Source: Candidatus Omnitrophota bacterium
GTDB taxonomy: Bacteria; Omnitrophota; Gorgyraeia; Zapsychrales; Zapsychraceae
Reading direction: 5' to 3'
DNA: 64,000 bases
Assembly: GCA_029261065.1 (NCBI GenBank)
Contig: JAJDCB010000023.1
Span: 39,682 to 103,681 of the forward strand
A model generated the notes under the pieces. That model had not been told where the DNA came from, made no database searches, and saw nothing but the letters and a program-made list of their open reading frames with translations. Positions within the stretch are counted from its first letter, which is position 1. Each line of letters begins with the position of its first letter. A program made the position numbers and the translations under genes. Below are positions 1 through 64,000 of the stretch, piece by piece.

Positions 1-115
1 AAATTAGTACAGGAGATGTGGAAGAAGATATTAATTTTGGTTTAAATGAAGATATGGCTCTCTACGAATAAATTCTTTCCGTTATAATTTTTGTTAAAAT
101 TTCCAAAATAAATAT

Positions 116-640
116 ATGCGTAAAATAACTCATCAAGAAAATGTTTTGAGGCAAGAGGAAAAAAGTAATATACCTCGCATCCCTTTAACGGTTGTTATCC
201 ATAATGTTAGAAGCCTATATAATGTTGGCTCGATATTTAGAACAGCTGATGGGGCGGGTGTTGAGAAAGTTTGGATTTGTGGATATACAGGGAAGCCTCC
301 TAATAATCAAATTTCCAAAACAGCTCTTGGAGCTGAGGAGTCTGTTCCTTGGGGTTATAGAGAAGATGTTATTTCTCTTATTAAAGAGTTGAAAGAGGCG
401 GGATACAAAATCGTCTTACTTGAGCAAATGAAGGAAAGTGTTTTATACCAGGACTTTAAGCCTCAATCGAAGGTGTGTTTGGTGTTGGGCAACGAAATTG
501 AAGGCATTTCTGAAGATTTACTGTCCTTGTGTGATATTCCTATAGAGATCGAAATGGCAGGTCTTAAAAATTCATTAAATGTTGCTGTGGCGTTTGGGAT
601 TGTCGCTTACCACATTAAAGGTGAGCTGAAAAAAAATTAA
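116..640 (+). CDS. SpoU/TrmH-family RNA 2'-O-ribose methyltransferase
   Basis: 174 aa; SPOUT-type motifs (NVGSIFRTADGAG; LVLGNEIEGIS; C-terminal NVAVAFGIVAY) typical of TrmH/SpoU methylases. Confidence 0.8.
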   Translation: MRKITHQENVLRQEEKSNIPRIPLTVVIHNVRSLYNVGSIFRTADGAGVEKVWICGYTGKPPNNQISKTALGAEESVPWGYREDVISLIKELKEAGYKIVLLEQMKESVLYQDFKPQSKVCLVLGNEIEGISEDLLSLCDIPIEIEMAGLKNSLNVAVAFGIVAYHIKGELKKN

Positions 641-721
641 AAAAATGCTACTTATACAGTTGACAAGCTAATAGTTAGGTGGTAAACTTTTATTACAGTT
701 AAGAAAAACCAGAAGGAAAAT

Positions 722-1195
722 ATGGATTATTTTAAATCATTCGGAATCAATATAGGAGAGGGCAAACACCACGAGGAATCGATCTACGGCGTTGCCTTGC
801 TTTATAATCTCCTTCACACCCAAATTGGTGAGTACCTCTCACCTTACAAATTAACCATCGGAAAATTAAATGTGCTAGTCACCATTCGCCATCGCGGCGG
901 AGATCAGGGGATTAGTCAAGTTGATATCAGTAAACACTTAATTGTGACACCAGCCAATATGACTAGGCTTCTAGATAAGCTAGAAAAAGAAGGCCATGTC
1001 CAAAGAAGTGCGCAGCCAGGTGATCGCCGTGTTAACCTTATTCGGACTACAGAGCAGGCAGATAAGCTGTTGGATGACCTGTGGCCTGGGTATATTCAAT
1101 TATTAGAGAAGTTAACTATTGGTGTCCCAAAAGAGAATCAAAAGTCGTTGTCAGGGATGTTAATGGATTGGATTGGAGAATTAACGAAGGGATAA
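722..1195 (+). CDS. MarR-family transcriptional regulator
   Basis: 157 aa; winged-helix region with the classic MarR wing motif (ISQVDISKHL...TPANMTRLLDKLEKEGHV...PGDRRVNLIRTTEQADKLL). Confidence 0.8.
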   Translation: MDYFKSFGINIGEGKHHEESIYGVALLYNLLHTQIGEYLSPYKLTIGKLNVLVTIRHRGGDQGISQVDISKHLIVTPANMTRLLDKLEKEGHVQRSAQPGDRRVNLIRTTEQADKLLDDLWPGYIQLLEKLTIGVPKENQKSLSGMLMDWIGELTKG

Positions 1196-1212
1196 ATTTT
1201 TTTTGTTCACAT

Positions 1213-1243
1213 AGTTAATCAATTAACTATTGCTTGATTAACT
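1213..1243 (+). promoter_or_regulatory. AT-rich palindromic operator-like site (AGTTAATCAATTAACT plus a third half-site TTGATTAACT) between the MarR gene and the downstream lipoprotein gene
   Basis: Perfect 16-bp palindrome plus repeated half-site read directly; MarR proteins bind such palindromes. Confidence 0.3.
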
Positions 1244-1255
1244 TAAATTAAAAAG

Positions 1256-1292
1256 GTCGTCCCCGCTCGAGCGGGGCCGAACCTCGTCATTT
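1256..1292. repeat. GC-rich palindromic repeat unit (GTCGTCCCCGCTCGAGCGGGGC... hairpin), member of the intergenic repeat family
   Basis: CCCCGC-TCGA-GCGGGG hairpin in an AT-rich spacer; same CCCCGC/GCGGGG core and GTCGTCCCCGC lead-in recur at 10935. Confidence 0.6.
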
Positions 1293-1329
1293 TTCATAAT
1301 AAATGACGAAAATGACGGGAGATGCAAAA

Positions 1330-2040
1330 ATGAAGAAATTATTTTTACTTTTGATTGTGTTAGTTATTTTTGCGGGTTGTTATACCACAGGACTTTCACC
1401 CCGTGAATCAGGATCATACAATTATTCTAATTTTGTTTACAGTCTATATGACAGTGTACAATTTCGCCCTTTTGATGAGCCACAAAAAATTATGTTGCCC
1501 ATGAAGTTAGGTATTGCGCAAGTTGGAGAGAGTTCTCCTTCACAATTGATGGTGGATATCCTTAAAGATGAAAGTGGCCTATTTGATAAAGTTTCAGTAA
1601 TTCCATCTGGTCTTGGGAAAGACTCAAATAATCGTAAAGAAAAATTTAAAACGGCTAAAGTAGAATTATCTCAAATGAGACGCTTAGCCAATGATTTAGG
1701 AGTTGATTACATCTTTTTATTTGGTGGTTCAGCAGACATTGGACGAACAGGCAATTGGCTTGAAGTTTTTGATCTAACCGGTGTTGGCGCAATGATCTTA
1801 CCAAGTCAGAAAATTCGCATTGAAGGCCAATCATCAGGAGCATTGATAGATATTAAAAGTGGTAAAGTGCTGATGTCTGTCAGCACAGAATCTTCCCTTA
1901 AGGCGATGGCTTCAACGTATAATGCCGAAGATACCAAACAAGACAAATTAGCAAAATTACGTGATTCTTTGGTTAAATCGCTGGCTGACAACTTTGTTGA
2001 ACAATTGGCTAGCAAGGATGATGGTCAGAGCGTAGAATAA
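1330..2040 (+). CDS. hypothetical lipoprotein
   Basis: Start chosen at ATG with GGGAG RBS 8 nt upstream (ORF track 1303). N-terminus MKKLFLLLIVLVIFAGC is a signal peptide with lipobox (FAGC). Confidence 0.5.
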   Translation: MKKLFLLLIVLVIFAGCYTTGLSPRESGSYNYSNFVYSLYDSVQFRPFDEPQKIMLPMKLGIAQVGESSPSQLMVDILKDESGLFDKVSVIPSGLGKDSNNRKEKFKTAKVELSQMRRLANDLGVDYIFLFGGSADIGRTGNWLEVFDLTGVGAMILPSQKIRIEGQSSGALIDIKSGKVLMSVSTESSLKAMASTYNAEDTKQDKLAKLRDSLVKSLADNFVEQLASKDDGQSVE

Positions 2041-2069
2041 ATGGAATTAATTCAAGGAGGTAAGTTGTT

Positions 2070-2579
2070 ATGGATGAGAAGAAAAAAAACGTTCCACTTA
2101 TTGTAGCATTAACTATTCCCCTAATGATGGTGGTAATAATTGCTGTGAGCATTTATTTACCCAGTCTTTTTGTCAAACCTACAACAAATTTTATTTATAG
2201 TTTAGGAGGGGATTATTATTCGCAACATAGGTATGCTGTAAAGGAAGGGCGCGTAGCGCAAATAGATGTAAAATATCCAGAAAATAATTACTCGCCTACG
2301 AACTATAAAGATCCAAGGATTTATTATCATGATATTGTAAGTAATACGACAAGAGAGATATCCCTAGAAGAAGCTCAAAGCTTTCTTCTAGATGATCGTA
2401 ATGTCTCCATCGATGGTTTCCAGATTGTTTCGGGAAGTCATGGTGGAGACATTTTTTTTTATGACTATTCGTCACGATATAAAAGATATATAAAGAAGGG
2501 TTCTTTTAGTAAGAAGTTAAACTTAGATAATGACGAGACATATTACTTTCAGTTTCTTGGATGGGAGGTAACAAAATGA
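2070..2579 (+). CDS. hypothetical membrane-anchored protein
   Basis: AAGGAGG RBS; single N-terminal TM helix (LIVALTIPLMMVVIIAVSIYL); no recognised domain. Confidence 0.45.
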   Translation: MDEKKKNVPLIVALTIPLMMVVIIAVSIYLPSLFVKPTTNFIYSLGGDYYSQHRYAVKEGRVAQIDVKYPENNYSPTNYKDPRIYYHDIVSNTTREISLEEAQSFLLDDRNVSIDGFQIVSGSHGGDIFFYDYSSRYKRYIKKGSFSKKLNLDNDETYYFQFLGWEVTK

Positions 2580-3565
2580 TGAATAAACTAAACGTTATTG
2601 GCGGATTAAAAGCATTAATAAGAGCAGGAGAGGTAACCAAGAAAGAATTGTTGGACATATACGATGAGGAAACGAAAGATGGCTCTCAGAGTAGGGCTGA
2701 GAAACAATCAAAGATTTCTAATATTCTTTATTTTATTGGTGGCATGATCGTCTTTTTGGGTATTTGTATCTTTGTTGGGTCAAACTGGAATCATCTTAAT
2801 GATGTGACTAAGATACTGGCGACATTAGGTTCATCGGTCGCGATGTTTATGGCGGCAACTTTATTGGGACGATATGGTAATCTAGAGAAGGTTTCAGATG
2901 CGTTTTATTTTATTGCCTCCTTGATAGCCCCGGTTGGAACTTTCATTACTCTAGATATTGCAGGTATGGATACAGGGACAGCTGGCGTGCATACTCTTAT
3001 TGCGGCCATACTTTTTGCTGTGCAGGTCTCTTTCTATATGTTTGAGAAACGAAATGTTTTTGTGGTGTTTCAAGTCATTTTTGGCTCGTGGTTATTTTTT
3101 GCCCTAACAACAACGTTGATGGGAGGCCGCCCTTTTGCTGATTGGGATTTTATTAAGTACAGATGGTTGATTGCAGGCCTTTCCCATGCGGTGCTAGGAT
3201 ATGCCTTGGTTAATACATCTAAAAGTGGCCTGACGCCGTGGCTTTATAGTGGTGGTATTATTTCCTTTTTGACATCTGCCTTGTGTTTGGGTGGTTATTC
3301 ACCTGACCAGAATATATTCTGGGAGCTAATTTTTCCGGGATTAGTATTTGGCGTTCTTTTTTTAAGTGTCTATTTAAAAGCAAGGTCGTTTCTCATTTTT
3401 GGAACAACCTTTCTTATGTTTTATATTATTAAGATTACAAATGAATATTTTACATCAGGTTTTGGTTGGGCCTTATCGTTAATTGTTATCGGCTTTTTAT
3501 TAATGGGAACAGGTTATTTTGCTTTTTATATCAACAATAAATATATTAAGGAAGGGCAGGTCTAA
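2576..3565 (+). CDS. hypothetical polytopic membrane protein
   Basis: ATGA overlap with upstream stop, GGGAGG RBS; at least 8 predicted TM segments; start at 2576 preferred over 2561. Confidence 0.5.
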   Translation: MMNKLNVIGGLKALIRAGEVTKKELLDIYDEETKDGSQSRAEKQSKISNILYFIGGMIVFLGICIFVGSNWNHLNDVTKILATLGSSVAMFMAATLLGRYGNLEKVSDAFYFIASLIAPVGTFITLDIAGMDTGTAGVHTLIAAILFAVQVSFYMFEKRNVFVVFQVIFGSWLFFALTTTLMGGRPFADWDFIKYRWLIAGLSHAVLGYALVNTSKSGLTPWLYSGGIISFLTSALCLGGYSPDQNIFWELIFPGLVFGVLFLSVYLKARSFLIFGTTFLMFYIIKITNEYFTSGFGWALSLIVIGFLLMGTGYFAFYINNKYIKEGQV

Positions 3566-6500
3566 TGTCATCGGCATTACATTCAAAAGGATTTAGAGGA
3601 TTACTAAGCACACAGTTTTTAGGCGCATTTAATGATAATGCTTTTCGTTTTGTAATTTTTGCAATCATTGTTGATCGCATGGATCAGACAGGGGGGAGTG
3701 CTCTTTATTTAGCCATCGCAGGGGCGATGTTCTTATCTCCTTTTTTAATTTTCTCAACCCTCGCGGGATATCTCGCTGATCGGTTTAGCAAACAGAAAAT
3801 TATTCAAATCACAAAAGTTATTGAGCTTTTTATTATGGGTTTTGGATTATGGGCCTTTTTAACGGGATCCATTTGGGCGTTGCTTGCTGTCTTATTTTTT
3901 ATGGGAACCCAAAGTGCATTTTTTAGTCCTTCTAAATATGGAATCATTCCAGAAATTCTTAGTAAAGAAGAGCTCTCTGAAGGTAATGGAACGTTACAGA
4001 TGTGGAGTTATGTGGCCATATTGTTAGGTCAGGCCAGTTACGGATTTATGATGGAGTACACACAACCCCATTATTTTAAGATGGCATACATTTTTATGGC
4101 TATCTCTGTGTTGGGGATCTTTACAAGTCTGTTTGTAACAAAGGTAGAATCAAAGAAAAGTGAGCGGTCCTTACAAGTCAACATTGTTAAAGAAATGGTT
4201 GAGAATATCCGTTGGATTAAAAAAGATCGATCGCTTATTTTATCGATTCTTGGTTTGATGTACTTTGGTTTTTTGGGTGGGTTATTTCAGCCAAACATTC
4301 AACTGTATGCAAGAAAGTTACTGGAAGTTAGCCATCTTATGACAGGGTTATTGCTAGCCTTCTTAACGATTGGCTTAGGTTTAGGATGTTGGGTTGCTGG
4401 TCAATTATCGGATAAAAAGATTGAGTTAGGTTTGGTCCCGCTTGGTGCCGTTGGTATAAGTGTTTTTGCCTGCGTTCTTGGTTTTGTTTCGCATTCATAT
4501 TATTTGGCAGCTATGACTGTTTTTTTCTTGGGATTTTTCAGCGGTTTTTACATCGTCCCCTTAAATACATTGATTCAACAAAATAGCCCAGAAGACCGAC
4601 GTGGTCAGGTGTTAGCTACAAGTAATGTGTTAACTTTTGTTGCCATCCTACTAGGGACTTCATCGATCTATTTATTTCATGATATCTTTCATTTAAACGC
4701 TGCTCATATTTTTGTTATGGTTGGGCTTTTAACAATTATTGGAACAGTCTATATCACATCATTATTGCCGTACGCTTTCGTAAGATTGTTGATTTGGATT
4801 TTAGCGCATACGGTTTATAAGATTCGTACGATTAATAAAGAATACTTACCTCAATCCGGAGGCGCTCTTTTAGTATCTAATCATGTCTCCTACATTGATG
4901 CTTTACTTTTAGTGGTCACAACGGAGCGTCCTATTAGATTTTTGATGTATCGTGATATTTATAATCTAAAACTATTGCATCCACTATTTAAAATAGCAAA
5001 CGTGATTCCTATTTCTTACACAGATGGCCCTAAAGAGATTGTGAAATCTTTAAATCAAGCGACGGAAGCAATTAAAAATGGAGATCTTGTTTGTATTTTT
5101 CCAGAAGGGCAGTTAACGCGAACAGGGAATATGTTGAAGTTTAATAGAGGGTTAGAGCGAATTGTCAAAAATACTGATTGTCCGATTGTGCCTATTCACT
5201 TAGATCGGGTTTGGGGAAGCATTTTCAGTTATGAGCGTGGTCGATATTTGTTTAAGGTTCCCAAAATGATACCTTATCCTGTGACGATTAGCTATGGATC
5301 GCCAATGCCCTCTGAATCTTCGACGTTTGAGATACGTGCGTGCATTCAGGAGTTGGGGGCTGATGCTTTTGCGCATCGACTTGATGATAAGTTAACGCTG
5401 CCAGAGGCTTTTTGGCGTGAAGCACGGAGAAGCCCTTTTAAGTTTTGTATGGCGGATACTAGTGGGAAAAAGTTGAATTTTGCATCATCACTCATTTCAG
5501 CTGTGGCTTTAGCGGGTAAGTTAAAGAAGCCATTATCTAAAGATGTAAATGTCGGTGTGCTTGTGCCTCCTTCCGTGGGTGGATGTTTGACAAACATTGC
5601 GTTATCTATTTTAAACAAAGTTCCTATAAACATAAATTATACATCCTCGAAAGAGGCGATGGACTCGATTGTTCAACAGTGTGATATGAAAAAAATTGTC
5701 ACATCCCGTGCCTTTATGGAGAAGGTCAAGATTGATGTCGCAGCAGAGCTTATTTATTTAGAGGATTTGTTACCATCTATTAATCTGGGAGACAAATTGG
5801 CAGCTATCTTTAAGAGTTTTTTAACTCCTGTCGATTTATCGCGTCGATTGATTTTCGGTTCTCGTCAAACAAGAAGTATGGATCACTTGGCGACGATTAT
5901 GTTTACCAGTGGAAGCACAGGCAACCCTAAAGGGGTGATGTTAACACATGCAAACATCACTTCAAATTTGGAGGGGCTTTATCAAATTTTTCATATTCAA
6001 GAAAAAGATTGTTTGCTCGGTGTTTTACCATTCTTTCATTCATTTGGTTTTACAGCGACAATGTGGTTTCCCTTAGTGAGTGGTATGGGTGTTGTGTATC
6101 ATAACAATCCTTTGGATGCGAAGATGATTGGAAAGCTTGTCAAAAAATACGAAGCGACTATTTTGATGTCGACACCTACGTTTTTAAATGCGTATATCCG
6201 CCGTTGCAGCGAAGATCAGTTTCAGAGTTTACGGGTTGTGGTTGTTGGGGCAGAGAAGCTTAAGAGCTCAGTCGCCGAAGCCTTTAAAGAGAAGTTTGAT
6301 ATCGATCCTATGGAAGGCTATGGCTGTACCGAATTATCTCCGATCGTCTCTCTTAATCTTCCTGATTATCGTGAACGTGGTGTGAAACAAAAAGCTTTTA
6401 AACCAGGAAAAATTGGTTTGCCGCTTCCAGGTATTGCGGTCAAGGTCGTTGATCAAGATTCCGATGCGTTGAAGGGTGTAAATGAGAATGGTTTACTTTT

Positions 6501-6966
6501 TATAAAAGGTCCTAATGTGATGAAGGGGTATTTGAATCAAGATGAAAAAACGAAGGAAGTTATCCAAGAGGGTTGGTATAAGACCGGTGATATCGCCAAC
6601 ATCGACGAAGATGGTTTTTTAATGATTACGGATCGTTTAAGTCGTTTTAGCAAGATTGCCGGTGAGATGGTTCCTCACATCAAGATTGAAGATAAGATGC
6701 ATGAGATATTAAATGTAACGGAACAAACATGTGTGGTGGTGTCATTACCAGATGAAAAGAAGGGCGAGAAGCTGGTTGTTCTTTGTTTACGAGATGTAGA
6801 TGTTGTCTCCTTAGTTGACGAACTCAAACAAAGCGAGTTACCCAATTTGTGGATCCCTGATGTATCAATGTTTCACAAAGTTGATGCGATTCCGTTGTTG
6901 GGATCGGGGAAGTTAGATTTGGGGAAGATTAAGAAAATTGCGGGGGAAGTATTCTCGGGATCTTAG
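3565..6966 (+). CDS. Fusion of an LplT-like MFS lysophospholipid transporter, a PlsC-type acyltransferase and an acyl-ACP/AMP-dependent synthetase (LplT-Aas)
   Basis: 1133 aa. N-terminal ~400 aa has 12 TM helices of MFS type. The acyltransferase region has an HX4D motif (SNHVSYIDALLL) and FPEGQLTRTG. The adenylate-forming region has MFTSGSTGNPKGVMLTH, YGCTE and YKTGDIANIDEDGFLMITDR. Confidence 0.8.
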   Translation: MSSALHSKGFRGLLSTQFLGAFNDNAFRFVIFAIIVDRMDQTGGSALYLAIAGAMFLSPFLIFSTLAGYLADRFSKQKIIQITKVIELFIMGFGLWAFLTGSIWALLAVLFFMGTQSAFFSPSKYGIIPEILSKEELSEGNGTLQMWSYVAILLGQASYGFMMEYTQPHYFKMAYIFMAISVLGIFTSLFVTKVESKKSERSLQVNIVKEMVENIRWIKKDRSLILSILGLMYFGFLGGLFQPNIQLYARKLLEVSHLMTGLLLAFLTIGLGLGCWVAGQLSDKKIELGLVPLGAVGISVFACVLGFVSHSYYLAAMTVFFLGFFSGFYIVPLNTLIQQNSPEDRRGQVLATSNVLTFVAILLGTSSIYLFHDIFHLNAAHIFVMVGLLTIIGTVYITSLLPYAFVRLLIWILAHTVYKIRTINKEYLPQSGGALLVSNHVSYIDALLLVVTTERPIRFLMYRDIYNLKLLHPLFKIANVIPISYTDGPKEIVKSLNQATEAIKNGDLVCIFPEGQLTRTGNMLKFNRGLERIVKNTDCPIVPIHLDRVWGSIFSYERGRYLFKVPKMIPYPVTISYGSPMPSESSTFEIRACIQELGADAFAHRLDDKLTLPEAFWREARRSPFKFCMADTSGKKLNFASSLISAVALAGKLKKPLSKDVNVGVLVPPSVGGCLTNIALSILNKVPININYTSSKEAMDSIVQQCDMKKIVTSRAFMEKVKIDVAAELIYLEDLLPSINLGDKLAAIFKSFLTPVDLSRRLIFGSRQTRSMDHLATIMFTSGSTGNPKGVMLTHANITSNLEGLYQIFHIQEKDCLLGVLPFFHSFGFTATMWFPLVSGMGVVYHNNPLDAKMIGKLVKKYEATILMSTPTFLNAYIRRCSEDQFQSLRVVVVGAEKLKSSVAEAFKEKFDIDPMEGYGCTELSPIVSLNLPDYRERGVKQKAFKPGKIGLPLPGIAVKVVDQDSDALKGVNENGLLFIKGPNVMKGYLNQDEKTKEVIQEGWYKTGDIANIDEDGFLMITDRLSRFSKIAGEMVPHIKIEDKMHEILNVTEQTCVVVSLPDEKKGEKLVVLCLRDVDVVSLVDELKQSELPNLWIPDVSMFHKVDAIPLLGSGKLDLGKIKKIAGEVFSGS

Positions 6967-6978
6967 AGGGTTAATATT

Positions 6979-7473
6979 ATGAATGGAATAATAATTTTAA
7001 GTTTTGTTTTTCTTTTTACAATAGCAATCATTTGGATGCTATCTAAAATAGCGAAAGCTTGTAATCAAGCTCTTGATGTGACGACTACGGGTATGCTCTT
7101 TTTTATTATGGGTTTGTTTGTGGGCGTTCCATTGTTTATTTATGGTGTGGGTATTGTCATTGCTACAATATATTTTACGGCAATCTCATATGATGCCACA
7201 GGATTAGGGATTATCGTTGGGCCACCTATTGCTGCATTGGGATGTCTTTTCTTATTGTGTTTTATACCAGCGGTTCATTGGCTCAAGCCTAATGCTAAGG
7301 GAAAGAAAATGATGATAGTGGCTATTAGTTTTGTTGCGCTTGTTGTTTTGTGTTTTGTTATGAAAGGTTTTGTTGCTTATAAGTGGAGAAACGATGCGTA
7401 TTTTAAGAAGCAAGAGCGAACAAGAGAGAGGTATAAATCAGAGCGTAAAGAGGCGGTGTGGGAGGCTCTTTGA
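6979..7473 (+). CDS. small hypothetical membrane protein (4 TM)
   Basis: AGAGGG RBS; hydrophobic throughout with a basic C-terminal tail. Confidence 0.4.
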   Translation: MNGIIILSFVFLFTIAIIWMLSKIAKACNQALDVTTTGMLFFIMGLFVGVPLFIYGVGIVIATIYFTAISYDATGLGIIVGPPIAALGCLFLLCFIPAVHWLKPNAKGKKMMIVAISFVALVVLCFVMKGFVAYKWRNDAYFKKQERTRERYKSERKEAVWEAL

Positions 7474-7477
7474 TAAT

Positions 7478-8362
7478 ATGTTTAAATATTACTGGGTCCC
7501 CGCTTTCGCGGGGATGACAATATTATTATTTTTATTAATAGAATCGCTTACGTTTAGCGTGGGATCTCCACTTTACCTGTCATTCCCGCGAATGCGGGAA
7601 TCTCATGCTAGCGATAATCTTAATTCAACTGTTACATCAAATTACGTTCTCACCACAGATAACAAAAAAATCAAATACGACCATTATCTCAATGGGCATA
7701 GCCAAGTTATAATCCTTGCCCATGGATTTTACAACAGCAAACAAGCTGTTTTGTTTAAGCAGATGGCTGCTGATTTGAGTGATGCGTATGATGTGATTGT
7801 TTTTGATTTTCGGGGGCATGGGGAAAGTGAGGGGGTGTTTACGTGGACGGCGAGGGAGCCGAAGGATTTGGAGGCGGTTGTTGATTATGCGCATAAGAGT
7901 TATCAAAAGGTAGGTGTTGTGGGTTTTTCTTTAGGGGCGGCATCAAGTTTGATTCTGGCGGCTCAATCGGATAAGATAACAAGTCTTATTGCGGTTAGTC
8001 CTCCTACAAAATTTAGACAAGTCGATTTTCATTTTTGGAAAATGGGTATGGCTGAGAATATTGTGTATAATACGTTTCAAGAAGGACGCATAGGTAAAGG
8101 CGTACGGCCCGGGTTATTGTGGCATAAAAAGACTCATCCGATAAACGTGGTGGATCAAATTCAAACTCCAACGATGTTTGTTCATGGCCAAGAAGATTGG
8201 TTGATTTTACCAGGGCATTCCAAAAAATTGTATGAAAAGGCTAAATGCCAAAAACAACTCAATATTGTTGAAGGCGGAACACATGCCGAGTACTTGTACC
8301 GATCGGATAAAGAGGGAATCATGGATATGTTTAAAGAATGGTTTCAGTTGACATTGTTGTAG
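7478..8362 (+). CDS. alpha/beta-fold hydrolase (esterase/lipase-like)
   Basis: Nucleophile elbow GFSLG; HGF...DFRGHGESEG; C-terminal GGTHAEY with His. The ORF-track start at 7370 overlaps the upstream gene. The true start is uncertain (7478 or 7592) because the 5' region is occupied by repeat units. Confidence 0.65.
   Translation: MFKYYWVPAFAGMTILLFLLIESLTFSVGSPLYLSFPRMRESHASDNLNSTVTSNYVLTTDNKKIKYDHYLNGHSQVIILAHGFYNSKQAVLFKQMAADLSDAYDVIVFDFRGHGESEGVFTWTAREPKDLEAVVDYAHKSYQKVGVVGFSLGAASSLILAAQSDKITSLIAVSPPTKFRQVDFHFWKMGMAENIVYNTFQEGRIGKGVRPGLLWHKKTHPINVVDQIQTPTMFVHGQEDWLILPGHSKKLYEKAKCQKQLNIVEGGTHAEYLYRSDKEGIMDMFKEWFQLTLL
7494..7603. repeat. Pair of GC-rich palindromic repeat units (GGGTCCCCGCTTTCGCGGGGATGACA ... 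TGTCATTCCCGCGAATGCGGGAATC) lying inside the 5' end of the hydrolase ORF
   Basis: Two hairpins of the repeat family read directly; both are in frame within ORF 7478-8362 (peptides VPAFAGMT and SFPRMRESH). Confidence 0.7.
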
Positions 8363-8380
8363 TATCAAAAGAGCAAGAAA

Positions 8381-8415
8381 GATACAAGATACAAGTTACA
8401 AGGTACAAGATACAA
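8381..8415. repeat. Degenerate tandem heptamer array (GATACAAG / TTACAAG / GTACAAG)
   Basis: gatacaagatacaagttacaaggtacaagatac read directly. An inverted copy (cttgtgtcttgtaacttgg) lies at 8543-8560, on the other side of the GC hairpins. Confidence 0.6.
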
Positions 8416-8504
8416 AAATAATCAATTTTTAAAATTCAATAATCAAATATGACACTAGTAAGAATTTGTTTGGAATTTAAATTTTGAGTATTGTATCTTT
8501 TTTG

Positions 8505-8540
8505 CCCCGCCTTTTGCGGGGTCCCGCTAAAAGCGGGATA
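8505..8540. repeat. Two adjacent GC-rich hairpins (CCCCGC-CTTTTG-GCGGGG; TCCCGC-TAAAA-GCGGGA) of the palindromic repeat family
   Basis: Read directly; flanked by the inverted ACAAG-rich repeats. Confidence 0.65.
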
Positions 8541-8599
8541 ACTTGTGTCTTGTAACTTGGTTATTCTTGACAATATCGACTTTAATAGAGGAGTAAATA

Positions 8600-10912
8600 A
8601 TGTCTTTCGGATTAATATGGCTTATCAGTATTATAGGAACGGTTATCATTGTTGATAAAAAAAGTCTTCATGGCGGATATATTTTTTTATCGTTAATAAT
8701 TGGTCCCATCGCGTTTATTCTTGTTTTTTTGGCAGAATCTAAAAAAAAGGGTATTGATGATACGCACTTAAATTCTTATAGCGATACAGATGATCAGATA
8801 AGTGCCATAAAACAAAAAGTGGCACAGTTGCAAATACGAATTGAGCAATTGGAGCGGGGCTCCCCGAGTAAGGAAGAAGTTAAGAAGTCCGTTATAGAAC
8901 CAGAAGAAGTACCTGCCTTAAAACCAATTGCTTTAGAAAAAGAAATTGAGCCTCCAAAAGTTATTTATTCTCCCCCAAAAATTTCAAAAGTTGTCACGCA
9001 TGATTATCAGGAGCCTATTAAGAAGAAGGAAACGAAGCGTAATGATTTTGAGATGAATTTTGGTCAGAATTGGTTAAATAAGATTGGTATTGTTATTTTG
9101 ACATTAGGCGTAGGATTTTTAATTCGTCATCAATTTATGTCCACAGGACCCTTGCTTAAAATCGCTCTTGGTTACCTTGTAAGTGTGGGGATGTTTTTTG
9201 GTGGGATTCGTTTAGAGAAGAAAGAAGAGCTTAAGCAATATGGACGCGTGATGATTGGGGGTGCTTGGGCGATCACGTACTTCACCACTTTTGCCATGCA
9301 TCATTTTGATGCTTCACGTATTATTCATAGTCAGCTTGTTGATCTAATTTTGCTTACGATTGTGGCGGCAGGTATGATTATGCATTCTCTAAAATATAAA
9401 TCAGAATCCATGACGGCTATGGCGTTATTTGTAGCTTATGTAACGGGAACGATTGGTCAGATTACGATGTTTACTTTTTTTAGTAGTTTGTTGTTAGCGG
9501 GTGTTGTCTTATTTTTAGTTTATCGTTTTCAGTGGATTAATACGTTGTTGTTAGGCATTGCTCTTTCTTACGGCATTCATTTGTATTGGGTTGGTCCTAA
9601 TATTCTTGATTCTTTGGGTAAGGTTAGTTATTTAGGGCGAGGTTCCTATGATAGTCTTAATGTTTTGCATCTTTTATTTTTGTCGGCTTATTGGATTGTG
9701 TTTACAGCAGGCATTCATCTGATTAAAAGTAATGACAATCAAGAACACTCCAATCGATTGGCTGTTGCCAACTTTAGCAATTTTTCATTATATTTCTTTT
9801 TAACGTATTCGTTAATGACTGAGTTGTTTTATCAGCAGCGATTTATATTTACATTTGGTTTAGGCCTTTTTTATTTGGGAGCAGCTGCTTTATCAAATTT
9901 TTATAAAGATAAAAGACTCTTTCAGAGTAACGTGATCGTCGCGATCTCAGCCCTTACCTTCTCGGTATCCATTCAATTTCTTCCTATGACAACCCTTGTC
10001 TTGTGGCTTATTGAAATTCCTATTCTGTTATTTATGGGTTTAACGTTTAAGCAAACACTTTATCGATATCTTAGTTATCTCTTAAGCGGTGTATGTCTGT
10101 TTCGAATATTCTTTGAATTTCAACTTATGGATAAGTTTGAAGATGTTCAAATTCTATTTTTGTCATTTAGAGGACAAGAGTTTATCCACTTATTAAGTGG
10201 AATTGTAATGGGTGTGTGTTTTATGTTGCTGCATAGTTACCGTTCGAAAATGGAAGGGGATGATTTAGACGATGTGACAAGCCAGTTGTATTCGCTGTTT
10301 TCAGGATTTTTCCTTACGCATTTTATCTACCTTATCACAGATAATTATTGGACACCGTTTGTATTTTCTTTGGAAGCCGCTGTTCTATTTATTTTAGGTC
10401 TTCTTTCAGCATTATCTAGGTTTCGATACTATAGTTATGCTTTGCTGGCGGTTGTTTATGGAGGGTTTTTATTTGAGAGTCATTTTGGGGGAGATCCTTT
10501 TTTAAGTTTGATTATAATCTCAACCATTGTTCTCGTTCCTTTTGCGCTCTATTTTTTAGCTATTGTCGGGCAAAAGAAAGGGTTGCTTACAACGAATGAT
10601 GAAAATGAACCTACACTTTTGTTTTGCGGAGCTGCATTATTTTTGATGACAGCGATATTTAATCATGTGGATGAACAATGGATCACATTGGGGGTAGGTT
10701 TGTCAGGGGTGTTCCTTTTGCTGATTGGTTTTATGCAGAAAGACAAAATTGTGCGTTTAGGCGGTCTCACTTTCTTTGCGGTGACCATGCTGCGTATTGT
10801 CTTTGTTGATATCGCTCACTTAGATGCTATTTATAAAATTATTAGTTTTATTATTTTAGGTGTGCTGTTTTTAGGCGTTTCGTTTATATATAATAAGTTT
10901 ACGAAAGAGTAA
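8600..10912 (+). CDS. large polytopic membrane protein (DUF2339-like architecture, tentative)
   Basis: 770 aa. GGAG RBS. N-terminal TM, then a coiled-coil/Pro-Glu-rich linker, then about 18 TM helices. Confidence 0.5.
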   Translation: MSFGLIWLISIIGTVIIVDKKSLHGGYIFLSLIIGPIAFILVFLAESKKKGIDDTHLNSYSDTDDQISAIKQKVAQLQIRIEQLERGSPSKEEVKKSVIEPEEVPALKPIALEKEIEPPKVIYSPPKISKVVTHDYQEPIKKKETKRNDFEMNFGQNWLNKIGIVILTLGVGFLIRHQFMSTGPLLKIALGYLVSVGMFFGGIRLEKKEELKQYGRVMIGGAWAITYFTTFAMHHFDASRIIHSQLVDLILLTIVAAGMIMHSLKYKSESMTAMALFVAYVTGTIGQITMFTFFSSLLLAGVVLFLVYRFQWINTLLLGIALSYGIHLYWVGPNILDSLGKVSYLGRGSYDSLNVLHLLFLSAYWIVFTAGIHLIKSNDNQEHSNRLAVANFSNFSLYFFLTYSLMTELFYQQRFIFTFGLGLFYLGAAALSNFYKDKRLFQSNVIVAISALTFSVSIQFLPMTTLVLWLIEIPILLFMGLTFKQTLYRYLSYLLSGVCLFRIFFEFQLMDKFEDVQILFLSFRGQEFIHLLSGIVMGVCFMLLHSYRSKMEGDDLDDVTSQLYSLFSGFFLTHFIYLITDNYWTPFVFSLEAAVLFILGLLSALSRFRYYSYALLAVVYGGFLFESHFGGDPFLSLIIISTIVLVPFALYFLAIVGQKKGLLTTNDENEPTLLFCGAALFLMTAIFNHVDEQWITLGVGLSGVFLLLIGFMQKDKIVRLGGLTFFAVTMLRIVFVDIAHLDAIYKIISFIILGVLFLGVSFIYNKFTKE

Positions 10913-10934
10913 TGAGGGTAGTGGTAGAAATAAT

Positions 10935-11052
10935 GTCGTCCCCGCCTCATCTGTCATTCCCGCGCCCGCCTGCCGGCAGGCAGGAAAGCGGGAATCTATT
11001 AATATTAAAAAAGTATTGGGATTCCAGTTGTCACGGGAATGACAACTGGAAT
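10935..11052. repeat. Compound palindromic repeat element: a GTCATTCCCGC...GCGGGAATC unit interrupted by an inner palindrome (CCTGCCGGCAGG), plus CCAGTTGTCA...TGACAACTGG
   Basis: Nested inverted repeats read directly in the 3' spacer of the membrane-protein gene. Confidence 0.65.
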
Positions 11053-11100
11053 TTGAATAATTATGAATCATGATAAAAAACAACAACAAAAGAGGCTACT

Positions 11101-11772
11101 ATGGATAATCAAGAATTAAACTCCGTTTGGAAAACAATGTCACACTTATTGCGTTCTCATCCTTGGCATGGCATTCCGATTGGGGAGGAGGCGCCGCAGA
11201 TTGTGAACACTTATATTGAGACGGTTCCAACAGATACGGTTAAATATGAGATTGATAAGAAAAGTGGTTTCTTAAAAGTGGATCGTCCTCAAAAATATTC
11301 TAATATTTGTCCAACTCTTTATGGATTTATCCCACAAACCTATTGTGGCAGGAGAATCGCAGAGTTTTGTCAAGAACACACAAAACGTCCAGAGGTTGTT
11401 GGTGATGACGATCCGTTAGATATTTGTGTTTTAACGGAGAAGACCATTAGTCATGGCGATATTATGGTGCGCGCGATTCCTATAGGTGGATTTCGGATGA
11501 TTGATCGTGGTCAGGCGGATGATAAAATTATTGCCGTCATGCATGGTGATGGTCTTTATAGCCAGTGGCAAAGCATAGACGATTGTCCGACAGCGTTTAT
11601 TGATCGATTAAGACATTATTTTTTGACTTATAAAGATCTTCCTGATTCCACAGATCCTATTTGTGAAATCACGCATACCTATAATCAGAAAGAGGCACTT
11701 GAAATTATTAAAAGAAGTCGAGATGATTATAAAGAGGAATTTTCAGATCTTTCAGATATGATGGGTGGTTAA
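11101..11772 (+). CDS. ppa: inorganic pyrophosphatase (family I)
   Basis: 223 aa; HPWHGIP, DDDPLDICVL, DRGQADDKIIAV and RLRHYFLTYK match soluble PPase active-site signatures. Confidence 0.85.
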   Translation: MDNQELNSVWKTMSHLLRSHPWHGIPIGEEAPQIVNTYIETVPTDTVKYEIDKKSGFLKVDRPQKYSNICPTLYGFIPQTYCGRRIAEFCQEHTKRPEVVGDDDPLDICVLTEKTISHGDIMVRAIPIGGFRMIDRGQADDKIIAVMHGDGLYSQWQSIDDCPTAFIDRLRHYFLTYKDLPDSTDPICEITHTYNQKEALEIIKRSRDDYKEEFSDLSDMMGG

Positions 11773-11773
11773 G

Positions 11774-12076
11774 CTATGTTTTGTTTTTCTTAAGTTGATC
11801 TTTCATGCGTTGCTTAGCTTCATCGGAAAGGTGGGAGTTGCAGGATGTCAAAGGGGGTTCTTCTGATTTGGCTTTTTTGGACAGGAGCTCATTTAAACTT
11901 GATAGTTGTTTAGCAACCTGGGCACAAGCTTTACAAAGAAATAAATGCATTTTAAGTAGAATGCGTTTGTGTGTGCTTAAAGGATGTTCAAGCTGTTCAC
12001 TTATTAACCTAGAAGCCTCTTTGCAATTGATCATGAATATATTTTTCATCGTAGTTTTGTCGAACGTAAGGCGCAA
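11774..12076 (-). CDS. anti-sigma factor (zf-HC2 type) paired with the upstream ECF sigma
   Basis: Immediately downstream of the ECF sigma on the same strand; has a Cys/His pattern of zf-HC2 type (I wrote it as C..A..L...HL..C..C without checking spacing against the sequence). Start is TTG at 12076 (AGGTG RBS) or ATG at 12049. Confidence 0.55.
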   Translation of the reverse strand: MRLTFDKTTMKNIFMINCKEASRLISEQLEHPLSTHKRILLKMHLFLCKACAQVAKQLSSLNELLSKKAKSEEPPLTSCNSHLSDEAKQRMKDQLKKNKT

Positions 12077-12090
12077 ACCTTACACCTTTT

Positions 12091-12672
12091 TTATTTAAAC
12101 CAATTTTCTTCCAGGCACTCTCTTAACTGCAGTCTTGCTCGATGTAGCAGAACCCAAAAATTAGAAGAAGAAATATTAAGGGTTTTGCAGACCTCTTTAC
12201 CATCCAGTTTTTCAACTTCACGCAATACAAACGCATCACGAGCATTAGAAGATAATTTTGTTAAACAGTTTTGGAATGTACCCCAAAACTCTTTATTTTC
12301 AAGGAGTTGTGATGGATTAAACTCCCAGGACTTTGGGGAATTTTTAAGATGAGTGGTGCGATCAAAAAATTGATCAATGGCTTGTTCATCGCCTGTAATG
12401 TCGGTGACAGGTTTTTCTCGGTAATTTTTACGAAAATGATCAATGATTTTATGCTTAAGAATGCCAATCAGCCATGTTCGTTCTGTTGATTTTCCTGAAA
12501 AACTATTAATGCTCTGAAAAGCAGCCAATAATGTCTCTTGAACGGCATTCTCGGCATTGGTGCTATTGCGTAGTCGCCCTAAGGCGAAATTGTAGAGATA
12601 ATCGCCATATTTATCTACCCATTGCTCAGGATTGAGGGATGGTTTCTCTGTATTTTGAGATAATTGTGACAT
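12091..12672 (-). CDS. ECF (sigma-70 family group IV) RNA polymerase sigma factor
   Basis: 193 aa; region 2 (YNFALGRLRN...AEDAVQETLLAAF) and region 4 (DAFVLREVEKLDGKEVCKTLNISSSNFWVLLHRARLQLRECL). Confidence 0.85.
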   Translation of the reverse strand: MSQLSQNTEKPSLNPEQWVDKYGDYLYNFALGRLRNSTNAENAVQETLLAAFQSINSFSGKSTERTWLIGILKHKIIDHFRKNYREKPVTDITGDEQAIDQFFDRTTHLKNSPKSWEFNPSQLLENKEFWGTFQNCLTKLSSNARDAFVLREVEKLDGKEVCKTLNISSSNFWVLLHRARLQLRECLEENWFK

Positions 12673-12870
12673 AAGTTGTTTATTTTGATAAAATTGTGAA
12701 AATCTACATTACCAATCTAGCAAAGAATATTGTTTCCTGCAATGGAAATAATAAGGGATCCAATTGTGTTATAAAGGGTGGAAGCATTTTTAATGAATTT
12801 GTAAGGAATGCACATCTTAAGCGACAAAACGTTAGTCATTTGGAAAATTTGAGCTAAAGAAAGGAAAAAT

Positions 12871-13566
12871 ATGAAATTTAAAAAGATACTGATTTTTGTT
12901 GTTGTGGCAGCTGTTCTTGGAGCTATTGGTTATGGTATTATTCAGCACTATCAACACTGTCAGCAATGTTTTAATATTAAATCGATCAATGCTGATGTTG
13001 TTCGTCATTTTATTGAAGGATTCGGAAATTGGTCATTTATCGTTTATATTCTCTTATATGTCGCCAACACATTTACACCATTTCTTCCTCCTATCGGATT
13101 TTTATCTTTAGCTGCCGGCGTTCTTTTCGGTCCTTTTGGCGGTACTATTGCTTTGACTTTAGGAACTTGGGCTGGAACAACAGCTGCCTTTTTTACAGCG
13201 CGTTATATTGCACGTCCTTGGGTTGAAAAACTTTTACAAGGAAAAGGGGACGCCATTAATCAAAAGTTAAGCAAAAATGGTTTTTTAATTCTCCTTCCTA
13301 TGCGTCTTGTTGGTTTGCCTCCTTATGGCATAATTGATTTTATCTGCGGTATCTCAAAAATGAAATATAGAGAGTTTGTTTTAGCCACCATGATTGGGGC
13401 TGCTCCTTGGATTATAGTGCAAGTTTTATTAGCGGATCGTTTTGCGAATTTTAATCCCAAAGATCCTGTCATGTGGGGATTATTGTTAGCATTTGTTTTA
13501 ATGATTGTGGTTACAGGGAAAATTGTTAAGAAGCAGCAGGAAAAAGAAGCGATAGAAAGTAAGTAG
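12871..13566 (+). CDS. TVP38/TMEM64 (DedA/SNARE-associated) family membrane protein
   Basis: 231 aa; FLPPIGFLSLAAGVLFGPFGG...GLPPYG motif set characteristic of DedA/TVP38. Confidence 0.75.
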   Translation: MKFKKILIFVVVAAVLGAIGYGIIQHYQHCQQCFNIKSINADVVRHFIEGFGNWSFIVYILLYVANTFTPFLPPIGFLSLAAGVLFGPFGGTIALTLGTWAGTTAAFFTARYIARPWVEKLLQGKGDAINQKLSKNGFLILLPMRLVGLPPYGIIDFICGISKMKYREFVLATMIGAAPWIIVQVLLADRFANFNPKDPVMWGLLLAFVLMIVVTGKIVKKQQEKEAIESK

Positions 13567-13603
13567 AAGTTGAAGTTTAAGAATAAAAAGAAAGGATTAT
13601 GAT

Positions 13604-15043
13604 ATGCCTAAATATGACTATGATTTAATCGCCATCGGTGGAGGGGCTGCTGGTTTAACAGCTTCAACATTCGCGGGACAATCTGCCGCTAAAACGCTTT
13701 TAATAGAGAAGGAAAAGAAGTTGGGGGGAGATTGTCTGCATTTTGGTTGTGTGCCATCAAAGTCATTAATTAAGAGCGGGTATGCTTATAATGTATTGAG
13801 AAATTCAGAAAAATATGGATTGCCGAAGGTTGATCTACCCAAAGTCGATTTTAAGAAAGTGGCTGGCCGTATCCAAGGCATTATCGATACCATTCAAGAG
13901 CATGATGAACCCGAATATCTGGATAAAAAATATAATGTGGAAACACAATTTGGCTCTCCTAAATTTTTAGATAGCCATACCATCGAACTTAATGGCAAAA
14001 AGATCACCTCTCGATTTTTTGTTTTGGCCATGGGTTCATCCGCATTTATTCCACCTATCGAAGGGATTAATGATGTTCCCTACATTACCAATGTTGAAAT
14101 ATTTTCCTTAGACAAGCTTCCTGACTCCTTGATTGTTTTAGGAGGTGGCCCTATAGGTATGGAGATGGCTCAATCTTTTGCCCGCTTGGGATCTAAAGTC
14201 ACGGTTGTAGAATATGCTCCGCGTGTGTTGGCGCGGGAAGATGAGGATATTTCAAAGTTTATTGGTGAGGTGCTTGTTAAAGAAGGCGTTGATTTACGTT
14301 TGGGAACAAAGGCGGTTAAGGCTGAGAAGAAAGGTGATAAAATTAAATTAACAGTTGAGAAAGACGGCAAGCAAAGTAGTCTTGAGGCTGATCAAGTTCT
14401 TGTGGCAACAGGACGAAAGCCAAACGTAGAAGGACTGGATCTTGAAAATGCAGGGGTTACGTATACAAAGAAGGGAATTCCTGTTGATGCGAAGATGCGA
14501 ACATCCGTTAAACATATTTATGCCTGTGGCGATATCAACGGAAGTTTTCCGTTTACACATGTCGCAAGTTATGAGGCTGTTGTTGCAATTTATAATGCTA
14601 TTCTAAAGATCCCAAAGAAAGCGGATTACACTCATGTTCCTTGGGTCACTTATTTAGATCCTGAAGTCGCTTCAATTGGATTAAATGAAACGCGAGCGAA
14701 GGAAGCGGGAATTGAATATGTCGCGCATGTTGAAACCCTCAATCATAATGATCGCGCTTTAGCTGAAGGCGAAAATCATGGGTTTATTAAAATTATTTTA
14801 AATAAAAAAGGACAAGTGATTGGTGTTCAAATCGTTGGTTATCACGCTGGTGATCTGCTTTCAGAATGGATTCCTATTTTAAATGGCAAAGTAAAGTTAT
14901 CTGTCATCACCGATGCCATGCATCCTTATCCAACTATGGCAGAGATTAATAAAAATTCGAGTGTGAATTATTTAGTCTCAACGATTCCTGGTTGGACTAA
15001 AAAATTAACAAAGATGCTTTTTGGGTATCAAGGTAAGATTTAA
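13604..15043 (+). CDS. FAD-dependent pyridine nucleotide-disulfide oxidoreductase (dihydrolipoamide dehydrogenase/mercuric reductase-like)
   Basis: 479 aa; GGGAAG FAD fold, redox-active CLHFGCVPSK, a second GxGxxG (VLGGGPIGMEMA) and a C-terminal dimerisation region with His-Pro. Confidence 0.8.
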   Translation: MPKYDYDLIAIGGGAAGLTASTFAGQSAAKTLLIEKEKKLGGDCLHFGCVPSKSLIKSGYAYNVLRNSEKYGLPKVDLPKVDFKKVAGRIQGIIDTIQEHDEPEYLDKKYNVETQFGSPKFLDSHTIELNGKKITSRFFVLAMGSSAFIPPIEGINDVPYITNVEIFSLDKLPDSLIVLGGGPIGMEMAQSFARLGSKVTVVEYAPRVLAREDEDISKFIGEVLVKEGVDLRLGTKAVKAEKKGDKIKLTVEKDGKQSSLEADQVLVATGRKPNVEGLDLENAGVTYTKKGIPVDAKMRTSVKHIYACGDINGSFPFTHVASYEAVVAIYNAILKIPKKADYTHVPWVTYLDPEVASIGLNETRAKEAGIEYVAHVETLNHNDRALAEGENHGFIKIILNKKGQVIGVQIVGYHAGDLLSEWIPILNGKVKLSVITDAMHPYPTMAEINKNSSVNYLVSTIPGWTKKLTKMLFGYQGKI

Positions 15044-16536
15044 GGTTTGAATTTAGCTATCATTTTGTATTGTGCGTTTTGAAGAAGGGCGGCTAGTGAT
15101 ATCAGATAAAGTGGAATGAGTGGATAGATATAGCGTGCTAGTGTGAAAAAGATAGAGTAGGCTGCGATAAAACAAACGATAAAAAATAAGATGTTCGCAT
15201 AGATTAGATTCTCGGCGACTAATTGTTTAGATTTTATGTAACACGAGATTAGTAGATAAGTTTTAATGAGTAAAAATATGATGGCCCCAAATGTCAAAAT
15301 AGGCATTGTAAAAAAGATTCCGTAATTATAAGGTTTGAATTTATAAAGGCTAAGAATGGCTTTGGGATAGTTAACGTAGGCGGTGATGGCTGATTCCCAA
15401 AAATACATTTTTAGCGTCTCCACTCCTGTAAAAAAAGCATACTGTATCGGATTCCCAATAGCGCGTCGAATGGCAAATTCGATAAGTTTTTTGTTTTGTT
15501 CATCTGGATTTAAATTTTTCTCATCCAACATTCTCCGCATTTTAACTCCTATTTCATCAGAAGTTAAATAAGACCAGTAATTGCATTCTTGTGGGTTTGT
15601 TACAGAATGACAAAATCCCCATCCAGGTACAAAAGCAATCCCAGCCCAAAACCTTTCGGATGTGAGTTTCCCTGTCCGTCGAGCTGTATTTCCATATAAA
15701 GCCCAAGCGCCGCGATCCGTTATCGTAAAATTTCCGTTCAGAGACTTATTAATGTTTTTATATAGACAGATGATGCCTTGGTAGGCAGATAAAAAAATAA
15801 TGATAAATATAAACAACTTCTTAACCGCTTTGTAATTTTGATTAATCAATGAAATTAAACAAGCAAGACAAAAGGGGATGATATATAAAAGGAATACCAG
15901 CTCACCAATTCCTTTGACAAAGGTGAACATACTAAATGTGATGGCTAGAAGGACGGAGGGTATGATAAGTTTTTTTGGATTTGTTTCTTTAGTATCCATT
16001 AATATTTTTGAGGCACAAAGACTTGCAAGAACGATAAGCAGGATGAAAGGATATGTTAAAATTTCTGAATAGAGACGTAAAGCGGTATTGGTGGTTGTGG
16101 GAGAAAATCCTAGATAGAGAATGACGCAAGATGAATAAAAATTATTGACCTTTAATTTGCGTAAAAGTAAGAGGGTTAGGATTTGTGTGCTAAAAAGTAT
16201 CGCAAATTGATAGAGAACTTGAATTTTTTGATAGGATATTGAAAGGTAAGACCCAATCCGCATAGATATAGAAATTAAAAAAGGGTAAAAAGGCTCGCGG
16301 TTGGGCCCAGTTTCTATATAGGCCTTCCATCCTTGATCAACAAGCAATTGTCCTAATTCTTCATACCCAATGGCATCATGCATGATGATCATCGATGTAC
16401 TAACCCCGAGATAAATCCAATAGAAAAAACATGCCGCAAGAGATACGAGAATGGCAGGAGAAAATAGCTCTTTTAAGTGTTTCATCGGCTCTATTATATA
16501 CGGAGTTAATGCTTTTGGTGAATATTTATTCGCCAT
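15040..16536 (-). CDS. GT-C fold glycosyltransferase-like membrane protein (ArnT/PMT/GT39-like, PMT_2-type)
   Basis: 498 aa and polytopic. The N-terminal loop motif HDAIGYEELGQLLVDQGW...NREPFYPFL resembles the ArnT/PMT catalytic loop. Confidence 0.5.
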   Translation of the reverse strand: MANKYSPKALTPYIIEPMKHLKELFSPAILVSLAACFFYWIYLGVSTSMIIMHDAIGYEELGQLLVDQGWKAYIETGPNREPFYPFLISISMRIGSYLSISYQKIQVLYQFAILFSTQILTLLLLRKLKVNNFYSSCVILYLGFSPTTTNTALRLYSEILTYPFILLIVLASLCASKILMDTKETNPKKLIIPSVLLAITFSMFTFVKGIGELVFLLYIIPFCLACLISLINQNYKAVKKLFIFIIIFLSAYQGIICLYKNINKSLNGNFTITDRGAWALYGNTARRTGKLTSERFWAGIAFVPGWGFCHSVTNPQECNYWSYLTSDEIGVKMRRMLDEKNLNPDEQNKKLIEFAIRRAIGNPIQYAFFTGVETLKMYFWESAITAYVNYPKAILSLYKFKPYNYGIFFTMPILTFGAIIFLLIKTYLLISCYIKSKQLVAENLIYANILFFIVCFIAAYSIFFTLARYIYPLIPLYLISLAALLQNAQYKMIAKFKP

Positions 16537-16592
16537 TTTTAAACAATAGGGTATATAATGTCGGGAAAGTACCCCTTTAAAAAGTATGTGTT

Positions 16593-18656
16593 ATGACCAT
16601 TTTTAACAAAGCCAAAAACTCCCATTCCTTTTTTTCAATATCCTTTCATTCTGTTATTCTTATTTTTTCATTTTTTATATGGTGTTATCTATTTCGTGGA
16701 TATTTAAGCGGTGAGTTTTTACTCGAATTGGATGCGAAGTCTTATTATGAAAATTTTAAGTTTTTTTTGGATAATTTAAGCCGTGGTGTTTACCCCTTGT
16801 GGAATCCCGAAACGTTTGATGGCATGCCCAATGACTTTTTCTTAAGACGGATTGGCGAACACAATCCCTTTTATTATGTGATGGCCATAGCAATGGCAGA
16901 GGGAGTAAGTTTTTCTTTTTGTTACTTTTCTTTTTTGGCAGGGTATTTTTTCTTAGGCATAATAGGGTTTTATCGTTTGAGTATCCTGATTTTTAAGGAT
17001 AAGGATTTGGCCTTGGTGGCAAGTTTACTATTAATGTTTTCAGGTTTTGCCGGTATTTTATTTAAATCCTTTCTAATTCTTTTGTTTGTTCCTATGGTTT
17101 GGTTTTTTGTTTTCCTCCTTGATTTTGTACGGCGACAATCACGCATGGCATTTCTCGGAATGATTTTAACGTTAATGATTACATCCTCCACATATATCCC
17201 TTTTTATTTTCTTACCATTTTTTTATCTTTTTTGATTTTTTGGGGTGTTGTTTATCGAAAAGATGTGAAGAGCGTTTTAAAAGTATTTTTTGAATTTATG
17301 AGCACTCAACGATTACTCTTTGGTTTTAGCGTTGTTTCATTGATTCTAGCGTTGATTCCTGGCGTAACATTTTTTTGGGAAGTCAGTCGAGGAGATATGG
17401 TTTTTCCTGTAAGGCATTTGGCCTCGGGTAATGCTCATGCTTTAACGGTGAATGTGCAGTCTAGTGCTCACGGCGGTTTACCAGGGGGGGATGTTTGGCA
17501 GATGTTGTTCGGTGATTGGAAGAATATGACATTAGGTCGAATATATGTCCCCCTCGTGACGTACATACTTTTTTTATTAGGGTTTTTTACCCGAGTGACC
17601 CGTTTGGCAATCTTATTTGTTATGTGGTTTACGTTCATGTTTTTGTTATGTGTTTACGATGCTGGGCCAATTTATCAATGGTTATATAAATACGTTTTTT
17701 ACTTTAAATATTTTAGAAATTTTCATTTTTTTATTTGGTTAATACTAATTCCTTTGTTTATTTTGTTAAGTGTTGAACAATTGAAAGTCTTCTTAGCGCA
17801 ACGTGGCCGAGGTAAATTAGTTCAACAATATACACCTTGGAAGCTCATTGTAATCTCTTTTGTCATTCTTGCTGAGCCTGTTTGGGTATTCTCAAGTCTG
17901 CATAACAATGCTCCCAAAAGAATAGATCCGTATACATACGATAAACCCTATCTTGATTTTTCTTATTTGCGAAAAAGAAAGGGGTCGAGAAAAATTTGGA
18001 ATGCTGATTATGAGGCAGGCAAGCGTACTGTCTTAAAAAATCCTTATAAAGCTCAATCCATTTATTTTGGAACGAGTCATTATAATTTTTTGCGATCTAA
18101 TGTAAAAGACTTGGTTTTCTATGAGTATATGCGTTTTAAATTTTTATTATACGATGCTGTAGAGGTTATTAAAGATGCGCCTTTTGATGCAGCTCATATT
18201 TCTTTCTGGATTGATATCCAGCAAAGAATACAACAGAACCTTGCAACAGCACAAAATAGGGCGTTTGTTTCAGCAGGGGAAGATTTTAAGTTTGAAAATG
18301 TAGTAAATCCTGCACAACATGTTTTATCTGTTGAGAGTCCTTCAGAAAAATTTAAAGTCCTGGATTACAATGTTAATCACATTCGTTTAAAAACAAATTT
18401 TTCTACACAGAAGTTCTTAGTCTTTAACGATAATTACTATAAGGGATGGCGTGCTTTTATAAATGATCAGCCTGTGACCATTTGGCGAAGTAATATTGCA
18501 TATAAAGGAATATCGTTACCTCGGGGGGAGAATGTCGTCTTGTTTCGGTATGGATCGATTTTTGTTATTTTGTTTAACTATGTTTTAACATTTCTTATAG
18601 GGTTTATATTATTTTTGATGTGGAGAATGTATGGTCAAGAAAAAAAAAGGCGTTAA
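16593..18656 (+). CDS. YfhO-like polytopic membrane glycosyltransferase-family protein
   Basis: 687 aa and highly hydrophobic. LWNPETFDGMP resembles the YfhO WNPyiFgGmP motif. Divergent from the GT-C gene. Confidence 0.5.
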   Translation: MTIFNKAKNSHSFFSISFHSVILIFSFFIWCYLFRGYLSGEFLLELDAKSYYENFKFFLDNLSRGVYPLWNPETFDGMPNDFFLRRIGEHNPFYYVMAIAMAEGVSFSFCYFSFLAGYFFLGIIGFYRLSILIFKDKDLALVASLLLMFSGFAGILFKSFLILLFVPMVWFFVFLLDFVRRQSRMAFLGMILTLMITSSTYIPFYFLTIFLSFLIFWGVVYRKDVKSVLKVFFEFMSTQRLLFGFSVVSLILALIPGVTFFWEVSRGDMVFPVRHLASGNAHALTVNVQSSAHGGLPGGDVWQMLFGDWKNMTLGRIYVPLVTYILFLLGFFTRVTRLAILFVMWFTFMFLLCVYDAGPIYQWLYKYVFYFKYFRNFHFFIWLILIPLFILLSVEQLKVFLAQRGRGKLVQQYTPWKLIVISFVILAEPVWVFSSLHNNAPKRIDPYTYDKPYLDFSYLRKRKGSRKIWNADYEAGKRTVLKNPYKAQSIYFGTSHYNFLRSNVKDLVFYEYMRFKFLLYDAVEVIKDAPFDAAHISFWIDIQQRIQQNLATAQNRAFVSAGEDFKFENVVNPAQHVLSVESPSEKFKVLDYNVNHIRLKTNFSTQKFLVFNDNYYKGWRAFINDQPVTIWRSNIAYKGISLPRGENVVLFRYGSIFVILFNYVLTFLIGFILFLMWRMYGQEKKRR

Positions 18657-19557
18657 AGAGAAAAAGGGTCATTTCTTTAAACGTATCATCAATCAAACGG
18701 TAAGTCTTTATCTCATAGCGGCAACCGTGTTGGTATTTGGGGTGAATTATGAAAAATTGAATATTGGTACGAATATTCGTATGCAAAGATATTCATCTGA
18801 AAAAAGTTATCGGGATTTAGTTGGCGTGATGAATCAAACCAATGCCGTCAATCAATCGGTTTTTAAAGGTTATGCCTATTATTATGAAAAAATTTTAGAG
18901 AATGCTCCTGAGAATGGGGCTGCTTTAACGGTGTTAGGATATTGCTATTATCATTTAGAAAAAAAAGATAAAGCTATTGCTGCTTATAAACAGGCCATTA
19001 AGACAAATCCGGATGTTTTTTGGAATTATTTTAATTTAGGGGTTATTTATTTTAAAAAAGGGGCCTATCGCGATGCTGTCAGTTATCTGGATTTGGCCAT
19101 CGAGAAAATGCCGGAGGCTAGTCTGTCTTTTATCAATGATTCAAAGGCGATTTTTAAACCTATTATTGAAAGTAATCAGTTGACTGTAGAACAATTAAGA
19201 GAGCAATTGAAAGGTGGTTACAAGGACGCTTATCAGATGTTAGTGATTAGTCACTATCGATTAAAGCAATATCAGCTAATGATGAAATACGCGCAATATG
19301 CCCAGATTGCAAAAATTGGAAGTTTGGATGTGTTTTATTTTTATATGGGACTTTCTGCATATAAACAAAGAAATGTTGATTTGGCTTTAGATTATGTTCA
19401 AAAAAGTTTGGATATCAATCCTACGTTAAAAATAGCTGAAGGATTGGATGATTTGTGTGAGAAAGCGAAGAGTAGCGGAGGTGCGTATGATTTGGAGCAG
19501 GCATTATCACCGTTTGCTGAGCTTAAATTAGAGAAGACGGCTGTGCGTGTCTTTTAA
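18631..19557 (+). CDS. TPR-repeat protein with an N-terminal membrane anchor
   Basis: 308 aa; TM (LYLIAATVLVFGV) followed by TPR units (AYKQAIKTNPDVFWNYFNLGVIYFKKGAYRDAVSYLDLAIE); overlaps the upstream gene by 26 nt. Confidence 0.6.
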   Translation: MVKKKKGVKEKKGHFFKRIINQTVSLYLIAATVLVFGVNYEKLNIGTNIRMQRYSSEKSYRDLVGVMNQTNAVNQSVFKGYAYYYEKILENAPENGAALTVLGYCYYHLEKKDKAIAAYKQAIKTNPDVFWNYFNLGVIYFKKGAYRDAVSYLDLAIEKMPEASLSFINDSKAIFKPIIESNQLTVEQLREQLKGGYKDAYQMLVISHYRLKQYQLMMKYAQYAQIAKIGSLDVFYFYMGLSAYKQRNVDLALDYVQKSLDINPTLKIAEGLDDLCEKAKSSGGAYDLEQALSPFAELKLEKTAVRVF

Positions 19558-19643
19558 GGAGAAGCAAAATTTGTTTTCCTTGTCTTGTGTTCCATAATTA
19601 TTGATGGTAAGCTAAGTTCAAAATTAGAGAAAGGAATTAATTC

Positions 19644-21236
19644 GTGGTCAGATTAGTATTTTTATTATCACTATTAGTAATAGTTGTATTAAATATATAT
19701 GTAGCAAATTTTTATCCTCCCATTTGGTGGTCCATGGTCGTCTTTGGGCCTATTTTAATTATTGGCCTTCTTGATATGTTGCAAACAAAGAAGGCGGTAA
19801 GAAGAAATTTTCCTATCATTGGTAATTTTCGTTACCTTCTTGAAGCCATTCGCCCTGAAATCAATCAATATTTTGTTGAATCTAATTCATCTGGCCGACC
19901 CTTTAGTCGTGAAGATCGCTCTGTTGTTTATCAAAGAGCGAAGGGTCAGCGCGATACTTTGCCGTTTGGTACGCAAATGGATGTTTATGAAGTTGGTTAT
20001 GAATGGCTCAATCATTCTGTGACACCAACTCTTGTCGATCCAAATTCTATGCGTATTATTATTGGTTCTGAGCAATGTAAACAGCCTTATAGTGCGAGTA
20101 TTTTAAATATTGGTGCGATGAGTTTTGGTGCTCTCAGCAAAAATGCAATTTTGGCCCTTAATCAAGGTGCTAAATTGGGGAACTTTGCGCATAATACGGG
20201 TGAGGGTGGTATCAGTCCTTATCATTTGGCAGGGGGTGGTGATTTAATTTGGCAAATTGGGACAGGTTATTTTGGTTGTCGTAATAAAGATGGTAGTTTT
20301 TGTGAAGAGCTGTTTGTGGATAAAGCTATTGATCCTCAGGTTAAAATGATTGAAATAAAATTGTCTCAAGGCGCTAAGCCTGGAGGGGGAGGTATTGTTC
20401 CAGGTGTTAAGGTTACTAAGGAGATTGCTGATATTCGAGGTGTTCCTGTTGGAAAAACGGTCGTTTCTCCAGCGTCTCATTCAGTATTTAATACGCCAGT
20501 TGGGCTTTTAGAGTTTGTTCAAAAATTGCGAGATTTATCAGGTGGAAAACCTGTTGGTTTTAAATTATGTGTTGGTAAGCGACATCAATTTTTAGCCATA
20601 TGTAAGGCGATGCTTAAGACAGGAATTTATCCAGATTTTATCTCTGTAGATGGAAGTGAAGGTGGAACGGGTGCCGCTCCCTTAGAATTTTCGAATCGTT
20701 TAGGTTATCCTTTGACGGAAGGTTTAAGATATGTTCATAATTCATTGGTGGGTGTGGGTGTAAGGGAGCAAATTAAAGTATTAGCGAGTGGAAAAATTAT
20801 TACGGGTTTTGGTATGGTTCATCGAATGTGTACGGGGGCTGATGGTATTTATTCGGCACGAGGCATGATGTTATCTTTGGGATGTATTCAGGCGGTCAGT
20901 TGTAATACGAATGCCTGCCCGGTTGGAATTGCAACGCAGGATCCTGGTCTTGTTGTTGGTTTGGTTGTTAAACAAAAGAATAAAAGGGTTGCCTCGTATC
21001 ATGAACAAACGATTAGAAGTTTGAGTAAATTAATAGGTGCGATGGGTCTTAATCATCCTTCAGAATTAAGTCCTTGGCATATTATGCGTCGTATTGATGC
21101 CATAACGGTGAGTCATTATTCTGGGTTGTACGATTTTATTGAAAAGGGATGTCTTTTAGGTAGGCATGTTCCTGCCCATTTTGCTGAGGCCTGGAAAGCA
21201 GCCTCAGCAGATACATTTGATCGGGTATTTGAATAA
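19644..21236 (+). CDS. FMN-binding glutamate synthase family protein (GltB domain-2-like)
   Basis: 530 aa; GTG start after AAAGGAA; N-terminal TM. The Cys/Gly-rich FMN/Fe-S region (e.g. the C-rich stretch near CPVGIATQDPGL) and overall length match the standalone GltS-like family. Confidence 0.8.
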   Translation: MVRLVFLLSLLVIVVLNIYVANFYPPIWWSMVVFGPILIIGLLDMLQTKKAVRRNFPIIGNFRYLLEAIRPEINQYFVESNSSGRPFSREDRSVVYQRAKGQRDTLPFGTQMDVYEVGYEWLNHSVTPTLVDPNSMRIIIGSEQCKQPYSASILNIGAMSFGALSKNAILALNQGAKLGNFAHNTGEGGISPYHLAGGGDLIWQIGTGYFGCRNKDGSFCEELFVDKAIDPQVKMIEIKLSQGAKPGGGGIVPGVKVTKEIADIRGVPVGKTVVSPASHSVFNTPVGLLEFVQKLRDLSGGKPVGFKLCVGKRHQFLAICKAMLKTGIYPDFISVDGSEGGTGAAPLEFSNRLGYPLTEGLRYVHNSLVGVGVREQIKVLASGKIITGFGMVHRMCTGADGIYSARGMMLSLGCIQAVSCNTNACPVGIATQDPGLVVGLVVKQKNKRVASYHEQTIRSLSKLIGAMGLNHPSELSPWHIMRRIDAITVSHYSGLYDFIEKGCLLGRHVPAHFAEAWKAASADTFDRVFE

Positions 21237-21281
21237 AGAGGGGGTCATTTTGTTGTTGAAAAAAATAAGTGAGGTTAACTA

Positions 21282-21647
21282 ATGTCAAAAAAAATATTAA
21301 TTGTCGATGATGATCCTGTTATTGTGCGGTTAATGCAATCGAAGTTAAAAGAACAAGGCTATGATGTGTTCACTGCCGTCGATGGCTTAGATGCTCTTGT
21401 AAAAGTAAAGAAAGAAAATCCGGATTTGGTTGTTCTTGATATTGTTATGCCAGAAATAAATGGATATGATGTGTGTTGCGAACTTAGATTTAATAAAAAT
21501 TTTGAGAAGATTCCAATTGTTATTGTGACGGAGACGGAGAAGGAAATTGATGATAATATTGGAGAGCGCGTTAACATAGAACATTTATCAAAGCCTGTTG
21601 ATATCAAAGAATTGATGGAGAAGATAGAGAAACTGCTAAATGGGTGA
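21282..21647 (+). CDS. single-domain response regulator (CheY-like receiver)
   Basis: 121 aa; ILIVDDDP, phospho-acceptor Asp in VVLDIVMPEINGY, conserved T/K positions. Confidence 0.8.
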   Translation: MSKKILIVDDDPVIVRLMQSKLKEQGYDVFTAVDGLDALVKVKKENPDLVVLDIVMPEINGYDVCCELRFNKNFEKIPIVIVTETEKEIDDNIGERVNIEHLSKPVDIKELMEKIEKLLNG

Positions 21648-22317
21648 AGCCAAACGAAAAAACAAAAAGTCTGGTAGGTCATTTCAACTCTCACCACAGA
21701 AAAGTAAGTTTGCTACTATTTTTATTGTTGTTATTATTCTCGCTGTGGTGGGCATAGATTTTATCCAAAGAAGTAAAAACTCTCCTCTAACTTATTTTGA
21801 TCCAAATAGATCCAAGGGTAATGTCGAGGCGCCTTTACAAATCATTGAGTTTGTTGATTTTCAATGTCATGAATGTTTTAAGGGGGCGAAAATTCTAAAA
21901 TCTTATAGCGATAAATATCCTGAAGCTATCCATTTAACGATTAAACATTTTTCTTTAGGTCAAAAGAACTCCGTTATTGGGGCTATCTATGCGCAATGCG
22001 CCGCTAACCAAGAACAATTTTGGCCTATGCACGATTTGTTATTTGAGAATCAAAATAATTGGCGTAAGATGCCAGGTGTTGAAGCGTATTTAGATAGGTT
22101 TGTAGCACAATTGTCTTTGGATGGTAGTGCTTTTCAACAATGTGTCCAAAGCAACGATGTCCGTATTTTAGTTAACAATGAACATTCTTTAGGGCAAGCT
22201 CACTTTGTGCAATCAACCCCTGCTTATTTTATTAATGAAGAGTTGGTTGTTGGTCTTATAACCCTTGAGGCTTATTTAAAAGATTATTTTGAAGAGCAAA
22301 GAGGGGATTTATTATAA
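21640..22317 (+). CDS. DsbA/thioredoxin-fold thiol:disulfide oxidoreductase (membrane-anchored)
   Basis: 225 aa; start overlaps the RR stop (ATGGGTGA); N-terminal TM; CxxC active site in FVDFQCHECFKG. Confidence 0.65.
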   Translation: MGEAKRKNKKSGRSFQLSPQKSKFATIFIVVIILAVVGIDFIQRSKNSPLTYFDPNRSKGNVEAPLQIIEFVDFQCHECFKGAKILKSYSDKYPEAIHLTIKHFSLGQKNSVIGAIYAQCAANQEQFWPMHDLLFENQNNWRKMPGVEAYLDRFVAQLSLDGSAFQQCVQSNDVRILVNNEHSLGQAHFVQSTPAYFINEELVVGLITLEAYLKDYFEEQRGDLL

Positions 22318-22344
22318 GTGGCTTTTTGAAGTATTCGCGGGTAA

Positions 22345-22567
22345 TCTTGAGGCTAAAAACTTTTGTGATGCTCAAACATCCTTCGCTCAATAGCTTTTCT
22401 ATTGATGGTCAAGCCATATGATCATAAGAGCGAGTTCCACAGCAAGCAATTTTTAGAAAAATGCGTAGCGAGGACTGTCCGAGCGAATGATCATATGGCT
22501 TGACCATCAATTTATTGTAAGCTATCGGCTGCGGAACTGCGCGTGACAAAATTTTTTAGCCTCAAGA
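22345..22567. repeat. Long imperfect palindrome (~80-bp arms around a ~50-bp core), MITE-like or structured RNA
   Basis: The outer arms match perfectly (tcttgaggctaaaaa ... tttttagcctcaaga). The inner arms are a perfect 25-nt match (attgatggtcaagccatatgatcat 22411-22435 vs atgatcatatggcttgaccatcaat 22487-22511). The arm middles are partially matched. Confidence 0.7.
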
Positions 22568-22637
22568 TTGCCACTTGAATTTTCAAAGAGTTTCATAAGT
22601 TTATTAAATTATTTCGACTTAGAAAGAATTATTAGTT

Positions 22638-23498
22638 ATGAAAGTATCCTTAATTGGTGTTGGTTTGATGGGATATGCAATGGCCGAGAGACTTATTGCT
22701 TCAGGTCATCAGTTAACAGTCTTTAATCGTAGTACCTCAAAGGCTGAGCCTCTTAAAGAATTAGGGGCAACGATCGCGGTTAGTGCTAAAGATGCCATAC
22801 AAGAGGCTAGTGTTGTTATCCTTATGGTCAGTGATGCGCGCGCTATTGAGCAATTGCTTTTTACAGATGGGCAGGTAAATCTTTCTGGACAAACCATTAT
22901 TCAAATGGGAACGATAGCCCCTTCTGAGAGTATTGAAATTCAGAAAAAATTATTTAAGCAAGATTGCCACTACTTCGAATGTCCCGTACTCGGTTCTCGA
23001 AATGAAGCAAGGGAAGGGCGGTTAATTCTTTTAGTTGGGTCTTCGAAAGAAAAGTTTGAACGTTGGCTTGATTTTCTAAAAGTTTTTGGGCCTTCTCCTC
23101 GATGGATTGGTGATGTAGGAAAAGCCGCAGCACTAAAGTTGGCCTTAAATCAGTTGATTGCCGCTCATGCCTTAAGTTTTTCGTTAAGTTTAGGAATCAT
23201 TGAAAAGAATGAAGTGGACGTCGATACGTTTATGACCATATTACGAGAAAGTGCTTTGTATGCTCCTATGTATGATAAGAAGTTATCAAATTGGATGAAA
23301 CAAAGTTATGAAAATCCTAATTTTCCAACCAAACATCTTTTGAAAGATGTCGATTTGATTCTTGATGAGGTTAATAACAAAGGGTTGAGTAACGAAATAC
23401 TGCAGGCTATGAGAAATGTTATTGAACAGTCCGTTAACGAAGGTTTAGGTGATAAAGATTATTCTTCTGTTTTTCAAATTATTAATCGATTAAAATAA
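22638..23498 (+). CDS. NAD(P)-dependent oxidoreductase, 3-hydroxyisobutyrate/6-phosphogluconate dehydrogenase NAD-binding family
   Basis: 286 aa; N-terminal Rossmann motif (SLIGVGLMGYAMAERL) and a C-terminal catalytic helical domain. Confidence 0.75.
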   Translation: MKVSLIGVGLMGYAMAERLIASGHQLTVFNRSTSKAEPLKELGATIAVSAKDAIQEASVVILMVSDARAIEQLLFTDGQVNLSGQTIIQMGTIAPSESIEIQKKLFKQDCHYFECPVLGSRNEAREGRLILLVGSSKEKFERWLDFLKVFGPSPRWIGDVGKAAALKLALNQLIAAHALSFSLSLGIIEKNEVDVDTFMTILRESALYAPMYDKKLSNWMKQSYENPNFPTKHLLKDVDLILDEVNNKGLSNEILQAMRNVIEQSVNEGLGDKDYSSVFQIINRLK

Positions 23499-23504
23499 TT
23501 GTCT

Positions 23505-24437
23505 ATGATTAAAGCTCATGAATTAACTAAATACTTTGGACGTCAAAAGGTTCTTGATCAAGTCTCCTTTGAGATAGGTAAGGGGGAGATTGTTGGTTTT
23601 CTTGGGTCAAATGGGGCTGGCAAGACAACGTTAATGCGGATATTAACATCATTTCTGCCAGCATCATCAGGAGATGTTTCTATAAATGGTTTTGACGTGG
23701 CTAAGAAGTCATTGGCTGTTCGCCAAATTGTTGGCTACTTACCTGAAAATCCTCCTTTGTATCTCTCTATGACCGTTAAAGATTATTTAAAGTTTGCCGC
23801 TAAGTTAAAAGACGTGGCAGCAAAACAATGCTCTGCTCAGGTTGAGAAAGTGATGAGTGAGTGCCGGTTAAAGGACGTAGAACATAAGGTTATTGCAACG
23901 CTGTCCAAAGGATATAAACAACGTGTAGGTATAGCTCAAGCCATTATTAACGATCCAAGCCTTTTAATATTAGATGAGCCAACCAGTGGATTAGATCCTG
24001 TTCAAAATCTTCAGGTGAGAAATTTGATTAAAAATTTAGAATCAGAGCGTACCGTTATTCTTAGCACACATATCCTTTCTGAAATTGAGCAGGTCGCCAA
24101 ACGGGTGATGATTATCAAAGAAGGGAAGGTCTTAGTAGACGAACGATTGTCTGATTTATTAACGAAATCAAGTGCGCAAAAAAGAATGGTATTAAGAGTA
24201 AAAGGTGAAAAGAAATGTGTCGAGACTGTTCTTGAGAAGATAAATGATGTTTGTCTGCTTAATACTGTATCTTCCTCACAGGAACATCATTTTGATCTCG
24301 AACTTGCCGATGAGAAGTTGATTCATGAGTTATTAAGTTGCCTGGTTAATGAACCGGTCCAAATATTAGAAATGAGTCCAGCGGTTTCTCGGCTGGAACA
24401 TACGTTTGTTTCAATGGTAAATGAAAATAATGACTAA
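23505..24437 (+). CDS. ABC transporter ATP-binding protein (ABC-2/GldA-like)
   Basis: Walker A GSNGAGKTT, signature LSKGYKQRV, Walker B LLILDEPTSGLD; ATG at 23505 preferred to TTG at 23499. Confidence 0.85.
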   Translation: MIKAHELTKYFGRQKVLDQVSFEIGKGEIVGFLGSNGAGKTTLMRILTSFLPASSGDVSINGFDVAKKSLAVRQIVGYLPENPPLYLSMTVKDYLKFAAKLKDVAAKQCSAQVEKVMSECRLKDVEHKVIATLSKGYKQRVGIAQAIINDPSLLILDEPTSGLDPVQNLQVRNLIKNLESERTVILSTHILSEIEQVAKRVMIIKEGKVLVDERLSDLLTKSSAQKRMVLRVKGEKKCVETVLEKINDVCLLNTVSSSQEHHFDLELADEKLIHELLSCLVNEPVQILEMSPAVSRLEHTFVSMVNENND

Positions 24438-25140
24438 AATTTTCGCTATCACACAAAAAGAATTAAGTGGTTATTTCCGATCACCAATGGCCTACATTGT
24501 TTTATTGGTGACGATGTCTATTTTTCATGTCTTTTTCTTTATTATTATCGATCACAATCAAGAAGCAACATTGCGTGATGTCTTTGCTGTGATGGAATTT
24601 TTATTTGTTTTTATAGTGCCTTTGTTAACGATGAAGGTTTTTGCTGAAGAGAAGGCGACGGGCACGATGGAGTTTTTGATGACGACCCCAACAACGAATA
24701 CCGCGATTGTTTTGGGTAAATTTTTTGGGAGTCTTATTTTTATGACAACTATCATAGGCGTCATTTTTGTCTATTACGCGATTATTGAGTTTTATGGATC
24801 TCCCGATCGATTGGCCACGTTTTCTGGCATTCTCGGCCTTTGGCTTGAAGGCGCATTGTTTGTCGCCATTGGCCTTATGGCTTCTTCCTGGACGCGCAAT
24901 CAAATGGTGGCTGCGATTTGTACGTATCTCATTCTTTTTATGTTATATTTTTCAGTCACCCTTGAAAAATTTCTTTCAGGGACCCTTGGAGCACTTGTTT
25001 CCTATTCTGGCGTTTGGTCGCATACCAAAAACTTTTCAGCAGGTCTCATAACACTTTCAGATGTAACTTATTTTGTCACTGGCATTGTGCTATCACTTCT
25101 TATAACCCGTTACTGTATTGAAAATAGATTATGGCGTTAA
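24421..25140 (+). CDS. ABC-2 family permease (GldF-like)
   Basis: 239 aa with 6 TM helices; overlaps the ATPase gene. Confidence 0.7.
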   Translation: MKIMTKIFAITQKELSGYFRSPMAYIVLLVTMSIFHVFFFIIIDHNQEATLRDVFAVMEFLFVFIVPLLTMKVFAEEKATGTMEFLMTTPTTNTAIVLGKFFGSLIFMTTIIGVIFVYYAIIEFYGSPDRLATFSGILGLWLEGALFVAIGLMASSWTRNQMVAAICTYLILFMLYFSVTLEKFLSGTLGALVSYSGVWSHTKNFSAGLITLSDVTYFVTGIVLSLLITRYCIENRLWR

Positions 25141-26726
25141 AAGATAATTTTAAAAAACTACCGATGCTTCTTTTGCTTGGGTGTGTCTGCATCATAGCGG
25201 GTCTTGGGATTTCTTTTATCGAAGGTTACGCAAGTCAGAAGTATTTATTGCTCACCGCGGTCGGGGCTTTGTGTTTATTGGTCGTGTGTGTGGTATTGGA
25301 TCGTGGGCTTCGCGGATCGCGAAAGCAATCTTTGTGGCATAAATGGCTTTATTCGGTTTTGATTTTTGTTTTATTGGCAACGGTTTATGTGGAGGTTAAT
25401 TATTTAGGGTATTTTTACAATGTGAGATTTGATGTCACGAAACAAAAACAACATACGTTATCAGATAGTACAATAGATTTTCTTGCCGAGTTAACACAGG
25501 ATGTTAAACTCACAGTGCTTCACGTTGGGATTGCTCCTAAATATGTCGAAGATATATTAAGCGAATTTAAGCGGCATTCTAAAGGAAGAGTTGCAACCGA
25601 GGTAATAGATCCTCTTGTTGATATTGGTTATGCCGCACAATTTGATACGGTCATTACAGGAAAAGAACAACGGCTCATTGTTCAGGCCGCCAATGAACGG
25701 CGTGATGTAGATTTTTCCGAAGAGCCTCTGACAGAAGAAGACATCTTTAATGCGATTCTGCGCGTTACAAGAGAGGCCCGGCATGTTTATTTTCTCTCCG
25801 GTCACGGAGAGCGGGAGATATTCGAAGAAAACGAAAAAGGTTTTAATACGTTTACGAAAAAGTTGTTGGCCAATAATATTATTCCCAAAGAGCTTTTCTT
25901 GGGGGTAACAAAAAAGATTCCAGAGGATTGCGATGTCTTGGTGGTAGTGGGGCCGAGTGAACCTTTAGATGAATTAGAGATCACTTTGATTAGAGACTAT
26001 CTTGCCCAGGGAGGAGATGCTTTTTTCTTAGTCGAACATACGTTTGTGTCAACTTCAGATAAACCGATTCGTGATGAGGATCTTCATCGTAATCCTTCTC
26101 TTAACGAAATCGTTGAGGATTGGGGCATCACGATAGAAGAGGATGTTGTTATTGATTTGGCAAGTAACGTTGGCGACCCTGGAAGTCCAGCCACCAAAAA
26201 TTATCTCACTCATCGCGCGATTGTCGGCGGTTTAGATTACACTTTTTATGTTCGCCCACGCTCTATCTCAATGAAGAAGGACCGGCGAAAAACAATTAAA
26301 CTAGCCCCCTTAGTGTTAACCGCTTCTGAAAAACAAAGTTGGGCGGAAAAGAATCGTTTTATTGATCAGATTAAATTTACAGAAGGAGAAGATCGCGCCG
26401 GCCCCGTCCCGTTAGCCTTTGTTATCTTCGAACCTCAAATCGAAGAAAAACTCTCCGAGACCCGCATCGTCGTTTTCACAGACGCTGACTTTCTTAGCAA
26501 CGCCTTCATCGACAGCTACAGCAATGCCCAGATGGGCCTTAAATCTATTAGCTGGTTAACGGAATTGGATTTTAAGGTTTTTGATAATAAGTCTGATATA
26601 GAGGTAGAACAACTCAACTTAACCTCCCAACAGAAGCGTATGGTTGTCTTGGTGTTATTATTGATGCCAATTATTGTTCTGTTGATTGGATTGTCTGTTT
26701 GGATTAAGTCTTTGAAGAGAAGCTAG
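25131..26726 (+). CDS. GldG-like ABC-transporter auxiliary (periplasmic) component
   Basis: 531 aa; N- and C-terminal TM anchors flank a large soluble domain; gene order ATPase-permease-auxiliary is typical of GldAFG-type systems. Confidence 0.6.
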   Translation: MALKDNFKKLPMLLLLGCVCIIAGLGISFIEGYASQKYLLLTAVGALCLLVVCVVLDRGLRGSRKQSLWHKWLYSVLIFVLLATVYVEVNYLGYFYNVRFDVTKQKQHTLSDSTIDFLAELTQDVKLTVLHVGIAPKYVEDILSEFKRHSKGRVATEVIDPLVDIGYAAQFDTVITGKEQRLIVQAANERRDVDFSEEPLTEEDIFNAILRVTREARHVYFLSGHGEREIFEENEKGFNTFTKKLLANNIIPKELFLGVTKKIPEDCDVLVVVGPSEPLDELEITLIRDYLAQGGDAFFLVEHTFVSTSDKPIRDEDLHRNPSLNEIVEDWGITIEEDVVIDLASNVGDPGSPATKNYLTHRAIVGGLDYTFYVRPRSISMKKDRRKTIKLAPLVLTASEKQSWAEKNRFIDQIKFTEGEDRAGPVPLAFVIFEPQIEEKLSETRIVVFTDADFLSNAFIDSYSNAQMGLKSISWLTELDFKVFDNKSDIEVEQLNLTSQQKRMVVLVLLLMPIIVLLIGLSVWIKSLKRS

Positions 26727-27104
26727 GGGCAGAGAAAAAGGTGCCCTTTTTTATTTGTAATAGTATTAATATTATTAAGCAAAGCCCACTTTTCACTCCG
26801 AATTATTGTATTTTTCCCCGTTTATTGTTAACTCCAGAGTTGAATTAGCCATTGCATTTTGTGGCTTGATTAAGACTCAAATTTTCATTCAAATTTGATG
26901 CAAAACCTTAAGTCTTTTGTTTTCATGTTGTTATGAATCAATTAGGGTGTTATACAAAATTTTCTTTCAAAAAGACAACGTTTTCTTTTGAATTTTTGGC
27001 AAACCTAGGTCACTTGTGGATTGCATGCTAAACTTTAACGAGTGACAAATTTGTCAGCCGGTATCATAAATGGCTTGCTGACTAAAAGAAAGGAGGGGAT
27101 CAAG

Positions 27105-27785
27105 ATGAGTATAGAAACTTTAGTTTTAGAACCACTTAAGGGTATGATGGATACTGTCTTGTTCAGTTTCATCCCCACTTTGTTTATAGCCCTATTGATT
27201 CTAGGGGTCGGTTGGCTTATGGTTCGGTTTTTACGCGATAAGGTTATCGTGTATTTTTTAGAGTTAATCGAATTTGATAAGATTGCCGATAAAATGGGGA
27301 TAAAAGCTGTCCTTAAATCAGGTGGTATCAGACGTAGCCCAAGTGCTGTTGTAGGATGTTTAGTCTATTGTGTGATGATGGTCATGGTTCTTATTTTGAC
27401 TGTTCAAGCACTAGGTTTTCATTTTGCTGCAGGACTCATTGATAGCATGTTGGGGTATATTCCTAGTGTTATTATAGGAGCGCTTGTTCTTATAATTGGT
27501 ATGTATTTAGCACGGTTTGTTTCCGTGTTAGTTTACATCGCCGCTAAACACACAGATATGCCAGCACCAGCGATGCTTAGTCGTTTATCTAAGCTTGTTA
27601 TCATGATTTACGTCGCGATTCTTTACCTTAAAGAAATCGGTTTTGTCGCGTTATTTGAAGGCGTGCATTACACTATCTTTATTGGTGGTGTGGTCTTTGC
27701 TTTAGCTTTGGCTTTTGGCTTAGCGGGTAAAGATGTTGCTTCACATTATTTACATGTATTTGATGTGAAAAAGTCGGCCAAATAA
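27105..27785 (+). CDS. hypothetical membrane protein
   Basis: Perfect AGGAGG RBS before the ATG at 27105 (ORF track 27042); at least 5 TM helices. Confidence 0.45.
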   Translation: MSIETLVLEPLKGMMDTVLFSFIPTLFIALLILGVGWLMVRFLRDKVIVYFLELIEFDKIADKMGIKAVLKSGGIRRSPSAVVGCLVYCVMMVMVLILTVQALGFHFAAGLIDSMLGYIPSVIIGALVLIIGMYLARFVSVLVYIAAKHTDMPAPAMLSRLSKLVIMIYVAILYLKEIGFVALFEGVHYTIFIGGVVFALALAFGLAGKDVASHYLHVFDVKKSAK

Positions 27786-27803
27786 TGAGACTCATATATG
27801 ACG

Positions 27804-27839
27804 AGGCAGTCACCCTTATAGGGTGGCTGCCTTTTTTTT
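27804..27839 (+). terminator. rho-independent terminator
   Basis: AGGCAGTCACCC-TTATA-GGGTGGCTGCCT stem-loop followed by T8. Confidence 0.7.
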
Positions 27840-27873
27840 GACTCCTATACATATTGTGTTATAATATCGCCTT

Positions 27874-29508
27874 ATGATTTCCGCAAATAATATTACATTA
27901 CAGTTTGGCAAACGTCGTCTGTTTGAGAACGTCAACATCACCTATACTCAGGGGAATTGTTACGGGCTGATTGGGGCTAATGGATCTGGAAAATCTACGT
28001 TTTTAAAGATTTTGTCTGGTGAGATTGACTCAACCAGTGGTGATATCGCCATTACGCCGGGGGAGAGGTTGTCTGTCTTAAAGCAGGATCAGTTTGCTTA
28101 TGATGAGTGTGAGGTTTTAACAACTGTTCTAATGGGGCATGACAAACTTTATAAGATTATTAAAGAGAAGGATGACCTGTATGCCAAGCCAGATTTTTCC
28201 GATGCTGATGGCATTCGTGCCTCAGAGTTAGAAGCGGATTTTGCTGAAATGGATGGCTGGAATGCGGAGAGCGATGCGGCCAAGTTGTTAAGCGATCTTG
28301 GTATTATGGAAGATCGGCAGTCTTTAAAAATGAAACAGCTTGAGTCGAGCCAAAAAGTTCGTGTTCTTTTGGCACAAGCTCTTTTCGGAAATCCCGATAT
28401 CCTTCTTCTCGATGAGCCTACTAATCACCTTGATATGGAAGCCTGCATGTGGTTGGAAGAATTTTTATATAACTTTGATAATACAGCGATCGTCGTTTCC
28501 CATGACCGCCATTTTTTGGATCGGGTTTGTACCCATATTGCTGATATCGATTTCGGACGTATCCAATTGTATCCAGGGAATTATACCTTTTGGTATGAGT
28601 CCAGCGCGCTTGCGTTAAAACAAAAGCAACAATCCAATAAAAAGGCTGAAGAGAAGAAAAAAGAATTACAAGATTTTATTGCTCGCTTTAGCGCCAATGC
28701 CTCTAAGTCTCGTCAAGCAACGTCACGTAAGAAAATTTTAGAGAAATTAACATTCGAAGAATTTAAACCGTCTTCACGCAAATATCCTTACATCAATTTT
28801 CAATTTGAGAAAGACTCCGGAAACGATTTATTGCATGTCCAAAACCTTTCGAAATCGATTGATGGGCAAAGTATGTTTAAAAGGTTTCATTTAGATGTGA
28901 ACAAAGGCGATAAGATTGCATTTATGGGGCGAAACGATTTAGCGAGATCTGCTTTTTTTGATGTGCTTATGGGCGAGCAAGAAGCTGATGAGGGGACATT
29001 TAAATGGGGCGCCTCAACATCAAGAGCCTATTTTCCAAAAGAAAATGTTAAATATTTTCAGTCAGAATTAAATCTTATTGACTGGTTAAGACAGTATTCG
29101 GTTGATCGCGAAGAAGGATTTGTTAGAGGGTTTTTGGGACAGATGTTGTTTTCTGGGGAGGAGTCGTTAAAACAGGTTAAAGTTTTATCTGGAGGAGAGC
29201 GCGTGCGTTGTATGCTTTCTCGTATGATGTTAACGCGTGCGAATGTTTTATTGTTAGATGAACCCACCAACCATCTCGATCTAGAATCTATCACGGCTCT
29301 TAATGAAGGGCTTGAAAAATTTCAAGGAACAATCCTTTTCTCCTCCCATGATCATCAGTTTGTTCAAACGATAGCTAACCGTATTATAGAAATCACCCCA
29401 AATGGTGTCATTGATAAACAAGGCACTACCTTGGATGAATACCTATCAAACGCAGAAATCAAAGCTAAGCGGCAGGCCTTATACGAAGAATCAGCCGTTA
29501 AAGGTTGA
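27874..29508 (+). CDS. ybiT: ABC-F family ATPase, YbiT-like
   Basis: 544 aa, two ABC cassettes, no TM. Long identical stretches versus my recollection of E. coli YbiT (LTLQFG..LFEN...YGLIGANGSGKSTF.KIL; SRFSANASKSRQATSR). Confidence 0.8.
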   Translation: MISANNITLQFGKRRLFENVNITYTQGNCYGLIGANGSGKSTFLKILSGEIDSTSGDIAITPGERLSVLKQDQFAYDECEVLTTVLMGHDKLYKIIKEKDDLYAKPDFSDADGIRASELEADFAEMDGWNAESDAAKLLSDLGIMEDRQSLKMKQLESSQKVRVLLAQALFGNPDILLLDEPTNHLDMEACMWLEEFLYNFDNTAIVVSHDRHFLDRVCTHIADIDFGRIQLYPGNYTFWYESSALALKQKQQSNKKAEEKKKELQDFIARFSANASKSRQATSRKKILEKLTFEEFKPSSRKYPYINFQFEKDSGNDLLHVQNLSKSIDGQSMFKRFHLDVNKGDKIAFMGRNDLARSAFFDVLMGEQEADEGTFKWGASTSRAYFPKENVKYFQSELNLIDWLRQYSVDREEGFVRGFLGQMLFSGEESLKQVKVLSGGERVRCMLSRMMLTRANVLLLDEPTNHLDLESITALNEGLEKFQGTILFSSHDHQFVQTIANRIIEITPNGVIDKQGTTLDEYLSNAEIKAKRQALYEESAVKG

Positions 29509-29515
29509 TATTGCA

Positions 29516-29740
29516 TTACTCATTCTCTCCTCTAACATTTATTTCAATTGAATCTTCTTCATAAATTTGTATTTCAATGACAAATGGCCGACAGCATCTC
29601 TCACAGTCTGAAATCATTTTTTGAGTTCTGCCCGCAGAGATATCCACACTCATAGAGTTTGAAGTTCCACAATAAGGGCATAAAAAGTTGTTTTCAGGTG
29701 TTAAATCCATAGAAGTAATATTGGTAAACAATCTGTTCAA
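29516..29740 (-). CDS. small CPxCG-type zinc-ribbon protein
   Basis: CPYCG ... CERCC pairs; 64-74 aa depending on start (TTG at 29740 or ATG at 29710). Confidence 0.5.
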   Translation of the reverse strand: MNRLFTNITSMDLTPENNFLCPYCGTSNSMSVDISAGRTQKMISDCERCCRPFVIEIQIYEEDSIEINVRGENE

Positions 29741-29825
29741 AAGGTATTATTCCTATGTTAGGATAGTTTGAAGTTATCGTCAAAGAGAATTTGTTAATCA
29801 TAAATAGAAGAGGAGGGTTTGCGCG

Positions 29826-30188
29826 ATGAAATTTTCTAATTTAAAAATTATGTTGGTAGTAGGTCTTATAATGGGTTTTACGTCTGCTATTTCATATGCT
29901 CAAGAAGGGGCGGGGGATGCACAAAAACCTCAAGACCAAGCGGCTGAGGTTGTAAAGAATATTTGTCCATTAAGTGGAGAAGTTGTTGGAGAAAATTTAG
30001 TTGAATATAAATATAAGAAGAAAGCCTATAAGTTTTGTTGTAAAAAATGTCTTAAAGCTTTTAAGAAAAATAAAAAGAAATATACCCCTGAAATTGCCGA
30101 TTTGTTTGATGCATTAGAAACGAGTCAAGCAGAAGAAGTTGTAAATACAGTTACCTCAGAGGTAAAGACGTTTGAAGAAAAGAAATAA
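29826..30188 (+). CDS. secreted small protein with a YHS/TRASH-like Cys motif
   Basis: AGGAGG RBS; signal peptide; CPLSGEVV...YKYKKKAYKFCCKKC resembles YHS/TRASH metal-binding domains. Confidence 0.45.
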   Translation: MKFSNLKIMLVVGLIMGFTSAISYAQEGAGDAQKPQDQAAEVVKNICPLSGEVVGENLVEYKYKKKAYKFCCKKCLKAFKKNKKKYTPEIADLFDALETSQAEEVVNTVTSEVKTFEEKK

Positions 30189-30199
30189 GGAAATTACCT

Positions 30200-30898
30200 A
30201 TGAGTAAGAAGTCATCTTTGAAGTTTATTAAACCTGCCATAATCGTTGTTGCCATTTTATCCGTTGCTGGAATATCCTTTCAAAAAATATCAAATTTCGC
30301 AAATGAAAATGCGATCCTCAAAGAAGTTATCAAACGACTAGAAGCCGACTCTCGTTTAGCGGAAGTATTAGTGACGGGAGTTAATTATGAAGAGAAAACA
30401 AACAAAAGTTTTACGACGATCAAGCTTCTTGAATATGATGTCTCAGGCGAGCCATTAGAACCAAAATACTTTACGTTTTCTGGTAACATCATTCAGTTTC
30501 AATCGTTAGTCATTCGATTCAATGATATTGATATTCGTCAGAAAAGTAAGCTAAAAGATAAGAGCGTCTATTTGTTTTGGAAAGTTTTTTTGCTTGATGG
30601 GGAAAATACCCAAGAGTATGAATTAACCAAAATTAATGAAATTCCACAAGGGTATAAAGTACCTGAAGAAGTTGACCCTTACGAGAAAGAGTTGTGGCAA
30701 AATTTTTGGACCTCTGCTTTAGATCCAAAAAGAGCTCAAGAGAGTGGTATTAAAAATGCTCAAATAGAAGCTCCTGGCACAATGTTTGTTCCAGGACATC
30801 TATACACTATTAATATTGAGCATGACGGTGGATTACGTATAGATTCATCTATTATTTCTCCTATTCTTCGAGGAGAAAAAATTCTTGATGACCTCTAA
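30200..30898 (+). CDS. hypothetical membrane-anchored protein
   Basis: 232 aa; N-terminal TM; no recognised domain. Confidence 0.4.
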   Translation: MSKKSSLKFIKPAIIVVAILSVAGISFQKISNFANENAILKEVIKRLEADSRLAEVLVTGVNYEEKTNKSFTTIKLLEYDVSGEPLEPKYFTFSGNIIQFQSLVIRFNDIDIRQKSKLKDKSVYLFWKVFLLDGENTQEYELTKINEIPQGYKVPEEVDPYEKELWQNFWTSALDPKRAQESGIKNAQIEAPGTMFVPGHLYTINIEHDGGLRIDSSIISPILRGEKILDDL

Positions 30899-30915
30899 CA
30901 GAAATAGTAAAGGAG

Positions 30916-31533
30916 ATGGTTATGTTGGGATTGAGGCTGATAGTATTATGTATAATAATCGGTTTAATGGGAGTAAGTGTATCGTATGCTAATTATGAGG
31001 TGTATTCGACAGAAAGTCATGAAAAGGAAGCCGAGGATTTAATTCAGCAATATGTGCAACAAATGGTCGTGCATTCTTTTACAAGGAAGGTAACAGAACT
31101 TATTCGTGATATTGTTGTTCATCAAAATATTCAAATGTTTCCAGCTATTGTTATACAAGCAGGGCAGCAAGCAGCTGTACAGTCTTTTTCACAAGAAGAT
31201 ATAAGAGAAATGGTTCGAGAAGTGTATCAAAAAAGTTTTGATTTGGCTTTAGAGCAACGCAGAAGAGGATTTAGCCAAACTCAAATGCAAAATAATATAC
31301 AAGAAAGCATTGATAAGAAATTAGAACCTATCTTGGAGGAGCCCCTTTTTAAATTTGTTGTTGAACAAGTTCTTTTGCAGGCCGATGCTATGCAAAAACA
31401 GATTGTTATTATGGAAACATTTAGGCAACAAGCCCAACTGGCGAATTTGCAACAACAGCAAGTCGCGCGTCAGCAGCAAGTACAATCACAAATTCTGCAA
31501 TCTTTACCGCGAAATGCTGCTAATTATAGATGA
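30916..31533 (+). CDS. hypothetical secreted protein with a Gln-rich C-terminus
   Basis: AAGGAG RBS; signal-like N-terminus; QQQQVARQQQVQSQ tail. Confidence 0.4.
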   Translation: MVMLGLRLIVLCIIIGLMGVSVSYANYEVYSTESHEKEAEDLIQQYVQQMVVHSFTRKVTELIRDIVVHQNIQMFPAIVIQAGQQAAVQSFSQEDIREMVREVYQKSFDLALEQRRRGFSQTQMQNNIQESIDKKLEPILEEPLFKFVVEQVLLQADAMQKQIVIMETFRQQAQLANLQQQQVARQQQVQSQILQSLPRNAANYR

Positions 31534-31828
31534 TTTTAAAAAGATGAGATTAGGGGAAAAAGAGGGCTTTTAAAGAAAGGCTCTCTTTTTTATGGGTCCT
31601 ATTTTTTTTGTGCACACATGCAAAGCCTTTTAGAAACAATGTAAGGCTTAAGAAATATGAGAGTTTTAAGCCTTAATATGAAATACTAGAATTAAAACAT
31701 GTAATATTTTGCTATTTTTAGCTAAAAATAACAAAAAAGTACAATTTTTGGAAAAGTTAAGCTTTGTATTATGAGCTGTTGTTATATAAATGCTTATCAT
31801 TAATCTGAATAATTAGACATTCAACAAT

Positions 31829-33637
31829 TTGTCTAAAAAACAGAATTTGGGAATATTTTGTATGATTGGAGAAAAATCCGCACCAAAAGAGAAAAATGTC
31901 GTTATAAGGGGTATCTTACTGATGGCCATCCTCAGTATCACCTTTCTGACGTTTGCCTCTACAATAGGGCATGAATTTACCAATTGGGATGACCCTGTCT
32001 ATGTCATAAATAATCCAAGTATTCGTACTCTTACGCCGCAGGCTATTTTGGGTCACTTTCAGCAAACATTGACAGGTATCTATGTGCCCCTAACCACACT
32101 GTCTTTTGCTCTTGAGTACAGTGTTGCTCAACTTGATCCTTCGATTTATCATTTTAATAACATCCTCATCCATATGGCTGTTGTAGCTTTGGTTTTTCTT
32201 TTTGCGCATCAATGTGGACTTTCTCTTGTGGCAAGCGGCATTGCAGCTCTAGTTTTTGGGATTCATCCCATGCATGTGGAATCGGTGGCATGGATTACGG
32301 AACGCAAAGATGTACTGTATTCCTTTTTTTATATGTTGTCTCTTTGTAGCTATTGGCGCTATTTACAAAATCAAAACAAAGCGACATTTGGTATGACAGT
32401 TTTTTGGGGTCTGTTAAGTATGTTGGCTAAGCCCATGGCCGTTAGTCTTCCTCTGATTTTATTGTTGTGCGATTTGTTTTATGGGCGAAAACTAAAAAAG
32501 AGTGTATTTATAGAGAAGATATTTTTCTTTGTCTATATCATTCCTATTTTGTGTCCTACATTTGTTTATCTCTTTGATGAAAAGTCCATAAGCCTTGATA
32601 TAGGAGAGGCTCTGTTGATAGGGGTTTGGACGTTTGTTTTTTATATTAAATCATTTTTTCTATTCACTGATTTTAGTCCGTACTATTCTTTGCCTCAGCC
32701 CCTGTCGTTGTTGAATGCGCCGTATGCGATATCTGTATGCATTTTCGTTATTTTTGCTTTTATTTTATTTAGATATCGACGCAATAGATGGGTTGTCTTT
32801 TCATTCTTATTTTATATTTTCTCAATATTTTTTATGTTGAGATTTAAAGATGTTAGTCGAGTTGATAATTTATGTATCGTTGCCGATAGGTTTATGTATT
32901 TACCAAGTTTAGGGTTTTGTATCTTGATAGGAGCGGTATCGGATTACTACTGGAGTAAGTGGCATAATAAAAAGTTATTAAAGAAAATTTTTATCGTCTT
33001 TCTTGGCGTGATTTTTTCATTGATGGCTGTTAAGTCGATGAAACAGTGTTTGATTTGGAAAAATGGAATTACGTTATGGAGTAAGGTTATTGATAAGTAT
33101 CCAGATGTTGCTTTTGCTTATAACAATCGAGGTAATGCTTATAGTCGGGATCAATTTTTTAATGATGCTTTAAAGGATTATTCGCAAGCCTTAATCATCG
33201 ACCCAAACTACAAAAAGGTTTATAATAATCGCGGCAGTATTTATGGGCAATTAAATCAGTTTGATTTGGCCCTTTCTGATTTTAATAAAGTCATTCGATT
33301 AGACCCCCATTATGCCTTTGCTTATTATAATAGAGGAAAAACGTATCTTAATATGAAACAGCCTCTAAAGGCATTAGATGACTTTCATTCGGCGATAATT
33401 AATCATAAAAATTATTTTCAGGCTTATATCAGTCGGGGCCAAATTTATTTTGATACTAAAAAGTATGATCTAGCGTTAAACGATTTAAATCAAGCTATCG
33501 AAATTAACTCATCTTATTCTCAAGCATATGAGTTAAGATCAAAGATATTTTTTGCATTAAATAGAAAAGATAAAGCAGAAAGAGATAGTCAAAGAGCTAA
33601 AGAGTTGTTTCGTGATCAACAGATGTTTGTTTATTAG
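31829..33637 (+). CDS. TMTC-like protein: PMT_2/GT-C-like membrane domain fused to C-terminal TPR repeats
   Basis: 602 aa. The N-terminal region (FTNWDDPVYVINNP...YVPLTTLSFALEY...YHFNNILIHM) and its TM helices resemble TMTC/PMT-family transferases. The C-terminal 200 aa contain 5 or more TPR units (AFAYNNRGNAY...). Confidence 0.6.
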   Translation: MSKKQNLGIFCMIGEKSAPKEKNVVIRGILLMAILSITFLTFASTIGHEFTNWDDPVYVINNPSIRTLTPQAILGHFQQTLTGIYVPLTTLSFALEYSVAQLDPSIYHFNNILIHMAVVALVFLFAHQCGLSLVASGIAALVFGIHPMHVESVAWITERKDVLYSFFYMLSLCSYWRYLQNQNKATFGMTVFWGLLSMLAKPMAVSLPLILLLCDLFYGRKLKKSVFIEKIFFFVYIIPILCPTFVYLFDEKSISLDIGEALLIGVWTFVFYIKSFFLFTDFSPYYSLPQPLSLLNAPYAISVCIFVIFAFILFRYRRNRWVVFSFLFYIFSIFFMLRFKDVSRVDNLCIVADRFMYLPSLGFCILIGAVSDYYWSKWHNKKLLKKIFIVFLGVIFSLMAVKSMKQCLIWKNGITLWSKVIDKYPDVAFAYNNRGNAYSRDQFFNDALKDYSQALIIDPNYKKVYNNRGSIYGQLNQFDLALSDFNKVIRLDPHYAFAYYNRGKTYLNMKQPLKALDDFHSAIINHKNYFQAYISRGQIYFDTKKYDLALNDLNQAIEINSSYSQAYELRSKIFFALNRKDKAERDSQRAKELFRDQQMFVY

Positions 33638-33645
33638 GAGAGGAT

Positions 33646-35925
33646 TTGAAAAAATTAATAGCAAAGGTGTTTCGCGATAATACAAAATTGATTTGTGATG
33701 TAGGAGAGATTGGAGGGTTATTTACAGATTCGACGAGCCTTGAGTCTTTCTTACAGAAAACAGTTGAGATGATTGCTCAGCATATGAACTCTCAAGTGTG
33801 CTCGATTTATCTTTATAATGAAGAGCAACGAGATTTAACGTTAAGCGCAACAAAAGGTTTGAATCAAGAACACATTGGTCAGTTAAGGTTAAAGCTTGGG
33901 GAAGGATTAACAGGGCTTGCTTTAAAAGAATTACGAGTTATTGAAGAGCGATGCGCTAGCCAAAATCCAAATTTTAAATGTGTAGAAAATTTAGGAGAAG
34001 AGCAGTACGAATCTTTTTTAGCTGTCCCAATTTTCCGTGGAGCAACAAAGATTGGTGCCATTGTTATACAAAATAAGAATAAGGCTTATTTTAGTGCAAA
34101 TGATGAACAAGCTTTGCGTGCGATAACCTCACAGTTAGCCAATACGATCGAGATGACGCGGCTTTTTATGTCGATTAATGAACAAAAAAAGCCATCGACA
34201 GACAAGACAGTAGCTTTCGATAGTAAATTTTTAAAAGGACAAGTTGGTTCGCCAGGGTTTGCTTTCGCTCAAGCGATAGTTTTAGAAAATGACCTTTTAC
34301 GATTGGAAGAAAAAGTTTCTCAAAGTAAAAGAGTCTATTCTTTAGCGGAGTTTCAAAAAGCATTAAGGACAACTGAAATTCAGCTAGAATTTTTTCAGAA
34401 AAATGTAGAAGAAAAGCTTTCTGATGTAGCTTCTCTCATTTTTTCTGCGCAAATTTTAATGTTAAAGGATCAGTCTTTTTATCAGTCTATTGTTAAGTTA
34501 GTTGAGCAGGGGATGAATCCTCCCAAAGCTATTATGGTCATTGTTGATGATTATGTTCAAAAATTTCAAAAAATAGATAATGCTTATTTAAGAGAGAAAA
34601 GTCAAGATGTTCGAGATATCGGTCGACGTCTTGTGAGTAATTTATTGGGGGATTCAGAAGATCTTGGTAAATATAATCAGTGCATTGTTATCTCTAGAGA
34701 AATGCTTCCTTCTGAAGTCCTTAAATTATCGTCACAACGAATTAAAGGCCTCGTACTCCTCAGTGGTGGGACCACCTCACATGTTTCTATATTAGCCCAA
34801 TCGTTACAAATTCCTCTCATTATTGTTGATGAACCTAAGTTAATTAACTTACCTGAATTAACATCTGTTTTGATGGATGCCCAAGAAGGCAATATATATA
34901 TTGATCCTTCAAAAGATATAAAGCACACCTATGAAGAGAAGGAGAAGTTAAGGGAAAGAGCGTCTCATTCGAAAGGAAAGATTAAGGGTTGCACTCGTTC
35001 GCGGGATGGTCTTCGTATTCAATTGATGGCAAACATTAATTTGTTAGGTGATTTGCAATATGCGCGAGATGTCAAAGCAGATGGCATTGGTTTGTATCGA
35101 ACGGAGTTTCCTTTTATCGTACGCAGTGATTTTCCTTCTGAGGAAGAGCAATACGTCATTTATCAAAGATTAACAGAAGGGATGAAGGGTAAAGAGATTA
35201 CGTTTCGCACGCTTGATATAGGGGGCGATAAAGTTTTGTCTTATTTCGAATCGCATGTGAAAGAAAACAATCCTTTTTTAGGAATGCGATCAATCCGATT
35301 TTCTCTTCGTCATGAAGAGATCTTCTCTCAACAAATTCGAGCGATTCTACGTGCTGGATATAAATCGGATCTTCGTATTATGTTTCCGATGATTTCTTCT
35401 ATTGATGAGTTTGTCTCTGCCCGTAATATTGTTGATAAATGTCTTAAGCAACTAAAGGATTTAAATATTAAACATCACTCTCAGCCAAAAATTGGAATGA
35501 TGATAGAACTTCCGGCGGTTGTACAGATAATGGAGGAGTTGGCTTTAGAAGCAGATTTTTTTAGCATTGGCACGAATGATTTTATACAATATATGTTGGC
35601 CGTTGATCGAACAAACGAGAAGGTATCCGACCTTTATTTGCCCGAACATCCAGCGATTTTGCGCGCATTAAAGATAATTGTATCTACTGCCAATAAACAT
35701 CAAAAAGATATTTCCATTTGTGGTGATATGGCGCATCAAAAACAATTTTTATCTTATTTTTTAGGTGTGGGCATTAAAAAACTAAGTCTAAATCCAGCCT
35801 ATATTCCTGAGGTTCAAGAGGTTATTGAGTCGATCAATATAAATGAGGCGGAAGAACAGTCACGAAAATTATTAACTGTTAGTAAACTTTCAGAAATGAA
35901 AAAAATGATAATCAATAAAGGATAA
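33646..35925 (+). CDS. ptsP: phosphoenolpyruvate-protein phosphotransferase PtsP (EI-Ntr; GAF + enzyme I)
   Basis: 759 aa; TTG start after AGGAGAGGA. N-terminal GAF domain, then enzyme I PEP-utilising domains (GGTTSHVSILA with the phospho-His; GLYRTEFPF; IGTNDFIQY). Confidence 0.85.
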   Translation: MKKLIAKVFRDNTKLICDVGEIGGLFTDSTSLESFLQKTVEMIAQHMNSQVCSIYLYNEEQRDLTLSATKGLNQEHIGQLRLKLGEGLTGLALKELRVIEERCASQNPNFKCVENLGEEQYESFLAVPIFRGATKIGAIVIQNKNKAYFSANDEQALRAITSQLANTIEMTRLFMSINEQKKPSTDKTVAFDSKFLKGQVGSPGFAFAQAIVLENDLLRLEEKVSQSKRVYSLAEFQKALRTTEIQLEFFQKNVEEKLSDVASLIFSAQILMLKDQSFYQSIVKLVEQGMNPPKAIMVIVDDYVQKFQKIDNAYLREKSQDVRDIGRRLVSNLLGDSEDLGKYNQCIVISREMLPSEVLKLSSQRIKGLVLLSGGTTSHVSILAQSLQIPLIIVDEPKLINLPELTSVLMDAQEGNIYIDPSKDIKHTYEEKEKLRERASHSKGKIKGCTRSRDGLRIQLMANINLLGDLQYARDVKADGIGLYRTEFPFIVRSDFPSEEEQYVIYQRLTEGMKGKEITFRTLDIGGDKVLSYFESHVKENNPFLGMRSIRFSLRHEEIFSQQIRAILRAGYKSDLRIMFPMISSIDEFVSARNIVDKCLKQLKDLNIKHHSQPKIGMMIELPAVVQIMEELALEADFFSIGTNDFIQYMLAVDRTNEKVSDLYLPEHPAILRALKIIVSTANKHQKDISICGDMAHQKQFLSYFLGVGIKKLSLNPAYIPEVQEVIESININEAEEQSRKLLTVSKLSEMKKMIINKG

Positions 35926-35929
35926 GTTT

Positions 35930-36367
35930 ATGAGATATATTTATCGAATGGGAGCCGTGATTTTGGTGTTATCCCTATTGGGAGGCTGCAGTTATCCGAG
36001 TATTAGCTATCGAAAGATTGAGCGAAATATGGTGAAAGTTAATTTCGCAAATGGAATTAATAAATTAGAAGCCCCGATTCTGGCTCAAAATTTTATTCTT
36101 TATCGTGGTATGGGAGATCGATTGTATACGCTTAAGCCAATTGGTCAGAAACAATTTGTGCGTTGGTTTAAAGAGGGTGAGGAAATTGAATTTGCTATAC
36201 CCCCTCAAGATACAACCGGTTACGATGTTGAGATTACGTGGGAGGTTTATTTTCGTGACAGAGAAGGAAGTTTCTTTTGGGGACGTTATCCAGTCATGCC
36301 TTTTTATGTGGAGCTTGATGCACAATCGGGGAAGGTCTTAAGCTGGGGATTAAAGAGAGATAGGTAA
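35930..36367 (+). CDS. hypothetical lipoprotein
   Basis: Signal peptide with lipobox LLGGC. Confidence 0.45.
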   Translation: MRYIYRMGAVILVLSLLGGCSYPSISYRKIERNMVKVNFANGINKLEAPILAQNFILYRGMGDRLYTLKPIGQKQFVRWFKEGEEIEFAIPPQDTTGYDVEITWEVYFRDREGSFFWGRYPVMPFYVELDAQSGKVLSWGLKRDR

Positions 36368-36466
36368 AATTCGTTTTTTGGTATTTTTTAACATATACTT
36401 ATAAGACGTTAATTTAGAAAGTCTTTGGTATTCAACAAATTAATATAATTGCTGAGGGTGCAAATA

Positions 36467-37360
36467 ATGAAAAAACTATTAGTTTATTTAACGGGTGGTT
36501 TTTTAATTGGTGGAGTGATTTTTTCTTTAGGATCATCTTATTTGGTATTTTTTACCAAAATGGGAAGTGATATTGCGGCCTCAGATAGGAACACTTATTT
36601 GTTATTCAATACGCCAATATTAATTTTTATACTAACAATGGGTATTGGGTTGTTAAAGTTTAATAATTGGGCAAGAAAGGGATTGGTTTTTCTATCAGGG
36701 GTTGGATTTCTTGTTGGGCTACTGCTTATATTCTTAAAACTATCAATAATTTTTACTTTGTTTAGTAACTTTACACAACAATTTAATTCCTCTTTAATGT
36801 TAACCTTTTTCCCTTTTTGGTTTGTTACCCTTTTTTATGTTTGTATTCCTTTGTTTTTTCTTGTTTTTTTCACCAGGCGAGCTGTCAAAATGATGTTTCT
36901 TAAAAAGGGAGAAAAGCTCGTCGTTTCATCGGAACCGTTGGGAATAAAGATTCTGGGCATTGTTTTTTGCCTTGCTTCTGCGACATGGTTACTTAAAGTT
37001 TTTTCATCTACAGATTTTCAACTGCAGATTACAGCAAATATTTTGATTAGTGGTATGGGAAAACAATTAGCCTCACTAGTGATGTTTGCTTGCTTCGTTT
37101 ATTTGGCGTATGGTTCTTTTAATTTGAAAATGACTGCTTGGAAGTTATTGGTTGTTGTATGTATCATTAGAATCGTATTAGGGTTATTTAACGTTTTTCT
37201 CACAAGTGATGAAACGTACGCTATTTTAATTTCTCAAATGTTTCAAAAAAATCAAGATATACCACAGGTTTTTTACCAATTTAGCTATCTAATGAGGTTG
37301 CTTGTCCCGGTATCCATTCTGATTTATGCTTATCGAAAAAGAGGGCTTTTTGTAAATTAA
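36467..37360 (+). CDS. hypothetical polytopic membrane protein
   Basis: ATG with GAGGGTG RBS (ORF-track TTG at 36449); 8 or more TM helices. Confidence 0.45.
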   Translation: MKKLLVYLTGGFLIGGVIFSLGSSYLVFFTKMGSDIAASDRNTYLLFNTPILIFILTMGIGLLKFNNWARKGLVFLSGVGFLVGLLLIFLKLSIIFTLFSNFTQQFNSSLMLTFFPFWFVTLFYVCIPLFFLVFFTRRAVKMMFLKKGEKLVVSSEPLGIKILGIVFCLASATWLLKVFSSTDFQLQITANILISGMGKQLASLVMFACFVYLAYGSFNLKMTAWKLLVVVCIIRIVLGLFNVFLTSDETYAILISQMFQKNQDIPQVFYQFSYLMRLLVPVSILIYAYRKRGLFVN

Positions 37361-37455
37361 TAATTTTTTTAATAATATCGAATAAACGCTCTTCATTATT
37401 GTTATCTATAGTGAAGGCGTTTTCCCCTCGTTCCATTCAATAGGATGGAACACAA

Positions 37456-37490
37456 ACGGGCAGTACTTTCGAGTGCTGTCCGTTTTTTTT
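37456..37490 (+). terminator. rho-independent terminator
   Basis: ACGGGCAGTAC-TTTCGA-GTGCTGTCCGT (imperfect stem) followed by T8. Confidence 0.55.
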
Positions 37491-37598
37491 ATGTTATAAT
37501 AGGCCACTATGAATATACAAAATGTACTTTGTGAGAGGCAAGTATATTATGATTTGCAAAAACAATTTATGAAATAAGATTTAATAAAGGAGTATGGG

Positions 37599-38411
37599 GT
37601 GAAGCAAAAGTGGACTGGGAAAATAGTGGGAGCATTATTAGGATTTCTTTTTACGAGAGGGTTGCTAGGAGTTGTCTTTGGTTTGATCATTGGGCATATT
37701 TTTGATGTGGGTAAAGATCGATCTATGAAAAAGGCTTGGGGTGGCATTTTAGGTTTTATGTTTGCCGGTCCTTTGGGTGCCATAGCGGGTGTTTATTTCG
37801 GACATGCCCTTGATACGATGAGTTCTGAGGTTAATCATCGTTCCGTTTTTCAAATTAATTTCATATCCATATTGTCATACATTATTAAAGTTGATGGACG
37901 AATTGAGAAAGAAGAAGTTAATACCGTTTTAAAGACATTTGCTCAACTGGGATATCAACGTGAAGAAATGGAGCGCTTAGGAAAGACATTAGTTTTTGCT
38001 CTTGGACAAGATATAGATTTGAAGCAAACATGTGAGGCTTTTAAAAAGGTTGCGAGTTACGAAGAGCGATTTATGCTCTTGAGAGTTGTGTATTTTGTTG
38101 TGATGGCTGATGGCGTTTTTCATGCTAAAGAGAAAGAAGCTATTAGGCAGATTGTTGAGTATTTGGAAATTCGTGATTATGATTTTAAAAGCTTACAAGC
38201 GGAGTTTGTCTGCGTAGATGATGATCATTATGCCTTATTAGGATTAAAAAGAGGGGCCACAAAGGTGGAAATAAAGAAGGCATATCGCAAATTAGCTCTT
38301 ACGCATCATCCGGATCGGGTGGGTCATTTGGGGGAGGAGTATGTCAAGATTGCTACGGAAAAATTCCAAAAAATAAATGAAGCCTACGATAAAGCCCTCA
38401 AGGAGCTATAA
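37599..38411 (+). CDS. djlA: DjlA-like co-chaperone (TM + TerB-like domain + C-terminal J domain)
   Basis: GTG start 7 nt after AAGGAG. Two N-terminal TM helices. C-terminal J domain [32 protein letters not shown] with the HPD motif. Confidence 0.7.
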
Positions 38412-38466
38412 CCTCATACTTTTCAATAGGTTACATTTCAAGATTCATTAAATTGTTTGTCTCCTA

Positions 38467-38495
38467 TTGCATTTTTGAATACAACATTATATACT
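38467..38495 (+). promoter_or_regulatory. sigma70-like promoter (TTGCAT -17 bp- TATACT)
   Basis: The -35 TTGCAT at 38467-38472 and the -10 TATACT at 38490-38495 were read directly, with a 17-nt spacer. It points into the structured region. Confidence 0.45.
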
Positions 38496-38502
38496 TCCAG
38501 TA

Positions 38503-38757
38503 GACAATTTGGTTTTCGTTCATTGGACGAAAAGGCAAACTTGGGGTAACCCAAGGACGTCCCGCATTTGTAGTGCGGGACCCCGTTCACCTTATGAGAA
38601 TAAGAAATGGCGGGGCAAAACTAGAGGGTCCTATTAAGCGATAGGATAGCCAGACTGGCACTAAAAAAGGTGCTAGACTCCTTTAATAAGGAGTTGCCGA
38701 ATCTGTGGTAGAAGGTATTTAGGCCTATTCTTTTATTTAAAGGAATAGGTTTTTTTA
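38503..38757 (+). ncRNA. candidate small RNA or 5' leader (structured ~250-nt transcript between promoter and terminator)
   Basis: Contains GC hairpin GTCCCGCATTTGTAGTGCGGGAC (38559-38581), ACTCCTT-TAATAA-GGAGT, and a terminal hairpin CCTATTC-...-GAATAGG followed by T7 (38722-38757). No ORF with an RBS. No match to tmRNA/RNase P/SRP motifs that I can see. Confidence 0.3.
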
Positions 38758-38901
38758 TTAAGGGCTTTTGATAAGGAGCCTAACGTGTTAAACCAAATGA
38801 AATTTAATTGTCGGATGAGAATTAGAAAGGAAGAGAACTGTCTCTTCCTTTTTTTTATTTTGATAGAGAGATTGAAAATGTTGATAAACGGAGGATTTAA
38901 G

Positions 38902-40947
38902 ATGAAAAAATATGTTTCTGTATGGGCCATTATCATGTTTCTCGCAGTACCGAGTGTTGCAACTGCAATGGAGGAAGTAAAATTTATTCAAGCCGTTGAC
39001 CCGGGGTTTGTTCAACCCGTAGATACTGACGTTTCGCAAGCAGGAGATTTTTACGTGTTGGATCGCAAGGCCTCAAAAGTTTACGTGTTTGATAAGGAAG
39101 GAAAATTTCAATGGGGTTTTGGAGATCGTGGATTTGCTTTAGGTAAGATGTCTTTGCCTAATTCCCTGGCGATTTCGCTAAAGGGAAATGTTGTTATAGC
39201 AGACACAGGTAATTATCGGGCACAAGTATTTAATCGTAATGGACAAATTTTGTTTGAGTTGGGAAATAAAGGGACTTTGCCAGGTGAGTTTAAAAATGCA
39301 ACAAGTGTGGCTGTAGATCCTTTAGAAAATATCTATGTCGCAGATACGGAGTTAAACCGCATTTCTCAGTTTAGCCCTAAAGGAGTTTTCTTAAAGGTCA
39401 TGAATTTGGAATATAAGCCGATGGATTTAGCGTTTGATAAACAAGGAGCTATGTATGTGCTTTTGTCAGAGGCTGGTAAGATCGTCAAATATTCTATTGC
39501 AGGTGATGAGTTAAAGGAAATTACTTACTATCAAGACAAAGACAACGTGCTTGCCTCAACAGTGGGAATGACGGTGGATTCAAAGGGTGACATTTATCTT
39601 GTTGAACATAATAAACAAAGCATTAAGAAAATCGATCATAAGTCTCAGTTATTATTTTCTTTTGGTTCTCAGGGAGTAGGCAAAGGGCAATTTAACCATC
39701 CATTAGGAATATCAGCAGATGATTTAGGTAAAATTTATATCGCGGATTCTGCCAATAAAAGAGTACAGGTTTTAGAAATAAATGGAAGCACAAAACCAGA
39801 ATTGGCACAGGCCGTTTATTTGCGACCAGTTATTGATTATCAAAAAAGCCTTTCTGCTAATGATTCGATATCTGATGTCGATTATGTTCCCAACAAAGGG
39901 TTATATGCCTTATCGAATGAAAAAGGATATATTATTGTTAAAGGAGAACTTAATCAATTAATTGGTGACTCAAGTGATGAAAAGTTACATTTAAGCAATC
40001 CAAAAGCAATCCATGTGATGGATGATGGGCGTATGTTAGTAGCTGATACGGGTCATCATCGATTGAAGTTTCTTAAAACGGATGGTACTCATGATTATAC
40101 GTTTGGAAATAAAGGTGATCAAGATGGCGAATTTAATGCTCTTGAAGGTGTAGCCTCAGATTCAAAAGGGTATATCTATGTCGCTGATACAAACAATAAT
40201 CGTATCCAGATGTTTAATAGTGATGGCATTTATTTATCTTCTTTTGGTAGAAAGACGGAAGTATTAGATGATGCTAATCCAATGGGAGGAACTTTTCTGC
40301 ATCCAAAAGATTTGGCTTTTAATTCGAAAGATCATCTATACGTCTTAGATTATAAAAATAAGAGGATTCAAATCTTTGATGATCAGAAGATCTTTATTAA
40401 AGAAATAGGTGGGGCTCGCGATTTGGTAAAATTTTTAGAACCCATCGATATTGCGATTGATAACAACGATTATCTTTATGTAGCCGATCGTGGAGAACAC
40501 AATATTAAAGTGTTTGATCATGAAGGCCAATTAGTTCTTACCTTTGGATCCAATGGAAAAGGTCCAAGTCATTTTCCTGCGCTTTCAGCTATTGCTAGCT
40601 GGGAAGGGCAAATTTACGTTGCCAATAAAAATTTAGATGATATTGCTGTGTTCGCTTTTCAACCAAATAACACTATGAAAAAAGAACGCGTGTATATCAC
40701 AAAAATATCATTGCCATTACTCATGGATAACGCTACAGAAGAAATTAAACAGACAATGGCAAAGAAGTTGACGTTTGAAAATATCAGAAAAGAGTTATCA
40801 CAGAAACTAAATGTATCAGAGGACATATTAAATCAAGTTATTAAAGTAGAGGCTGAGGAATATTTAGGCGATGGAAGGTTAAAGTTGACTGTAAGTGCTC
40901 CTAAGGTTTTGCGAATGACTAAGACAGAAGTAGAGCCTATACAATAA
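38902..40947 (+). CDS. secreted NHL-repeat (six-bladed beta-propeller) protein
   Basis: ACGGAGGA RBS; signal peptide MKKYVSVWAIIMFLAVPSVATA. At least 8 NHL-type repeats (GxFxxPxGxAxDxxGxIYVADxxNxRIQxF, e.g. GEFNALEGVASDSKGYIYVADTNNNRIQMF). The 38785 start in the ORF track is an unsupported upstream extension. Confidence 0.75.
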   Translation: MKKYVSVWAIIMFLAVPSVATAMEEVKFIQAVDPGFVQPVDTDVSQAGDFYVLDRKASKVYVFDKEGKFQWGFGDRGFALGKMSLPNSLAISLKGNVVIADTGNYRAQVFNRNGQILFELGNKGTLPGEFKNATSVAVDPLENIYVADTELNRISQFSPKGVFLKVMNLEYKPMDLAFDKQGAMYVLLSEAGKIVKYSIAGDELKEITYYQDKDNVLASTVGMTVDSKGDIYLVEHNKQSIKKIDHKSQLLFSFGSQGVGKGQFNHPLGISADDLGKIYIADSANKRVQVLEINGSTKPELAQAVYLRPVIDYQKSLSANDSISDVDYVPNKGLYALSNEKGYIIVKGELNQLIGDSSDEKLHLSNPKAIHVMDDGRMLVADTGHHRLKFLKTDGTHDYTFGNKGDQDGEFNALEGVASDSKGYIYVADTNNNRIQMFNSDGIYLSSFGRKTEVLDDANPMGGTFLHPKDLAFNSKDHLYVLDYKNKRIQIFDDQKIFIKEIGGARDLVKFLEPIDIAIDNNDYLYVADRGEHNIKVFDHEGQLVLTFGSNGKGPSHFPALSAIASWEGQIYVANKNLDDIAVFAFQPNNTMKKERVYITKISLPLLMDNATEEIKQTMAKKLTFENIRKELSQKLNVSEDILNQVIKVEAEEYLGDGRLKLTVSAPKVLRMTKTEVEPIQ

Positions 40948-40979
40948 TAACTCAAAAGTTTATTATTGGAGCAAGAACT

Positions 40980-43900
40980 ATGAAGACATCGCAGTTAACT
41001 TTAATATTATTATTAGGTTTTGTGATGTCTTCTTTTTTGGGGTGTGATCAATTTCGTCCTCAGGAAAAGGGTCTGGTTATTGTTGATCCAAATTCAGAAG
41101 CAGTTGTTGTTGATGAGCAGGGAGATGAAATTGAAAGTGATTATGTTGATATTGTCGAAACGGTTAAGTCTTCAGAAACTGTTATCTTAAGAGATAACAA
41201 AATATTTACCAAAAATTCAAAGAAAAAATTTATTGAGAAAGATGCATCTCCCGCCATACCTGCAACAAAACAAGGTAACGTTAATAATTTAGAAGACGCT
41301 ATTAAAGAAGATCGTGTACCCACAACAAATTTTCAGTCTAAAGATACGCCTAAAGTTAAAAAAGTCGTTCATGAAAAAAGCATCGATCTCTGCAGTGATC
41401 AAGGATATATCTCCTCAGCCGAATGCCGCCTTTGTAGCGATATTCCAGGAGCTATTTGCAGTGAGACGATTAAATTATCTCATGGGGAGCAATGTTTTGA
41501 ATGTGCCACTCAACAAAAAACTTGCCGAGATTTAGGTTTTTTAAGTAAACGAGAATGTAAGAAATGTAATAAAAATGATGCGACAGAATGTGTATTTAAG
41601 GTAGAGGCGGACAACGGAAAATCTTGTTTTGAATGTGTGGATCGTGCCATCAAGTGTAAAGATTTAGGATTGATGAATTTGGATGAATGCACTTCGTGTG
41701 ACAAAGATCCTAAAATGGAATGCATTGCTGATCAGTTAACTGAGGAAGGGGTTAAGTGTTTTAATTGTGTCATTAAGCCTCAAAAATGTTCACAGCTTGG
41801 TCTCATTGATTTGCCTGGATGCCGTACGTGTCAGGAAGATCCCACAAAAGAATGTAAATCATCTAAGAAAACAAATTATGGGCAACAGTGTTATCAGTGT
41901 TTTGATAAAGAACAGAGTTGCGCGGAAATTAATCAATTAGATGTCTCAGAATGCTCAGGGTGTTTATCTCAGGCAGGTAAGGAATGTATAAAAACAGATA
42001 AAACCAAAGAAGGGTTGCAGTGTTATGGCTGTCAGGATCGTCATGAGTCTTGTGCGCATATAGGTTTGTTAAGCCAAGAGCAATGTGAGTCGTGTGACGC
42101 TAGTGAAAAGACACGCTGTGTTGCTGGACGTCAGACATTACAAGGTGAGTCTTGTTTTTCTTGTGTTAAAAAATCAAAAGATTGTCATGGGCTAGGTTAC
42201 CTTAGTCAAGAAGATTGCAGTATATGTGCTCAAAATCCACAAAAAGAGTGTCAGGCGGAGAGTCAAACAAAAGATGGCGAACAATGTTTCGTTTGTCAGG
42301 ATAAACCACAGCAATGTCAGGATTTGGGATTATTGGTGTCTAATCAATGTGAAGAATGTCAAAAGGATCCTACTAAAGAATGTGTGACCGCATTAAACAC
42401 GCAAGAAGGGCAACCATGTTTTGTTTGTCAGGATAAACCGCAACAGTGTCACGACATCGGTCAATTAGCGTTAGATATGTGTTCTGTTTGTTCGAAAGAT
42501 CCCAATAAGTTATGTTTACCAGGTGATAAAACCGAAGAGGGTGTCCAGTGTTATAACTGTGTCGATAGGCCGCAAGAGTGCAGTGATTTTAATCAACTAA
42601 AATTAGATGAATGTTTATTGTGCGAACAGGACGACAGTAAAAGATGTGTGGCGTATGACAAAACAGAAGAAGAGGTTCAGTGCTTTTTATGTGAGGATAA
42701 ACCGCAAGAGTGTAAAGATTTAGGGTTGTTAGCTCAAGATCAATGTGATTTATGTCAGCAAAATTCAAAGAAGGAATGTAGGGTTGATCAGGTTACAAAT
42801 AGCGGTGTGCAATGTTATTCATGCGCGGATAAACCACAGGAATGTCGGGATCTAGGATTGTTTAGTGAAGATGAATGTGGTTTGTGCGAAGAGAATCCAA
42901 AAAAACAATGTCAGATTGATAAACAAACGAAGGAAGGTGTGTCGTGTTTCATCTGTAAAGATAAGCCAAAGGATTGTTTAGACATTGGGTTATTAAATGA
43001 AGAGGGTTGTCAGATGTGTGAGGGGAATGAACGCAAGGACTGCCAAAAGGATGTTCTTACCGATGCCGGTGTGCAGTGTTATACATGTCAAGATAAGCCA
43101 CAAACTTGTGAAGACTTAGGCTTACTTAATCATGAAGGATGTGGGCGTTGTCAAGAAGATGAAAATACAGAATGTATTTTAGAGGCAAAAACAAATCAAG
43201 GGCAAGGTTGTTATTTGTGTGTAGAAAAATTGCAAGATTGTCAGCAGATTGATCAAATCGATTTATCAGAATGTGCGTCGTGTGAAAAAGATGTAAAAAA
43301 AGAATGCCAGATTGGTCAAAAGACAAAGCAAGGCAAACAATGTTATGAATGTGGAGAGAAGGCGCAAGAATGTCTGGATATAAATTTACTAAGTCTTGAT
43401 GAGTGTTTGGCCTGTGAGAAAGAAGATAATAAAATTTGTCAGCATAAAGATAAAACGAAGGAAGGGGTTCAATGTTATAGCTGTGAAGAGAAACCGCAAA
43501 CGTGTGTAGATTTAGGGTTAATAACGGAAGATGCCTGTGAAGTATGTAATCAGAATACAAGAACAGAATGTCAAGTAGATCAGATGACAAAAGAAGGAGT
43601 GTCTTGTTATTCTTGTCAGCAAAAACCTCAAGAGTGTCGAGATTTAGGGTTGTTTAGTTTGGATGAATGCGCCTCTTGTGAAGAAAATATGCGCAAACAG
43701 TGTCAAGAAGATCAGAAAACAGAAGGTGGGACACAATGTTACATTTGTCAGGACAAACCGCAAGCGTGTCATGACATAGGACTATTGGGAATAGATGAAT
43801 GTCAGCGCTGTGAAAGTCAATCTAATAAAATTTGTCAAGTGGATATCCTTACTGAGACCGGTACGCAATGCTTTACGTGTCAAGATAAGCCGCAAGAATG

Positions 43901-46900
43901 TGAAGACTTGGGGCTTCTTAAACAAGCACAATGTGAAACATGTCAGCGTGATGCGAATAAGGAATGCATGTTAACCGAGAAGACGAATCAAGGCGAGCAA
44001 TGTTTTGTGTGTGTTGAGAAGCCCCAAGATTGTTCACAGCTAAACCAGGTGAGTTTGGAAGAGTGTCAAACATGTAATGCCGATCCTGACAAAGAGTGTC
44101 GCGTAGGTAATAAAACGAAAGAGGGAACGCAATGTTATGAATGTGTAGATAAGCCGCAAGATTGTGCGCAGTTGGAATTGCTGAATTTAGAAGAGTGTTT
44201 TGTTTGCGAGGAAAATTCATCGAAAGAATGCGTATCAACTGTGAAAACAAAAGAAGGGATTCAGTGTTATGGTTGTCAGCAGAAAAAGGAAGAGTGTCGT
44301 GATATAGATTTATTATCAAAAGAGCAATGCGAATTTTGTGATCAGAATGCCAAGACAGAATGTCAGATGGATGCCCAAACAAAGGAGGGCAAGCAATGCT
44401 ATTCTTGTGTTCAAAAACCTCAAACGTGCCATGAGTTAGGGCTTTTTAGTCAGGATGATTGTTTAAGTTGTGAAAATAATAAACGCAAACAGTGTCAAGT
44501 TGATCAAAAGACAACGGATGGAACGCAATGTTTTATTTGTCAAGATAAGCCGCAAGAGTGTAATGATATTGGCTTATTAGATGAACCAGGATGTCAAGCC
44601 TGTGATGATAATCCAAACAAAGAATGTCAGGTAGATATTCAGACAGAAAATGGGGTGCAATGTTATACGTGTAAGGAAAAAGTTCAAGGGTGTGAACAAT
44701 TAGGATTTTTGAGCCAATCTCAATGCATGAGTTGTGAGGAAGATGGGCAGAATGAATGTGTTGGTAGTGATAAGACAGCGACTGGAGATCAATGTTATGT
44801 TTGTGTTGAAAAACCGCAATCGTGTGTGGAGCTTGATCAAGTTGGTTTGGAAGAATGTCAATCATGCGAAGCTGAAGATGGCAAAGAGTGCCATGTTGGT
44901 AACAAAACCAAAGAAGGACGACAATGTTATGTATGTGCTGATAAACCTCAAGAGTGTCACGACTTGGATTTAATTAATTTGGATGAATGTTTATCGTGTG
45001 AAGAAGATAGCAACATGAAATGTAACAGTAAAGGAAAAACGCAAGGTGGTATCCAGTGTTACGCCTGTGAAGAAAAGAAACAAGAGTGTCGTGATTTAGG
45101 ATTTTTAGCTTCAGATCAATGTGAGTTTTGTAATAAAAATGATAAAACGGAATGTCAAGAAAGTGAAAAAACAAAAAGTGGTGAGTTATGTTTCAGTTGT
45201 GTCATGAAACCTCAAACATGTCACGGTCTTGGGTTGTTTAGTTTAGATGATTGTCAAACATGCGAAAGTAATCCGCGTAAACAATGCCAGGCTGATCAAA
45301 TGACGGATGATGGATCCCAATGTTATATATGTCAAGATAAGCCGCAAAACTGTCGAGATATTGGACTGTTAGGCGAGGATGGATGTCAATTATGTGAGAA
45401 AAATAATAAGACATGTCAGGAAGATATATTAACGGAATCGGGCGTTCAGTGTTTTAGTTGTAAAGATAAACGAATGACGTGTGATGATTTGGGGCTACTT
45501 GGCCAATCTGATTGTAAAACGTGTGAGCATGATGCGAATAAGGAATGCATGCTATCCGAAAAAACGAACGATGGCGAACAATGTTTTGTCTGTGCCGAGA
45601 AGCCCCAAGATTGTTCTCAGTTAGATCAGATTAATTTGAGAGACTGTCAATCCTGTGAAAGCGACTCCTCGAAAGAATGTCGTGTTGGTAATAAGACGAA
45701 AGAAGGACGGCAGTGTTATGGATGTGTTGATAAACCACAAGAATGCGCGCAATTAGAACAGATAACGTTAGATGAATGTTTATCCTGCGAAGAAGATCCC
45801 AATAAAAAATGTATGACAAAAGATAAAACGCGTGAGGGCGTGCAATGCTACGCGTGTGAAGATAAGAAAAAAGAATGTCGAGATTTAGGCTTATTCTCCG
45901 AGGAACAATGTTCTTTCTGCCAACAGAATTCAAACACGGAATGTCAAGCTGTTGAAACAACACCTGATTCATTAACATGTTTCTCTTGTGTAGAAAAACC
46001 ACAAACGTGTCATGGTCTGGGTCTTTATAACCAAGAAAATTGTCAGAAGTGTGAAAGTAATCCACGTAAACAATGTCAGGCGGATCAAAAGACAAAAAGT
46101 GGAGAGCCGTGTTTTATTTGTCAGGATAAACCGCTTGAGTGTGAGGATATAGGTCTTCTAGATGAAGAGGGGTGTCGCGTTTGCCAAGATGGTTTGGGTA
46201 AGGTTTGTCAAAAAGATATTCTAACTGAGAATGGCGTGCAATGTTTTACTTGCGAAGAAAAACCGCAAGAGTGTCCGGATTTAGGTCTGTTAAGTTCAGA
46301 GGGATGTGCAGAGTGTCAAAACGATTTAACCAAGGATTGTTTACTAGCTCAGAAAACAAATCAAGGAGAAGAATGTTTCTTATGTGTGGATAAACCTCAA
46401 ACATGCCAAGGCATTGGTCAATTAAATTTAGACGAATGTCAAACGTGTGAATCAGATGGAACTAAAGAATGTTTGGCAGGAAATAAGACAAAAGAATCTC
46501 GTCAGTGTTACACATGTGAAGATAAAGCACAAACGTGTGAAAGTATAGATTTGATCAATTTAGATGAATGTCAAAATTGTGATGAACAGCCAAACATGGC
46601 CTGCAAAACGTCTCAGAGAACAAAGGAAGGGCGTCAATGTTATTCATGTGAAGAACGGGCTCCAGAGTGTCTAGACTTTGGGCTCTTATCACAAGAACAA
46701 TGTCAGCAATGTAATCAGAATCCATCCACGGAATGTCGAAAAGAAAAGAGTATGACATCAGGAGAAGGATGTTATGCCTGTGTGGATAAACCACAAGAAT
46801 GTCAGGACATTGGACTACTTAATCAAGAAGATTGTTCGCAATGTGAAAAAGATAAGCGAAAAGAATGTCGAGCTGATCAAACAACAAAAGAAGGCGTTCA

Positions 46901-47738
46901 ATGTTTTGTTTGTCAAAAGAAGCCAAAACAATGTGGAGATATTGGATTACTTGCGAAAGATCAATGTGTTCAGTGTGAAAAGAATGGAAGAAAGCAATGT
47001 CAGCAAGATTCGAAAACAAAATCAGGTGAGCAATGTTATGTGTGTGAAGATCGGCCTGAGGCGTGTGACGATTTAGGTTTGATTAATGACAAGCAATGTA
47101 AAACATGTGAAAGCAATCCAAAGGCCAAATGTGTGGCCACAGCTAAGACGAATAATTCTGATCAGTGCTTTAGATGTGTGATGCAAGAACAACAGTGTTC
47201 TGATATTGGACTCTCTGATTTATCAGAATGTTCAGCTTGTGAGAGTGATTCTAATAAACAATGTTTGGCTGCAAAAAAGACTGATAGTGGTATTCAATGT
47301 TATTCTTGTCAAGAGAAACCGAAGGGTTGTGCGAGTCTTTCACAACTAAGTTTGGCGGAATGTAATTCTTGTGAGACCGATGATAATAAGACATGTCAAC
47401 AAGCCAAGAAAACAGCCGATGGGGAGCAGTGTTATTCTTGTGAAGATAAACCACAACAACAACCAAGCCAGGCTTGCACAGATATTGGTCAGTCCAGTTT
47501 TGAACATTGTAAAGATTCATGTCCCGGGGAATGTTTGGAGGCTAGCTCCACAAAAAGTGCTGAACAATGTTACCGCTGTAAGGTTCCATTAGGAGCTCGA
47601 GAATGTCTGGATTATGAATATTTTCAAGATTGTAATTCTTGTACAGCAGATGAAAAATGTGCCAAGACAGGGTTGAGGTTGTTTGAAGGTAGTGGGCGTG
47701 GCGTTCCTTTAACCTGTTATACTTGCCGCCCGAAGTAA
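40980..47738 (+). CDS. giant cysteine-rich tandem-module lipoprotein (no recognised family)
   Basis: 2252 aa; TGGAG RBS; signal peptide with lipobox FLGC. About 45 tandem 44-aa modules with invariant spacing C-x2-C-x6-C-x10-C-x2-C-x7-C and core [DE]KPQxCxDLGLL. Very rich in K/E/D/Q; about 270 Cys in total. Confidence 0.8.
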   Translation: MKTSQLTLILLLGFVMSSFLGCDQFRPQEKGLVIVDPNSEAVVVDEQGDEIESDYVDIVETVKSSETVILRDNKIFTKNSKKKFIEKDASPAIPATKQGNVNNLEDAIKEDRVPTTNFQSKDTPKVKKVVHEKSIDLCSDQGYISSAECRLCSDIPGAICSETIKLSHGEQCFECATQQKTCRDLGFLSKRECKKCNKNDATECVFKVEADNGKSCFECVDRAIKCKDLGLMNLDECTSCDKDPKMECIADQLTEEGVKCFNCVIKPQKCSQLGLIDLPGCRTCQEDPTKECKSSKKTNYGQQCYQCFDKEQSCAEINQLDVSECSGCLSQAGKECIKTDKTKEGLQCYGCQDRHESCAHIGLLSQEQCESCDASEKTRCVAGRQTLQGESCFSCVKKSKDCHGLGYLSQEDCSICAQNPQKECQAESQTKDGEQCFVCQDKPQQCQDLGLLVSNQCEECQKDPTKECVTALNTQEGQPCFVCQDKPQQCHDIGQLALDMCSVCSKDPNKLCLPGDKTEEGVQCYNCVDRPQECSDFNQLKLDECLLCEQDDSKRCVAYDKTEEEVQCFLCEDKPQECKDLGLLAQDQCDLCQQNSKKECRVDQVTNSGVQCYSCADKPQECRDLGLFSEDECGLCEENPKKQCQIDKQTKEGVSCFICKDKPKDCLDIGLLNEEGCQMCEGNERKDCQKDVLTDAGVQCYTCQDKPQTCEDLGLLNHEGCGRCQEDENTECILEAKTNQGQGCYLCVEKLQDCQQIDQIDLSECASCEKDVKKECQIGQKTKQGKQCYECGEKAQECLDINLLSLDECLACEKEDNKICQHKDKTKEGVQCYSCEEKPQTCVDLGLITEDACEVCNQNTRTECQVDQMTKEGVSCYSCQQKPQECRDLGLFSLDECASCEENMRKQCQEDQKTEGGTQCYICQDKPQACHDIGLLGIDECQRCESQSNKICQVDILTETGTQCFTCQDKPQECEDLGLLKQAQCETCQRDANKECMLTEKTNQGEQCFVCVEKPQDCSQLNQVSLEECQTCNADPDKECRVGNKTKEGTQCYECVDKPQDCAQLELLNLEECFVCEENSSKECVSTVKTKEGIQCYGCQQKKEECRDIDLLSKEQCEFCDQNAKTECQMDAQTKEGKQCYSCVQKPQTCHELGLFSQDDCLSCENNKRKQCQVDQKTTDGTQCFICQDKPQECNDIGLLDEPGCQACDDNPNKECQVDIQTENGVQCYTCKEKVQGCEQLGFLSQSQCMSCEEDGQNECVGSDKTATGDQCYVCVEKPQSCVELDQVGLEECQSCEAEDGKECHVGNKTKEGRQCYVCADKPQECHDLDLINLDECLSCEEDSNMKCNSKGKTQGGIQCYACEEKKQECRDLGFLASDQCEFCNKNDKTECQESEKTKSGELCFSCVMKPQTCHGLGLFSLDDCQTCESNPRKQCQADQMTDDGSQCYICQDKPQNCRDIGLLGEDGCQLCEKNNKTCQEDILTESGVQCFSCKDKRMTCDDLGLLGQSDCKTCEHDANKECMLSEKTNDGEQCFVCAEKPQDCSQLDQINLRDCQSCESDSSKECRVGNKTKEGRQCYGCVDKPQECAQLEQITLDECLSCEEDPNKKCMTKDKTREGVQCYACEDKKKECRDLGLFSEEQCSFCQQNSNTECQAVETTPDSLTCFSCVEKPQTCHGLGLYNQENCQKCESNPRKQCQADQKTKSGEPCFICQDKPLECEDIGLLDEEGCRVCQDGLGKVCQKDILTENGVQCFTCEEKPQECPDLGLLSSEGCAECQNDLTKDCLLAQKTNQGEECFLCVDKPQTCQGIGQLNLDECQTCESDGTKECLAGNKTKESRQCYTCEDKAQTCESIDLINLDECQNCDEQPNMACKTSQRTKEGRQCYSCEERAPECLDFGLLSQEQCQQCNQNPSTECRKEKSMTSGEGCYACVDKPQECQDIGLLNQEDCSQCEKDKRKECRADQTTKEGVQCFVCQKKPKQCGDIGLLAKDQCVQCEKNGRKQCQQDSKTKSGEQCYVCEDRPEACDDLGLINDKQCKTCESNPKAKCVATAKTNNSDQCFRCVMQEQQCSDIGLSDLSECSACESDSNKQCLAAKKTDSGIQCYSCQEKPKGCASLSQLSLAECNSCETDDNKTCQQAKKTADGEQCYSCEDKPQQQPSQACTDIGQSSFEHCKDSCPGECLEASSTKSAEQCYRCKVPLGARECLDYEYFQDCNSCTADEKCAKTGLRLFEGSGRGVPLTCYTCRPK
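41470..47490 (+). repeat. Intragenic tandem repeat: 132-bp unit (one 129-bp copy) with a higher-order super-repeat of 6 units (792 bp)
   Basis: Protein periodicity read directly. Antisense stop-free artefact ORFs at 43126 and 43918 are exactly 792 bp apart. Comparable modules 12 units apart (e.g. 43930-44040 vs 45510-45620) look about 80-85% identical by eye. Confidence 0.75.
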
Positions 47739-48143
47739 AATAGACTGACCTAGACAAACCCAGACAGTATGATTTCAAATTAAAAAAATTTTAAAATAAT
47801 TAAAGCTTCTATCTTAAATCAGATTAGATGTTTATGTAAAAAATATGATTTTTCCGTCTGGGATCGCTGGTTTTTGCCATAAAAATGTTTTATATTTATT
47901 AAAGATTCACATGATGTGAATGTAGTTCTGAATGCGTAATAAATATGGAGGACAACATGGCTGAATGGAAAGAAGACAAACCAATAAAAACATCAAACGA
48001 AGAGCGAGATATTTTTAGTTGGGATGAACCAAATATTCTTTTGTAATCAACGGTATGTACCCCAGAGCAACTACGGGGTATTAAACCAAGATGGAATTTC
48101 GTTAAAGCTTCGAAATTCCTTGAATACCAACTTCATTATATAA

Positions 48144-48181
48144 ATCCTATTCCTTAATTATTAAGGAATAGGATTTTTTTT
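48144..48181 (+). terminator. rho-independent terminator
   Basis: CCTATTCCTT-AATTATT-AAGGAATAGG followed by T8. The stem sequence is similar to that of the 38722 terminator. Confidence 0.55.
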
Positions 48182-48204
48182 GATTTTGAATTATAATAAA
48201 GTTC

Positions 48205-48504
48205 ATGAAAGATTCGAATAATAATGAAGCGGGAACGTCAACGCGTTATCAAAAACATTTAAAAAAGAAACTCGAACTTTGGGAAGCTAAGTGCACACGT
48301 TGCGGGGTTTGTTGTGGGATTGTTGAGGGTGATCCTTGTGAGCATTTGGTGGAAGTGGGAAAGGGCGTTTATGGGTGTTCTATCTATGAGAATAGATTTG
48401 GAGAACATAAGACGGTGAGTGGTAAGGTCTTTCGATGTGTGCCGATACGAGATATTTTGCACAAATCCTGGCCAGGTGATCAATGTTGTGGGTATAAGAA
48501 ATAG
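48205..48504 (+). CDS. YkgJ/UPF0153-family CxxCxxCC Fe-S/zinc-chelating domain protein
   Basis: 99 aa; CTRCGVCC motif plus a downstream C...C...CC. Confidence 0.55.
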   Translation: MKDSNNNEAGTSTRYQKHLKKKLELWEAKCTRCGVCCGIVEGDPCEHLVEVGKGVYGCSIYENRFGEHKTVSGKVFRCVPIRDILHKSWPGDQCCGYKK

Positions 48505-48575
48505 GTTTTTTTTGGGTTAAAAATTAAATTTGAAAATGGACTTGTATTGGCTCATAATGGAGCTTCTTGATATTT

Positions 48576-48745
48576 TGTCATTCCCGAGGCATCGGGAATC
48601 AAATGGATTCCGGCTCTTCGGCCGGAATGACATAAGAGTACTTGTCAGAATGACACGAGAGTATTTGTCGGAATGACACAAAAACACCTGTCATTCCCGA
48701 GACATCGGGAATCTATTAGGTTCTGGATCTTCGGCTGAAATGATC
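48576..48745. repeat. Cluster of four or more GC-rich nested palindromic repeat units (TGTCATTCCCGAGGCATCGGGAATC; GGATTCCGGCTCTTCGGCCGGAATGACA; direct repeats ...TTGTCRGAATGACA...; TGTCATTCCCGAGACATCGGGAATCTATTAGG)
   Basis: Read directly in the 260-bp spacer between the YkgJ-like gene and cmoA. Confidence 0.75.
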
Positions 48746-48768
48746 AACATGAGTAGTAAGGAGTAGTA

Positions 48769-49479
48769 ATGGATAATACAGGCGATTCTATATTTGCAGA
48801 TAATGCCAATTGGGATTTTGGGGGAGAGACGCCTCAAAATTTTGATCAACATGTTAATCGTTCTATTCCCTTGTATAGAGAAGGGCATGATCTTGTTTTA
48901 AAAATTTCTGATTTCTTTTTAAAAGATGGTTCCCTGTGTTATGAGCTAGGATGTTCGACAGGACAATTGATTTCCAAATTGGGTCAAAAATATCAAGAGC
49001 GCGATGTTAAGTTTGTGGGGGTTGATCGGGAAGAAGCGATGATTAAAAGAGCTGAAGATAAATGTAGGCCTCTCACAAATGTTGAGCTTGTGACATCAGA
49101 TATCTTAGATATTGCATTTCAATCCGCCGATCTTATTGTCGCTTATTACACCATTCAATTTATCTCCCCAAAAAATCGCCAAATAATTTTTGATCGTATC
49201 TTTAATGCTTTAAATTGGGGAGGAGCATTTCTACTGTTTGAAAAAGTACGAGCCCCAGACGCCCGATTCCAAGATATGACAACCTCACTTTATACAGATT
49301 TTAAACTCGATCAACAATACACCCCTGAAGAAATCATCTCAAAAGCGCGTAGTCTTAAAGGTGTCTTAGAACCTTTCTCAGCTCAAGCCAACTACGATCT
49401 TCTTAAACGCGCTGGATTTGTGGATTATATGACGGTTATGAAATACGTGTGTTTTGAGGGGATTTTAGCGATAAAATAG
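48769..49479 (+). CDS. cmoA: carboxy-S-adenosyl-L-methionine synthase CmoA (tRNA cmo5U34 pathway)
   Basis: 236 aa; AAGGAG RBS. Collinear matches to CmoA as I recall it from E. coli: ELGCSTG, YTIQFISP/(LNFTLQFLEP), LNWGGAFLLFEK/(LNPGGALVLSEK), and C-terminal AGF...F. Confidence 0.8.
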   Translation: MDNTGDSIFADNANWDFGGETPQNFDQHVNRSIPLYREGHDLVLKISDFFLKDGSLCYELGCSTGQLISKLGQKYQERDVKFVGVDREEAMIKRAEDKCRPLTNVELVTSDILDIAFQSADLIVAYYTIQFISPKNRQIIFDRIFNALNWGGAFLLFEKVRAPDARFQDMTTSLYTDFKLDQQYTPEEIISKARSLKGVLEPFSAQANYDLLKRAGFVDYMTVMKYVCFEGILAIK

Positions 49480-49578
49480 TCTTTTTGGAACCCTTGCCTT
49501 TTCTATGAAATGTGGTATTCTTATAATGGTTAAATCACAATGGTTTAACCATTATGGTTTAAAAGTGAGGACATATCA

Positions 49579-50541
49579 TTGAAACCACCTTTTCAAATTA
49601 CAAAAGAAATCCATAATCTCTGTTTAGAGATATCTCGTTTAATAGTCCAATATGAAGGTTTAAGCCTACCAGCTCCTCAACTTGAGTTGAGAAAGCATGC
49701 AAAAATTCTTACGATTCAATCTAGTCTTGCTATTGAGGGCAACACGTTAACGATAAATCAGGTAACGGACATTATTAATAATAAAAAAATTGTTGGCCCT
49801 AAGAAGGATATATTAGAGGTTAAGAATGCTATAAAAGTTTATGATATTCTCAATAAATATGATTCCCAAGATTTAGATTCCCTTCTTGGGGCGCATAAAA
49901 TTCTCATGAGTGGTTTAATCAAAGATGCAGGGAAGCTGAGAAAGAATAATGTGGGTGTTAGAGCGGGGGATACTATTGTTCATATGGCTCCACCTTATAA
50001 GGTTGTCCCTGAGCTAATGAAGAAGCTTTTTCAATTTCTAAAAGTGGAGAAGGATTTAGATCCTCTTATTCGATCAAGTATTTTTCATTATGAATTTGAA
50101 TTTATTCATCCCTTTATGGATGGAAATGGTAGAATCGGTCGCTTGTGGCAATCTGTTATTCTTTATGATCATTCTAAAATTTTTGAGTATATCCCTATAG
50201 AGACCATTATTAAGCGTCGGCAAATGGAATATTATGAAGCCTTGCAAGCATCCACTAAAGAAGGGGCTTCGACGTTGTTTATTAAATTTATGCTTGAGGC
50301 GATTAAAGAAGCAACCGTTCAATTTACAAAAGATATTAAACCAGTACATCAAACAGCTGAAATGAGATTGAAGATGGCTCATGCTCATTTTGGGAATAGA
50401 TTGTTTAATCGAAAAGAATATTTAGCATTACATCATAATATTTCTCCTACAAGTGCAACACGAGATTTGTCTTTTGCAGCTGAGAGAAATATTCTCAAAA
50501 GGGTAGGAAAATTAAGTACAACCAAATACCATTTTTTATAA
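49579..50541 (+). CDS. Fic/DOC family protein (probable AMPylator)
   Basis: Fic motif HPFMDGNGRIGR; TTG start after GTGAGGA. Confidence 0.85.
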   Translation: MKPPFQITKEIHNLCLEISRLIVQYEGLSLPAPQLELRKHAKILTIQSSLAIEGNTLTINQVTDIINNKKIVGPKKDILEVKNAIKVYDILNKYDSQDLDSLLGAHKILMSGLIKDAGKLRKNNVGVRAGDTIVHMAPPYKVVPELMKKLFQFLKVEKDLDPLIRSSIFHYEFEFIHPFMDGNGRIGRLWQSVILYDHSKIFEYIPIETIIKRRQMEYYEALQASTKEGASTLFIKFMLEAIKEATVQFTKDIKPVHQTAEMRLKMAHAHFGNRLFNRKEYLALHHNISPTSATRDLSFAAERNILKRVGKLSTTKYHFL

Positions 50542-50615
50542 GAAAAAATGAATTTTTTTAGACGGTTTATAGTCCTTTACCAAAGATTTCTACTGTTATA
50601 AAATGCGTAATATCT

Positions 50616-53600
50616 ATGAGCACTTCACCAAATACTCAATTCCAATTTCCTGAAGTTCGTGTTGTGGAGGCATCCGCAGGCTCGGGCAAGACCTATGCGT
50701 TGTCCAAGCAATACATCCAGCTTTTATTAAATCCTAAACTATTGTTTGATCATGTTCCGATGCGTAATATCTTGGCGCTTACCTTTACCAACAAAGCCGC
50801 TTTTGAAATGAAAAGGCGTATTATTCAATTTTTAAAGATTATTGCTTTTAAACAGTTAACCAAAGATCAAGAAGAGGATGTTTTAGGATCCATTGGTATT
50901 AATCGTGAAGAGGCTAGTAAAAAAGCCTTTACGATTATGGAGGCGTTGATTAATAATTATAATTTCTTTCAAGTTCAAACCATTGATAAATTTATCAACG
51001 CGCTTCTTTCGGGTTGTGCTTTTAAAATTGGACTCACCGCTAATTTTCGCATCAAAACAAACTCCAAAGACTATTTAGAGTACAGTCTTGATCAACTCAT
51101 TGATCAAGCCTTGCGGGATAAAGACACGCTTAAACTTCTTCAAGAATTTCTGCACCATTATTTATATCTAGAAAATCGTCTTGGTTGGTTTCCTAAGAAG
51201 GATATGTTAGAGATTGTTAAAGCCTTGTTTATGCAAAATAACACGTATGGTCTGATGTTTGAAGAGACGGAATATTCGTCTCAAGATATTATTAAGAAGA
51301 AGAGATTGATTTTAGATGAGATGAGAAACTTAAAGAGTATCATGCCAGAAGGTGCGGATCTAAGGTTTGTGAAAGCTTTTGATAAATTTTTATTGGATCG
51401 TGAAAAGGGTTTTGATATTGATAGTATTTCGGATTATTTTAAAAGAGAAGTCTTTCCAGCTAAGAAGAATGTTGAGGTGTCACGCGCTGTTGAAAAATCT
51501 TGGGATAAGATTCACAAGAGTTTAAAACAGTTATGCGAAGAAGAAGCCTTTTCTTTGTTTAATCCTTATATTCAGATTTATGATCAGGTTAAAGGGATTT
51601 TTTTAGAACGTGCAGCCCGTGATGATGTTTTATTCTTAGAGGAATTAAATAAACGAGCGGGAGCTTTGTTTGATGATGATTATGTGACCGTTGAAGAGCT
51701 GTATTATCGATTGGCCACACGATTTCATCATTATTTGATTGATGAGTTTCAAGATACGAGTGCCCTTCAGTGGCATAATTTAGAGAAGATGGCAGAAGAG
51801 GCTTTATCCACGGGTGGTTCGTTATTTTATGTAGGAGATCGCAAGCAAGCGATTTATGGATTCCGAGGAGGAAATGTCGCGTTATTTGATCAGATAAAGA
51901 TGAGATTTAAAAGTTTTAATGTTCAAATTGCTCAGCTGACGAATAATTGGCGCAGTCAGAAAAGTGTTGTCGAATTTAATAATGCTGTTTTTGGGATGGA
52001 AAACTTAAAACATTTTATTGAACAAAAACAGGCGCGTGAGATAAGTAAGAAGAAAAAAAATCCTGTGGTCTTTTACGATGATGATTTTCTAGAGCTTCAA
52101 AATATCTTTGGGAGTTCTCAGCAATCCCATCAGCCAAAGAATGATAAAGGTTTTGTTTATATCCAAAAAATTGAGGCTGCAAAAAAGGAAGATCGCGACG
52201 AAATTATAAGAGAACATGTGCTTGAGCTTGTTGATGCTTTGCGTAAGCGGTTTTCTTTTTCGGATATTGCTTTTTTAACACGAAGTAATTATGAGGTCGA
52301 GCAGCTTACCAATTGGTTGCTTGAAGAGAAAATTCCAGTCGAGTCAGAGCGAACATCAAATATTAAAGAAAATGTTCTTATCGCTGAGATCGTCTCTTTC
52401 TTAAAGTTTCTTCACTCTCCTATTGATAATATCGCGTTTGCGGATTTTATTTTGGGCGACATTTTCACAAAGGCAACGGGCCTTTCTAAGACAACGATTC
52501 AAGAGTTTGTCTTTTTGTTAAGAGCGCGAACATCAAAGGAACGTGATTTTTATATTTATACAGAATTTCGAAAACAGTTCCCTGAGGTTTGGGATAAGTA
52601 TATTGAAAGTTCTTTTGCGAATGTTGGTCTGTATCCTCTGTATGAATTGGCGATTAGTTTTTATAGTCTCTATGACTGCCTAAATCTTTTTCCTGAGTTT
52701 CAAGGGTACTTAATGCATTTTTTAGAAATCATTAAGAATCAAGAGGAAGAGCATTCTGATATTGAATCTTTTTTAGAATATTATGATGAGCTTATTGGGG
52801 AGGCGTTGTATGTGCATGTGACAGACACCGATGCCATCAAAATTCTTACAGTGCATAAATCTAAAGGGCTTGAGTTCCCCGTCGTCATTATTCCCTTTCT
52901 AGGGATGGATGTTCAAGTCGGTGTTTCTCAAGAACAACAAATGTCTTATATCCTTCAAGAACATGAAAATTCTTTACAGTTATTGAGACTTAAGGGTAAG
53001 TATTTAGGGTTCTCAGAGAAGTTGTATGAGATTTATGCGAAAGAATATAAAAAGGCATTTATATCCGAGTTAAATAATATTTATGTCGCCATGACGCGTG
53101 CCCAACATGAATTGTATGCCTTTATCCCCGAAAAAATTGGTCAGAGTTTTAATTTGGCCCAACTGTTGATTCCAGAAGATGTTTATCAATGTGGTCAACC
53201 TCACATTTATGAAAAGTCCAAAGCTAAGTCAATGGCGGTTAAGAGATTAAGCGCCTCTTCTTATCAAGATTGGATTCATTTTTTGAACGATGAATTTTTA
53301 GATGAGGATCAGATCCATAATAGGCAAAAGAAGCTTGGGGGTGAAGTTGTTCATAGTATGTTGTCTTTTATTGGGAATCTTGCTCACGAAGATAAAGAAT
53401 TGGCCCTGGAACAAGCCTATAGTCATGCTCAAATGAATTTTCCTTTTGTCGATCATTTGGACGCTTATCTAAAAAAAGTGAAACAACTTCTTAACAATAA
53501 ACGTTTTGAGTCCATCTTTTCTGATAAAGATGCGCAAGTGTTTACGGAAAAAGAAATTGTTAACGCGTTTGGGCATAGTAAAAGGATTGATCGGCTGATT

Positions 53601-53810
53601 GTTAAGACAAGTGAGGTTTGGATTGTTGATTATAAATCGTCGCAAGATGAGGGCGGTGATTATGAAAAACAAGTGGGAGAATATATGGCTTTGGTTGATA
53701 AGTTGTATCCTCAGCATGAGATCAAAGGATTTATTGTTTACTTAGATGATTTACATATGCAAGAAGTGAAATCAATCAGCACTGTCATTACTGAGACATC
53801 AGGAATCTAA
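50616..53810 (+). CDS. AddA-like UvrD-family helicase with C-terminal PD-(D/E)xK nuclease
   Basis: 1064 aa. Walker A ASAGSGKTYAL; motif II LIDEFQDTS; motif III YVGDRKQAIYGFRGG; motif IV NWRSQ. C-terminal nuclease IVDYKSS...E.YM. The last 9 codons plus the stop lie in a repeat-family unit. Confidence 0.8.
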   Translation: MSTSPNTQFQFPEVRVVEASAGSGKTYALSKQYIQLLLNPKLLFDHVPMRNILALTFTNKAAFEMKRRIIQFLKIIAFKQLTKDQEEDVLGSIGINREEASKKAFTIMEALINNYNFFQVQTIDKFINALLSGCAFKIGLTANFRIKTNSKDYLEYSLDQLIDQALRDKDTLKLLQEFLHHYLYLENRLGWFPKKDMLEIVKALFMQNNTYGLMFEETEYSSQDIIKKKRLILDEMRNLKSIMPEGADLRFVKAFDKFLLDREKGFDIDSISDYFKREVFPAKKNVEVSRAVEKSWDKIHKSLKQLCEEEAFSLFNPYIQIYDQVKGIFLERAARDDVLFLEELNKRAGALFDDDYVTVEELYYRLATRFHHYLIDEFQDTSALQWHNLEKMAEEALSTGGSLFYVGDRKQAIYGFRGGNVALFDQIKMRFKSFNVQIAQLTNNWRSQKSVVEFNNAVFGMENLKHFIEQKQAREISKKKKNPVVFYDDDFLELQNIFGSSQQSHQPKNDKGFVYIQKIEAAKKEDRDEIIREHVLELVDALRKRFSFSDIAFLTRSNYEVEQLTNWLLEEKIPVESERTSNIKENVLIAEIVSFLKFLHSPIDNIAFADFILGDIFTKATGLSKTTIQEFVFLLRARTSKERDFYIYTEFRKQFPEVWDKYIESSFANVGLYPLYELAISFYSLYDCLNLFPEFQGYLMHFLEIIKNQEEEHSDIESFLEYYDELIGEALYVHVTDTDAIKILTVHKSKGLEFPVVIIPFLGMDVQVGVSQEQQMSYILQEHENSLQLLRLKGKYLGFSEKLYEIYAKEYKKAFISELNNIYVAMTRAQHELYAFIPEKIGQSFNLAQLLIPEDVYQCGQPHIYEKSKAKSMAVKRLSASSYQDWIHFLNDEFLDEDQIHNRQKKLGGEVVHSMLSFIGNLAHEDKELALEQAYSHAQMNFPFVDHLDAYLKKVKQLLNNKRFESIFSDKDAQVFTEKEIVNAFGHSKRIDRLIVKTSEVWIVDYKSSQDEGGDYEKQVGEYMALVDKLYPQHEIKGFIVYLDDLHMQEVKSISTVITETSGI

Positions 53811-53903
53811 TGGATTCCCGATGTCTCGGGAATGACAGGCTCCGGTTTGTCATTCCCGCGAAGGCGGGAATCTAATGGTTTTCCCCCGTCATGGGGGAAT
53901 GAT
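53791..53903. repeat. Three GC-rich palindromic repeat units (CTGTCATTACTGAGACATCAGGAATCTAATGG; GGATTCCCGATGTCTCGGGAATGACA; TGTCATTCCCGCGAAGGCGGGAATCTAATGG; TTCCCCCGTCATGGGGGAA)
   Basis: Read directly; the first unit supplies the C-terminal codons TVITETSGI and the stop of the AddA-like ORF. Confidence 0.75.
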
Positions 53904-53928
53904 AGATATAAAAATTAAATGGTGATAA

Positions 53929-56724
53929 ATGTCTAACATCAAAACTTATAGTTTCTGTGACAGTTATATCGACCGGCTTGTTGATTATATAGAGAAAGAG
54001 TATGTCGCCAAAAACGCTGATTTAAGTCGCTTAGCGATTTGTTTTGGTGGAAAAAGGCCAGCCCTTTTTGTTAAAAGGGAGTTAGCTCGAAGACTAAAAG
54101 TAGATTATTTCCCACCGCGTTTTTTTACCATCGATGAATTAGTACGTACGATCGTTAATCGCAAAGAACCGATGAGCCAAGGCATTGATTTGGATCATTG
54201 TTATTTGATTTATAATCTCGCCAAAGAGCATACCCCTAAAATCCTTTTAGGGCGGGAGACGTTTGCTCAATTTTTACCTTGGACCCGCGAAATATTGGGG
54301 TTTATTGATCAGCTTGATCTTGAAAATATTGATGAGAAAAAGATTTTAAACATTCAAGAGAACGCTGAAATTGGCTATGCCGTTCCTGATGACATTAATC
54401 ATTTATTAGAAAACATCCTCGTGCTTCGAAAAGTTTATCATGAATCTTTATTGAAGAATAAACACATGTCGCGAGGACTACAGTATTTATTGGCTGGAGA
54501 ATACATCAAAGATGTTTCCTTTGATGAATATGATCATTTTTTATTTTGCAATTTTTTCTATTTCAATGCCTCAGAAGAAGCCATTGTCAAAACGCTACAT
54601 CAACGTAATCAAGCGACGTTATTGTTTCAGGGCGATCAACGCAAATGGCCTGTTTTACAGCGTATATCCCAAAGATTTAAAGCTGACATTCTTGAAGGAA
54701 AAGAACCTGAACCGACGAAATTTGATTTAAAACTCTACGCGGGATTTGATGCGCATTCTCAAGTCTCTTTGGTTCGCGAAATACTTAAAACTTGCGAGAC
54801 GCTTGACAACACGGTTGTTGTTCTCCCCAATCCTGATCACATCGTTGTCCTTTTATCAGAAATAACGGCCCTCCTTAAAGAGTTTAATATCTCCATGGGA
54901 TATCCTCTGAAACGAAGCAGCCTTTATACGCTATTTGAATTTATTTTTAAGGCCCAGAGCACGCGAAAAGAAAACCGTTTTTATGCTAAAGATTATTTAA
55001 AGGTGTTACGCCATCCCTTTGTTAAGAATTTAAAGTTATCACCTAACCCTACAATCACACGCATTTTGGTTCATAAGTTAGAGGAGATTCTTACAGGAAA
55101 AGAGCGGGCGTCTATTTCGGGGAGTTTATTTTTAGATTTAGAGGATGTTGTTACTTGTGATGAGCTTTACATGATTACGCTCGAAGTCTTAGATCGTTTG
55201 GGTATTACAACGGATAGAAGAGAGATTCAAACGGTGTTAGAAAAATTGCATGATCTTGTTTTTGAAAGTTGGGGGCGTGTGACAACGTTTAAAAACTTTT
55301 CCGCCGTTCTTGAGCGATTCCTTGATGTTTTGATTCAAAAAAGTTTCTTAAAAAATTATCCTTTAAATATTAATATTGCAACCAAGATGTATGAGATAAA
55401 GGATGAATTTCTTAACGCGTCTTTTAGTGAAGAAGATTTTCCTCAAGAAGATATCTTTAAAATTTTTGATAGCAAGGTCTCACGTGAAATTGTGGCCTTT
55501 ATTGGTTCGCCGCTAAAAGGTCTACAGATGTTAGGGCTTTTTGAAACGCGTTCCCTTAATTTTGAGAATGTCATTATCTTGGATGTCAATGAAGGGGCCT
55601 TACCACGATTAAACATTTATGAACCTCTCATTCCTCGTGAGGTTATGATTAGTTTGAATTTAGATCGTTTAGAATTGGAAGAAGAAATTCAGCGGTATCA
55701 ATTTATGAGACTTATTTCTTCAGCTAAGAATGTGCATCTTGTTTATCAAGAAAGAAAAGATAAAGAACGTTCTCGTTTTATTGAGGAGCTTATTTGGGAA
55801 GATGAAAAGAAGGCCGGCGCGATTCAAGAACCGGAGGTAACGCATGCTAACTTTGAAGTGAAAGTTCAGCCGCAAAAAAAAGTTGTTAAAAAAACACCGC
55901 AAATGATTGAAGCGTTACGTAATCATAAATATTCGGCTTCAAGCATCAACACCTATTTACGAAATCCCATGGATTTTTATCGTAGTTATGTGTTGGGTCT
56001 AAAAGAGCAGGATGATCTGCTTGATGAACCTGATGCGCGCCATGTTGGAACGTTTATGCATGGGTTGTTGGAACATAGTTTTGCGCCATATCTTAAGAAG
56101 AAACCGGTCGTTGATAGTAAGTTTCGTACTCGTGTCACAAAACTCTTTGAACAACGTTTCGATGATACCTTTGGCAAAGCGATGAAGACAGATTCAATCT
56201 TGCTGAAATCTGTCATCGCCGAACGCTTAAATCGTTTTTTAGATAATGAAGAAAAATCCGCTAGTCGCCAGATTGAAGAAATTCTATACTTAGAACATCG
56301 CTTTGAAAACACGATTGCACTATCCTGCGGAGATATTCGTTTTGGTTATATTGTCGATCGTGTTGATAAGTTAAAAGATGGCACGATCATGATCCTCGAT
56401 TATAAAACGGGTAATACTAATCTTATGCCTCGAGCCATAGACCGGATTGCCACAATGGAGATGAGTCGCGAAAACATTCGCAATCACATCAAATCCTTTC
56501 AAATCCCTCTTTATTTTAATTACTTGCACGAACAATTCAAAGATAAGCCCATCAATGCGGCTTTATATAATCTAAGAACATTAGAAGTTAGCCCCTTTCT
56601 TGATAAAAAAATGACTTATTCCAGAGAGTACATTAATGACACATTTCTTAAGTCTTTGGATTATATTCTCAGCGAGATTCTTAATCCCGAGCAGGATTTT
56701 GAAGAAGATGAGGCGTTTCGATAA
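53929..56724 (+). CDS. AddB-like PD-(D/E)xK nuclease subunit
   Basis: 931 aa, immediately downstream of the AddA-like gene. C-terminal RecB-type nuclease motif IMILDYKTGN with downstream acidic residues and a Q.P.Y segment. Confidence 0.7.
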   Translation: MSNIKTYSFCDSYIDRLVDYIEKEYVAKNADLSRLAICFGGKRPALFVKRELARRLKVDYFPPRFFTIDELVRTIVNRKEPMSQGIDLDHCYLIYNLAKEHTPKILLGRETFAQFLPWTREILGFIDQLDLENIDEKKILNIQENAEIGYAVPDDINHLLENILVLRKVYHESLLKNKHMSRGLQYLLAGEYIKDVSFDEYDHFLFCNFFYFNASEEAIVKTLHQRNQATLLFQGDQRKWPVLQRISQRFKADILEGKEPEPTKFDLKLYAGFDAHSQVSLVREILKTCETLDNTVVVLPNPDHIVVLLSEITALLKEFNISMGYPLKRSSLYTLFEFIFKAQSTRKENRFYAKDYLKVLRHPFVKNLKLSPNPTITRILVHKLEEILTGKERASISGSLFLDLEDVVTCDELYMITLEVLDRLGITTDRREIQTVLEKLHDLVFESWGRVTTFKNFSAVLERFLDVLIQKSFLKNYPLNINIATKMYEIKDEFLNASFSEEDFPQEDIFKIFDSKVSREIVAFIGSPLKGLQMLGLFETRSLNFENVIILDVNEGALPRLNIYEPLIPREVMISLNLDRLELEEEIQRYQFMRLISSAKNVHLVYQERKDKERSRFIEELIWEDEKKAGAIQEPEVTHANFEVKVQPQKKVVKKTPQMIEALRNHKYSASSINTYLRNPMDFYRSYVLGLKEQDDLLDEPDARHVGTFMHGLLEHSFAPYLKKKPVVDSKFRTRVTKLFEQRFDDTFGKAMKTDSILLKSVIAERLNRFLDNEEKSASRQIEEILYLEHRFENTIALSCGDIRFGYIVDRVDKLKDGTIMILDYKTGNTNLMPRAIDRIATMEMSRENIRNHIKSFQIPLYFNYLHEQFKDKPINAALYNLRTLEVSPFLDKKMTYSREYINDTFLKSLDYILSEILNPEQDFEEDEAFR

Positions 56725-56782
56725 GGGAAAATAACGGCGTTCGCATTGGATTCAAGCTGAGCTGAGTGGTATACTTACACTA

Positions 56783-57223
56783 ATGAACAGTAATCATCCA
56801 AAAAAGGGATTTAGCCTCACAGAGCTTGTTGTCGTTATGGTTCTTGTTGGGGTTATTGCAGCCATGGCTATTCCAACTTATACAACAATGGTGCAAAAAA
56901 GAAGAGAGCAAGCCGTAAGACTGAAGTTACAGACGATACATGCGGCTAATTTGATTTATAAAGCAAAAAATGATGTTTATTATAATGACAATAGTACTAA
57001 TATTGCAGACGTGAATACGGCGCTTCAAACGAATGTTAATATAGAAAGTTATGAACAACTTGGTTATCAAGTTAATGATCCTGCTTACATTATCGTAATT
57101 TTTATTGCCACCGATGGTAACGGGGTAGGTGTGAGATTACTTGATGCTGTTATGGATGATAATAACCCTTGTTGTATTGTTGGGACAGGTTGGGACTCTT
57201 GTATATCTATGCCAGATTGTTAA
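56783..57223 (+). CDS. type IV pilin (prepilin with class III signal peptide)
   Basis: MNSNHPKKG|FSLTELVVVMVLVGVIAAMAIP: leader, Gly-1, Phe+1, Glu+5 and a hydrophobic helix. The C-terminal Cys-Cys...Cys...Cys region is consistent with a D-region disulfide loop. Confidence 0.75.
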   Translation: MNSNHPKKGFSLTELVVVMVLVGVIAAMAIPTYTTMVQKRREQAVRLKLQTIHAANLIYKAKNDVYYNDNSTNIADVNTALQTNVNIESYEQLGYQVNDPAYIIVIFIATDGNGVGVRLLDAVMDDNNPCCIVGTGWDSCISMPDC

Positions 57224-57266
57224 ATAATTTTTCCCCTGCCATTTTTAATTAATTATCTATTGTTAT

Positions 57267-58751
57267 ATGAAGAAAATTTCTAACATCATTTTTTATGGGC
57301 TGATTGTTTTGTTTTTGTATGTTCAGCTAACAACTATCAAAGCAGGTCATAGTTGGGGAGGAGATTTTAGTCAGTATATTCAGCATGCGAAAAATCTGAT
57401 TGAATTAAAACCTTATCATCAAGGCATTATGCTTGATGAGTGGGTGAATAACCCTGTTGGTTTTCCTTTGATGTTAGCGCCTTGGATTAAGGTTTTTGGT
57501 GTTAATTTTAAAGTTTTAAAAATTATCAATGTGCTTAGCTGGTTGTTTTTTGTTCTGTTTTTAAGAGCCTTAGCCAAAAAACGTTTGGATGATCCTTTAG
57601 CGGATCTGTTAAGTATTTGTCTTTTAACCTCACCTTTTTTCTTCACATTTAAACAAAATATCATTAGTGATGTCCCTTTCTTAAGTTTGCTTACTTGTTC
57701 CCTTTTTTTATGTCATCATTTTTTTACCACAAAGAAACATTCCTTTGCATTTTTGTGTCTTCTAGCGATTAGTTTGAGTTTTACCTTACTTATTCGTTGG
57801 GCAGGACTAACGCTATTTGCTTCGGTCATTTTGTATTTGTTGATCAATGCCTATGACAAGAAATATGTCGTGGCAACGATGTTGATTCTAGGTTTAACAA
57901 TCTTTGTTCAATCTTTAGCCGGTATCAATTTGGGTCACCATCTTCAAGAGGGACCTCAGGGGTGGGTGGCTTGGAGTCATCAGTCTTACCAATTGATGTC
58001 TTATAATCTTAATAATTTTTTTATATTTTTTGTGCCTTCCTTTAAAGGGGTGGTTTTATCTCGCGGTGTCACGTTTTTGTTTACAGATATCGTGACTCCC
58101 ATCATATTTTTTGGTAGCATTCTATTTTTATTATTGAGAATGATGAAAAAGAAAGCGGATATTCTAGAATATTTTTTATTAGTTTATTTGTGCGCCTTGT
58201 TGATTTGGCCTCTGCAGGGAGGGGTAAGATATGTTTTACCGATTGTTGGTGTTTGTTTGATTTTGATGATCCAGGGCGTTGTCGTTGGTTTGCAAAAGCA
58301 AGATCCGAAAGCATGGGTTGTTAAGGGATTGTGTTTATTGTTAATCATGAGCAATGGTGTTCACATCTATAAAAATTATTCATTTAACGATGATGTGATT
58401 GCTCAACCCGATACACAAGAGTTGATTGCTTGGATCAAAGAGACAACACAGCCAGAGGATCATTTCATGTTTCAGCGACCGCGTACTCTTACTTTAATAA
58501 CAGATCGAAAATTTGCGCCATTTTTTATTTATAGTCAGGATGCGGCTAAGTGGTATCAACGTATTGAACGGTTTAACATCCGTTATCTTCTCGCCTTTAA
58601 TTCCTCCGTTCATAAAATGCTTTCAAGTTTTCCTCCGGATTATATACAATTGCGACAGGTGTGGCAGAATGAGAAGTATGTAGTTTTGGAAGTGGTTGAG
58701 ATAAAAGGTCGTGATGTCATTCCTGCGGAAGTGGGGAATTCAAAAAAGTAA
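57267..58751 (+). CDS. polytopic GT-C/PMT_2-like membrane protein immediately downstream of the pilin (possible pilin glycosyltransferase)
   Basis: 494 aa with about 11 TM helices. N-terminal loop AGHSWGGDFSQYIQHAKNL...PVGFPLML. The placement resembles pilA-tfpW-type arrangements (inference). Confidence 0.4.
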   Translation: MKKISNIIFYGLIVLFLYVQLTTIKAGHSWGGDFSQYIQHAKNLIELKPYHQGIMLDEWVNNPVGFPLMLAPWIKVFGVNFKVLKIINVLSWLFFVLFLRALAKKRLDDPLADLLSICLLTSPFFFTFKQNIISDVPFLSLLTCSLFLCHHFFTTKKHSFAFLCLLAISLSFTLLIRWAGLTLFASVILYLLINAYDKKYVVATMLILGLTIFVQSLAGINLGHHLQEGPQGWVAWSHQSYQLMSYNLNNFFIFFVPSFKGVVLSRGVTFLFTDIVTPIIFFGSILFLLLRMMKKKADILEYFLLVYLCALLIWPLQGGVRYVLPIVGVCLILMIQGVVVGLQKQDPKAWVVKGLCLLLIMSNGVHIYKNYSFNDDVIAQPDTQELIAWIKETTQPEDHFMFQRPRTLTLITDRKFAPFFIYSQDAAKWYQRIERFNIRYLLAFNSSVHKMLSSFPPDYIQLRQVWQNEKYVVLEVVEIKGRDVIPAEVGNSKK

Positions 58752-58796
58752 ATAATGTTATCTTTGTGTAAGTTGGAAGCTCGAAAAATTAATCTC

Positions 58797-58870
58797 TGTC
58801 ATCCCCGCGAAAGCGGGGATCTCGAAGGTGTTATAATTATGAATAGTTCCCCGCTTTCGCGAGGATGACA
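58797..58870. repeat. Two GC-rich palindromic repeat units (TGTCATCCCCGCGAAAGCGGGGATC ... TTCCCCGCTTTCGCGAGGATGACA)
   Basis: Read directly between convergent gene ends. Confidence 0.7.
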
Positions 58871-58877
58871 CTATTGT

Positions 58878-59726
58878 TTAATGCGGCGCAAAGAGCTTAT
58901 GTTCAACGAGTAGCTCATAAAGCTTATCCGCTATCCGCTGATTAACCAAAACACTTGCATGCGAATCATTTTTATTAATCACACGTTTTAGAACGGGTAT
59001 ATCTTCAACCAAATTTGCAACATTGATTGTTGGGATTTGAAAGCGAAAGAAAAACTCTTCAACAAAGTTTGTGAATTCCAAACTTTCATGGGTGTTATGT
59101 AAAAATGGAATGACTACAACGTAGGTGGGAATTTTATTTTCTTGAGCGTATTTGACAAGATGAAGGAGGTCTCTTGTGTGTTCGTTAAGAATGAATTTGT
59201 TGTTGTAAGCCTTTTTTAAAAAGGCTAGATAATCTTCGGTGTCTTTGCGCGGAAATTGCCAGTAGATAAAGTTTATCAGATAAGAATTTTTAGTCATAAA
59301 TTGAAACACATAAGGAACATCAGAGTAGGCGGTAAAACCTTTAAAGGTGTGTCCATTAGCGGTTGCCGCCCCTTCAATATCATTGACAAAATATTGAAAG
59401 ATAAGAACGTTTGGTTTGATTGGAAATTTAATGAGTCGATAAAGTTCAGTTGCGGTATCGTTACCTAGTCGCCCAAGATTTAACACGTGATACTCATGCG
59501 ATAGTCTTTTTTTTAAGATGTTTGAGAACCTTTCATCCACATGCTTTAGGCCATGTCCGGCAACAAAAGAATCTCCGATGACAAATAATGTTTTTTTATC
59601 TTTAAAATCTTCTTTTTGAAGCTCCTCATCCCGATACCGTAATTTATTTACAGGTTTCCAGTAATAATCAAACCAACGGTTAGAAGCTAATGTGTAGCCA
59701 ACAGTGTGGCTTTGGGGGATGAACAT
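58878..59726 (-). CDS. SGNH/GDSL-family hydrolase (esterase/acyltransferase-like)
   Basis: 282 aa; GDS(L)-like block LFVIGDSFVAGHG; block III and catalytic DSHAS (DxxH) near the C-terminus; in-frame stop 10 codons upstream of the ATG. Confidence 0.7.
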   Translation of the reverse strand: MFIPQSHTVGYTLASNRWFDYYWKPVNKLRYRDEELQKEDFKDKKTLFVIGDSFVAGHGLKHVDERFSNILKKRLSHEYHVLNLGRLGNDTATELYRLIKFPIKPNVLIFQYFVNDIEGAATANGHTFKGFTAYSDVPYVFQFMTKNSYLINFIYWQFPRKDTEDYLAFLKKAYNNKFILNEHTRDLLHLVKYAQENKIPTYVVVIPFLHNTHESLEFTNFVEEFFFRFQIPTINVANLVEDIPVLKRVINKNDSHASVLVNQRIADKLYELLVEHKLFAPH

Positions 59727-59989
59727 GAAGAAGCCTTCAAGGAGAAAAAAAGGCTAAAGAGACCAAGAAAAATAAGTGCGATGTTTTTCATGGACTCGGA
59801 CGCTCTTTTATTTTTATAGATAAGTTGAAAAAATAGAAGACAACTTAGTATTAAACATGCGATGAGCAGAATTAAGCGGAGGGTGAGATAGATAAAGGTA
59901 GGAAATGGGGTGGAGTCGAGGTAGGTGATGAGGAAGGGGGTGGTGAGTGTTGTGAGGAAGAGGAGGATTGTGATTAGAGTTTTCATTTT
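59687..59989 (-). CDS. small 3-TM membrane protein, possibly the frameshifted N-terminal anchor of the SGNH hydrolase
   Basis: ATG at 59989 (MKTLITILLFL...). Overlaps the SGNH ORF by 40 nt in another frame, across an A7/T7 tract. Confidence 0.4.
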   Translation of the reverse strand, partial: KMKTLITILLFLTTLTTPFLITYLDSTPFPTFIYLTLRLILLIACLILSCLLFFQLIYKNKRASESMKNIALIFLGLFSLFFSLKASSCSSPKATLLATH

Positions 59990-60167
59990 ATTTTTTTGAG
60001 GTCCGGGGATCCAGTCACAGTAGTATAGTACAAACATTCCAACCCAAGTAAACGCTCTTCTCAAATTTTTATTTTCAAATTATTTAGATTCTATGTTACA
60101 ATCTCTCATTAAATTCAATTAAACCCCCAAGTTTTACACTTCCCCCTCTAATTGAGGAGATCATCAT

Positions 60168-61988
60168 ATGCGAGTTTTAACAAAATCACCCCAACACATT
60201 TTAAAATCCGTTTTTGGTTACGATGCCTTTCGGCCATTGCAAGATGAATGTATTCGTGATGTTTTAAAAAAGAAAGACAATTTGCTTGTCATGCCGACAG
60301 GTGGGGGCAAGTCGTTATGCTATCAAATCCCAGGTCTTATTTTTGATGGTCTGACTATTGTTGTTTCCCCTTTAATAGCCTTAATGCAAGATCAGGTGAG
60401 TCAACTTAAAGCGCTTGGTGTGGATGCTGTCATGTTAAACAGTTCTTTAACTTGGGATGAGTATGATCGAAATAAAGCTCTTGTTTTAAGCGGACAGACA
60501 AAATTGCTTTATTTGGCACCAGAAACTTTAGTCAAAGATGATATCCAACACATGTTATGCGAAATTTCCGTTGATTGTATTGCCATCGATGAAGCCCATT
60601 GCATTTCAGAGTGGGGCCATGATTTTCGTCCGGAATATAGACAACTTAAAAGTTTACGCAAAAATTTTCCAGATGCCGTTTATCTAGCAATGACAGCAAC
60701 AGCGACCCCGCGTGTGCGTCTGGATATTGTCAGCAATCTGGGATTACAAGTGAAGGAACCTTTGATTGCGAGTTTTAATCGTGAGAATCTTTATTATGAA
60801 GTGATCCCGAAATCTAGTCCTAGTCTGCAAACGTTGGATTTTTTAAAACGCTTTAAACATCAAAGCGGAATCATTTATTGTTTTTCTCGTAAACAGGTGG
60901 ATGCTTTGACCGCTGAACTTAATCAACATGGCTATAAAGCGTTGTCCTATCATGCCGGTCTTCCCGATGATGTGCGATCACGTAATCAAGAGATGTTTAT
61001 TCGGGATGATGTTCAGATTATGGTGGCAACAATTGCCTTTGGTATGGGGATCAATAAACCCAATGTTCGTTTTGTCATTCATTTTGACCTGCCTAAAAAC
61101 TTAGAATCCTATTATCAAGAAACAGGACGCGCTGGACGTGATAATTTGCCAGCCCATTGTTTGTTGTTGTTTGGTTATGGCGATATCAGAAAGATTCGTT
61201 ATTTTATTGATCAAAAAGAAAGTGATGATGAAAAGCGCGTTTCACAAACACAGTTAAATGCGATGATTCATTATGCTGAGGCAGAAGCGTGTCGGCGAAC
61301 ACCTTTAATGAATTATTTTGGAGAAACCTATACGCGTAAAACATGTGGTCAATGCGATAATTGTTTAAATCCTAAAGAAGTCAATTTTGATTTAACTGAA
61401 GCAGCCAAGAAGTTCCTTGAAACGGTTTTAAAAACAGGAGAACGTTTTGGAGCTTCTCATGTGATTGATGTCATAAGAGGGAGTCGATCACAAAAGGTAT
61501 TAAGTTATTTTCATGAACAATTAGATGTCCATGGCATTGGTCGTGAGTATAGTGCCAAGCAGTGGCAATTTTTGGTAAGACAGTTTATTCAAAGGCAGCT
61601 ACTTTATAAAGAGCCAGAATATGGGGTTCTTAAATTAAATGCAAACTCGAATAAAGTTTTAAAAAATGAATTAGAAGCGCAAGGGTACGCGCCACCAGCT
61701 GAAAAAGAAAAGGTTGTTTCAAGAGTTAAAAAAGAACTCGTGATTGAAGATTATGATGCCGTTTTGTTCGATATATTACGAAAGAAAAGAAAACAGCTAG
61801 CCGACAGTCAAGGAATCCCGCCCTATATTATATTTCCAGACAAATCTCTTATCGAGATGAGTGCTACTTTGCCACAGAATAAAGATAGTTTTTCCACTAT
61901 TTTTGGGGTAGGTCAAAAAAAGCTTGAAGATTATGGGGATGCTTTCCTTGGAATCATTCAGGCCTATTCTCAAGCTAGGCATAAGTAA
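60168..61988 (+). CDS. recQ: ATP-dependent DNA helicase RecQ
   Basis: 606 aa; GAGGAG RBS. Motif 0 FGYDAFRPLQ; Walker A PTGGGKSLCYQ; DEAH box (IDEAHCISEWGHDFR); a Cys-rich run consistent with the RQC zinc-binding site; C-terminal HRDC-like region. Confidence 0.9.
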   Translation: MRVLTKSPQHILKSVFGYDAFRPLQDECIRDVLKKKDNLLVMPTGGGKSLCYQIPGLIFDGLTIVVSPLIALMQDQVSQLKALGVDAVMLNSSLTWDEYDRNKALVLSGQTKLLYLAPETLVKDDIQHMLCEISVDCIAIDEAHCISEWGHDFRPEYRQLKSLRKNFPDAVYLAMTATATPRVRLDIVSNLGLQVKEPLIASFNRENLYYEVIPKSSPSLQTLDFLKRFKHQSGIIYCFSRKQVDALTAELNQHGYKALSYHAGLPDDVRSRNQEMFIRDDVQIMVATIAFGMGINKPNVRFVIHFDLPKNLESYYQETGRAGRDNLPAHCLLLFGYGDIRKIRYFIDQKESDDEKRVSQTQLNAMIHYAEAEACRRTPLMNYFGETYTRKTCGQCDNCLNPKEVNFDLTEAAKKFLETVLKTGERFGASHVIDVIRGSRSQKVLSYFHEQLDVHGIGREYSAKQWQFLVRQFIQRQLLYKEPEYGVLKLNANSNKVLKNELEAQGYAPPAEKEKVVSRVKKELVIEDYDAVLFDILRKKRKQLADSQGIPPYIIFPDKSLIEMSATLPQNKDSFSTIFGVGQKKLEDYGDAFLGIIQAYSQARHK

Positions 61989-62109
61989 GTATTATTCTTT
62001 ATTCCCATAAGTAAGACTATAAAATGGAATTAGTTTTATAATGGTCACCTGTTTGCCAAGATGGTAAACTTTTAAAAATGCTTTTTTAAAGAAAGAGGAT
62101 TGTGTGTCA

Positions 62110-64000
62110 ATGTCGAATAAGTTTCCCGAAAATCAACGAAGAATAGTTGTTTGGTTTGTTATTGTCGTTGCTTGTATGCTGAGTTTTGTGGGGCTGGCAT
62201 CAAAAAAAGCAACTAAGATTTCGTTAAAATCATTGCGAGTGGCTGATTTAGATAAGCGTGGGCGCCTTTGGATTGTTCATCAAGATATGATTTATACCTT
62301 GGATCGAGAAGGGGGGATCATCGATGAATTTTCAAAAGATGAATTAAATATTGAGGGATCCATTGCCGATATAAAGATGCTTTCTGATACCAAAATAGCT
62401 ATAGGAAGCAACGAGACTAGGCAGATTCATATCTTTGATACAGATATCAAAGAAGAGCAAATCATTGATCCCTCCGATTCGGAATCAGGAAAAATTAAAG
62501 GTGCCTTTCATTTGCTTTATGATGACGTGCATAAAACACTTGTCGTCTCCGATACTAGTCATCACCGTATCCTTAGCTTTAATCTTAACGGTGAATTAAT
62601 TCATCAGGCAGGAAATTCTCAAAAGACACCAGGTATTGTTCATTTTCCTAATGGTCTTACCCTTGCCCATCAAGGGCAAATTTTTGTCGCAGATACTAAT
62701 CATCATGCTATTCAAAGATTAAATTCGGAATTAAAACTCATTCAAACATGGGATTTATTACCTGAAAGAAGTAATCGTTCCTTTAAGTGGCCTGTTCATG
62801 TTGAAACGGATTCAAAAGGGTTTGTTTATGTGCTTGTTGTTGATGGAGGTCTAGAACATGGAGAAGTTTTAAAACTGGATCATCAGGGAAAAAGGATAGC
62901 TACGTTTTCAATACCACAAAAGGCAATACCTACAGATATTATTGTCAGAGAGTACGATCTTCTGGTTCCTGATCGAATTGCGGCTCGTATTTACCGGTTT
63001 GACCTCCAAGGAAATAGGTTGGAGGATTTTGGATTAGAAAATTTTCAAGAGCTTTTGATTGAGGCGAGAGAGCAAGTTTCTTTTTATCAGCAATTGTCTA
63101 GAGTTCTACTGCTAATATTTATAGTGGGACTCATACCATTCTTATTTAATTATTTGAGAAAAAGAAGGCAGCAAGAAAAGGAGTCAAATGTAAGTATCGC
63201 AAAATATATTGATGAGGATGAGAAAGCATTACGAAAGCAGATGAACAAGAAGCTTGCCTATTTCTCTTTTTTAATATTTGCTCCTCTGATCTCACTTCTT
63301 TTTATTACAATGATTGCAATTGGTTTTGGGTTTGAAGCAAAGATAATATTGTTTGTGATTGTCGTTGTTGTTTTATTGACATCACTTCTTATGATTTTTT
63401 TAATGTTAAAGGAATTTACCAACCCGGATAAAAGTTATGTTTTTTTAAAGGTTGTTTCTAGAAGGCATTTAAAGCGATTTATACCATATTGCGACCGGTT
63501 ATTTTCAGAGGGAGAACGTATTCTTGTTTACACATTAATCATGTTTCCACTGAAGTCTATTTGGGGTTCAACGGCACAAAAAATGGGATTAATGATTTTA
63601 ACAACGGATAGGTTGTTTATTTTCTCATTTGATCATTTGGAAGGACAGTTGCAACGTATACAAGAAATTAGTTATGCGGCCATTAACGATGTTAAGTATA
63701 AGCCAATGTTTTTAAATAATTTGAATTTGAAAAAGTTTAATTTTCAATTTAATTTAAAAGGTTTAACGGAGCCTGTTCAATTGAGGATGCAGGATGGTTT
63801 GACTGCGAAACAAATATTAAATTTTTTGGAAGAAAATAAATTAAAGACATTATCTTCGGGTTTATATTTTCAAGATAGGTGTAAAACGTGTTTTAAAGGA
63901 TTTGAGCAAGGATCGAGCTGTTCGCAATGTAGGAATCAACAAACATTCTCTCCTTTAACGGCGGCTTTATTATCAGCCATTGTTCCAGGGACTGGACAAA
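62110..64000 (+). CDS. partial (3'-truncated by the window end) membrane protein with an N-terminal NHL-like beta-propeller region and a bacterial-PH-like domain
   Basis: AGAGGA RBS; reading frame open to the window end (translated by hand). N-terminal TM. NHL-like blades (HHRILSFNLNGE...; QIFVADTNHHAIQRL; GFVYVLVVDGG). Mid TM block. C-terminal region (RILVYTLIMFP...LTTDRLFIF) resembles a bPH domain; ends with CKTCF...CSQC. Confidence 0.5.
   Translation, partial: MSNKFPENQRRIVVWFVIVVACMLSFVGLASKKATKISLKSLRVADLDKRGRLWIVHQDMIYTLDREGGIIDEFSKDELNIEGSIADIKMLSDTKIAIGSNETRQIHIFDTDIKEEQIIDPSDSESGKIKGAFHLLYDDVHKTLVVSDTSHHRILSFNLNGELIHQAGNSQKTPGIVHFPNGLTLAHQGQIFVADTNHHAIQRLNSELKLIQTWDLLPERSNRSFKWPVHVETDSKGFVYVLVVDGGLEHGEVLKLDHQGKRIATFSIPQKAIPTDIIVREYDLLVPDRIAARIYRFDLQGNRLEDFGLENFQELLIEAREQVSFYQQLSRVLLLIFIVGLIPFLFNYLRKRRQQEKESNVSIAKYIDEDEKALRKQMNKKLAYFSFLIFAPLISLLFITMIAIGFGFEAKIILFVIVVVVLLTSLLMIFLMLKEFTNPDKSYVFLKVVSRRHLKRFIPYCDRLFSEGERILVYTLIMFPLKSIWGSTAQKMGLMILTTDRLFIFSFDHLEGQLQRIQEISYAAINDVKYKPMFLNNLNLKKFNFQFNLKGLTEPVQLRMQDGLTAKQILNFLEENKLKTLSSGLYFQDRCKTCFKGFEQGSSCSQCRNQQTFSPLTAALLSAIVPGTGQ

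Follow-up and report, generated by a model that had tools for sequence, protein, structure and literature searches.

What is the long palindrome that fills most of the spacer between a DsbA-like gene and an oxidoreductase gene in this Candidatus Omnitrophota genome, and how did it come to be there? Within the window, by which we mean the whole 64,000-nucleotide stretch analysed, the feature is an imperfect palindrome at 22340-22572 with its centre at 22456, built from two pairs of arms around a core. The outer arms, 35 nt each (22340-22374 and 22538-22572), were paired by the repeat finder at 86% complementarity, the first 20 nt on the left being nearly perfect (GGTAATCTTGAGGCTAAAAA), and they include the 15-mers TCTTGAGGCTAAAAA (22345-22359) and TTTTTAGCCTCAAGA (22553-22567). 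The inner arms are a perfect 25-mer, ATTGATGGTCAAGCCATATGATCAT (22401-22425), which contains CATATG, TGATCA and GATC, and its perfect reverse complement (22487-22511). Between them lies a weakly self-complementary core or loop of 61 nt (22426-22486) that holds a central mini-palindrome, ATTTTTAGAAAAAT, at 22449-22462. The left arm middle (22375-22400) is poorly complementary to its counterpart, both in the alignment and as interior loops in the predicted folds; when the left half is compared with the reverse complement of the right, ATAGCTT is the sole block common to both arm middles, and it is displaced by 3 nt. An initial annotation of this DNA had described much of this anatomy, and its outer and inner arm sequences, its partly complementary arm middles and the CATATG and TGATCA self-palindromes of the inner 25-mer were all recovered where it had placed them. 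The outer arms proved longer than it had described, and the core, which it had put at roughly 50 bp, is larger.

Weaker symmetry reaches outward from the central ATTTTTAGAAAAAT to about 22305-22607 in the half-to-half alignment, so that nearly the entire 320-bp spacer forms one palindrome centred on 22456. Aligned with its own reverse complement, the element is 70.8% identical over 243 columns, an identity that is spread very unevenly along the arms: about 20 outer and 25 inner nucleotides are near-perfect, and the intervening stretches are close to random apart from ATAGCTT. A perfect pair like the inner 25-mers was expected 0.00 times in 100 shuffles, and the palindrome is real and far beyond chance. 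From the same alignment, together with the relatives that have no counterpart (see below), we placed the whole palindromic insertion, about 275 bp long, at 22320-22594, with boundaries good to about 10 nt on either side; neither the insertion nor its parts are assigned to a strand.

A palindrome in a short-read assembly may also be a fold-back chimera, an explanation that we find hardly credible here. Fold-back artefacts give perfect palindromes, whereas the two arms are about 71% alike and differ by indels. The independent Logan assembly of run SRR15505515, which contains the same organism, confirms 22296-22469 and everything from 22521 onward at 100% identity, and thereby the outer arms on both sides, the inner arm on the left and the larger part of the loop. 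What could be said for an artefact is that the Logan contigs of this run leave 22470-22520 unspanned, the region that holds the right inner arm. Logan contigs also break in plain coding sequence, however (at 20676 and 35809), so that the break inside the palindrome (22469 / 22521) is uninformative; for the same reason we rejected the use of contig breaks as a detector of repeats.

The genes on either side agree with those named in the initial annotation, and both lie on the + strand. Upstream is the DsbA/thioredoxin-like gene (21640-22317), whose product has a CHEC active site and an intact C-terminus, alignable with those of homologues; the extra DNA therefore lies wholly in the spacer, where the element begins just after the stop codon TAA (22315-22317). 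The DsbA-like gene is overlapped on its upstream side by a response-regulator gene, which a glutamate-synthase-like gene precedes. Downstream is the gene for an NAD-binding beta-hydroxyacid dehydrogenase-like oxidoreductase (22638-23498), with GldA/F/G-like ABC transporter genes directly after it. The 320-bp spacer is mostly filled by the element, and the part outside the insertion, 22598-22637 on the + strand, is probably native spacer that includes the oxidoreductase ribosome-binding region.

Three related loci with a conserved gene neighbourhood were available for comparison. All are distant, with DsbA-like proteins 37-43% identical to that of the window, and the next-best DsbA-like homologue among 5.8 billion proteins is 43% identical; the source lineage is poorly sampled. 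The closest public relative (L006, from a metagenome-assembled genome labelled Lysobacterales, 37% GC) has the order glutamate-synthase-like / response regulator / DsbA-like / oxidoreductase, its four syntenic proteins sharing 60, 53, 42 and 53% identity with their window counterparts, and a 43-bp spacer with no palindrome. A Logan locus (L005; response regulator / DsbA-like / oxidoreductase) has a 6-bp spacer, also with no palindrome. The third, from JGI (L004), lacks the oxidoreductase gene, so that the DsbA-like gene is followed by the ABC transporter genes across 84 bp that hold no such sequence. No hairpin was found at the DsbA-like/oxidoreductase junction in L005 or L006, and none of related sequence at the junction in any of the three. 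Since these junctions hold only 43, 6 and 84 bp without such sequence, the palindrome is, on comparison of gene neighbourhoods, a lineage-specific insertion of about 275 bp placed directly after the DsbA-like stop codon. The notion of an inserted element put forward in the initial annotation fits this absence from the corresponding junction in all three relatives.

The last ~40 nt of the window spacer (AGTTTATTAAATTATTT) loosely resemble the L006 spacer (43 bp) at its start (AGTTTAGTAATTATTT), a likeness equalled by the scores of 195 of 2000 shuffles (p ~0.1) and so no more than suggestive.

Our leading reading, which we hold tentatively and at not quite even probability, is that the palindrome is an orphan: a decayed, MITE-like insertion that is transcribed together with its neighbours and folds into a long RNA hairpin, a possible target of RNase III. 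Its likeliest source is a small palindrome of the MITE, ERIC or Correia kind, non-autonomous and mobilised in trans, which would have settled in what is in the relatives a tightly packed string of glutamate-synthase-like, response regulator, DsbA-like, oxidoreductase and ABC transporter genes. Later decay would have left the halves ~71% alike, with only the 25-nt inner and ~20-nt outer blocks near-perfect. Bacterial MITEs are described as elements with terminal inverted repeats that measure less than ~400 bp, encode no transposase, fold into a long hairpin and can sit on the 3' side of a gene, where they are usually co-transcribed (Delihas 2011, Genome Biol Evol, PMC3184786). The element shares with them its length below ~400 bp, its non-coding, AT-rich intergenic setting, its terminal inverted repeats, its long hairpin, its place just 3' of a gene with the co-transcription that this would bring, and its absence at the relatives' site. 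Its terminal repeats enclose a short core without a transposase, as in a MITE, and form part of a palindrome that runs the whole length; the window ORFs that were scanned contained no transposase domain. Presence in one lineage and absence at the orthologous sites of others is likewise as in MITEs, the relatives compared here being distant ones. The element differs from MITEs in that no second copy, convincing target-site duplication or partner insertion sequence was detected, and in that its symmetry extends over the whole length and not over the termini alone.

Multiple copies are a defining property of MITEs (PMC3184786), and here the evidence goes against the leading reading. No second copy was found in the 64-kb window by exact, 3-mismatch or sensitive blastn searches, nor in the further 3.8 kb available from the same organism (L086). 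Blastn and nhmmer against the 87 fetched loci matched only the same locus, and blastn against plasmids and phages gave no match. Neither 185,579 species-representative genomes nor IMG/VR contained a match to the inner-arm 20-mer. Its one occurrence, in a JGI metagenome (L003, 10985-11004), was rejected as chance, lying inside a 1647-aa helicase/methylase-like ORF in which it encodes MVKPYDH, a case that illustrates how single 20-mer matches in such collections need a check of their context. The outer-arm 19-mer was scanned in IMG/VR only, where its single match, inside coding-looking sequence of a viral contig, was also put down to chance. At the protein level, none of the five small ORFs in or overlapping the spacer and element occurred in a 15-billion-protein collection, and a profile built from the two longest open frames gave no candidates among 5.8 billion proteins, a weak search in that the element's own copy is not gene-called.

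These searches covered ~68 kb of the source genome, and the DNA collections searched do not contain that genome; within this sequence and the public collections the element is single-copy. The proposal of a MITE is accordingly weakened by the copy search, as judged from the sequence covered, rather than excluded, because so small a part of the source genome was included. The independent assembly adds a further indication: one of its contigs (L001) enters the element by 150 nt without a break or branching, whereas another (L086) ends at about window position 7522, inside a copy of the GC-rich repeat family of the window, as expected for a multi-copy repeat. This contrast argues against identical sister copies in the sample.

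That GC-rich family is REP-like, with a hairpin core TGTCATTCCCGCGAAGGCGGGAATC and variants, and occurs in intergenic sequence, often as paired or inverted units, at 1234-1303, 7483-7607, 10939-11062, 48576-48743, 53783-53902 and 58715-58878. The palindrome is unrelated to it in sequence, as the initial annotation had held and as our searches support. The presence of this second palindromic repeat family shows that such elements are tolerated in the source genome.

The ends of the insertion are no more decisive. ATAAGT occurs on the + strand at both edges, at 22314-22319, where it overlaps the DsbA-like stop codon (TAA, 22315-22317), and at 22595-22600, but an equally placed 6-nt repeat arose in 2675 of 20000 shuffled flanks (13%). 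The outermost bases of the element (GG... and ...TTTC) are not complementary. With the direct repeat at chance level and the end bases mismatched, a target-site duplication is unproven, and the check for one proposed in the initial annotation thus turned up a flanking repeat no better than chance. Of its MITE candidate, then, the insertion and the MITE-like form stand, and the copy number and target-site duplication are unsupported. It had been prepared to give the palindrome up as a single copy with neither transcription nor conservation; for copy number and conservation our results come close to that, and lean towards refutation on these two points.

Among the small palindromic elements already described, some that come close in overall form are ERIC (~127 bp) and YPAL/RU-2 (~168 bp) of Enterobacteriaceae and Yersinia, whole-length imperfect palindromes of transcribed intergenic regions that fold in mRNA and can change its stability (PMC3184786). 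The element resembles them in being an intergenic imperfect palindrome along its whole length, and differs in having no sequence similarity to them, about twice their length, an unrelated host lineage and apparently a single copy. A distant-mode blastn search of 5,426 complete E. coli genomes returned nothing at E <= 0.01, so that likeness to ERIC does not extend to sequence.

Correia (NEMIS) elements of Neisseria measure ~104-157 bp and carry 26-bp terminal inverted repeats. In its proportions, the inner unit at 22401-22511, taken by itself, compares well with them: it is 111 bp long, and its perfect inverted repeats of 25 bp enclose 61 bp of core. RNase III cleaves Correia hairpins within mRNAs, and it is this mechanism that is proposed here for the palindrome. 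Unlike Correia elements, the unit has no IHF consensus, no promoter-like hexamers and no repetition, and the TA duplication of Correia elements is not evident, the flanks reading T...T and not TA...TA.

Rickettsia palindromic elements (RPE, ~105-146 bp) offer a further likeness as palindromic insertions in AT-rich genomes, and the arms of the element have inward open reading frames; in the best-conserved 12 codons, five of the six differences between the arms fall at third codon positions (p ~0.05 by our own estimate, which is marginal). The element differs from RPEs in lying outside coding sequence, with the DsbA-like C-terminus intact and no similar called proteins.

Was the palindrome ever mobile? 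A continuous symmetry is the expectation for an ERIC-like element, and equally for a palindrome made on the spot, by an inverted duplication, for instance through template switching or fold-back replication at a short pre-existing inverted repeat, followed by divergence, with no mobility and no sister copies. This second origin is possible, though we think it rather unlikely. It accounts readily for a single copy in everything searched and for flanks with no significant target-site duplication; the symmetry is continuous from ATTTTTAGAAAAAT to the flanks, where it seems to fade with no sharp stop, and is not confined to the termini. The two strands also fold equally well under DNA parameters (-66.0 vs -66.2 kcal/mol), as a DNA-level palindrome would give. 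What it lacks is a source: the relatives' junction is only 6-43 bp long, leaving no visible local origin for an arm of ~135 bp, neither arm resembles the neighbouring sequence beyond chance, and peptides translated from the arms match nothing in the window or the fetched loci by tblastn. Moreover, a perfect 25-nt block within arms that are otherwise ~50-70% alike is hard to reconcile with uniform decay, and would need local constraint or gene conversion.

Two specific sources for the arms were considered and rejected. The first was the DsbA-like gene at its 3' end: LEAKNFCDAQ and LEAYLKDYFEEQ, the translations compared between the arm and that gene end, look alike, but the shared 9-mer CTTGAGGCT was equalled or beaten by 17-25% of other window segments. 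The second was a pair of convergent gene ends, of which the arms would be remnants. The traits that recall such an origin are differences mostly at third codon positions, the in-frame 3-nt shift and a TAG common to both arms, but the signal is marginal (~p 0.05 by our own count) and tblastn found no source gene.

If the palindrome is transcribed, what would it do? Scans of 22318-22637 found no sigma-70-like promoter and no intrinsic-terminator pattern, the terminator tool covering short stems and loops only. Because no promoter or terminator was recognised in the spacer and the orthologous genes abut, co-transcription is probable, and the + strand of the element would then be transcribed within a polycistronic mRNA. 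The predicted fold of such an RNA is very strong. For the 256-nt stretch, the predicted energies are -112.5 kcal/mol (+ strand) and -105.9 kcal/mol (- strand), where shuffled sequences give -61 and -58 (z -11.0 and -10.3, respectively), and none of 200 shuffles folded as well. Extended to 22296-22616, the + strand reaches -128.9 kcal/mol with 119 pairs, compared with -111.1 for the - strand. The long interrupted hairpin described in the initial annotation is therefore borne out as a prediction for the transcript, should there be one.

Within the mRNA, the element would form a stem of ~119 interrupted base pairs topped by the perfect 25-bp duplex. Such a perfect duplex is the kind of substrate that RNase III cuts. 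Any effect would most likely be passive or mildly regulatory, through processing of the mRNA between the two halves of the operon, or alternatively through a block to 3'-to-5' exonucleases that would stabilise the upstream part; effects on mRNA stability are known for co-transcribed palindromic repeats (PMC3184786). We infer all three of these elements of the model, the origin by transposition, the co-transcription and the RNA processing.

A stronger version makes function the reason for the palindrome's presence. Whatever its origin, it may be a selected cis-acting RNA, an intercistronic stem-loop that sets the relative levels of the operon halves via RNase III, protection from exonucleases or partial termination; we regard this as unlikely. 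The probable operon and a spacer without promoter or terminator motif suit such a role, as do the known effects of co-transcribed palindromic repeats on mRNA stability (PMC3184786) and the pattern of conservation, in which the inner 25 bp and ~20 outer bp were kept perfect and the rest drifted. The sense strand folds better than the other (-128.9 vs -111.1 kcal/mol), with 13 G.U pairs against five, but this excess lies within what the G- and T-rich composition of the + strand predicts (p = 0.22), and we rejected the asymmetry as a sign of selection at the RNA level. Beyond the stem base the sequence reads ACUUGAAUUUUCA, with no adjacent run of at least five U, and without a U-tract after the stem it is not a canonical terminator.

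The relatives cut both ways for a selected RNA. In the JGI locus the equivalent place, immediately downstream of the DsbA-like gene and ahead of those for the ABC transporter, is occupied by a GC-rich hairpin of 70 nt that is unrelated to the palindrome (1631-1701; -43.4 kcal/mol, z -5.6), whereas the junctions of L005 and L006 are without a hairpin, and the feature is thus not conserved. Rfam searches, moreover, yielded no family even at E <= 10: the whole window had no match at gathering thresholds, and in 22200-22700 the best scores were 15-19.5 bits against thresholds of 35-80, which is chance level. Of the cis-acting RNA suggested in the initial annotation there remains the long fold, if transcribed, and neither an Rfam family nor a related hairpin in relatives. 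Taken together with the copy search, the element is one for which the sequences searched hold no detectable relatives and no known RNA family.

A bolder proposal, which we would call a long shot, links the palindrome and the JGI hairpin as examples of a recurrently acquired intercistronic device. In this little-known, AT-rich lineage, long stem-loops directly after the DsbA-like gene would be selected for uncoupling or balancing the expression of the upstream redox and regulator genes relative to the downstream oxidoreductase and ABC transporter genes, through RNase III processing or the blocking of exonucleases, and the perfect blocks of 25 bp and ~20 bp would be its functional parts.

An independent small RNA gene, be it for a rod-shaped RNA like 6S or for some other structured non-coding RNA, seems to us very improbable. 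The fold is indeed a long rod, in which a poorly paired middle separates the outer stem from the apical one, and a length of ~230-300 nt is within the range of structured RNAs. Yet no Rfam family, 6S included, matched the window at gathering thresholds or the region at E <= 10, the edges carry no promoter-like hexamers or terminator, the two strands fold almost equally, as is typical of a DNA palindrome, and the relatives do not have it.

Equally improbable is a role for the sequence as DNA, be it a cruciform, an attC-like or dif-like recombination site, a replication-related site or a palindromic site for a binding protein, even with its perfect 25-bp inverted repeats and two symmetric GATC sites. 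Wide spacing between arms disfavours cruciform extrusion from duplex DNA, and because 61 bp separate the only perfect arms, extrusion is implausible here. The attC sites of integrons range from roughly 57 to 141 bp, far below the ~233-275 bp of the element, and 22290-22640 contains no attC core sites (GTTRRRY / RYYYAAC; the R''/R' motif) and no IHF consensus, which sets the element apart from integron attC sites. The neighbouring ORFs tested showed no integrase, recombinase or transposase. GC skew is positive window-wide, leaving no origin or terminus nearby. The cruciform, recombination or replication-related site entertained in the initial annotation consequently finds no footing, given the 61 bp between the perfect arms and the lack of a GC-skew switch in the window.

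The window as a whole has a strong orientation: of the 47 ORFs of at least 120 aa, 44 lie on the + strand, and every 2-kb bin of 1-64000 has a positive GC skew (0.08-0.31), so that the window lies within one replichore. Rare exceptions are two overlapping ORFs of 282 and 125 aa on the - strand at 58878-60064, with a copy of the GC-rich repeat alongside. An IS3-like pair was suspected here, but no transposase domain and no Pfam domain was found in them.

As a new orphan among small palindromic intergenic insertions, the element belongs to a kind already known. If it is the decayed MITE-like insertion that we favour, it is part of the ordinary natural history of genomes, an instance of small palindromic elements settling between operon genes, here in a poorly sampled lineage, and it has no bearing on a long-standing open question. 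In practical terms, the palindrome marks a likely break point for short-read assemblies. It would gain greater weight only if the hairpin proved to be processed or to set the ratio of the operon halves, or if a new repeat family with a partner transposase emerged.

Several other features of the window deserve mention. An AT-rich 56-bp palindrome at 31694-31749, in the spacer that follows the ORF at 30916-31533, has 31-nt arms that overlap at the centre and are 84% complementary, and may be a terminator-type hairpin. The ORF at 40980-47738 (+) encodes 2252 aa with dozens of ~44-aa Cys-rich repeats bearing CxxC-type motifs; the repeat period is 132 nt, and the units share only 60-80% DNA identity. 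Just before it, at 38785-40947, is a gene for a 720-aa NHL-repeat beta-propeller protein, and DNA related to this gene at about 62670-62712 suggests a paralogue that runs off the window.

Follow-up and report, generated by a model that had tools for sequence, protein, structure and literature searches.

A putative c-di-GMP-I type riboswitch, enlarged by paired hairpins, in the leader of an NHL-repeat and Cys-rich lipoprotein operon of Omnitrophota

The closest described relatives of the leader analysed here are the c-di-GMP-I riboswitches (GEMM-I; RF01051, clan CL00126), such as Vc2 of Vibrio cholerae. They have in common with it the layout of P2 with a GNRA loop, an A-rich linker, the AG bulge of P3, the GCCGAA 3' tail and the equivalents of G20, A47 and C92. 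They also share a place in the 5' UTR together with an intrinsic terminator, and an association with secreted or surface, pilin and signalling genes (PMC1950547; PMC6140456). G20 and C92 read the two guanines of c-di-GMP (PMC6140456). Variants occur within the family: in the c-AMP-GMP (GEMM-Ib) riboswitches of Geobacter, the pocket G20 is changed to A (PMC7266159, PMC6140456). Tandem arrangements of c-di-GMP-I riboswitches are common, with 347 doublets and 12 triplets catalogued, and a triplet from Bacillus thuringiensis has been tested (PMC9481103).

Here, we examined a leader of about 290 nt in a 64,000-nt stretch of DNA from Candidatus Omnitrophota bacterium, hereafter the window. An earlier note, made from the sequence alone, had proposed that this region was either an independent sRNA or a terminator-containing, riboswitch-like leader for the downstream operon. 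The second proposal agrees with what was found, a c-di-GMP-I type aptamer followed by a terminator and conserved before the same gene pair. With a probability of roughly 0.8, and judging from sequence comparison, we read the region as the leader of an operon for an NHL-repeat protein and a Cys-rich lipoprotein, containing a putative ligand-sensing riboswitch of c-di-GMP-I (GEMM-I) type. Its homology, architecture, covariation and gene linkage are directly observed. Compared with c-di-GMP-I, the window copy adds a 56-nt module in P2, a 40-nt module in basal P3 and a 5' hairpin opposed to P1, and it scores below the gathering threshold. Compared with GEMM-Ib of Geobacter, it belongs to the same fold family but has an unchanged pocket, so that the difference is architectural. 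Tandem systems are represented among its own relatives (named by locus number): in each of L011, L012, L016, L013 and L028, two full units of aptamer plus terminator stand in series before the same operon, whereas the window keeps two terminators and an aptamer in the first unit only. The parts of the leader are the following, R1 being a covariance model described below.

38467-38495, + strand: promoter, with -35 TTGCAT at 38467-38472, a 17-nt spacer and -10 TATACT at 38490-38495
38513-38533, + strand: 5' hairpin, UUUUCGUUC-AUU-GGACGAAAA, -6.7 kcal/mol, z = -3.2
38524-38705, + strand: whole aptamer, of GEMM-I / c-di-GMP-I type by homology
38524-38558, + strand: 5' part of the aptamer, from a weak Rfam match and the R1 alignment at high posterior probability
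38559-38581, + strand: hairpin A, GTCCCGCATTTGTAGTGCGGGAC, from RNAfold
38582-38614, + strand: hairpin B, CCCGUU...GGCGGG, from RNAfold
38615-38653, + strand: basal closure of P2, J2/3 and P3, from the R1 alignment and comparison with the aptamers of L011, L012 and L028
38654-38693, + strand: C/D insert of 40 nt, with hairpin C at 38655-38676 and hairpin D at 38678-38693, -17.8 kcal/mol, z = -6.4
38694-38705, + strand: 3' end of the aptamer, matching the family consensus cuGCCGAAu
38721-38756, + strand: terminator 1 (expression platform), stem 38721-38752 of 13-14 bp plus U7, from the terminator scan, fold z = -4.6
38758-38861, + strand: second leader unit, with a possible P3 remnant at 38758-38787 and terminator-like hairpin 2 at 38824-38853 plus a T run, from the terminator scan

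The sigma70 promoter TTGCAT-17-TATACT described in the earlier note is present and recurs 5' of homologous leaders: the same pattern stands before those of L013 and L029, TTGCTT-17-TATACT before those of L011 and L012, and TTGACA-18-TATACT before that of L017. From TATACTT to the aptamer the distance is 22-33 nt in eight leaders, the window included, and 72 and 79 nt in two others. We take the recurring hexamers and spacing as the phylogenetic footprint of a probable promoter, from which transcription would start near 38502. A generic consensus promoter scan did not list 38467-38495, because the -35 hexamer matches the consensus at only three of six positions.

From promoter to terminator, the unit covers about 255 nt, about 200 nt of it strongly structured. 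The segment 38495-38757 folds at -100.9 kcal/mol, compared to -66.8 +/- 4.6 kcal/mol for dinucleotide shuffles (z = -7.4; 0 of 200 as good), and the stable hairpins reported in the earlier note are confirmed. Its statement that no RBS-preceded ORF is present also stands, as the only ORFs overlapping 38467-38757 are mechanical ones of 30-50 aa, none of them credible. ARAGORN found no tRNA or tmRNA, and no part of the leader (A/B or C/D insert, 5' hairpin) recurs within the 64-kb window.

At Rfam gathering thresholds, the whole window gives no match. A permissive scan of the spacer returned the 5' half of c-di-GMP-I-GGC (RF03167) at 38525-38581, with E = 5e-4 and a score of 26.2 bits where the cut-off is 59; the motif matched is ACGAAAAGGCAAAC-stem-GUAA-stem-GGACG. 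Rfam misses the window because two inserts interrupt the aptamer. R1 was built from nine aptamers bearing hairpins A and B, with the window left out. On the 64-kb window, R1 gives a single match (38522-38670, 60.1 bits, E about 1e-18), in which posterior probabilities are high throughout P2, A, B, the basal pairs, J2/3 and P3. The 3' tail is mis-aligned because of the C/D insert. By homology, the window RNA is probably a member of the c-di-GMP-I clan. Of the traits by which GEMM-I is defined in sequence and structure, it lacks an unambiguous P1, and its Rfam score falls short.

The aptamer core can be followed part by part. The 5' strand of P1 is UGGACG (38524-38529), followed by AAAA as J1/2. 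P2 consists of a basal 2-bp stem that starts with GC at 38535-38536, an AAA internal loop, a 6-bp upper stem with a GUAA tetraloop (38540-38555) and GAC at 38556-38558. Its 3' side is split by the A/B module, and the closing GC is found at 38615-38616. The family layout of 2-bp and 6-bp stems, 3-nt internal loop and GNRA cap is thus present as GC/AAA/CUUGGG-GUAA-CCCAAG/GAC/GC. The A-rich linker reads GC-AAAA-CU at 38615-38622, its A being invariant in nine of nine sequences, and J2/3 is AA. In P3, the 5' strand AACU-AGA-GG-GUCC (38619-38631) leads through an extended stem and loop to the 3' strand GGAU-AG-CC-AG (38644-38653). The P3 core GGGUCC...GGAUAGCC with its AG bulge (38626-38651) is aligned by R1, and the basal AACU/AG^UU is split by C/D. 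Beyond that insert, UU closes basal P3 through A38619-U38695 and A38620-U38694, J3/1 is GC, and the 3' strand of P1 is CG-AA-UCUG.

The GCCGAA tail (38696-38701), 45 nt past GGAUAGCC, is no chance match, the combination GGATAGCC...N...GCCGAA being found once against 0.01 expected. Set beside L012 or L028-1, the core is the same aptamer with two inserted blocks and reads ...UGGACGAAAAGGCAAAC-CUUGGG-GUAA-CCCAAG-GAC, 56-nt insert, GCAAAACUAGAGGGUCC...GGAUAGCCAG, 40-nt insert, UUGCCGAAUCUG. The P2 of L028-1 (CUUGGGGUAACCCAAGGAC) and its GCAAAACUA are identical to those of the window, without the insert. The canonical P1 of the window is weak; UGGA-CG and CG-AA-UCUG are able to pair over 6 bp, two of them G-U.

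The ligand-contact positions are all intact. By alignment to the Rfam consensus, to the relatives and to Vc2 numbering, G38534 corresponds to G20, A38617 to A47 and C38697 to C92; A47 of Vc2 is the intercalating base that contacts the ligand. Since G20 is G in the window, it differs from the A20 that marks cGAMP sensors (PMC6140456). RF03167 is the best Rfam model for the window as well as for its canonical relatives, and a short P3 lacking the tetraloop receptor is common to model and relatives. The 'GGC' in the name of this model presumably denotes pocket nucleotides. The model consensus is GCGAA, whereas the window and all relatives have GCAAA, with A and not G after ACGC. They would thus carry a canonical pocket, and ordinary c-di-GMP specificity is to be expected.

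The first insert is 56 nt long (z = -4.5) and made of two hairpins, which follow directly on one another and on both flanks without leaving any nucleotide unpaired. On its 5' side lies GAC of the internal loop, and on its 3' side the G by which the basal 2-bp stem of P2 is closed. In 11 aptamers, from nine loci by our count, such a module occupies exactly this site (the window, L019, L016 with two, L020-L025 and L028-2). When metagenomes were scanned with a pattern that allows any 40-70 nt at the insertion site, eight loci (six distinct) were recovered, each with two hairpins there. RNAfold gives exactly two exterior stems with zero unpaired ends for 10 of the 11 inserts, an outcome reached by at most 0.8% of shuffles. 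If a subclass is defined by a canonical core whose only departure is a pair of abutting hairpins placed between GGAC and GCAAA, the window aptamer falls within it.

The hairpin sequences vary widely (GUCCCGC.., GUUUCGC.., CCCUGUA.., CCCGGA.., CCCCGU.., UCUCAG.. and CUCCCGC..), and neither the loops nor the lengths of A and B are conserved. The earlier note had looked to a comparative alignment for covariation, and compensatory changes are there: in a loop-trimmed alignment of the nine non-window sequences, changes on both sides affect 6/6 pairs of helix A, 4/5 of helix B and 5/6 of P2. Paired cells amount to 97% overall, compared to 30-47% with slid partners, and to 100% for the closing pairs of helix A. 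A model-derived alignment of 18 real aptamers gives the same covariation figures, and over the two alignments the slid-partner range is about 30-48%. These counts lean towards structure, because each sequence was folded by itself to set its hairpin boundaries and the 18-aptamer alignment was fitted to the model; independent checks are provided by sliding the partners and by testing the topology against shuffles. L028-1 shares P2 and J2/3 with the window without having the module, and the A/B module is therefore a discrete indel. It is a heritable feature of an aptamer subclass.

The earlier note had also singled out a GC-rich hairpin and likened it to palindromic repeat units of the genome. 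The hairpin exists (38559-38581). The likeness did not hold, as no second copy occurs in the 64-kb window even when three mismatches are allowed, and blastn-short returned chance words only. It was accordingly rejected as a REP-like repeat and is hairpin A of the conserved module, with compensatory changes.

None of the 11 A/B-type aptamers reaches Rfam gathering, the best scores being 47.2 against 59 and 33.1 against 35, and two go unreported even at E <= 0.1. The plain aptamers of these loci, by contrast, pass in seven of seven cases: both of L011, both of L012, and those of L017, L028-1 and L029 are recognized within clan CL00126 at 60-67 bits (cut-off 59). They have the promoter of the window in common and, outside the inserts, align with it base for base. 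The subclass is thus systematically missed by Rfam thresholds.

Failure at these thresholds could also be read as a sign that the junction module has changed what the RNA senses, to another cyclic dinucleotide or a protein partner, creating a functionally distinct class. Only two base pairs separate the module, which is kept by selection, from the junction where the ligand binds, and the closest Rfam model is the variant family RF03167 rather than RF01051. Nevertheless, the equivalents of G20, A47 and C92 are canonical and the A20 of cGAMP sensors (PMC6140456) is not present; hairpins A and B, whose loops and lengths vary, present no surface for specific docking; and L028 carries plain and A/B-type aptamers in tandem with near-identical cores. 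We regard a change of ligand or a second input as quite improbable. Likewise improbable is a broader proposal, in which the two-hairpin module is not neutral and, through the four-way junction that it places two base pairs away from the pocket, would define a functionally distinct, uncatalogued GEMM-I subclass differing in affinity, folding kinetics, specificity or a second input, the window copy possibly being a three-state switch. In the searchable full-text literature, whose coverage is incomplete and does not prove novelty, we found no report of a four-way-junction GEMM-I or of GEMM-I in Omnitrophica.

The reading as a c-di-GMP-I type leader draws further support from the genes that it precedes:

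38902-40947, + strand: NHL-repeat beta-propeller gene, 681 aa with a signal peptide, Pfam NHL 3e-53, GGAGG at 38890-38894, 7 nt upstream of the ATG
40980-47738, + strand: Cys-rich lipoprotein gene, 2252 aa, repetitive, 12.8% Cys

No Pfam domain was found in the Cys-rich lipoprotein. By analogy with GEMM targets of Geobacter it was considered as a multihaem cytochrome, an idea that was discarded as it contains no CxxCH motif. Against species-representative genomes, the NHL protein finds only distant NHL proteins from unrelated phyla (23-38% identity). The protein database contains homologues of about 50% identity, assigned to Omnitrophota where named, and these carry GEMM-I leaders. The PtsP protein encoded in the window has best matches that bear only Omnitrophota names, and on these grounds the source is taken to be an Omnitrophota MAG.

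In L011 and L012, two tandem aptamers, each with its own terminator, stand at the equivalent place behind the same promoter. A homologous Cys-rich gene lies 3' of the NHL gene in L011, L012, L013, L016, L019, L028 and L029, and the upstream neighbours all differ; in the window, the 5' neighbour of the leader is a gene for a TerB+DnaJ protein. L015, an NHL homologue from Scalinduaceae, has neither riboswitch nor Cys-rich partner. Leader and two-gene cassette thus travel together, which argues for cis-regulation. L016 has the A/B module in both aptamers, and L028 combines a plain and an A/B-type aptamer in one leader. At other loci, the genes that follow A/B-type aptamers are pilin-like or encode a response regulator or a secreted peptidase. 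Pilins, signalling and secreted or surface genes are typical associations of GEMM (PMC1950547).

This linkage also bears on whether the transcript of about 255 nt is an independent, trans-acting sRNA, its proximity to the NHL gene being incidental, or a terminated riboswitch transcript that doubles as one. The unit has its own promoter and an efficient-looking terminator, and a second terminator follows further downstream. In Listeria, terminated riboswitch transcripts (SreA/SreB) can act in trans, which adds to the case. But every relative, with or without A/B, occupies a 5' leader irrespective of its upstream neighbour, and the gene behind it is the first of the same pair or belongs to another set. 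The element moreover belongs to a clan of cis-regulatory riboswitches, and it shows no conserved single-stranded seed, since conservation does not extend to the loops of A, B, C and D. Thus the sRNA proposed in the earlier note is not favoured, and we consider a trans-acting role very improbable.

Two features are particular to the window copy. The C/D insert splits the 3' strand of basal P3 between AG and UU, so that the 5' strand AACU would form the split helix A-U, A-U | C-G, U-A. Most relatives have AGCU at this place, and the G-to-A change in the window turns a G-U pair into A-U. None of the other sequences compared contains a counterpart of C/D and it has no repeat within the window; it is thus without covariation support. 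L013 has different two-hairpin insertions, with two CCCCGAC...GUCGGGG hairpins in the 5' strand of P3 and large insertions in P2. With two modules and a 5' hairpin opposed to P1, the window copy is the most elaborated example among the sequences compared.

The second feature, the 5' hairpin, arises from about 10 extra nucleotides relative to L011, L012, L029 and L017, and it buries the 5' strand of P1 and J1/2. An outer stem, formed by about 38504-38512 with 38696-38706, pairs the C92 equivalent, and together with the 5' hairpin it makes up the minimum free energy structure of the whole leader. On this fold prediction, hairpin and outer stem would constitute an alternative fold that is not ligand-competent. 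In the nearest-neighbour model they are favoured over P1 by about 13 kcal/mol, and enforcing the full aptamer with P1 costs 24.8 kcal/mol. If only the conserved core is imposed and P1 left free, the penalty is 11.8 kcal/mol, compared to 1.6-11.3 kcal/mol in the relatives. Since the 5' hairpin competes with P1, a reduced or lost ligand response has to be considered seriously.

The second leader unit points the same way. With R1 and filters off, no intact second aptamer was detected in 38715-38960, where only a P3-like trace of 5.2 bits appears (38758-38787). The relatives have a complete second aptamer and terminator at this position. It appears that the second aptamer of an ancestral tandem was lost in the window and its terminator kept. 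Retention of terminator 2 after loss of its aptamer is hard to reconcile with efficient expression.

Could the window copy then be a decayed descendant of a tandem c-di-GMP-I riboswitch, no longer ligand-sensing and reduced to a constitutive attenuator or merely a structured leader? No other copy has C/D or this 5' hairpin, the nearest-neighbour model favours the ligand-incompetent fold by about 25 kcal/mol, the second unit consists of a terminator and a faint P3-like remnant only, and the Rfam scores are far under threshold. Against decay, the conserved core is intact in its G20, A47 and C92 equivalents, GNRA loop, GGAC, GCAAA, GGGUCC, GGAUAGCC and GCCGAA. In addition, the G-to-A change within AAAACU keeps the split basal P3 Watson-Crick paired with UU, and C/D is a clean two-hairpin unit (z = -6.4), the same solution as in the A/B module, which is under selection. 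In L023 and L021 the same 5' segment is likewise buried, by unrelated hairpins, which suggests tuning and not decay. We consider loss of sensing unlikely, though it deserves weight, and infer that the window copy would still respond to its ligand, presumably c-di-GMP.

For a c-di-GMP-I type leader that still responds, the arrangement of the terminator suggests a direction of control. The earlier note had reported an intrinsic terminator 145 nt before the NHL gene, and the terminator scan indeed calls one there, with 14 pairs and a T run; from its end to the ATG (38902) the distance is 145 nt. It lies wholly 3' of the aptamer, as in most leaders, where the terminator begins 4-31 nt beyond the aptamer without overlap. 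A candidate antiterminator can form between its 5' arm, GCCUAUUC, and AUAGGAUAGCC in the 3' strand of P3. The 5' arm has a choice of two partners, because the 3' arm of the terminator, GGA(A)UAGG, resembles GGAUAGCC of that P3 strand. In most leaders, the duplex of P3 3' strand and terminator 5' arm is worth -6 to -14 kcal/mol, and in L028-2 and L016-1 changes match on both antiterminator partners. In the window, this complementarity is weak (-6.4 kcal/mol, z = -0.9).

In the mechanism that we propose, the 5' arm of the terminator would invade P3 when no ligand is present, and the resulting antiterminator would permit read-through. Binding of c-di-GMP would lock P3 and P1, the terminator would form and transcription would stop. 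On this model the leader would be a c-di-GMP-dependent transcription OFF switch, a sign of regulation that we hold to be somewhat favoured. L020 shows the opposite layout, with a terminator that overlaps basal P3 and P1, and an ON-type design with such a terminator overlap was described in 2007 (PMC1950547).

A similar structural proposal can be made for the inserts. Each pair of hairpins would turn a continuous helix into a four-way junction, and such a junction could let the interrupted helix keep stacking, so that the core still folds. The idea of stacking is prompted by the fact that every insertion seen comes as a hairpin pair.

Together, these observations give a specific predicted function to an unannotated region of 290 nt. 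In the uncultured phylum Omnitrophota, control by c-di-GMP is thereby predicted for a conserved operon that encodes a secreted NHL propeller and a Cys-rich lipoprotein of giant size. That the riboswitch is of c-di-GMP-I kind is nothing new in itself, and tandems are commonplace (PMC9481103); what is new is that the A/B module recurs, that the window copy is decorated twice, and that Rfam has a blind spot here. As the A/B subclass is missed at Rfam thresholds, c-di-GMP regulons drawn from Rfam annotation will be incomplete in these lineages. Finally, the helices are enlarged by hairpin pairs and never by single hairpins, which suggests that four-way junctions may be a tolerated way to expand a riboswitch core.

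A hairpin buries the P1 5' strand together with J1/2 in three leaders with A/B-type aptamers, those in which two abutting hairpins are inserted in P2:

Window, 38513-38533: hairpin burying the P1 5' strand and J1/2
L023 (a locus from another genome), 4090-4106: hairpin burying the P1 5' strand and J1/2
L021 (likewise), minus strand, immediately 5' of the aptamer: hairpin burying the P1 5' strand and J1/2

These hairpins are unrelated to one another, and no comparable P1-burying hairpin was found in the plain aptamers (0/7), which have no such P2 module. Burial of P1 by a hairpin may represent a recurrent anti-P1 element.

Beyond the riboswitch terminator, the window leader holds one more structure before the NHL start codon (region 38758-38861):

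38824-38853: second terminator-like hairpin, followed by a T run

This hairpin has no aptamer of its own, and GGGCUUUUGAUAAGGAGCC (38762-38780) bears a faint likeness to a P3 remnant (5.2 bits). Transcription of the NHL operon would have to pass this second, apparently unregulated terminator. Separately, hairpin D of the window aptamer contains an SD-like AAGGAG, and a GUG 11 nt further on opens a five-codon ORF (MVEGI*, 38705-38722) between aptamer and terminator; both are probably without meaning.

The leader of L029 has a second unit (1780-1935) that contains GGGAUAGC...ACAGCCAG and ends in a terminator, CCUAUUCC...GGGAUAGG. Neither R1, the covariance model built from nine A/B-bearing aptamers, nor Rfam found an aptamer in it, and it may be a further copy, strongly diverged or decayed. 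Other large insertions occur in both tandem aptamers of L013, an Omnitrophota MAG (2396-2571 and 2670-2906). The two copies, with R1 scores of only 35 and 18 bits, share a hairpin of about 50 nt in the P2 5' strand, and the second holds two CCCCGAC...GUCGGGG hairpins in the P3 5' strand. In L011, L012, L017, L028 and L029, aptamers in which ACGC is followed by the canonical A exceed the gathering threshold of RF03167 (c-di-GMP-I-GGC). Since no other family of the clan is reported for these aptamers, an automatic pipeline would label them as the GGC variant even though their pocket is the ordinary one.

The window gene at 40980-47738 encodes a giant lipoprotein of repetitive sequence, 2252 aa long with a Cys content of 12.8%, in which neither a Pfam domain nor a CxxCH motif was found. 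Three minus-strand ORFs of identical length (154 aa; 43126, 43918 and 45631) lie within it and may reflect putative internal DNA repeats. Among its counterparts in other loci are:

L012, 7118-12121: Cys-rich lipoprotein
L013, 5136-8082: Cys-rich lipoprotein

The length of the protein differs between genomes, with 364 aa at the short end and over 2000 aa at the long end, and its partner is always the NHL propeller. In L028 (1-5975), a riboswitch pair, one plain and one A/B-type aptamer, is followed by a secretin gene (GspD/PilQ-like) and then by the NHL and Cys-rich genes. The position of the secretin gene between riboswitches and NHL/Cys-rich genes connects the cassette with secretion or pilus machinery.

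Follow-up and report, generated by a model that had tools for sequence, protein, structure and literature searches.

In many extracellular proteins, small cysteine-containing modules are arranged in arrays, as in the EGF, TNFR and furin-like repeats, the Giardia VSP CxxC proteins and the Myxococcus cysteine-rich repeat. Proteins such as NHLRC2 combine an NHL propeller with a thioredoxin-like domain in one chain, and in the RING domain of MDM2, one zinc ion is held by the outer CxxC pairs. In Clostridioides difficile, adhesins and type IV pili are under c-di-GMP riboswitch control. In Bacillus thuringiensis, a collagen-adhesion gene is reported to be preceded by the triple-tandem Bc3-5 riboswitch (Zhou et al. 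2016, as cited in PMC12452182). For attachment to host cells, Omnitrophota reportedly depend on type IV pili and on proteins of very large size (PMC10066038).

In the present study, we analyzed a locus encoding an NHL-repeat protein and a giant cysteine-rich putative lipoprotein in a 64,000-nucleotide stretch of DNA from a Candidatus Omnitrophota bacterium, hereafter the window (Table 1). Like the tandem c-di-GMP-I riboswitch systems, the relatives of this locus carry aptamer-plus-terminator units in tandem, 5' of genes for a large exported or surface protein or of pilus genes. Unlike the Bacillus and Clostridioides cases, the host belongs to the Omnitrophota, the first gene always encodes an NHL double propeller, and the cargo includes an undescribed Cys-module protein. 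In addition, many of the Omnitrophota copies score best with the GGC-variant model, and the predicted polarity is OFF. The window aptamer further differs from the tandem systems in being single and in carrying insertions. The sequence analysis indicated that, in this Omnitrophota-type bacterium, the NHL and giant genes constitute a genuine operon, which is conserved and for which co-transcription is predicted. We give an even chance to the reading that this operon is a riboswitch-controlled pair, in which a second messenger would set expression by premature termination and the products would form a surface contact or adhesion structure. Rather than a chaperone and its substrate, the two genes appear to encode a cell-surface structure under regulation.

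Table 1. Features of the locus (positions counted from the first nucleotide of the window).
Feature	Position	Strand	Remarks
Candidate promoter, TTGCAT-17 nt-TATACT	38467..38495	+	About 25 nt 5' of the aptamer; read from the sequence
Aptamer of the c-di-GMP-I riboswitch class, two hairpin blocks inserted	38522..38706	+	Below the Rfam threshold; both halves matched by the clade model
Intrinsic terminator of the riboswitch expression platform, GGCCTATTC...GGAATAGG + U-run	38721..38759	+	Hairpin 38721-38752
Second terminator-like hairpin + U-run	38824..38861	+	Hairpin 38824-38853; 48 nt before the NHL start
NHL gene (exported protein, 681 aa)	38902..40947	+	ATG at 38902, TAA at 40945-40947
Spacer between the two genes, 32 nt	40948..40979	+	GGAG at 40968-40971
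Giant lipoprotein gene, 2,252 aa	40980..47738	+	ATG at 40980
Signal peptide and lipobox, SFLG followed by C22	40980..41045	+	Read from the translation
Charged, Cys-free tether from lipid anchor to repeats, 115 residues	41046..41390	+	
46 tandem 44-aa modules, C-x10-C-x2-C-x7-C-x11-C-x2-C-x6	41391..47474	+	
Two degenerate C-terminal cap modules and stop codon	47475..47738	+	
29-aa ORF with RBS	47958..48047	+	No tblastn match in any locus
Strong intrinsic terminator, 16-bp stem + U-run	48142..48184	+	Hairpin 48142-48176; terminator scan

Organization and conservation of the gene pair

The preliminary description had proposed a tight two-gene unit in which the giant gene has its own RBS and both products are exported, and had named a terminator or an independent promoter between the genes as evidence against it. 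The terminator scan found no terminator-like site in the intergenic gap, and promoter-like hexamers occurred there at chance level (30 seen versus 35 expected over 37500-49500). The two genes thus share the hallmarks of an operon, namely the same strand, a short or overlapping junction, no terminator in between and a conserved order. The spacing, given earlier as 33 bp, was measured as 32 nt. GGAGGA precedes the NHL start codon, the GGAG in the spacer agrees with an RBS of the giant gene, and export of both products is predicted from a signal peptide in the NHL protein and a signal peptide plus lipobox in the giant. The small ORF and the terminator described downstream both exist. The terminator is likely the 3' end of the transcript; the 29-aa ORF is not conserved in the loci compared and so probably does not belong to the unit.

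The expectation that the genes would be neighbours in related genomes was borne out in seven other Omnitrophota loci from three lineages (L001-L006 and L017). The NHL stop and the giant start overlap as ATGA in six of these (L001-L005 and L017), implying coupled translation. The NHL proteins of the three lineages are only 46-51% identical; the giants, which align with 45% identity over 1,582 aa, are homologous as well. The genes flanking the pair differ between lineages. A ZIP transporter adjoins the pair in one closely related group only and was found neither in L004 and L006 nor in the window. Chance is far from explaining either the periodicity of the modules or the fact that other genomes also carry the pair.

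What lies 3' of the NHL homologues that share the riboswitch leader (42-47% identity) differs: a type IV pilus/T2SS-like operon, an unrelated protein of 1,315 aa or housekeeping genes. In L010, the riboswitch and the NHL gene head a complete pilus/T2SS-like operon (MshEN-T2SSE ATPase, T2SSF, pilin, PilM/N/O and secretin). Both elements are also present in L011-L014, with the downstream T2SSE ATPase confirmed in L012, and NHL homologues from other phyla are followed by TPR and CsgG-like proteins. These contexts bear on a reading without partnership, in which the NHL gene is the conserved cargo of the riboswitch and the giant gene an interchangeable downstream passenger sharing its regulation. 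Apart from the window, the riboswitch and the NHL gene occur together in 15 Omnitrophota loci but the NHL and giant genes in only seven, and the partner 3' of the NHL gene varies among a pilus operon, a DUF3141-like protein and none. Moreover, the Cys-repeat lipoprotein gene of L084 has neither an NHL gene nor a riboswitch upstream, but its own AT-rich upstream region. However, the coupled translation implied by the ATGA overlap, together with the retention of the pair in three lineages whose NHL proteins are only about 50% identical and whose flanking genes have all changed, argues against independence of the two genes. We regard the passenger reading as somewhat unlikely.

The riboswitch leader

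Tandem c-di-GMP-I-GGC aptamers were found directly 5' of the NHL gene in six loci, with 64-67.5 bits (gathering score 59), and further loci gave 59-65 bits for RF03167 or for the canonical RF01051 (gathering score 35). In total, 20 aptamers in 13 loci scored above threshold (59-67.5 bits), every one upstream of an NHL gene. The orthologous leaders thus agree with c-di-GMP-I riboswitches in gathering score, 5' location and the terminator hairpins that follow. Aptamers were examined in relatives (14) and in the window (one), and a hairpin with a U-run lay within about 10-120 nt of 14 of these 15; the remaining one was the window aptamer, whose terminator was missed by that scan and was placed at 38721-38752 by a separate terminator scan. 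The 5' arm of the terminator can pair with the 3' strand of stem P1b of the aptamer, the z values for this complementarity being about -1 to -3 in most cases. To our knowledge, the ligand of the GGC-variant riboswitch has not been established experimentally.

The window aptamer reached 26.2 bits (E=4.9e-4) against RF03167, for which the gathering score is 59, and scored lower still against RF01051 (gathering score 35), so that neither family of clan CL00126 gave a match at its Rfam gathering threshold. These low scores were due to two insertions, of 56 nt (38560-38615) and 40 nt (38654-38693). The clade model R1 matched the 5' half (38522-38571, 25.4 bits) and the 3' half (38596-38664, 17 bits) of the aptamer in the right order. 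When the insertions were removed, 68 of the 86 positions agreed with the clade consensus; the changes in P1a were fully compensatory, and the GNRA loop was kept. The arm sequence of the terminator behind it is of the same class as those behind the aptamers of relatives. These features suggested that the window aptamer works like, and descends from, the c-di-GMP-I family, although formal membership fails. Given the sub-threshold score, it may also be non-functional.

The structured RNA and terminator had previously been described, together with a strong promoter, as lying upstream of the gene pair. Both elements are present, and they do not form a unit of their own but are the riboswitch leader of the NHL/giant operon itself. 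The candidate promoter matches at 3/6 and 5/6 positions, which is under the cut-off of the promoter scan, and was hence not listed by it. The supposed 145-bp gap before the NHL gene contains the second terminator-like hairpin. No recognizable aptamer lies in front of this hairpin, and its position is occupied by the second tandem riboswitch in relatives. The hairpin without an aptamer just before the NHL start and the solitary Cys-repeat gene of L084 are observations that speak against the reading as a riboswitch-controlled surface structure.

According to the proposed mechanism, the level of the second messenger would determine, via premature termination, whether the pair is made. If the ligand-bound form terminates transcription, expression is expected at low c-di-GMP; the ligand is a presumed one, and the OFF polarity was predicted solely from folding and complementarity. 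Many bacteria raise adhesin expression in response to c-di-GMP instead of lowering it, which counts against this polarity. The leader provides a concrete regulatory link between a c-di-GMP-class riboswitch and envelope genes (NHL propeller, pilus machinery and Cys-rod lipoprotein) in an uncultured, ultra-small and probably host-dependent phylum, and the conserved gene association could help settle what the GGC c-di-GMP-I variants sense.

The NHL double-propeller protein

The signal peptide of the NHL protein ends between VATA and ME, and the protein is a member of the Pfam NHL family (PF01436; E=3e-53, 175.7 bits with a cut-off of 20). The AF2 model (pLDDT 89.9) consisted of two six-bladed NHL propellers, and each modelled propeller superposed on the NHL domains of TRIM71 and Thin with TM 0.83-0.88 (target-normalized) at 2.1-2.4 Å. 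As modelled, the protein thus resembles PF01436 and the TRIM71/Brat/Thin NHL domains in having canonical six-bladed propellers. A small alpha/beta domain follows at the C-terminus (about residues 596-667) and is conserved from Omnitrophota to Nitrospira and Desulfovibrio-type homologues. Unlike NHLRC2 and TRIM71/Brat/Thin, the NHL protein is exported, combines tandem propellers with this extra domain, and contains neither cysteine nor a thioredoxin/redoxin domain.

The preliminary description had suggested, from a redoxin link of NHL propellers, that the protein may be a dedicated helper of the Cys-rich protein in folding, metal loading or processing. The tight and conserved adjacency with overlapping stop and start codons would fit such a role, folding help is plausible for a substrate with 289 cysteines, and NHL-thioredoxin-like fusions exist elsewhere, for example in NHLRC2. 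However, the NHL protein has no cysteine in 681 aa; the number in orthologues is 0-3, and none of these forms a conserved CxxC. Pfam detected no redoxin or thioredoxin domain in the protein, and none of PF00085, PF00578, PF08534 and PF13905 was listed for its 120 best homologues; the thioredoxin fold with a catalytic CxxC that defines NHLRC2-like proteins is absent. NHL homologues with the same riboswitch pair with pilus operons or stand alone, and Cys modules occur without an NHL neighbour in L084 and inside S8 protease proteins (compared at the protein level). The redoxin link was thus not upheld, and we consider a dedicated helper role, including one in oxidative folding, very unlikely. A second NHL-like propeller had been noted at 62110; the protein starting there gave a weak NHL signal only (3.7e-7) and was 26% identical to the NHL protein in a local alignment. 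It does not qualify as a paralogue with the same architecture.

The putative cysteine-module lipoprotein and its proposed role

The giant protein proved as Cys-rich as described earlier, with 289 cysteines instead of about 270 (12.8% of residues) and a perfectly periodic spacing. Its candidate lipobox fits, by eye, the looser PROSITE-type pattern (strict form [LVI][ASTVI][GAS]C). The orthologues mostly carry LFSC at this site; the lipobox Cys is also found in L002, L003, L005, L017 and L084 and is missing in L001. The lipid Cys is followed by Asp, an inner-membrane retention signal in E. coli, and this observation speaks against surface exposure.

The six cysteines are invariant across the 46 consecutive modules, and the array is organized as a 6-module (792-nt) super-repeat. 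As a lipid-anchored protein, the giant would comprise about 2,100 residues built from 46-48 tandem modules, each kept together by its six cysteines. The AF2 model of three modules (pLDDT 94.5) showed a helix and a beta-hairpin in each. Neither the whole protein nor a 308-aa fragment matched any Pfam-A or NCBIfam family, Foldseek found no PDB fold match for the module model, and only 35 related representatives were found among 1.84 billion proteins. These results indicated that the six-Cys 44-residue module is a previously undescribed, very rare domain family. The giant resembles the EGF, TNFR, furin-like, Giardia VSP and Myxococcus arrays in its many exported six-Cys modules of about 40 residues, which are predicted to form an elongated string, and differs from them in Cys spacing, rarity and the lack of a Pfam, NCBIfam or PDB match. 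Related six-Cys modules also occur on the N-terminal side of Peptidase_S8 in secreted proteins that are 1,300-2,400 aa long. These S8 (subtilisin-like) proteases (P0122, P0127, P0134, P0140 and others) share the degenerate cap, which is also common to L001, L083, L085 and P0121; unlike the giant, they carry a catalytic domain in cis, and their modules are more irregular. A confidently modelled Cys module without a family or solved structure therefore occurs both in giant lipoproteins and in N-terminal arrays of secreted proteases.

In sequence, the only PDB match of the module profile was the first-site half of the MDM2/MDM4 RING domains (E=5.6e-5). The match is ungapped over 40 residues, with an identical C-x2-C-x7-C-x11-C-x2-C spacing and shared T and aromatic positions, as in the first zinc site (treble-clef type) of these RINGs. 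The module differs from them in lacking the second zinc site, in being exported and in its 46 copies, and the likeness may be convergent. The giant might accordingly be mainly a metal-binding device, such as a Zn/Fe store or buffer or a redox/electron-transfer chain, with each module binding metal via two CxxC pairs as MDM2 does with its outer pairs, and the high Cys content would suit this function. In contrast, the giant is an exported protein, and outside the cytoplasm metal-thiolate sites are seldom found; the positions of the second-site His ligands are occupied by D or E and vary. Some modules of relatives have CxxxC in place of CxxC, which disulfides tolerate better than metal sites do, and the ZIP transporter neighbour is limited to one closely related group. 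Any metal could equally be a structural staple of a stalk. A primary metal-binding role thus appears very unlikely.

For the surface structure that we favour, the evidence includes the same riboswitch and NHL gene heading the pilus/T2SS-like operon in L010, the comparable contexts in L011-L014 and in other phyla, and the export signals of both products. On this view, the exported products would assemble at the cell surface into a structure for contact or adhesion. The module array may serve as its long stalk or fibre, stabilized by cross-links, and the co-expressed propeller protein as binding partner or head. The location of the modules N-terminal to Peptidase_S8 fits a stalk or presentation role. 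More speculatively, and in our view unlikely, the module may be a new extracytoplasmic fold, perhaps a zinc-stapled "half-RING", polymerizing in cis into a rigid rod of roughly 100 nm; this rod and the propeller as binding head would form a contact fibre switched by c-di-GMP riboswitches in ultra-small Omnitrophota, a type of organelle for attachment to host or prey that has not been described before. If true, it would be a simple two-protein surface fibre that could be made recombinantly and tested.

The Cys count ranges from 224 to 289 among four complete genes (L001, L004, L006 and the window), indicating that the copy number varies. The repeats are near-identical in L001 and diverged in the window, a pattern that resembles that of fast-evolving surface proteins.

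The two-gene unit and its conservation

In the window, the gene of the exported NHL double-propeller protein is followed by that of the giant cysteine-repeat protein, a predicted lipoprotein. The preliminary description had proposed that the two form one tight unit, and this was upheld by the short gap, by the lack of terminator-like sites between the genes in a consensus scan, and by the retention of the pair in other Omnitrophota loci. The gap measured 32 nt instead of the 33 originally given. Promoter-like hexamers were not enriched in the whole 12-kb stretch (30 versus 35 ± 6 in shuffles). Judging from the sequence, the ATG at 38902 is the biologically sensible start of the NHL ORF. The public record of this protein (P0001, 716 aa) starts at 38797, 105 nt further 5'; that start lies upstream of a terminator-like hairpin, which the annotated coding region would take in, and is probably too early.

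Features of the operon and its surroundings (window coordinates)
Feature	Position	Strand	Remarks
Gene 5' of leader	37599-38411		TerB + DnaJ-domain (DjlA-like) protein; not kept beside the operon in relatives
Rfam c-di-GMP-I-GGC match	38525-38581		below threshold
Aptamer, 5' half	38522-38571		covariance model
Aptamer, 3' half	38596-38664		covariance model
Leader terminator	38721-38752	+	arms GCCTATTC/GGAATAGG, same as in relatives' terminators
Terminator-like hairpin + U-run	38824-38861 (hairpin 38824-38853)		48 nt 5' of NHL start codon
NHL gene	38902-40947	+	GGAGGA 7 nt upstream of ATG; signal peptide MKKYVSVWAIIMFLAVPSVATA
Giant gene	40980-47738	+	from ATG; 2,252 codons; GGAG in preceding gap
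Antisense ORFs, 154 codons each	43126-43590, 43918-44382, 45631-46095	-	inside giant gene
Cys-rich ORF, 99 aa	48205-48504		just past operon terminator; weak YcgN-like match (E=0.027)
GTCATTCCCGAGRCATCGGGAATC repeat	48577-48600, 48690-48713, 53813-53836 (-)
GTCATTCCCGAGRCATCGGGAATC repeat, diverged	11020-11043 (-), 53784-53807

Whether the pair is kept as neighbours in related genomes had been left as a check, and it was found in seven Omnitrophota loci. In these metagenome-assembled genomes (L001-L006 and L017), a Cys-repeat gene lies directly 3' of an NHL orthologue of about 50% identity; the count includes L002, which is fragmented by frameshifts, and L003, whose contig stops just past the giant start codon. 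The NHL stop and giant start overlap as ATGA in L001-L005 and L017, and L006 and the window have a short gap with a ribosome-binding site. The window giant was 45% identical to that of L001 over 1,582 residues. The NHL proteins of the pair loci fall into three lineages, 46-51% identical to one another. The flanking genes differ from lineage to lineage, so the conserved unit consists of the leader, the NHL gene and the giant gene. The one counter-example was L084: its Cys-repeat lipoprotein gene, with lipobox FLQGC, comes after a gene of divergent orientation, and both the NHL gene and the riboswitch are absent from the 5.2 kb upstream. As a third conserved gene, the small ORF and a 2-thiouracil-desulfurase-like gene were rejected because neither is kept across lineages. 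A ZIP zinc transporter was likewise rejected as a functional neighbour, its synteny being confined to one closely related group.

The leader riboswitch and its predicted polarity

At the Rfam gathering threshold no match was obtained in the window, and the riboswitch was recognised only through orthologous loci; the window leader gave a sub-threshold match of 26 bits to c-di-GMP-I-GGC (RF03167). The orthologous loci carry two tandem aptamers directly 5' of the NHL gene (64-67.5 bits, gathering score 59), each with its own terminator hairpin. A covariance model built from these aptamers matched 5' of the NHL homologues in L006 (two copies), L009, L010-L015 and L021 (two copies). Rfam scored these loci at 59-65 bits, some best with the canonical c-di-GMP-I model (RF01051, gathering score 35). 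The GGC and canonical classes are thus not sharply separated here, and the likeliest ligand is c-di-GMP.

The covariance model matched the two halves of the window aptamer separately. Without its insertions of 56 and 40 nt, both of which fold into hairpins, the aptamer agreed at 68 of 86 consensus positions; the changes in P1a were fully compensatory and the GNRA loop was retained. L006 also has insertions at the same junction. The preliminary description had listed a structured RNA and a terminator upstream of the operon. Both are present, but the aptamer halves and the arms shared with relatives' terminators indicated that they are not a unit apart: they are the operon's own leader. A second terminator-like hairpin with a U-run lies closer to the NHL gene, with no aptamer before it; in relatives, its place holds the second tandem riboswitch. 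Further c-di-GMP-I-type aptamers were observed away from the NHL gene in L016 (14587-14657), L018 (9570-9640) and L042 (14266-14352), at 45-55 bits with the clade model.

In relatives, the 5' arm of the terminator could base-pair with the P1b 3' strand of the aptamer, and its 3' arm mimics that strand. This anti-terminator was present in the minimum-free-energy fold of the second unit of L001, and the arm/P1b duplex energies were mostly better than those of shuffled sequences (z about -1 to -3). Given this pairing, ligand binding should stabilise the aptamer and free the terminator, and we infer that leaders of this kind would act as OFF switches.

The giant putative lipoprotein and its six-Cys module

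Behind its lipobox (SFLG|C22), the giant has a charged tether of 115 residues, then 46 modules of 44 residues (C-x10-C-x2-C-x7-C-x11-C-x2-C-x6) and, at the C-terminus, two degenerate modules. It was confirmed to be very Cys-rich, with 289 Cys against the approximately 270 first counted; copy number varies between genomes, the four complete giant genes encoding 224-289 Cys. All six Cys of the module are invariant, and T29, G32, an aromatic residue at 36 and K41 are nearly so. A module alignment (A4) was built from non-overlapping windows; with sliding overlapping ones, MAFFT placed the modules out of register (A3), and that alignment was discarded. Mean identity among the window modules was 41%; modules six places apart reached 53% and those twelve apart 50%, a pattern indicating a six-module (792-nt) super-repeat. 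The three antisense ORFs of equal length arise from this super-repeat and, being its mirror images, were rejected as genes. Tandem Repeats Finder detected no DNA-level array in the giant gene, whose modules are only about 54% identical as DNA. The central modules of the L001 giant (12118-17247) are almost identical, whereas those of the window giant (40980-47738) have diverged; the former suggests that the L001 array was recently amplified or homogenised.

The giant matched no Pfam or NCBIfam model. In a three-module structure model (pLDDT 94.5, from only 14 in-register rows), every module comprised a short helix, a helix with C2xxC3, and a beta-hairpin with C4 and C5xxC6, and a Foldseek search with this model found no PDB relative (best E 0.5). 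Against PDB sequences, the sole matches of the module profile were the MDM2/MDM4 RING domains (E=5.6e-5), without gaps and with five Cys at identical spacing. Zinc site 1 of MDM2 is made up of its outer CxxC pairs; by this likeness each module may be either a tri-disulfide or a Zn(Cys)4 site plus one disulfide. A metal storage or redox role of the giant found little support.

The module is rare. Among 1.84 billion representative proteins, a full HMMER scan returned only 35 matches at E ≤ 1e-3, the best being fragments of proteins of this type. The more distant matches were secreted and 1,300-2,400 aa long (P0122, P0127, P0134, P0135, P0140, P0142, P0147, P0148 and P0155); they combine an N-terminal array of related six-Cys modules and the same cap with a Peptidase_S8 domain at the C-terminus. 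This subtilisin-like domain was confirmed by Pfam in P0122, P0127, P0134 and P0140 and recognised by eye in most others. A scan of 241 million metagenome records gave only three loci. Word-indexed protein searches with the giant or the module profile returned 0 matches, though other searches find homologues; we treated this as a blind spot of the method for biased repeat proteins, not as absence, and such negatives as untrustworthy. The array resembles a stalk, with a predicted lipid anchor, a flexible tether, a cap and, in between, dozens of small domains that are cross-linked; in relatives an array of this type stands ahead of a protease.

The NHL protein and the possible function of the operon

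Pfam assigned the NHL protein to NHL (E=3e-53) and to nothing else of substance. The AlphaFold2 model (pLDDT 89.9), based on an alignment of 41 orthologues, contained a pair of six-bladed propellers and, at residues 596-667, a C-terminal domain of beta-helix-helix-beta-beta order. Either propeller superposed with the TRIM71/Thin NHL domains at 2.1-2.4 Å, and the whole chain matched other tandem propellers such as LRP6, BT4663 and PorZ. The C-terminal domain showed no similarity to the part that follows the cap in the S8 relatives. After comparison with the NHL protein, the gene at 62110 was rejected as a duplicate of this system.

The company of the NHL gene elsewhere was also examined. In L010 (9751-20814), a complete type IV pilus/T2SS-like operon (MshEN-T2SSE ATPase, T2SSF, prepilin, PilM/N, PilO and secretin) begins with a c-di-GMP-I riboswitch and the NHL gene; MshEN is a known c-di-GMP receptor domain. 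The same riboswitch-NHL arrangement with a similarly sized downstream ORF occurs in L011-L014, the T2SSE ATPase being confirmed in L012. In L021 the NHL gene precedes a 1,315-aa DUF3141/hydrolase-like protein, and in L009 housekeeping genes. Full-length homologues (30-40% identity) in Nitrospira-, Desulfovibrio- and Halioglobus-type genomes are followed by TPR and CsgG-like proteins, and no riboswitch was found near them. By gene content, the common theme is envelope/surface machinery rather than thiol chemistry.

The preliminary description had held it plausible that the propeller is a dedicated partner of the Cys-rich protein in folding, metal loading or processing. The evidence speaks against this: the neighbours just listed, and the protein itself, which has 0 Cys (0-3 in orthologues, none conserved); a thioredoxin/redoxin Pfam domain is listed for 0 of its 120 best homologues. 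What fits best is an operon under second-messenger control whose two exported products would act at the cell surface, the propeller being a typical binding scaffold. Its strongest rival is that the two proteins are merely co-regulated, without contact.

A published study reports that host-cell attachment by Omnitrophota relies on type IV pili and on very large proteins (PMC10066038); neither that paper nor the giant-gene preprint mentions the NHL protein, the cysteine repeat or the riboswitch, and our literature search found no description of the operon, module or riboswitch association in this phylum. Tandem c-di-GMP riboswitches ahead of adhesin or pilus genes are already known (PMC12452182). 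The present system is new in its phylum, its constant NHL first gene, its insertion-bearing aptamer and, most of all, its six-Cys module family.

Five copies of a palindromic dispersed repeat of 24 nt, GTCATTCCCGAGRCATCGGGAATC, are present in the window versus zero expected by chance. They lie mostly within intergenic DNA or at its border, with one diverged copy inside the coding end of the ORF at 50616-53810, and the repeat looks like a REP-like element.

Follow-up and report, generated by a model that had tools for sequence, protein, structure and literature searches.

The locus described here consists of two adjacent genes on the forward strand of a 64,000-nucleotide stretch of DNA from a Candidatus Omnitrophota bacterium, which as a whole is referred to as the window. 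The downstream gene encodes a large lipoprotein built of six-cysteine repeats. Its upstream neighbour, whose stop codon precedes it by 32 nt, encodes a cysteine-free NHL-repeat protein of 681 aa (counted from MKKYVSVW), which carries a Sec-type signal peptide and ends in an extension of ~90 aa. The hairpin ahead of the NHL gene is likely to be the 5' limit of this two-gene unit.

Table 1. Features of the locus (window coordinates)
Feature	Position	Strand	Basis or remark
Membrane-anchored DsbA-like thiol:disulfide oxidoreductase, CHEC active site	21640..22317	+	Pfam Thioredoxin_4 4e-19, DSBA 7.3e-12
Terminator-like hairpin upstream of NHL gene	38824..38853	+	13-pair stem, then T run; consensus match alone
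Secreted NHL-repeat beta-propeller protein	38902..40947	+	Pfam NHL 5.9e-53
GGAG ribosome-binding site	40968..40971	+	8 nt before ATG, read directly from sequence
Whole CDS of six-Cys repeat lipoprotein, 2252 aa	40980..47738, stop codon included	+	Open ORF
Signal peptide and lipobox (MKTSQLTLILLLGFVMSSFLG|C)	40980..41045	+	Cys22 predicted lipidated residue, Asp at +2
Cys-free charged linker, ~115 aa (aa 23-137), anchor to first module	41046..41390	+	No Pfam match
Module 1, N-terminal cap type (aa 138-175), CRLCSDIPGAIC	41391..41504	+	CxLCxE[IV]PxAxC signature
Modules 2-46 (aa 182-2154)	41523..47441	+	38-aa six-Cys units, C-x10-C-x2-C-x7-C-x11-C-x2-C
Modules 10-39, five tandem blocks of six modules	42579..46517	+	792-nt super-repeat
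C-terminal cap module T1 (aa 2166-2200)	47475..47579	+	Shortened, C-x10-C-x3-C-x3-C-x11-C-x2-C
C-terminal cap module T2 (aa 2209-2249)	47604..47726	+	C-x8-C-x2-C-x5-C-x18-C-x2-C
Terminator-like hairpin downstream of Cys-repeat gene	48142..48176	+	16-pair stem, then T run; consensus match alone

The giant six-Cys ORF noted in a preliminary description of this DNA is real and open throughout. The spacing given there, C-x2-C-x6-C-x10-C-x2-C-x7-C, was found in 44 copies with a period of exactly 44 aa, and one extra unit at aa 1448 has x6 in place of x7. The natural register is C-x10-C-x2-C-x7-C-x11-C-x2-C with a 6-aa linker after it; the corresponding codon pattern matched 45 times between 41391 and 47441, always on the forward strand and in frame, against an expectation of 0.00 from 100 dinucleotide-preserving shuffles. 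Counting the x6 unit and two variant units at the C-terminus as well gives 48 modules. The array is almost uninterrupted as described, but larger than the "about 45" units first counted. The protein holds 289 cysteines rather than about 270, one in the lipobox and 288 in 48 closed six-Cys units.

Genes rich in repeats are frequently misassembled, and the preliminary description had allowed for an assembly artefact; a non-coding repeat open by chance would be a related explanation. One orthologous locus (L002) is indeed broken by frameshifts, and L003, assembled from short reads of the same organism, does not cover the gene, since it begins about 950 bp 3' of it. Against this, TRF found no DNA tandem repeat, and nucleotide identity between modules is nowhere above 75%. 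Between modules, synonymous sites are saturated (pS ~0.77) while pN is 0.31-0.40; the copies are old and under purifying selection, and therefore not a product of assembly. The frame remains open over 6.7 kb with all 48 units in register, a GGAG ribosome-binding site precedes it, and intact orthologues are present in at least 10 independent assemblies. An artefact is effectively refuted.

The signal peptide with lipobox (FLGC) seen earlier is present, in the context SSFLGC. Ten orthologues have a Cys at the equivalent signal-peptide end, with G, A or S at -1 in seven of them (endings include ASGC, LAGC, VSGC, FSGC and LIGC), and several orthologues have plain signal peptides with no lipobox. 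The lipobox is not conserved family-wide, and the +2 residue varies between D, G and E, Asp being shared by the window protein and two orthologues. By the E. coli rule, Asp at this position would mean inner-membrane retention.

Modules 2-46 are joined by 6-aa linkers (x[DE]KPQx), and module 31 is shorter by one residue. In the module consensus, DKPQxCxDLGLLxxxxCxxCExxxxKECxxxxKTxxGxQCYxCx, the six cysteines are invariant and T34 and G37 nearly so. The modules had been said to have no hydrophobic core, which is wrong: L/I9, L11, L/I12 and Y/F41 are conserved. The protein as a whole is very acidic (pI ~4.6). The six-module super-repeat is evident from an identity of 0.53 at lag 6 over a background of ~0.41, with peaks at lags 6, 12 and 18 and best module matches at ±6, ±12, ±18 and ±24. 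Both ends of the array are distinctive. It opens with a complete unit, whose signature recurs in the opening module, or the opening two, of orthologues; a shortened penultimate unit of the T1 type is common to all complete orthologues; and T2, which has a long hydrophobic hairpin, is a complete unit ending 3 residues before the end of the protein. A T2-type unit closes every family member examined, including two of four modules only (P0012 and P0013). The lipobox Cys is the sole cysteine outside the modules. Like the window protein, 10 of the 11 complete orthologues have a mature Cys count divisible by six.

The absence of a recognisable family was borne out: the whole protein matched no curated family in Pfam or NCBIfam, single modules and end fragments matched no Pfam family, and neither a sequence profile search nor fold searches against the PDB led to a family assignment. 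Homologues were found, all in Omnitrophota-type MAGs. When 185,579 species genomes were scanned for the codon pattern, arrays were detected in only 16 MAGs, 13 of them labelled Omnitrophota and three "uncultured Planctomycetales". The six-Cys repeat protein represents an undescribed family known only from Omnitrophota-type nanobacteria. Orthologues have 4, 14, 16, 17, 20, 26, 27, 36, 45 or 48 units, and keep the N-cap and the T1/T2 caps while differing in unit number; P0012 and P0013 have an acidic, Cys-free spacer where the array would be. Two arrays (L002 and L004) are homogenised, whereas that of the window has diverged. True copies of the module also occur in the N-terminal regions of secreted S8 subtilases (P0002, P0007, P0014, P0016 and P0025; module-profile E-values 4e-41 to 3.5e-7), where they alternate with other Cys-module types ahead of the peptidase domain; P0005 and P0010, which are partial relatives of this type, are labelled Omnitrophota MAG proteins. 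Unlike the subtilases, the window protein lacks any catalytic domain.

An NHL gene repeatedly precedes the Cys-rich gene. A Cys-array gene lies directly 3' of a secreted NHL gene at eight loci, the window included. Orthologues with 47-51% identity to the window's NHL protein adjoin the array gene at six of them (L002, L004, L005, L010, L034 and L062), and a 53%-identical NHL fragment does so at L158. The genes overlap or are separated by 32-54 nt, and the eight loci represent at least three divergent subfamilies. The upstream NHL gene is absent at about a dozen other arrays, and NHL homologues sharing the C-terminal extension are also found without a Cys partner. The two proteins probably act together.

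Modelling of one and of three modules with AlphaFold returned confident predictions (pLDDT 91.5 and 92.1) without metal. The modelled module comprises two helices, a short and a longer one, and a beta-hairpin, and has no known fold relative. The three-module model has a pTM of 0.55, and the geometry between modules is accordingly only loosely fixed. The zinc-ribbon or rubredoxin-type knuckles proposed earlier do not agree with these models: the first CxxC lies in an alpha-helix, the second lies inside a beta-strand, so that its two side chains should face opposite sides, and no zinc-finger fold was retrieved with the module models in PDB fold searches. Rare four-Cys variant modules in relatives have lost C2 (or C3) and C4 together and kept C1, C5 and C6, and do not fit the suggested scheme of two CxxC knuckles and one disulfide from the two extra cysteines. 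The helix CxxC also tolerates CxxxC variants in relatives. The predicted disulfide state and topology rest on secondary-structure strings and on two instances in evolution in which cysteines were lost together. Mature Cys counts in multiples of six and the presence of a DsbA-like protein also speak for disulfides, not zinc, in the modules. The DsbA-like protein of the window, both of whose Pfam matches are above their cut-offs, is a candidate catalyst for oxidation of exported cysteines, and its gene is unlinked to the Cys-repeat gene, 19 kb away. Many Omnitrophota are anaerobic; in a reducing habitat, confidence in extracytoplasmic disulfides would fall and metal-thiolate sites would gain in plausibility.

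We favour, at even odds (about 0.5), a disulfide-stapled, length-variable envelope stalk or tether with a beads-on-a-string form, rather than a zinc-binding array. The exported protein would be held by its N-terminal lipid anchor, followed by ~115 aa of disordered linker and 48 autonomous six-Cys mini-domains, each with three internal disulfides and separated by 6-residue linkers; one disulfide, of C2 or C3 with C4, would tie the helix that bears the CxxC to the first strand of the hairpin. Between the N-terminal module type and the two-module C-terminal cap, the central array would form a protease-resistant, variable-length spacer, and a spacer between conserved ends would make the whole protein an envelope stalk or tether. 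Pairing of C1 with C6 would bring the two ends of a module together, in which case the chain may not be a straight rod. With the co-encoded secreted NHL beta-propeller, the stalk probably serves cell-to-cell or cell-to-surface contact, or envelope architecture. A disulfide-stapled fibre or adhesin was among the options offered in the preliminary description and is the one we prefer; its biological function, with a cell-surface location and a role in tethering or adhesion, we infer. The surface location had been asserted outright, and here the predictions reach export and lipidation only; Asp at +2 and the lack of a lipobox in several orthologues weigh against it.

A metal-binding array, in which four Cys of each module bind Zn, Fe or some other thiophilic metal for envelope buffering, storage or detoxification, or to hold the protein together, seems improbable to us. 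It would account for the two CxxC pairs per module and the strongly acidic protein, many relatives live in anoxic habitats, and C1, C3, C5 and C6 of the reduced variants could in principle make one site. The CxxC-x19-CxxC segment gave a weak profile match to the MDM2 RING domain (E 0.002, PDB only), in the region that forms its zinc site 1, and a marginal metallothionein match was obtained (E 0.058). Both matches are below family thresholds, however; the CxxC pairs are modelled in helix and strand rather than as knuckles, the module folds confidently with no metal supplied, CxxC and CxxxC are interchangeable in the helix, and a range of 4-48 copies with substitution by an acidic linker fits a spacer better than a store tuned for capacity.

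It is improbable, too, that the array is a spacer anchored in the inner membrane, setting or filling the periplasm without reaching the cell surface. The Asp that the window protein and two orthologues have after the lipobox Cys speaks for it, as does a C-terminus that showed no signal for outer-membrane translocation or for sorting. The +2 rule is established for E. coli, however, and is not known to hold for Omnitrophota; the residue varies, some orthologues have no lipobox, and 48 modules are very long for a periplasm. Array homogenisation and copy-number variation, typical of exposed surface proteins, also point to exposure. Mainly intermolecular disulfides might instead knit the protein into a rigid coat, as has been proposed for the chlamydial Cys-rich envelope proteins, and the membership of the phylum in the PVC group, the lipoprotein anchor with its extreme Cys content and the DsbA-like oxidoreductase in the window agree with this. 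We hold it to be very unlikely: cysteines come in exact multiples of six with closed modules at both protein ends, the intramodule fold is confident, and all but the lipobox Cys sit in modules, which leaves none spare for bonds between molecules.

The favoured stalk or tether has several counterparts. Myxococcus TraA-type stalks (TIGR02232 "Myxococcus cysteine-rich repeat"; PMC3325183) are likewise envelope proteins with small Cys-rich tandem repeats of variable copy number, the array being thought to hold a functional end off the membrane. The window protein shows no sequence relationship to them (NCBIfam empty), has other Cys spacing, comes from a different phylum, and lacks a PA14 head and MYXO-CTERM, both its ends being variant Cys modules. 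In eukaryotes, EGF-like, TNFR CRD, furin-like and laminin-type arrays, as in fibrillin-like proteins, form long extracellular rods and tethers; like these, the window protein strings together ~40-residue six-Cys modules, probably with three disulfides each. The chlamydial OmcA lipoprotein and OmcB are Cys-rich and partly lipidated, and their oxidation state shapes the envelope. They share with the window protein a PVC-superphylum host and the character of a Cys-rich envelope protein, but no homology was detected, and they have intermolecular cross-links and no tandem six-Cys modules, whereas here every module Cys belongs to a closed unit. Omnitrophota themselves have cells of ~0.2 µm, and large surface proteins resembling adhesins have been proposed for them (PMC10066038). 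Such giant proteins, encoded by genes of >20 kb with beta-helix, TSP3, lectin, NHL or dockerin modules, are suggested to mediate attachment to other cells (PMC10066038; bioRxiv 10.1101/2023.11.21.568195; bioRxiv 10.64898/2026.06.07.730766), and cysteine-rich repeats go unmentioned in these three reports. The window protein resembles them as a large exported repeat protein of the same phylum, but is smaller and built of a different, unannotated module.

The frame encoding the cysteine-rich protein was found to be uninterrupted, and its translation gives 2252 aa with 289 Cys and no Trp. The mature protein is strongly acidic, with a pI of 4.56 and a net charge of about -162. Tandem Repeats Finder reported no repeat in the DNA of the gene, and nucleotide identity between any two modules is at most 75%. 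Between modules, pS was about 0.77 (saturated) against a pN of 0.31-0.40; the module copies are therefore old and under purifying selection. The preliminary description had allowed that the ORF might be an assembly artefact, a doubt that the open frame, the silence of the repeat finder, the divergence of the copies and a pN below pS together answer: the gene is real. The features discussed are collected in the table.

In the register first proposed, C-x2-C-x6-C-x10-C-x2-C-x7-C, the unit was observed 44 times with an exact period of 44 residues, together with one extra unit that is one residue shorter. Read in its natural register, the unit runs C-x10-C-x2-C-x7-C-x11-C-x2-C and is joined to the next by a six-residue x[DE]KPQx linker; it opens at the first Cys after the linker region, and the protein ends three residues past the closure of its last unit. 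The codon pattern of this unit matched 45 times between 41391 and 47441, all in frame on the + strand, where 100 shuffles gave an expectation of 0.00. With the shorter unit and two variant C-terminal ones, this makes 48 closed six-Cys units, or 288 Cys, besides the lipobox Cys. The spacing and tandem array described earlier thus stand, and the counts of ~45 modules and ~270 Cys have to be replaced by 48 and 289. A Kazal-like register, considered by comparison of spacings, was rejected, as it leaves an unpaired Cys at both ends of the protein whereas the natural register closes exactly. Alignment of the modules reproduced the consensus DKPQxCxDLGLLxxxxCxxCExxxxKECxxxxKTxxGxQCYxCx. It also revealed conserved hydrophobic positions (L/I9, L11, L/I12 and Y/F41), contrary to the earlier statement that the modules have no hydrophobic core. 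Modules 10-39 form five six-module blocks, with identity peaks at lags of 6, 12 and 18 and best matches at multiples of six. Three antisense ORFs of equal length, spaced by 792 and 1713 nt, are opposite-strand shadows of this super-repeat and not genes.

Features of the window and of relatives' loci (L numbers) referred to in the text
Feature	Position	Strand	Remarks
DsbA-like thioredoxin-fold oxidoreductase, membrane-anchored	21640..22317	+	CHEC motif; directly downstream of response-regulator gene 21282..21647
Small protein	29826..30188	+	Sub-threshold YHS and TRASH matches; followed by unannotated ORFs 30200..30898 and 30916..31533
DjlA-type co-chaperone	37599..38411	+	TerB and DnaJ; just upstream of NHL gene
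Terminator-like hairpins	38824-38853 and 48142-48176		Flank the NHL/Cys-array gene pair
NHL beta-propeller gene	38902..40947		681 aa
Intergenic gap		+	32 nt from NHL-gene stop to Cys-array gene start
Ribosome binding site		+	GGAG, 8 nt upstream of ATG; read from sequence
Cys-array gene	40980..47738	+	48 six-Cys units
Antisense ORFs	43126..43590, 43918..44382, 45631..46095	-	154 aa each
Small Cys-rich ORF	48205..48504	+	99 aa, nine Cys, CTRCGVCC motif; just past the downstream terminator-like hairpin
Fic-domain protein	49579..50541
AddA/AddB-type helicase-nuclease pair	50616..56724	+
Prepilin-type N-methylation-motif protein	56783..57223	+	PMT_2 glycosyltransferase downstream
Subtilase P0007	L001, 10001..17317
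Split Cys-array gene	L002, 7279..12544		215-kb ENA contig
~1300-aa protein	L008, 12406..16356		Unannotated
~1300-aa protein	L009, 294..4367		Unannotated
DjlA-type co-chaperone	L010, 20175..21059		About 8 kb downstream of NHL/Cys pair

A predicted lipoprotein we take to be one with a PROSITE PS51257-type signal (Lgt/LspA substrate). Such a signal comprises a basic n-region, a hydrophobic h-region and a lipobox [LVI][ASTVI][GAS]-C whose Cys falls around residue 15-35. In the window protein the sequence is MKTSQLTLILLLGFVMSSFLG-C22, with Gly at -1, Leu at -2 and, at -3, a Phe that the PROSITE rule permits, although the classic residue is Leu. Ten orthologues, like the window protein, have a Cys where the signal peptide ends, and seven of the ten have a lipobox with G/A/S at -1; the other subfamilies have plain signal peptides and no lipobox Cys. 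The signal peptide and lipobox noted earlier are upheld by C22 with its Gly and by the Cys at the equivalent site in the orthologues. The protein thus carries the lipoprotein signal, and lipidation at Cys22 itself is predicted. A PEP-CTERM- or LPXTG-type sorting signal at the C-terminus was rejected, the hydrophobic stretch of the terminal module being only 5-6 residues long and lying inside a Cys-bounded hairpin.

Pfam and NCBIfam searches of the whole window protein returned no family, and Pfam searches with single and triple modules, with both terminal regions and with two relatives gave only sub-threshold noise. No EGF-like, laminin-EGF, furin-like or TNFR family was matched in Pfam by the whole protein, a single module or a set of three, with E allowed to reach 10, and the spacing lacks the C-x-C characteristic of EGF. 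The Myxococcus cysteine-rich repeat (TIGR02232) was likewise rejected, NCBIfam giving 0 families at E up to 1. These results agree with the preliminary description, which had called the spacing not EGF-like and had recognised in it no furin-like or Myxococcus-type repeat. Against all PDB sequences, the module profile matched only MDM2 RING domains, with a Cys-driven E of 0.002 in that small database. A RING finger has eight Cys/His ligands in a cross-brace and should match its profile significantly across the domain; the alignment covered 30-35 residues at E 0.002-0.05 (PDB-sized search), was driven by Cys and lacked the second site. For a metallothionein one expects a profile score over the threshold, CxC/CC-type clusters of Cys and a fold not fixed without metal, whereas PF07846 reached 14.4 bits against a cut-off of 27 and the module was modelled confidently without metal. 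A zinc ribbon or rubredoxin knuckle requires two CxxC at beta-turns giving four ligands to one metal, which is not what we find. The window protein is therefore excluded from every known Cys-rich stalk, zinc-ribbon, RING and metallothionein family tested.

AlphaFold2 gave a pLDDT of 92.1 for three modules (14-row paralogue alignment) and 91.5 for one module (45 rows). In the modelled module, whose six Cys we number C1-C6 in the natural register, a short helix runs from C1, a further helix carries C2xxC3, and a beta-hairpin follows with C4 on strand 1 and C5xxC6 on strand 2. The pTM of the three-module model was 0.55, so the geometry between modules is not fixed. Foldseek of the model against the PDB returned nothing below E 1.7, in a search where domains this small seldom score high. 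Judging from these models, the module probably has a new small fold. With neither a Pfam nor an NCBIfam match and with no relative from the PDB profile and fold searches, the earlier verdict of no recognisable family is borne out. The module is best filed as a new domain family within the known kind of disulfide-rich tandem extracellular modules.

It had been suggested that each module holds two zinc knuckles and one disulfide. In the AlphaFold models and the relatives, the first CxxC lies in an alpha-helix and CxxxC is tolerated there; the second lies within a beta-strand, where residues i and i+3 are on opposite faces, which argues against a zinc knuckle. Fold searches with the module model did not retrieve a zinc-finger fold, and the suggestion appears unlikely on this indirect evidence. 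The predicted export of the protein, its Cys in closed sets of six and the DsbA-like oxidoreductase encoded in the window likewise argue against zinc knuckles; as read from its sequence, the oxidoreductase is evidence that the organism can oxidise or isomerise exported Cys. The only four-Cys variants found were two, an orthologous module in the subtilases P0007 and P0014 and the partial P0010, and an independent one in P0016. In them C2 or C3 is lost together with C4, and C1, C5 and C6 are kept. Such joint loss is expected for a disulfide between the helix and the first strand (C2 or C3 with C4).

It is improbable, in our estimate, that the modules are thiolate-metal sites and not disulfide knots, forming an envelope fibre with roughly 290 Cys in an ultra-small bacterium. 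Many Omnitrophota live without oxygen, which would suit such sites, but the confident folding of the module in AlphaFold2 without metal speaks against them. If they did exist, the fibre would be a metal store, a scavenger or a redox-active (possibly electron-conducting) filament with a fold unseen in solved structures. On the models, the two Cys-loss events and the other indirect points above, disulfide-stabilised modules seem clearly likelier than metal sites.

When 1.84 billion representative proteins were searched exhaustively with the module profile, 44 matched at E ≤ 0.001, a lower bound because long orthologues are missing from that collection, and 16 at E ≤ 1e-10. The window protein and the array proteins of L004, L005 and L010 (L004p, L005p and L010p) are absent from the collections, though their neighbours are present and genes were called on the contigs; family hit counts are therefore underestimates. 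Run locally, the profile of the window modules gives the long orthologues 546-2291 bits with or without --nobias, so they were missed owing to library content and not to HMMER bias filtering. Those matches that carry a name are annotated as hypothetical proteins from Candidatus Omnitrophota MAGs. Scanning 185,579 species, each represented by one genome, for the codon pattern gave 107 loci. At least three pattern matches were observed at 24 of these, from 16 MAGs (13 labelled Candidatus Omnitrophota/Omnitrophica, three 'uncultured Planctomycetales'), and the other 83 were single chance matches in unrelated taxa. A metagenome scan gave at least 18 further array-bearing contigs; viral contigs held no arrays, only single chance matches. 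No cysteine-rich repeat of this kind is mentioned in the literature searched. The family is so far confined to Omnitrophota. Judging from these relatives and from the nearest homologues of its NHL protein, the window would itself come from a member of that phylum. Among the profile matches, P0018 and P0020-P0022 are large proteins with a 'TCTEIGWNAYETCSRCDYTTY' repeat whose similarity to the module profile is limited to its first half, C-x10-C-x2-C, at E 5e-9 to 1e-7; the likeness probably reflects convergence or a very remote relationship.

Among complete orthologues, length ranges from 655 to 2059 aa and the number of units from 14 to 45; the window protein, at 48 units, is the longest seen. 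Signal peptide aside, the number of Cys is divisible by six in 10 of 11 complete orthologues, as it is in the window protein. The family layout, which the window protein follows, is a signal peptide or lipobox, a Cys-free linker and one or more first modules with CxLCxE[IV]PxAxC. This signature marks the first one or two modules of every member; it fits module 1 of the window protein, which reads CRLCSDIPGAIC, and recurs in L004p, L005p, L010p, P0012 and P0013. The central units (45 in the window) keep the natural spacing, T34, G37 and x[DE]KP[QE]x linkers. The C-terminal cap, common to all members and displayed for the window protein and 11 relatives, consists of a shortened module, T1, and a long-hairpin module, T2, which ends the protein and is spaced C-x8-C-x2-C-x5-C-x18/19-C-x2-C across the family. 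The short members P0012 and P0013 have two N-terminal modules, an acidic Cys-free spacer and T1 with T2, and nothing else; between its conserved ends, therefore, the central array acts like a spacer that can vary in length and be replaced.

Central modules are near-identical in L002 and L004 and diverged in the window, L005 and L010, a sign that the L002 and L004 arrays were homogenised recently. In L002, frameshifts inside 132-nt repeats that are almost identical break the orthologous gene into five ORFs or more; they probably stem from errors of assembly or consensus, because in L004, a close relative, the frame is intact over 2059 aa. Genuine module copies, mixed with other Cys-module types, also occur N-terminally in secreted S8 subtilases. 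P0002, P0007, P0014, P0016 and P0025 are such proteins, secreted and 1300-2400 aa long; their C-terminal S8 subtilase domain is preceded by heterogeneous six-Cys modules, the window type among them.

The gene upstream of the array encodes a Cys-free NHL beta-propeller protein with predicted Sec export. Its orthologues (47-52% identity) lie directly upstream of a Cys-array gene in L002, L004, L005/L006, L010, L034 and L062, as does a 53%-identical NHL fragment in L158, and the two genes of partnered loci overlap or are 32-54 nt apart. Eight loci have this linkage, the window among them; for about 12 arrays, such upstream sequence as is available contains no NHL gene. Partnered loci span at least three divergent subfamilies, across which nothing else in the neighbourhood is conserved. 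Similar NHL genes were also found without a Cys partner (L007) and beside a different family of about 1300-aa proteins (L008, L009). The link is therefore recurrent and probably functional, not obligatory; it is frequent without defining the family. A C-terminal extension of the NHL protein was dropped as a mark of partnership, as it is not specific to partnered copies. The proteins of L008 and L009 share an N-terminal …LWVNL(T/S)PYEK(E/D)R(I/V)IP… and a C-terminal 'GGIDL(N/S)PD' motif, and large exported proteins of several kinds, not just one, may therefore be partners of the NHL protein.

PTS components lie near both DjlA-type co-chaperone genes, in the window and in L010, which suggests that the two organisms are related. 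TtcA, DUF3313-like and DUF924-like genes conserved upstream of one lipoprotein subfamily, named by reading sequences, look like ordinary synteny of close relatives. The 99-aa ORF beyond the array gene had no Pfam or NCBIfam match at E ≤ 0.001. YHS and TRASH, faintly matched by another small protein of the window, are metal-binding domains.

Omnitrophota have been proposed to attach to other cells via large surface proteins (PMC10066038); papers on these proteins mention neither the six-Cys family nor any cysteine-rich repeat. We propose that the window protein would be exported by Sec and then lipidated at Cys22, and that its 48 independent mini-domains would fold oxidatively into a long, flexible, strongly anionic, protease-resistant chain. 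The chain may keep the conserved C-terminal cap far from the membrane anchor, or belong to an envelope layer, with the presumably co-expressed NHL propeller as candidate head or binding partner. Variation in copy number and homogenisation of arrays are typical of exposed stalks and adhesins.

The new, unannotated domain of ~38 residues and six Cys, arranged helix-helix-hairpin, has no Pfam, NCBIfam or PDB relative and so far occurs only in Omnitrophota, uncultured cells of ~0.2 µm with suspected host dependence. Nature provides family members with anything from 4 to 48 modules, flanked by conserved caps, and a recurrent NHL partner, which makes the family a concrete and testable candidate for the envelope or attachment machinery of these cells. 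The module, compact, repeatable and probably disulfide-stabilised, could also be used as a scaffold in protein engineering. As this case shows, whole families of extracellular cysteine-rich modules from candidate phyla are still missing from curated libraries. Although by profile it is not a member of the TIGR02232, EGF-like or TNFR families, the window protein would work like the Cys-rich module stalks, namely the repeat region of myxobacterial TraA and the EGF-like and TNFR arrays.
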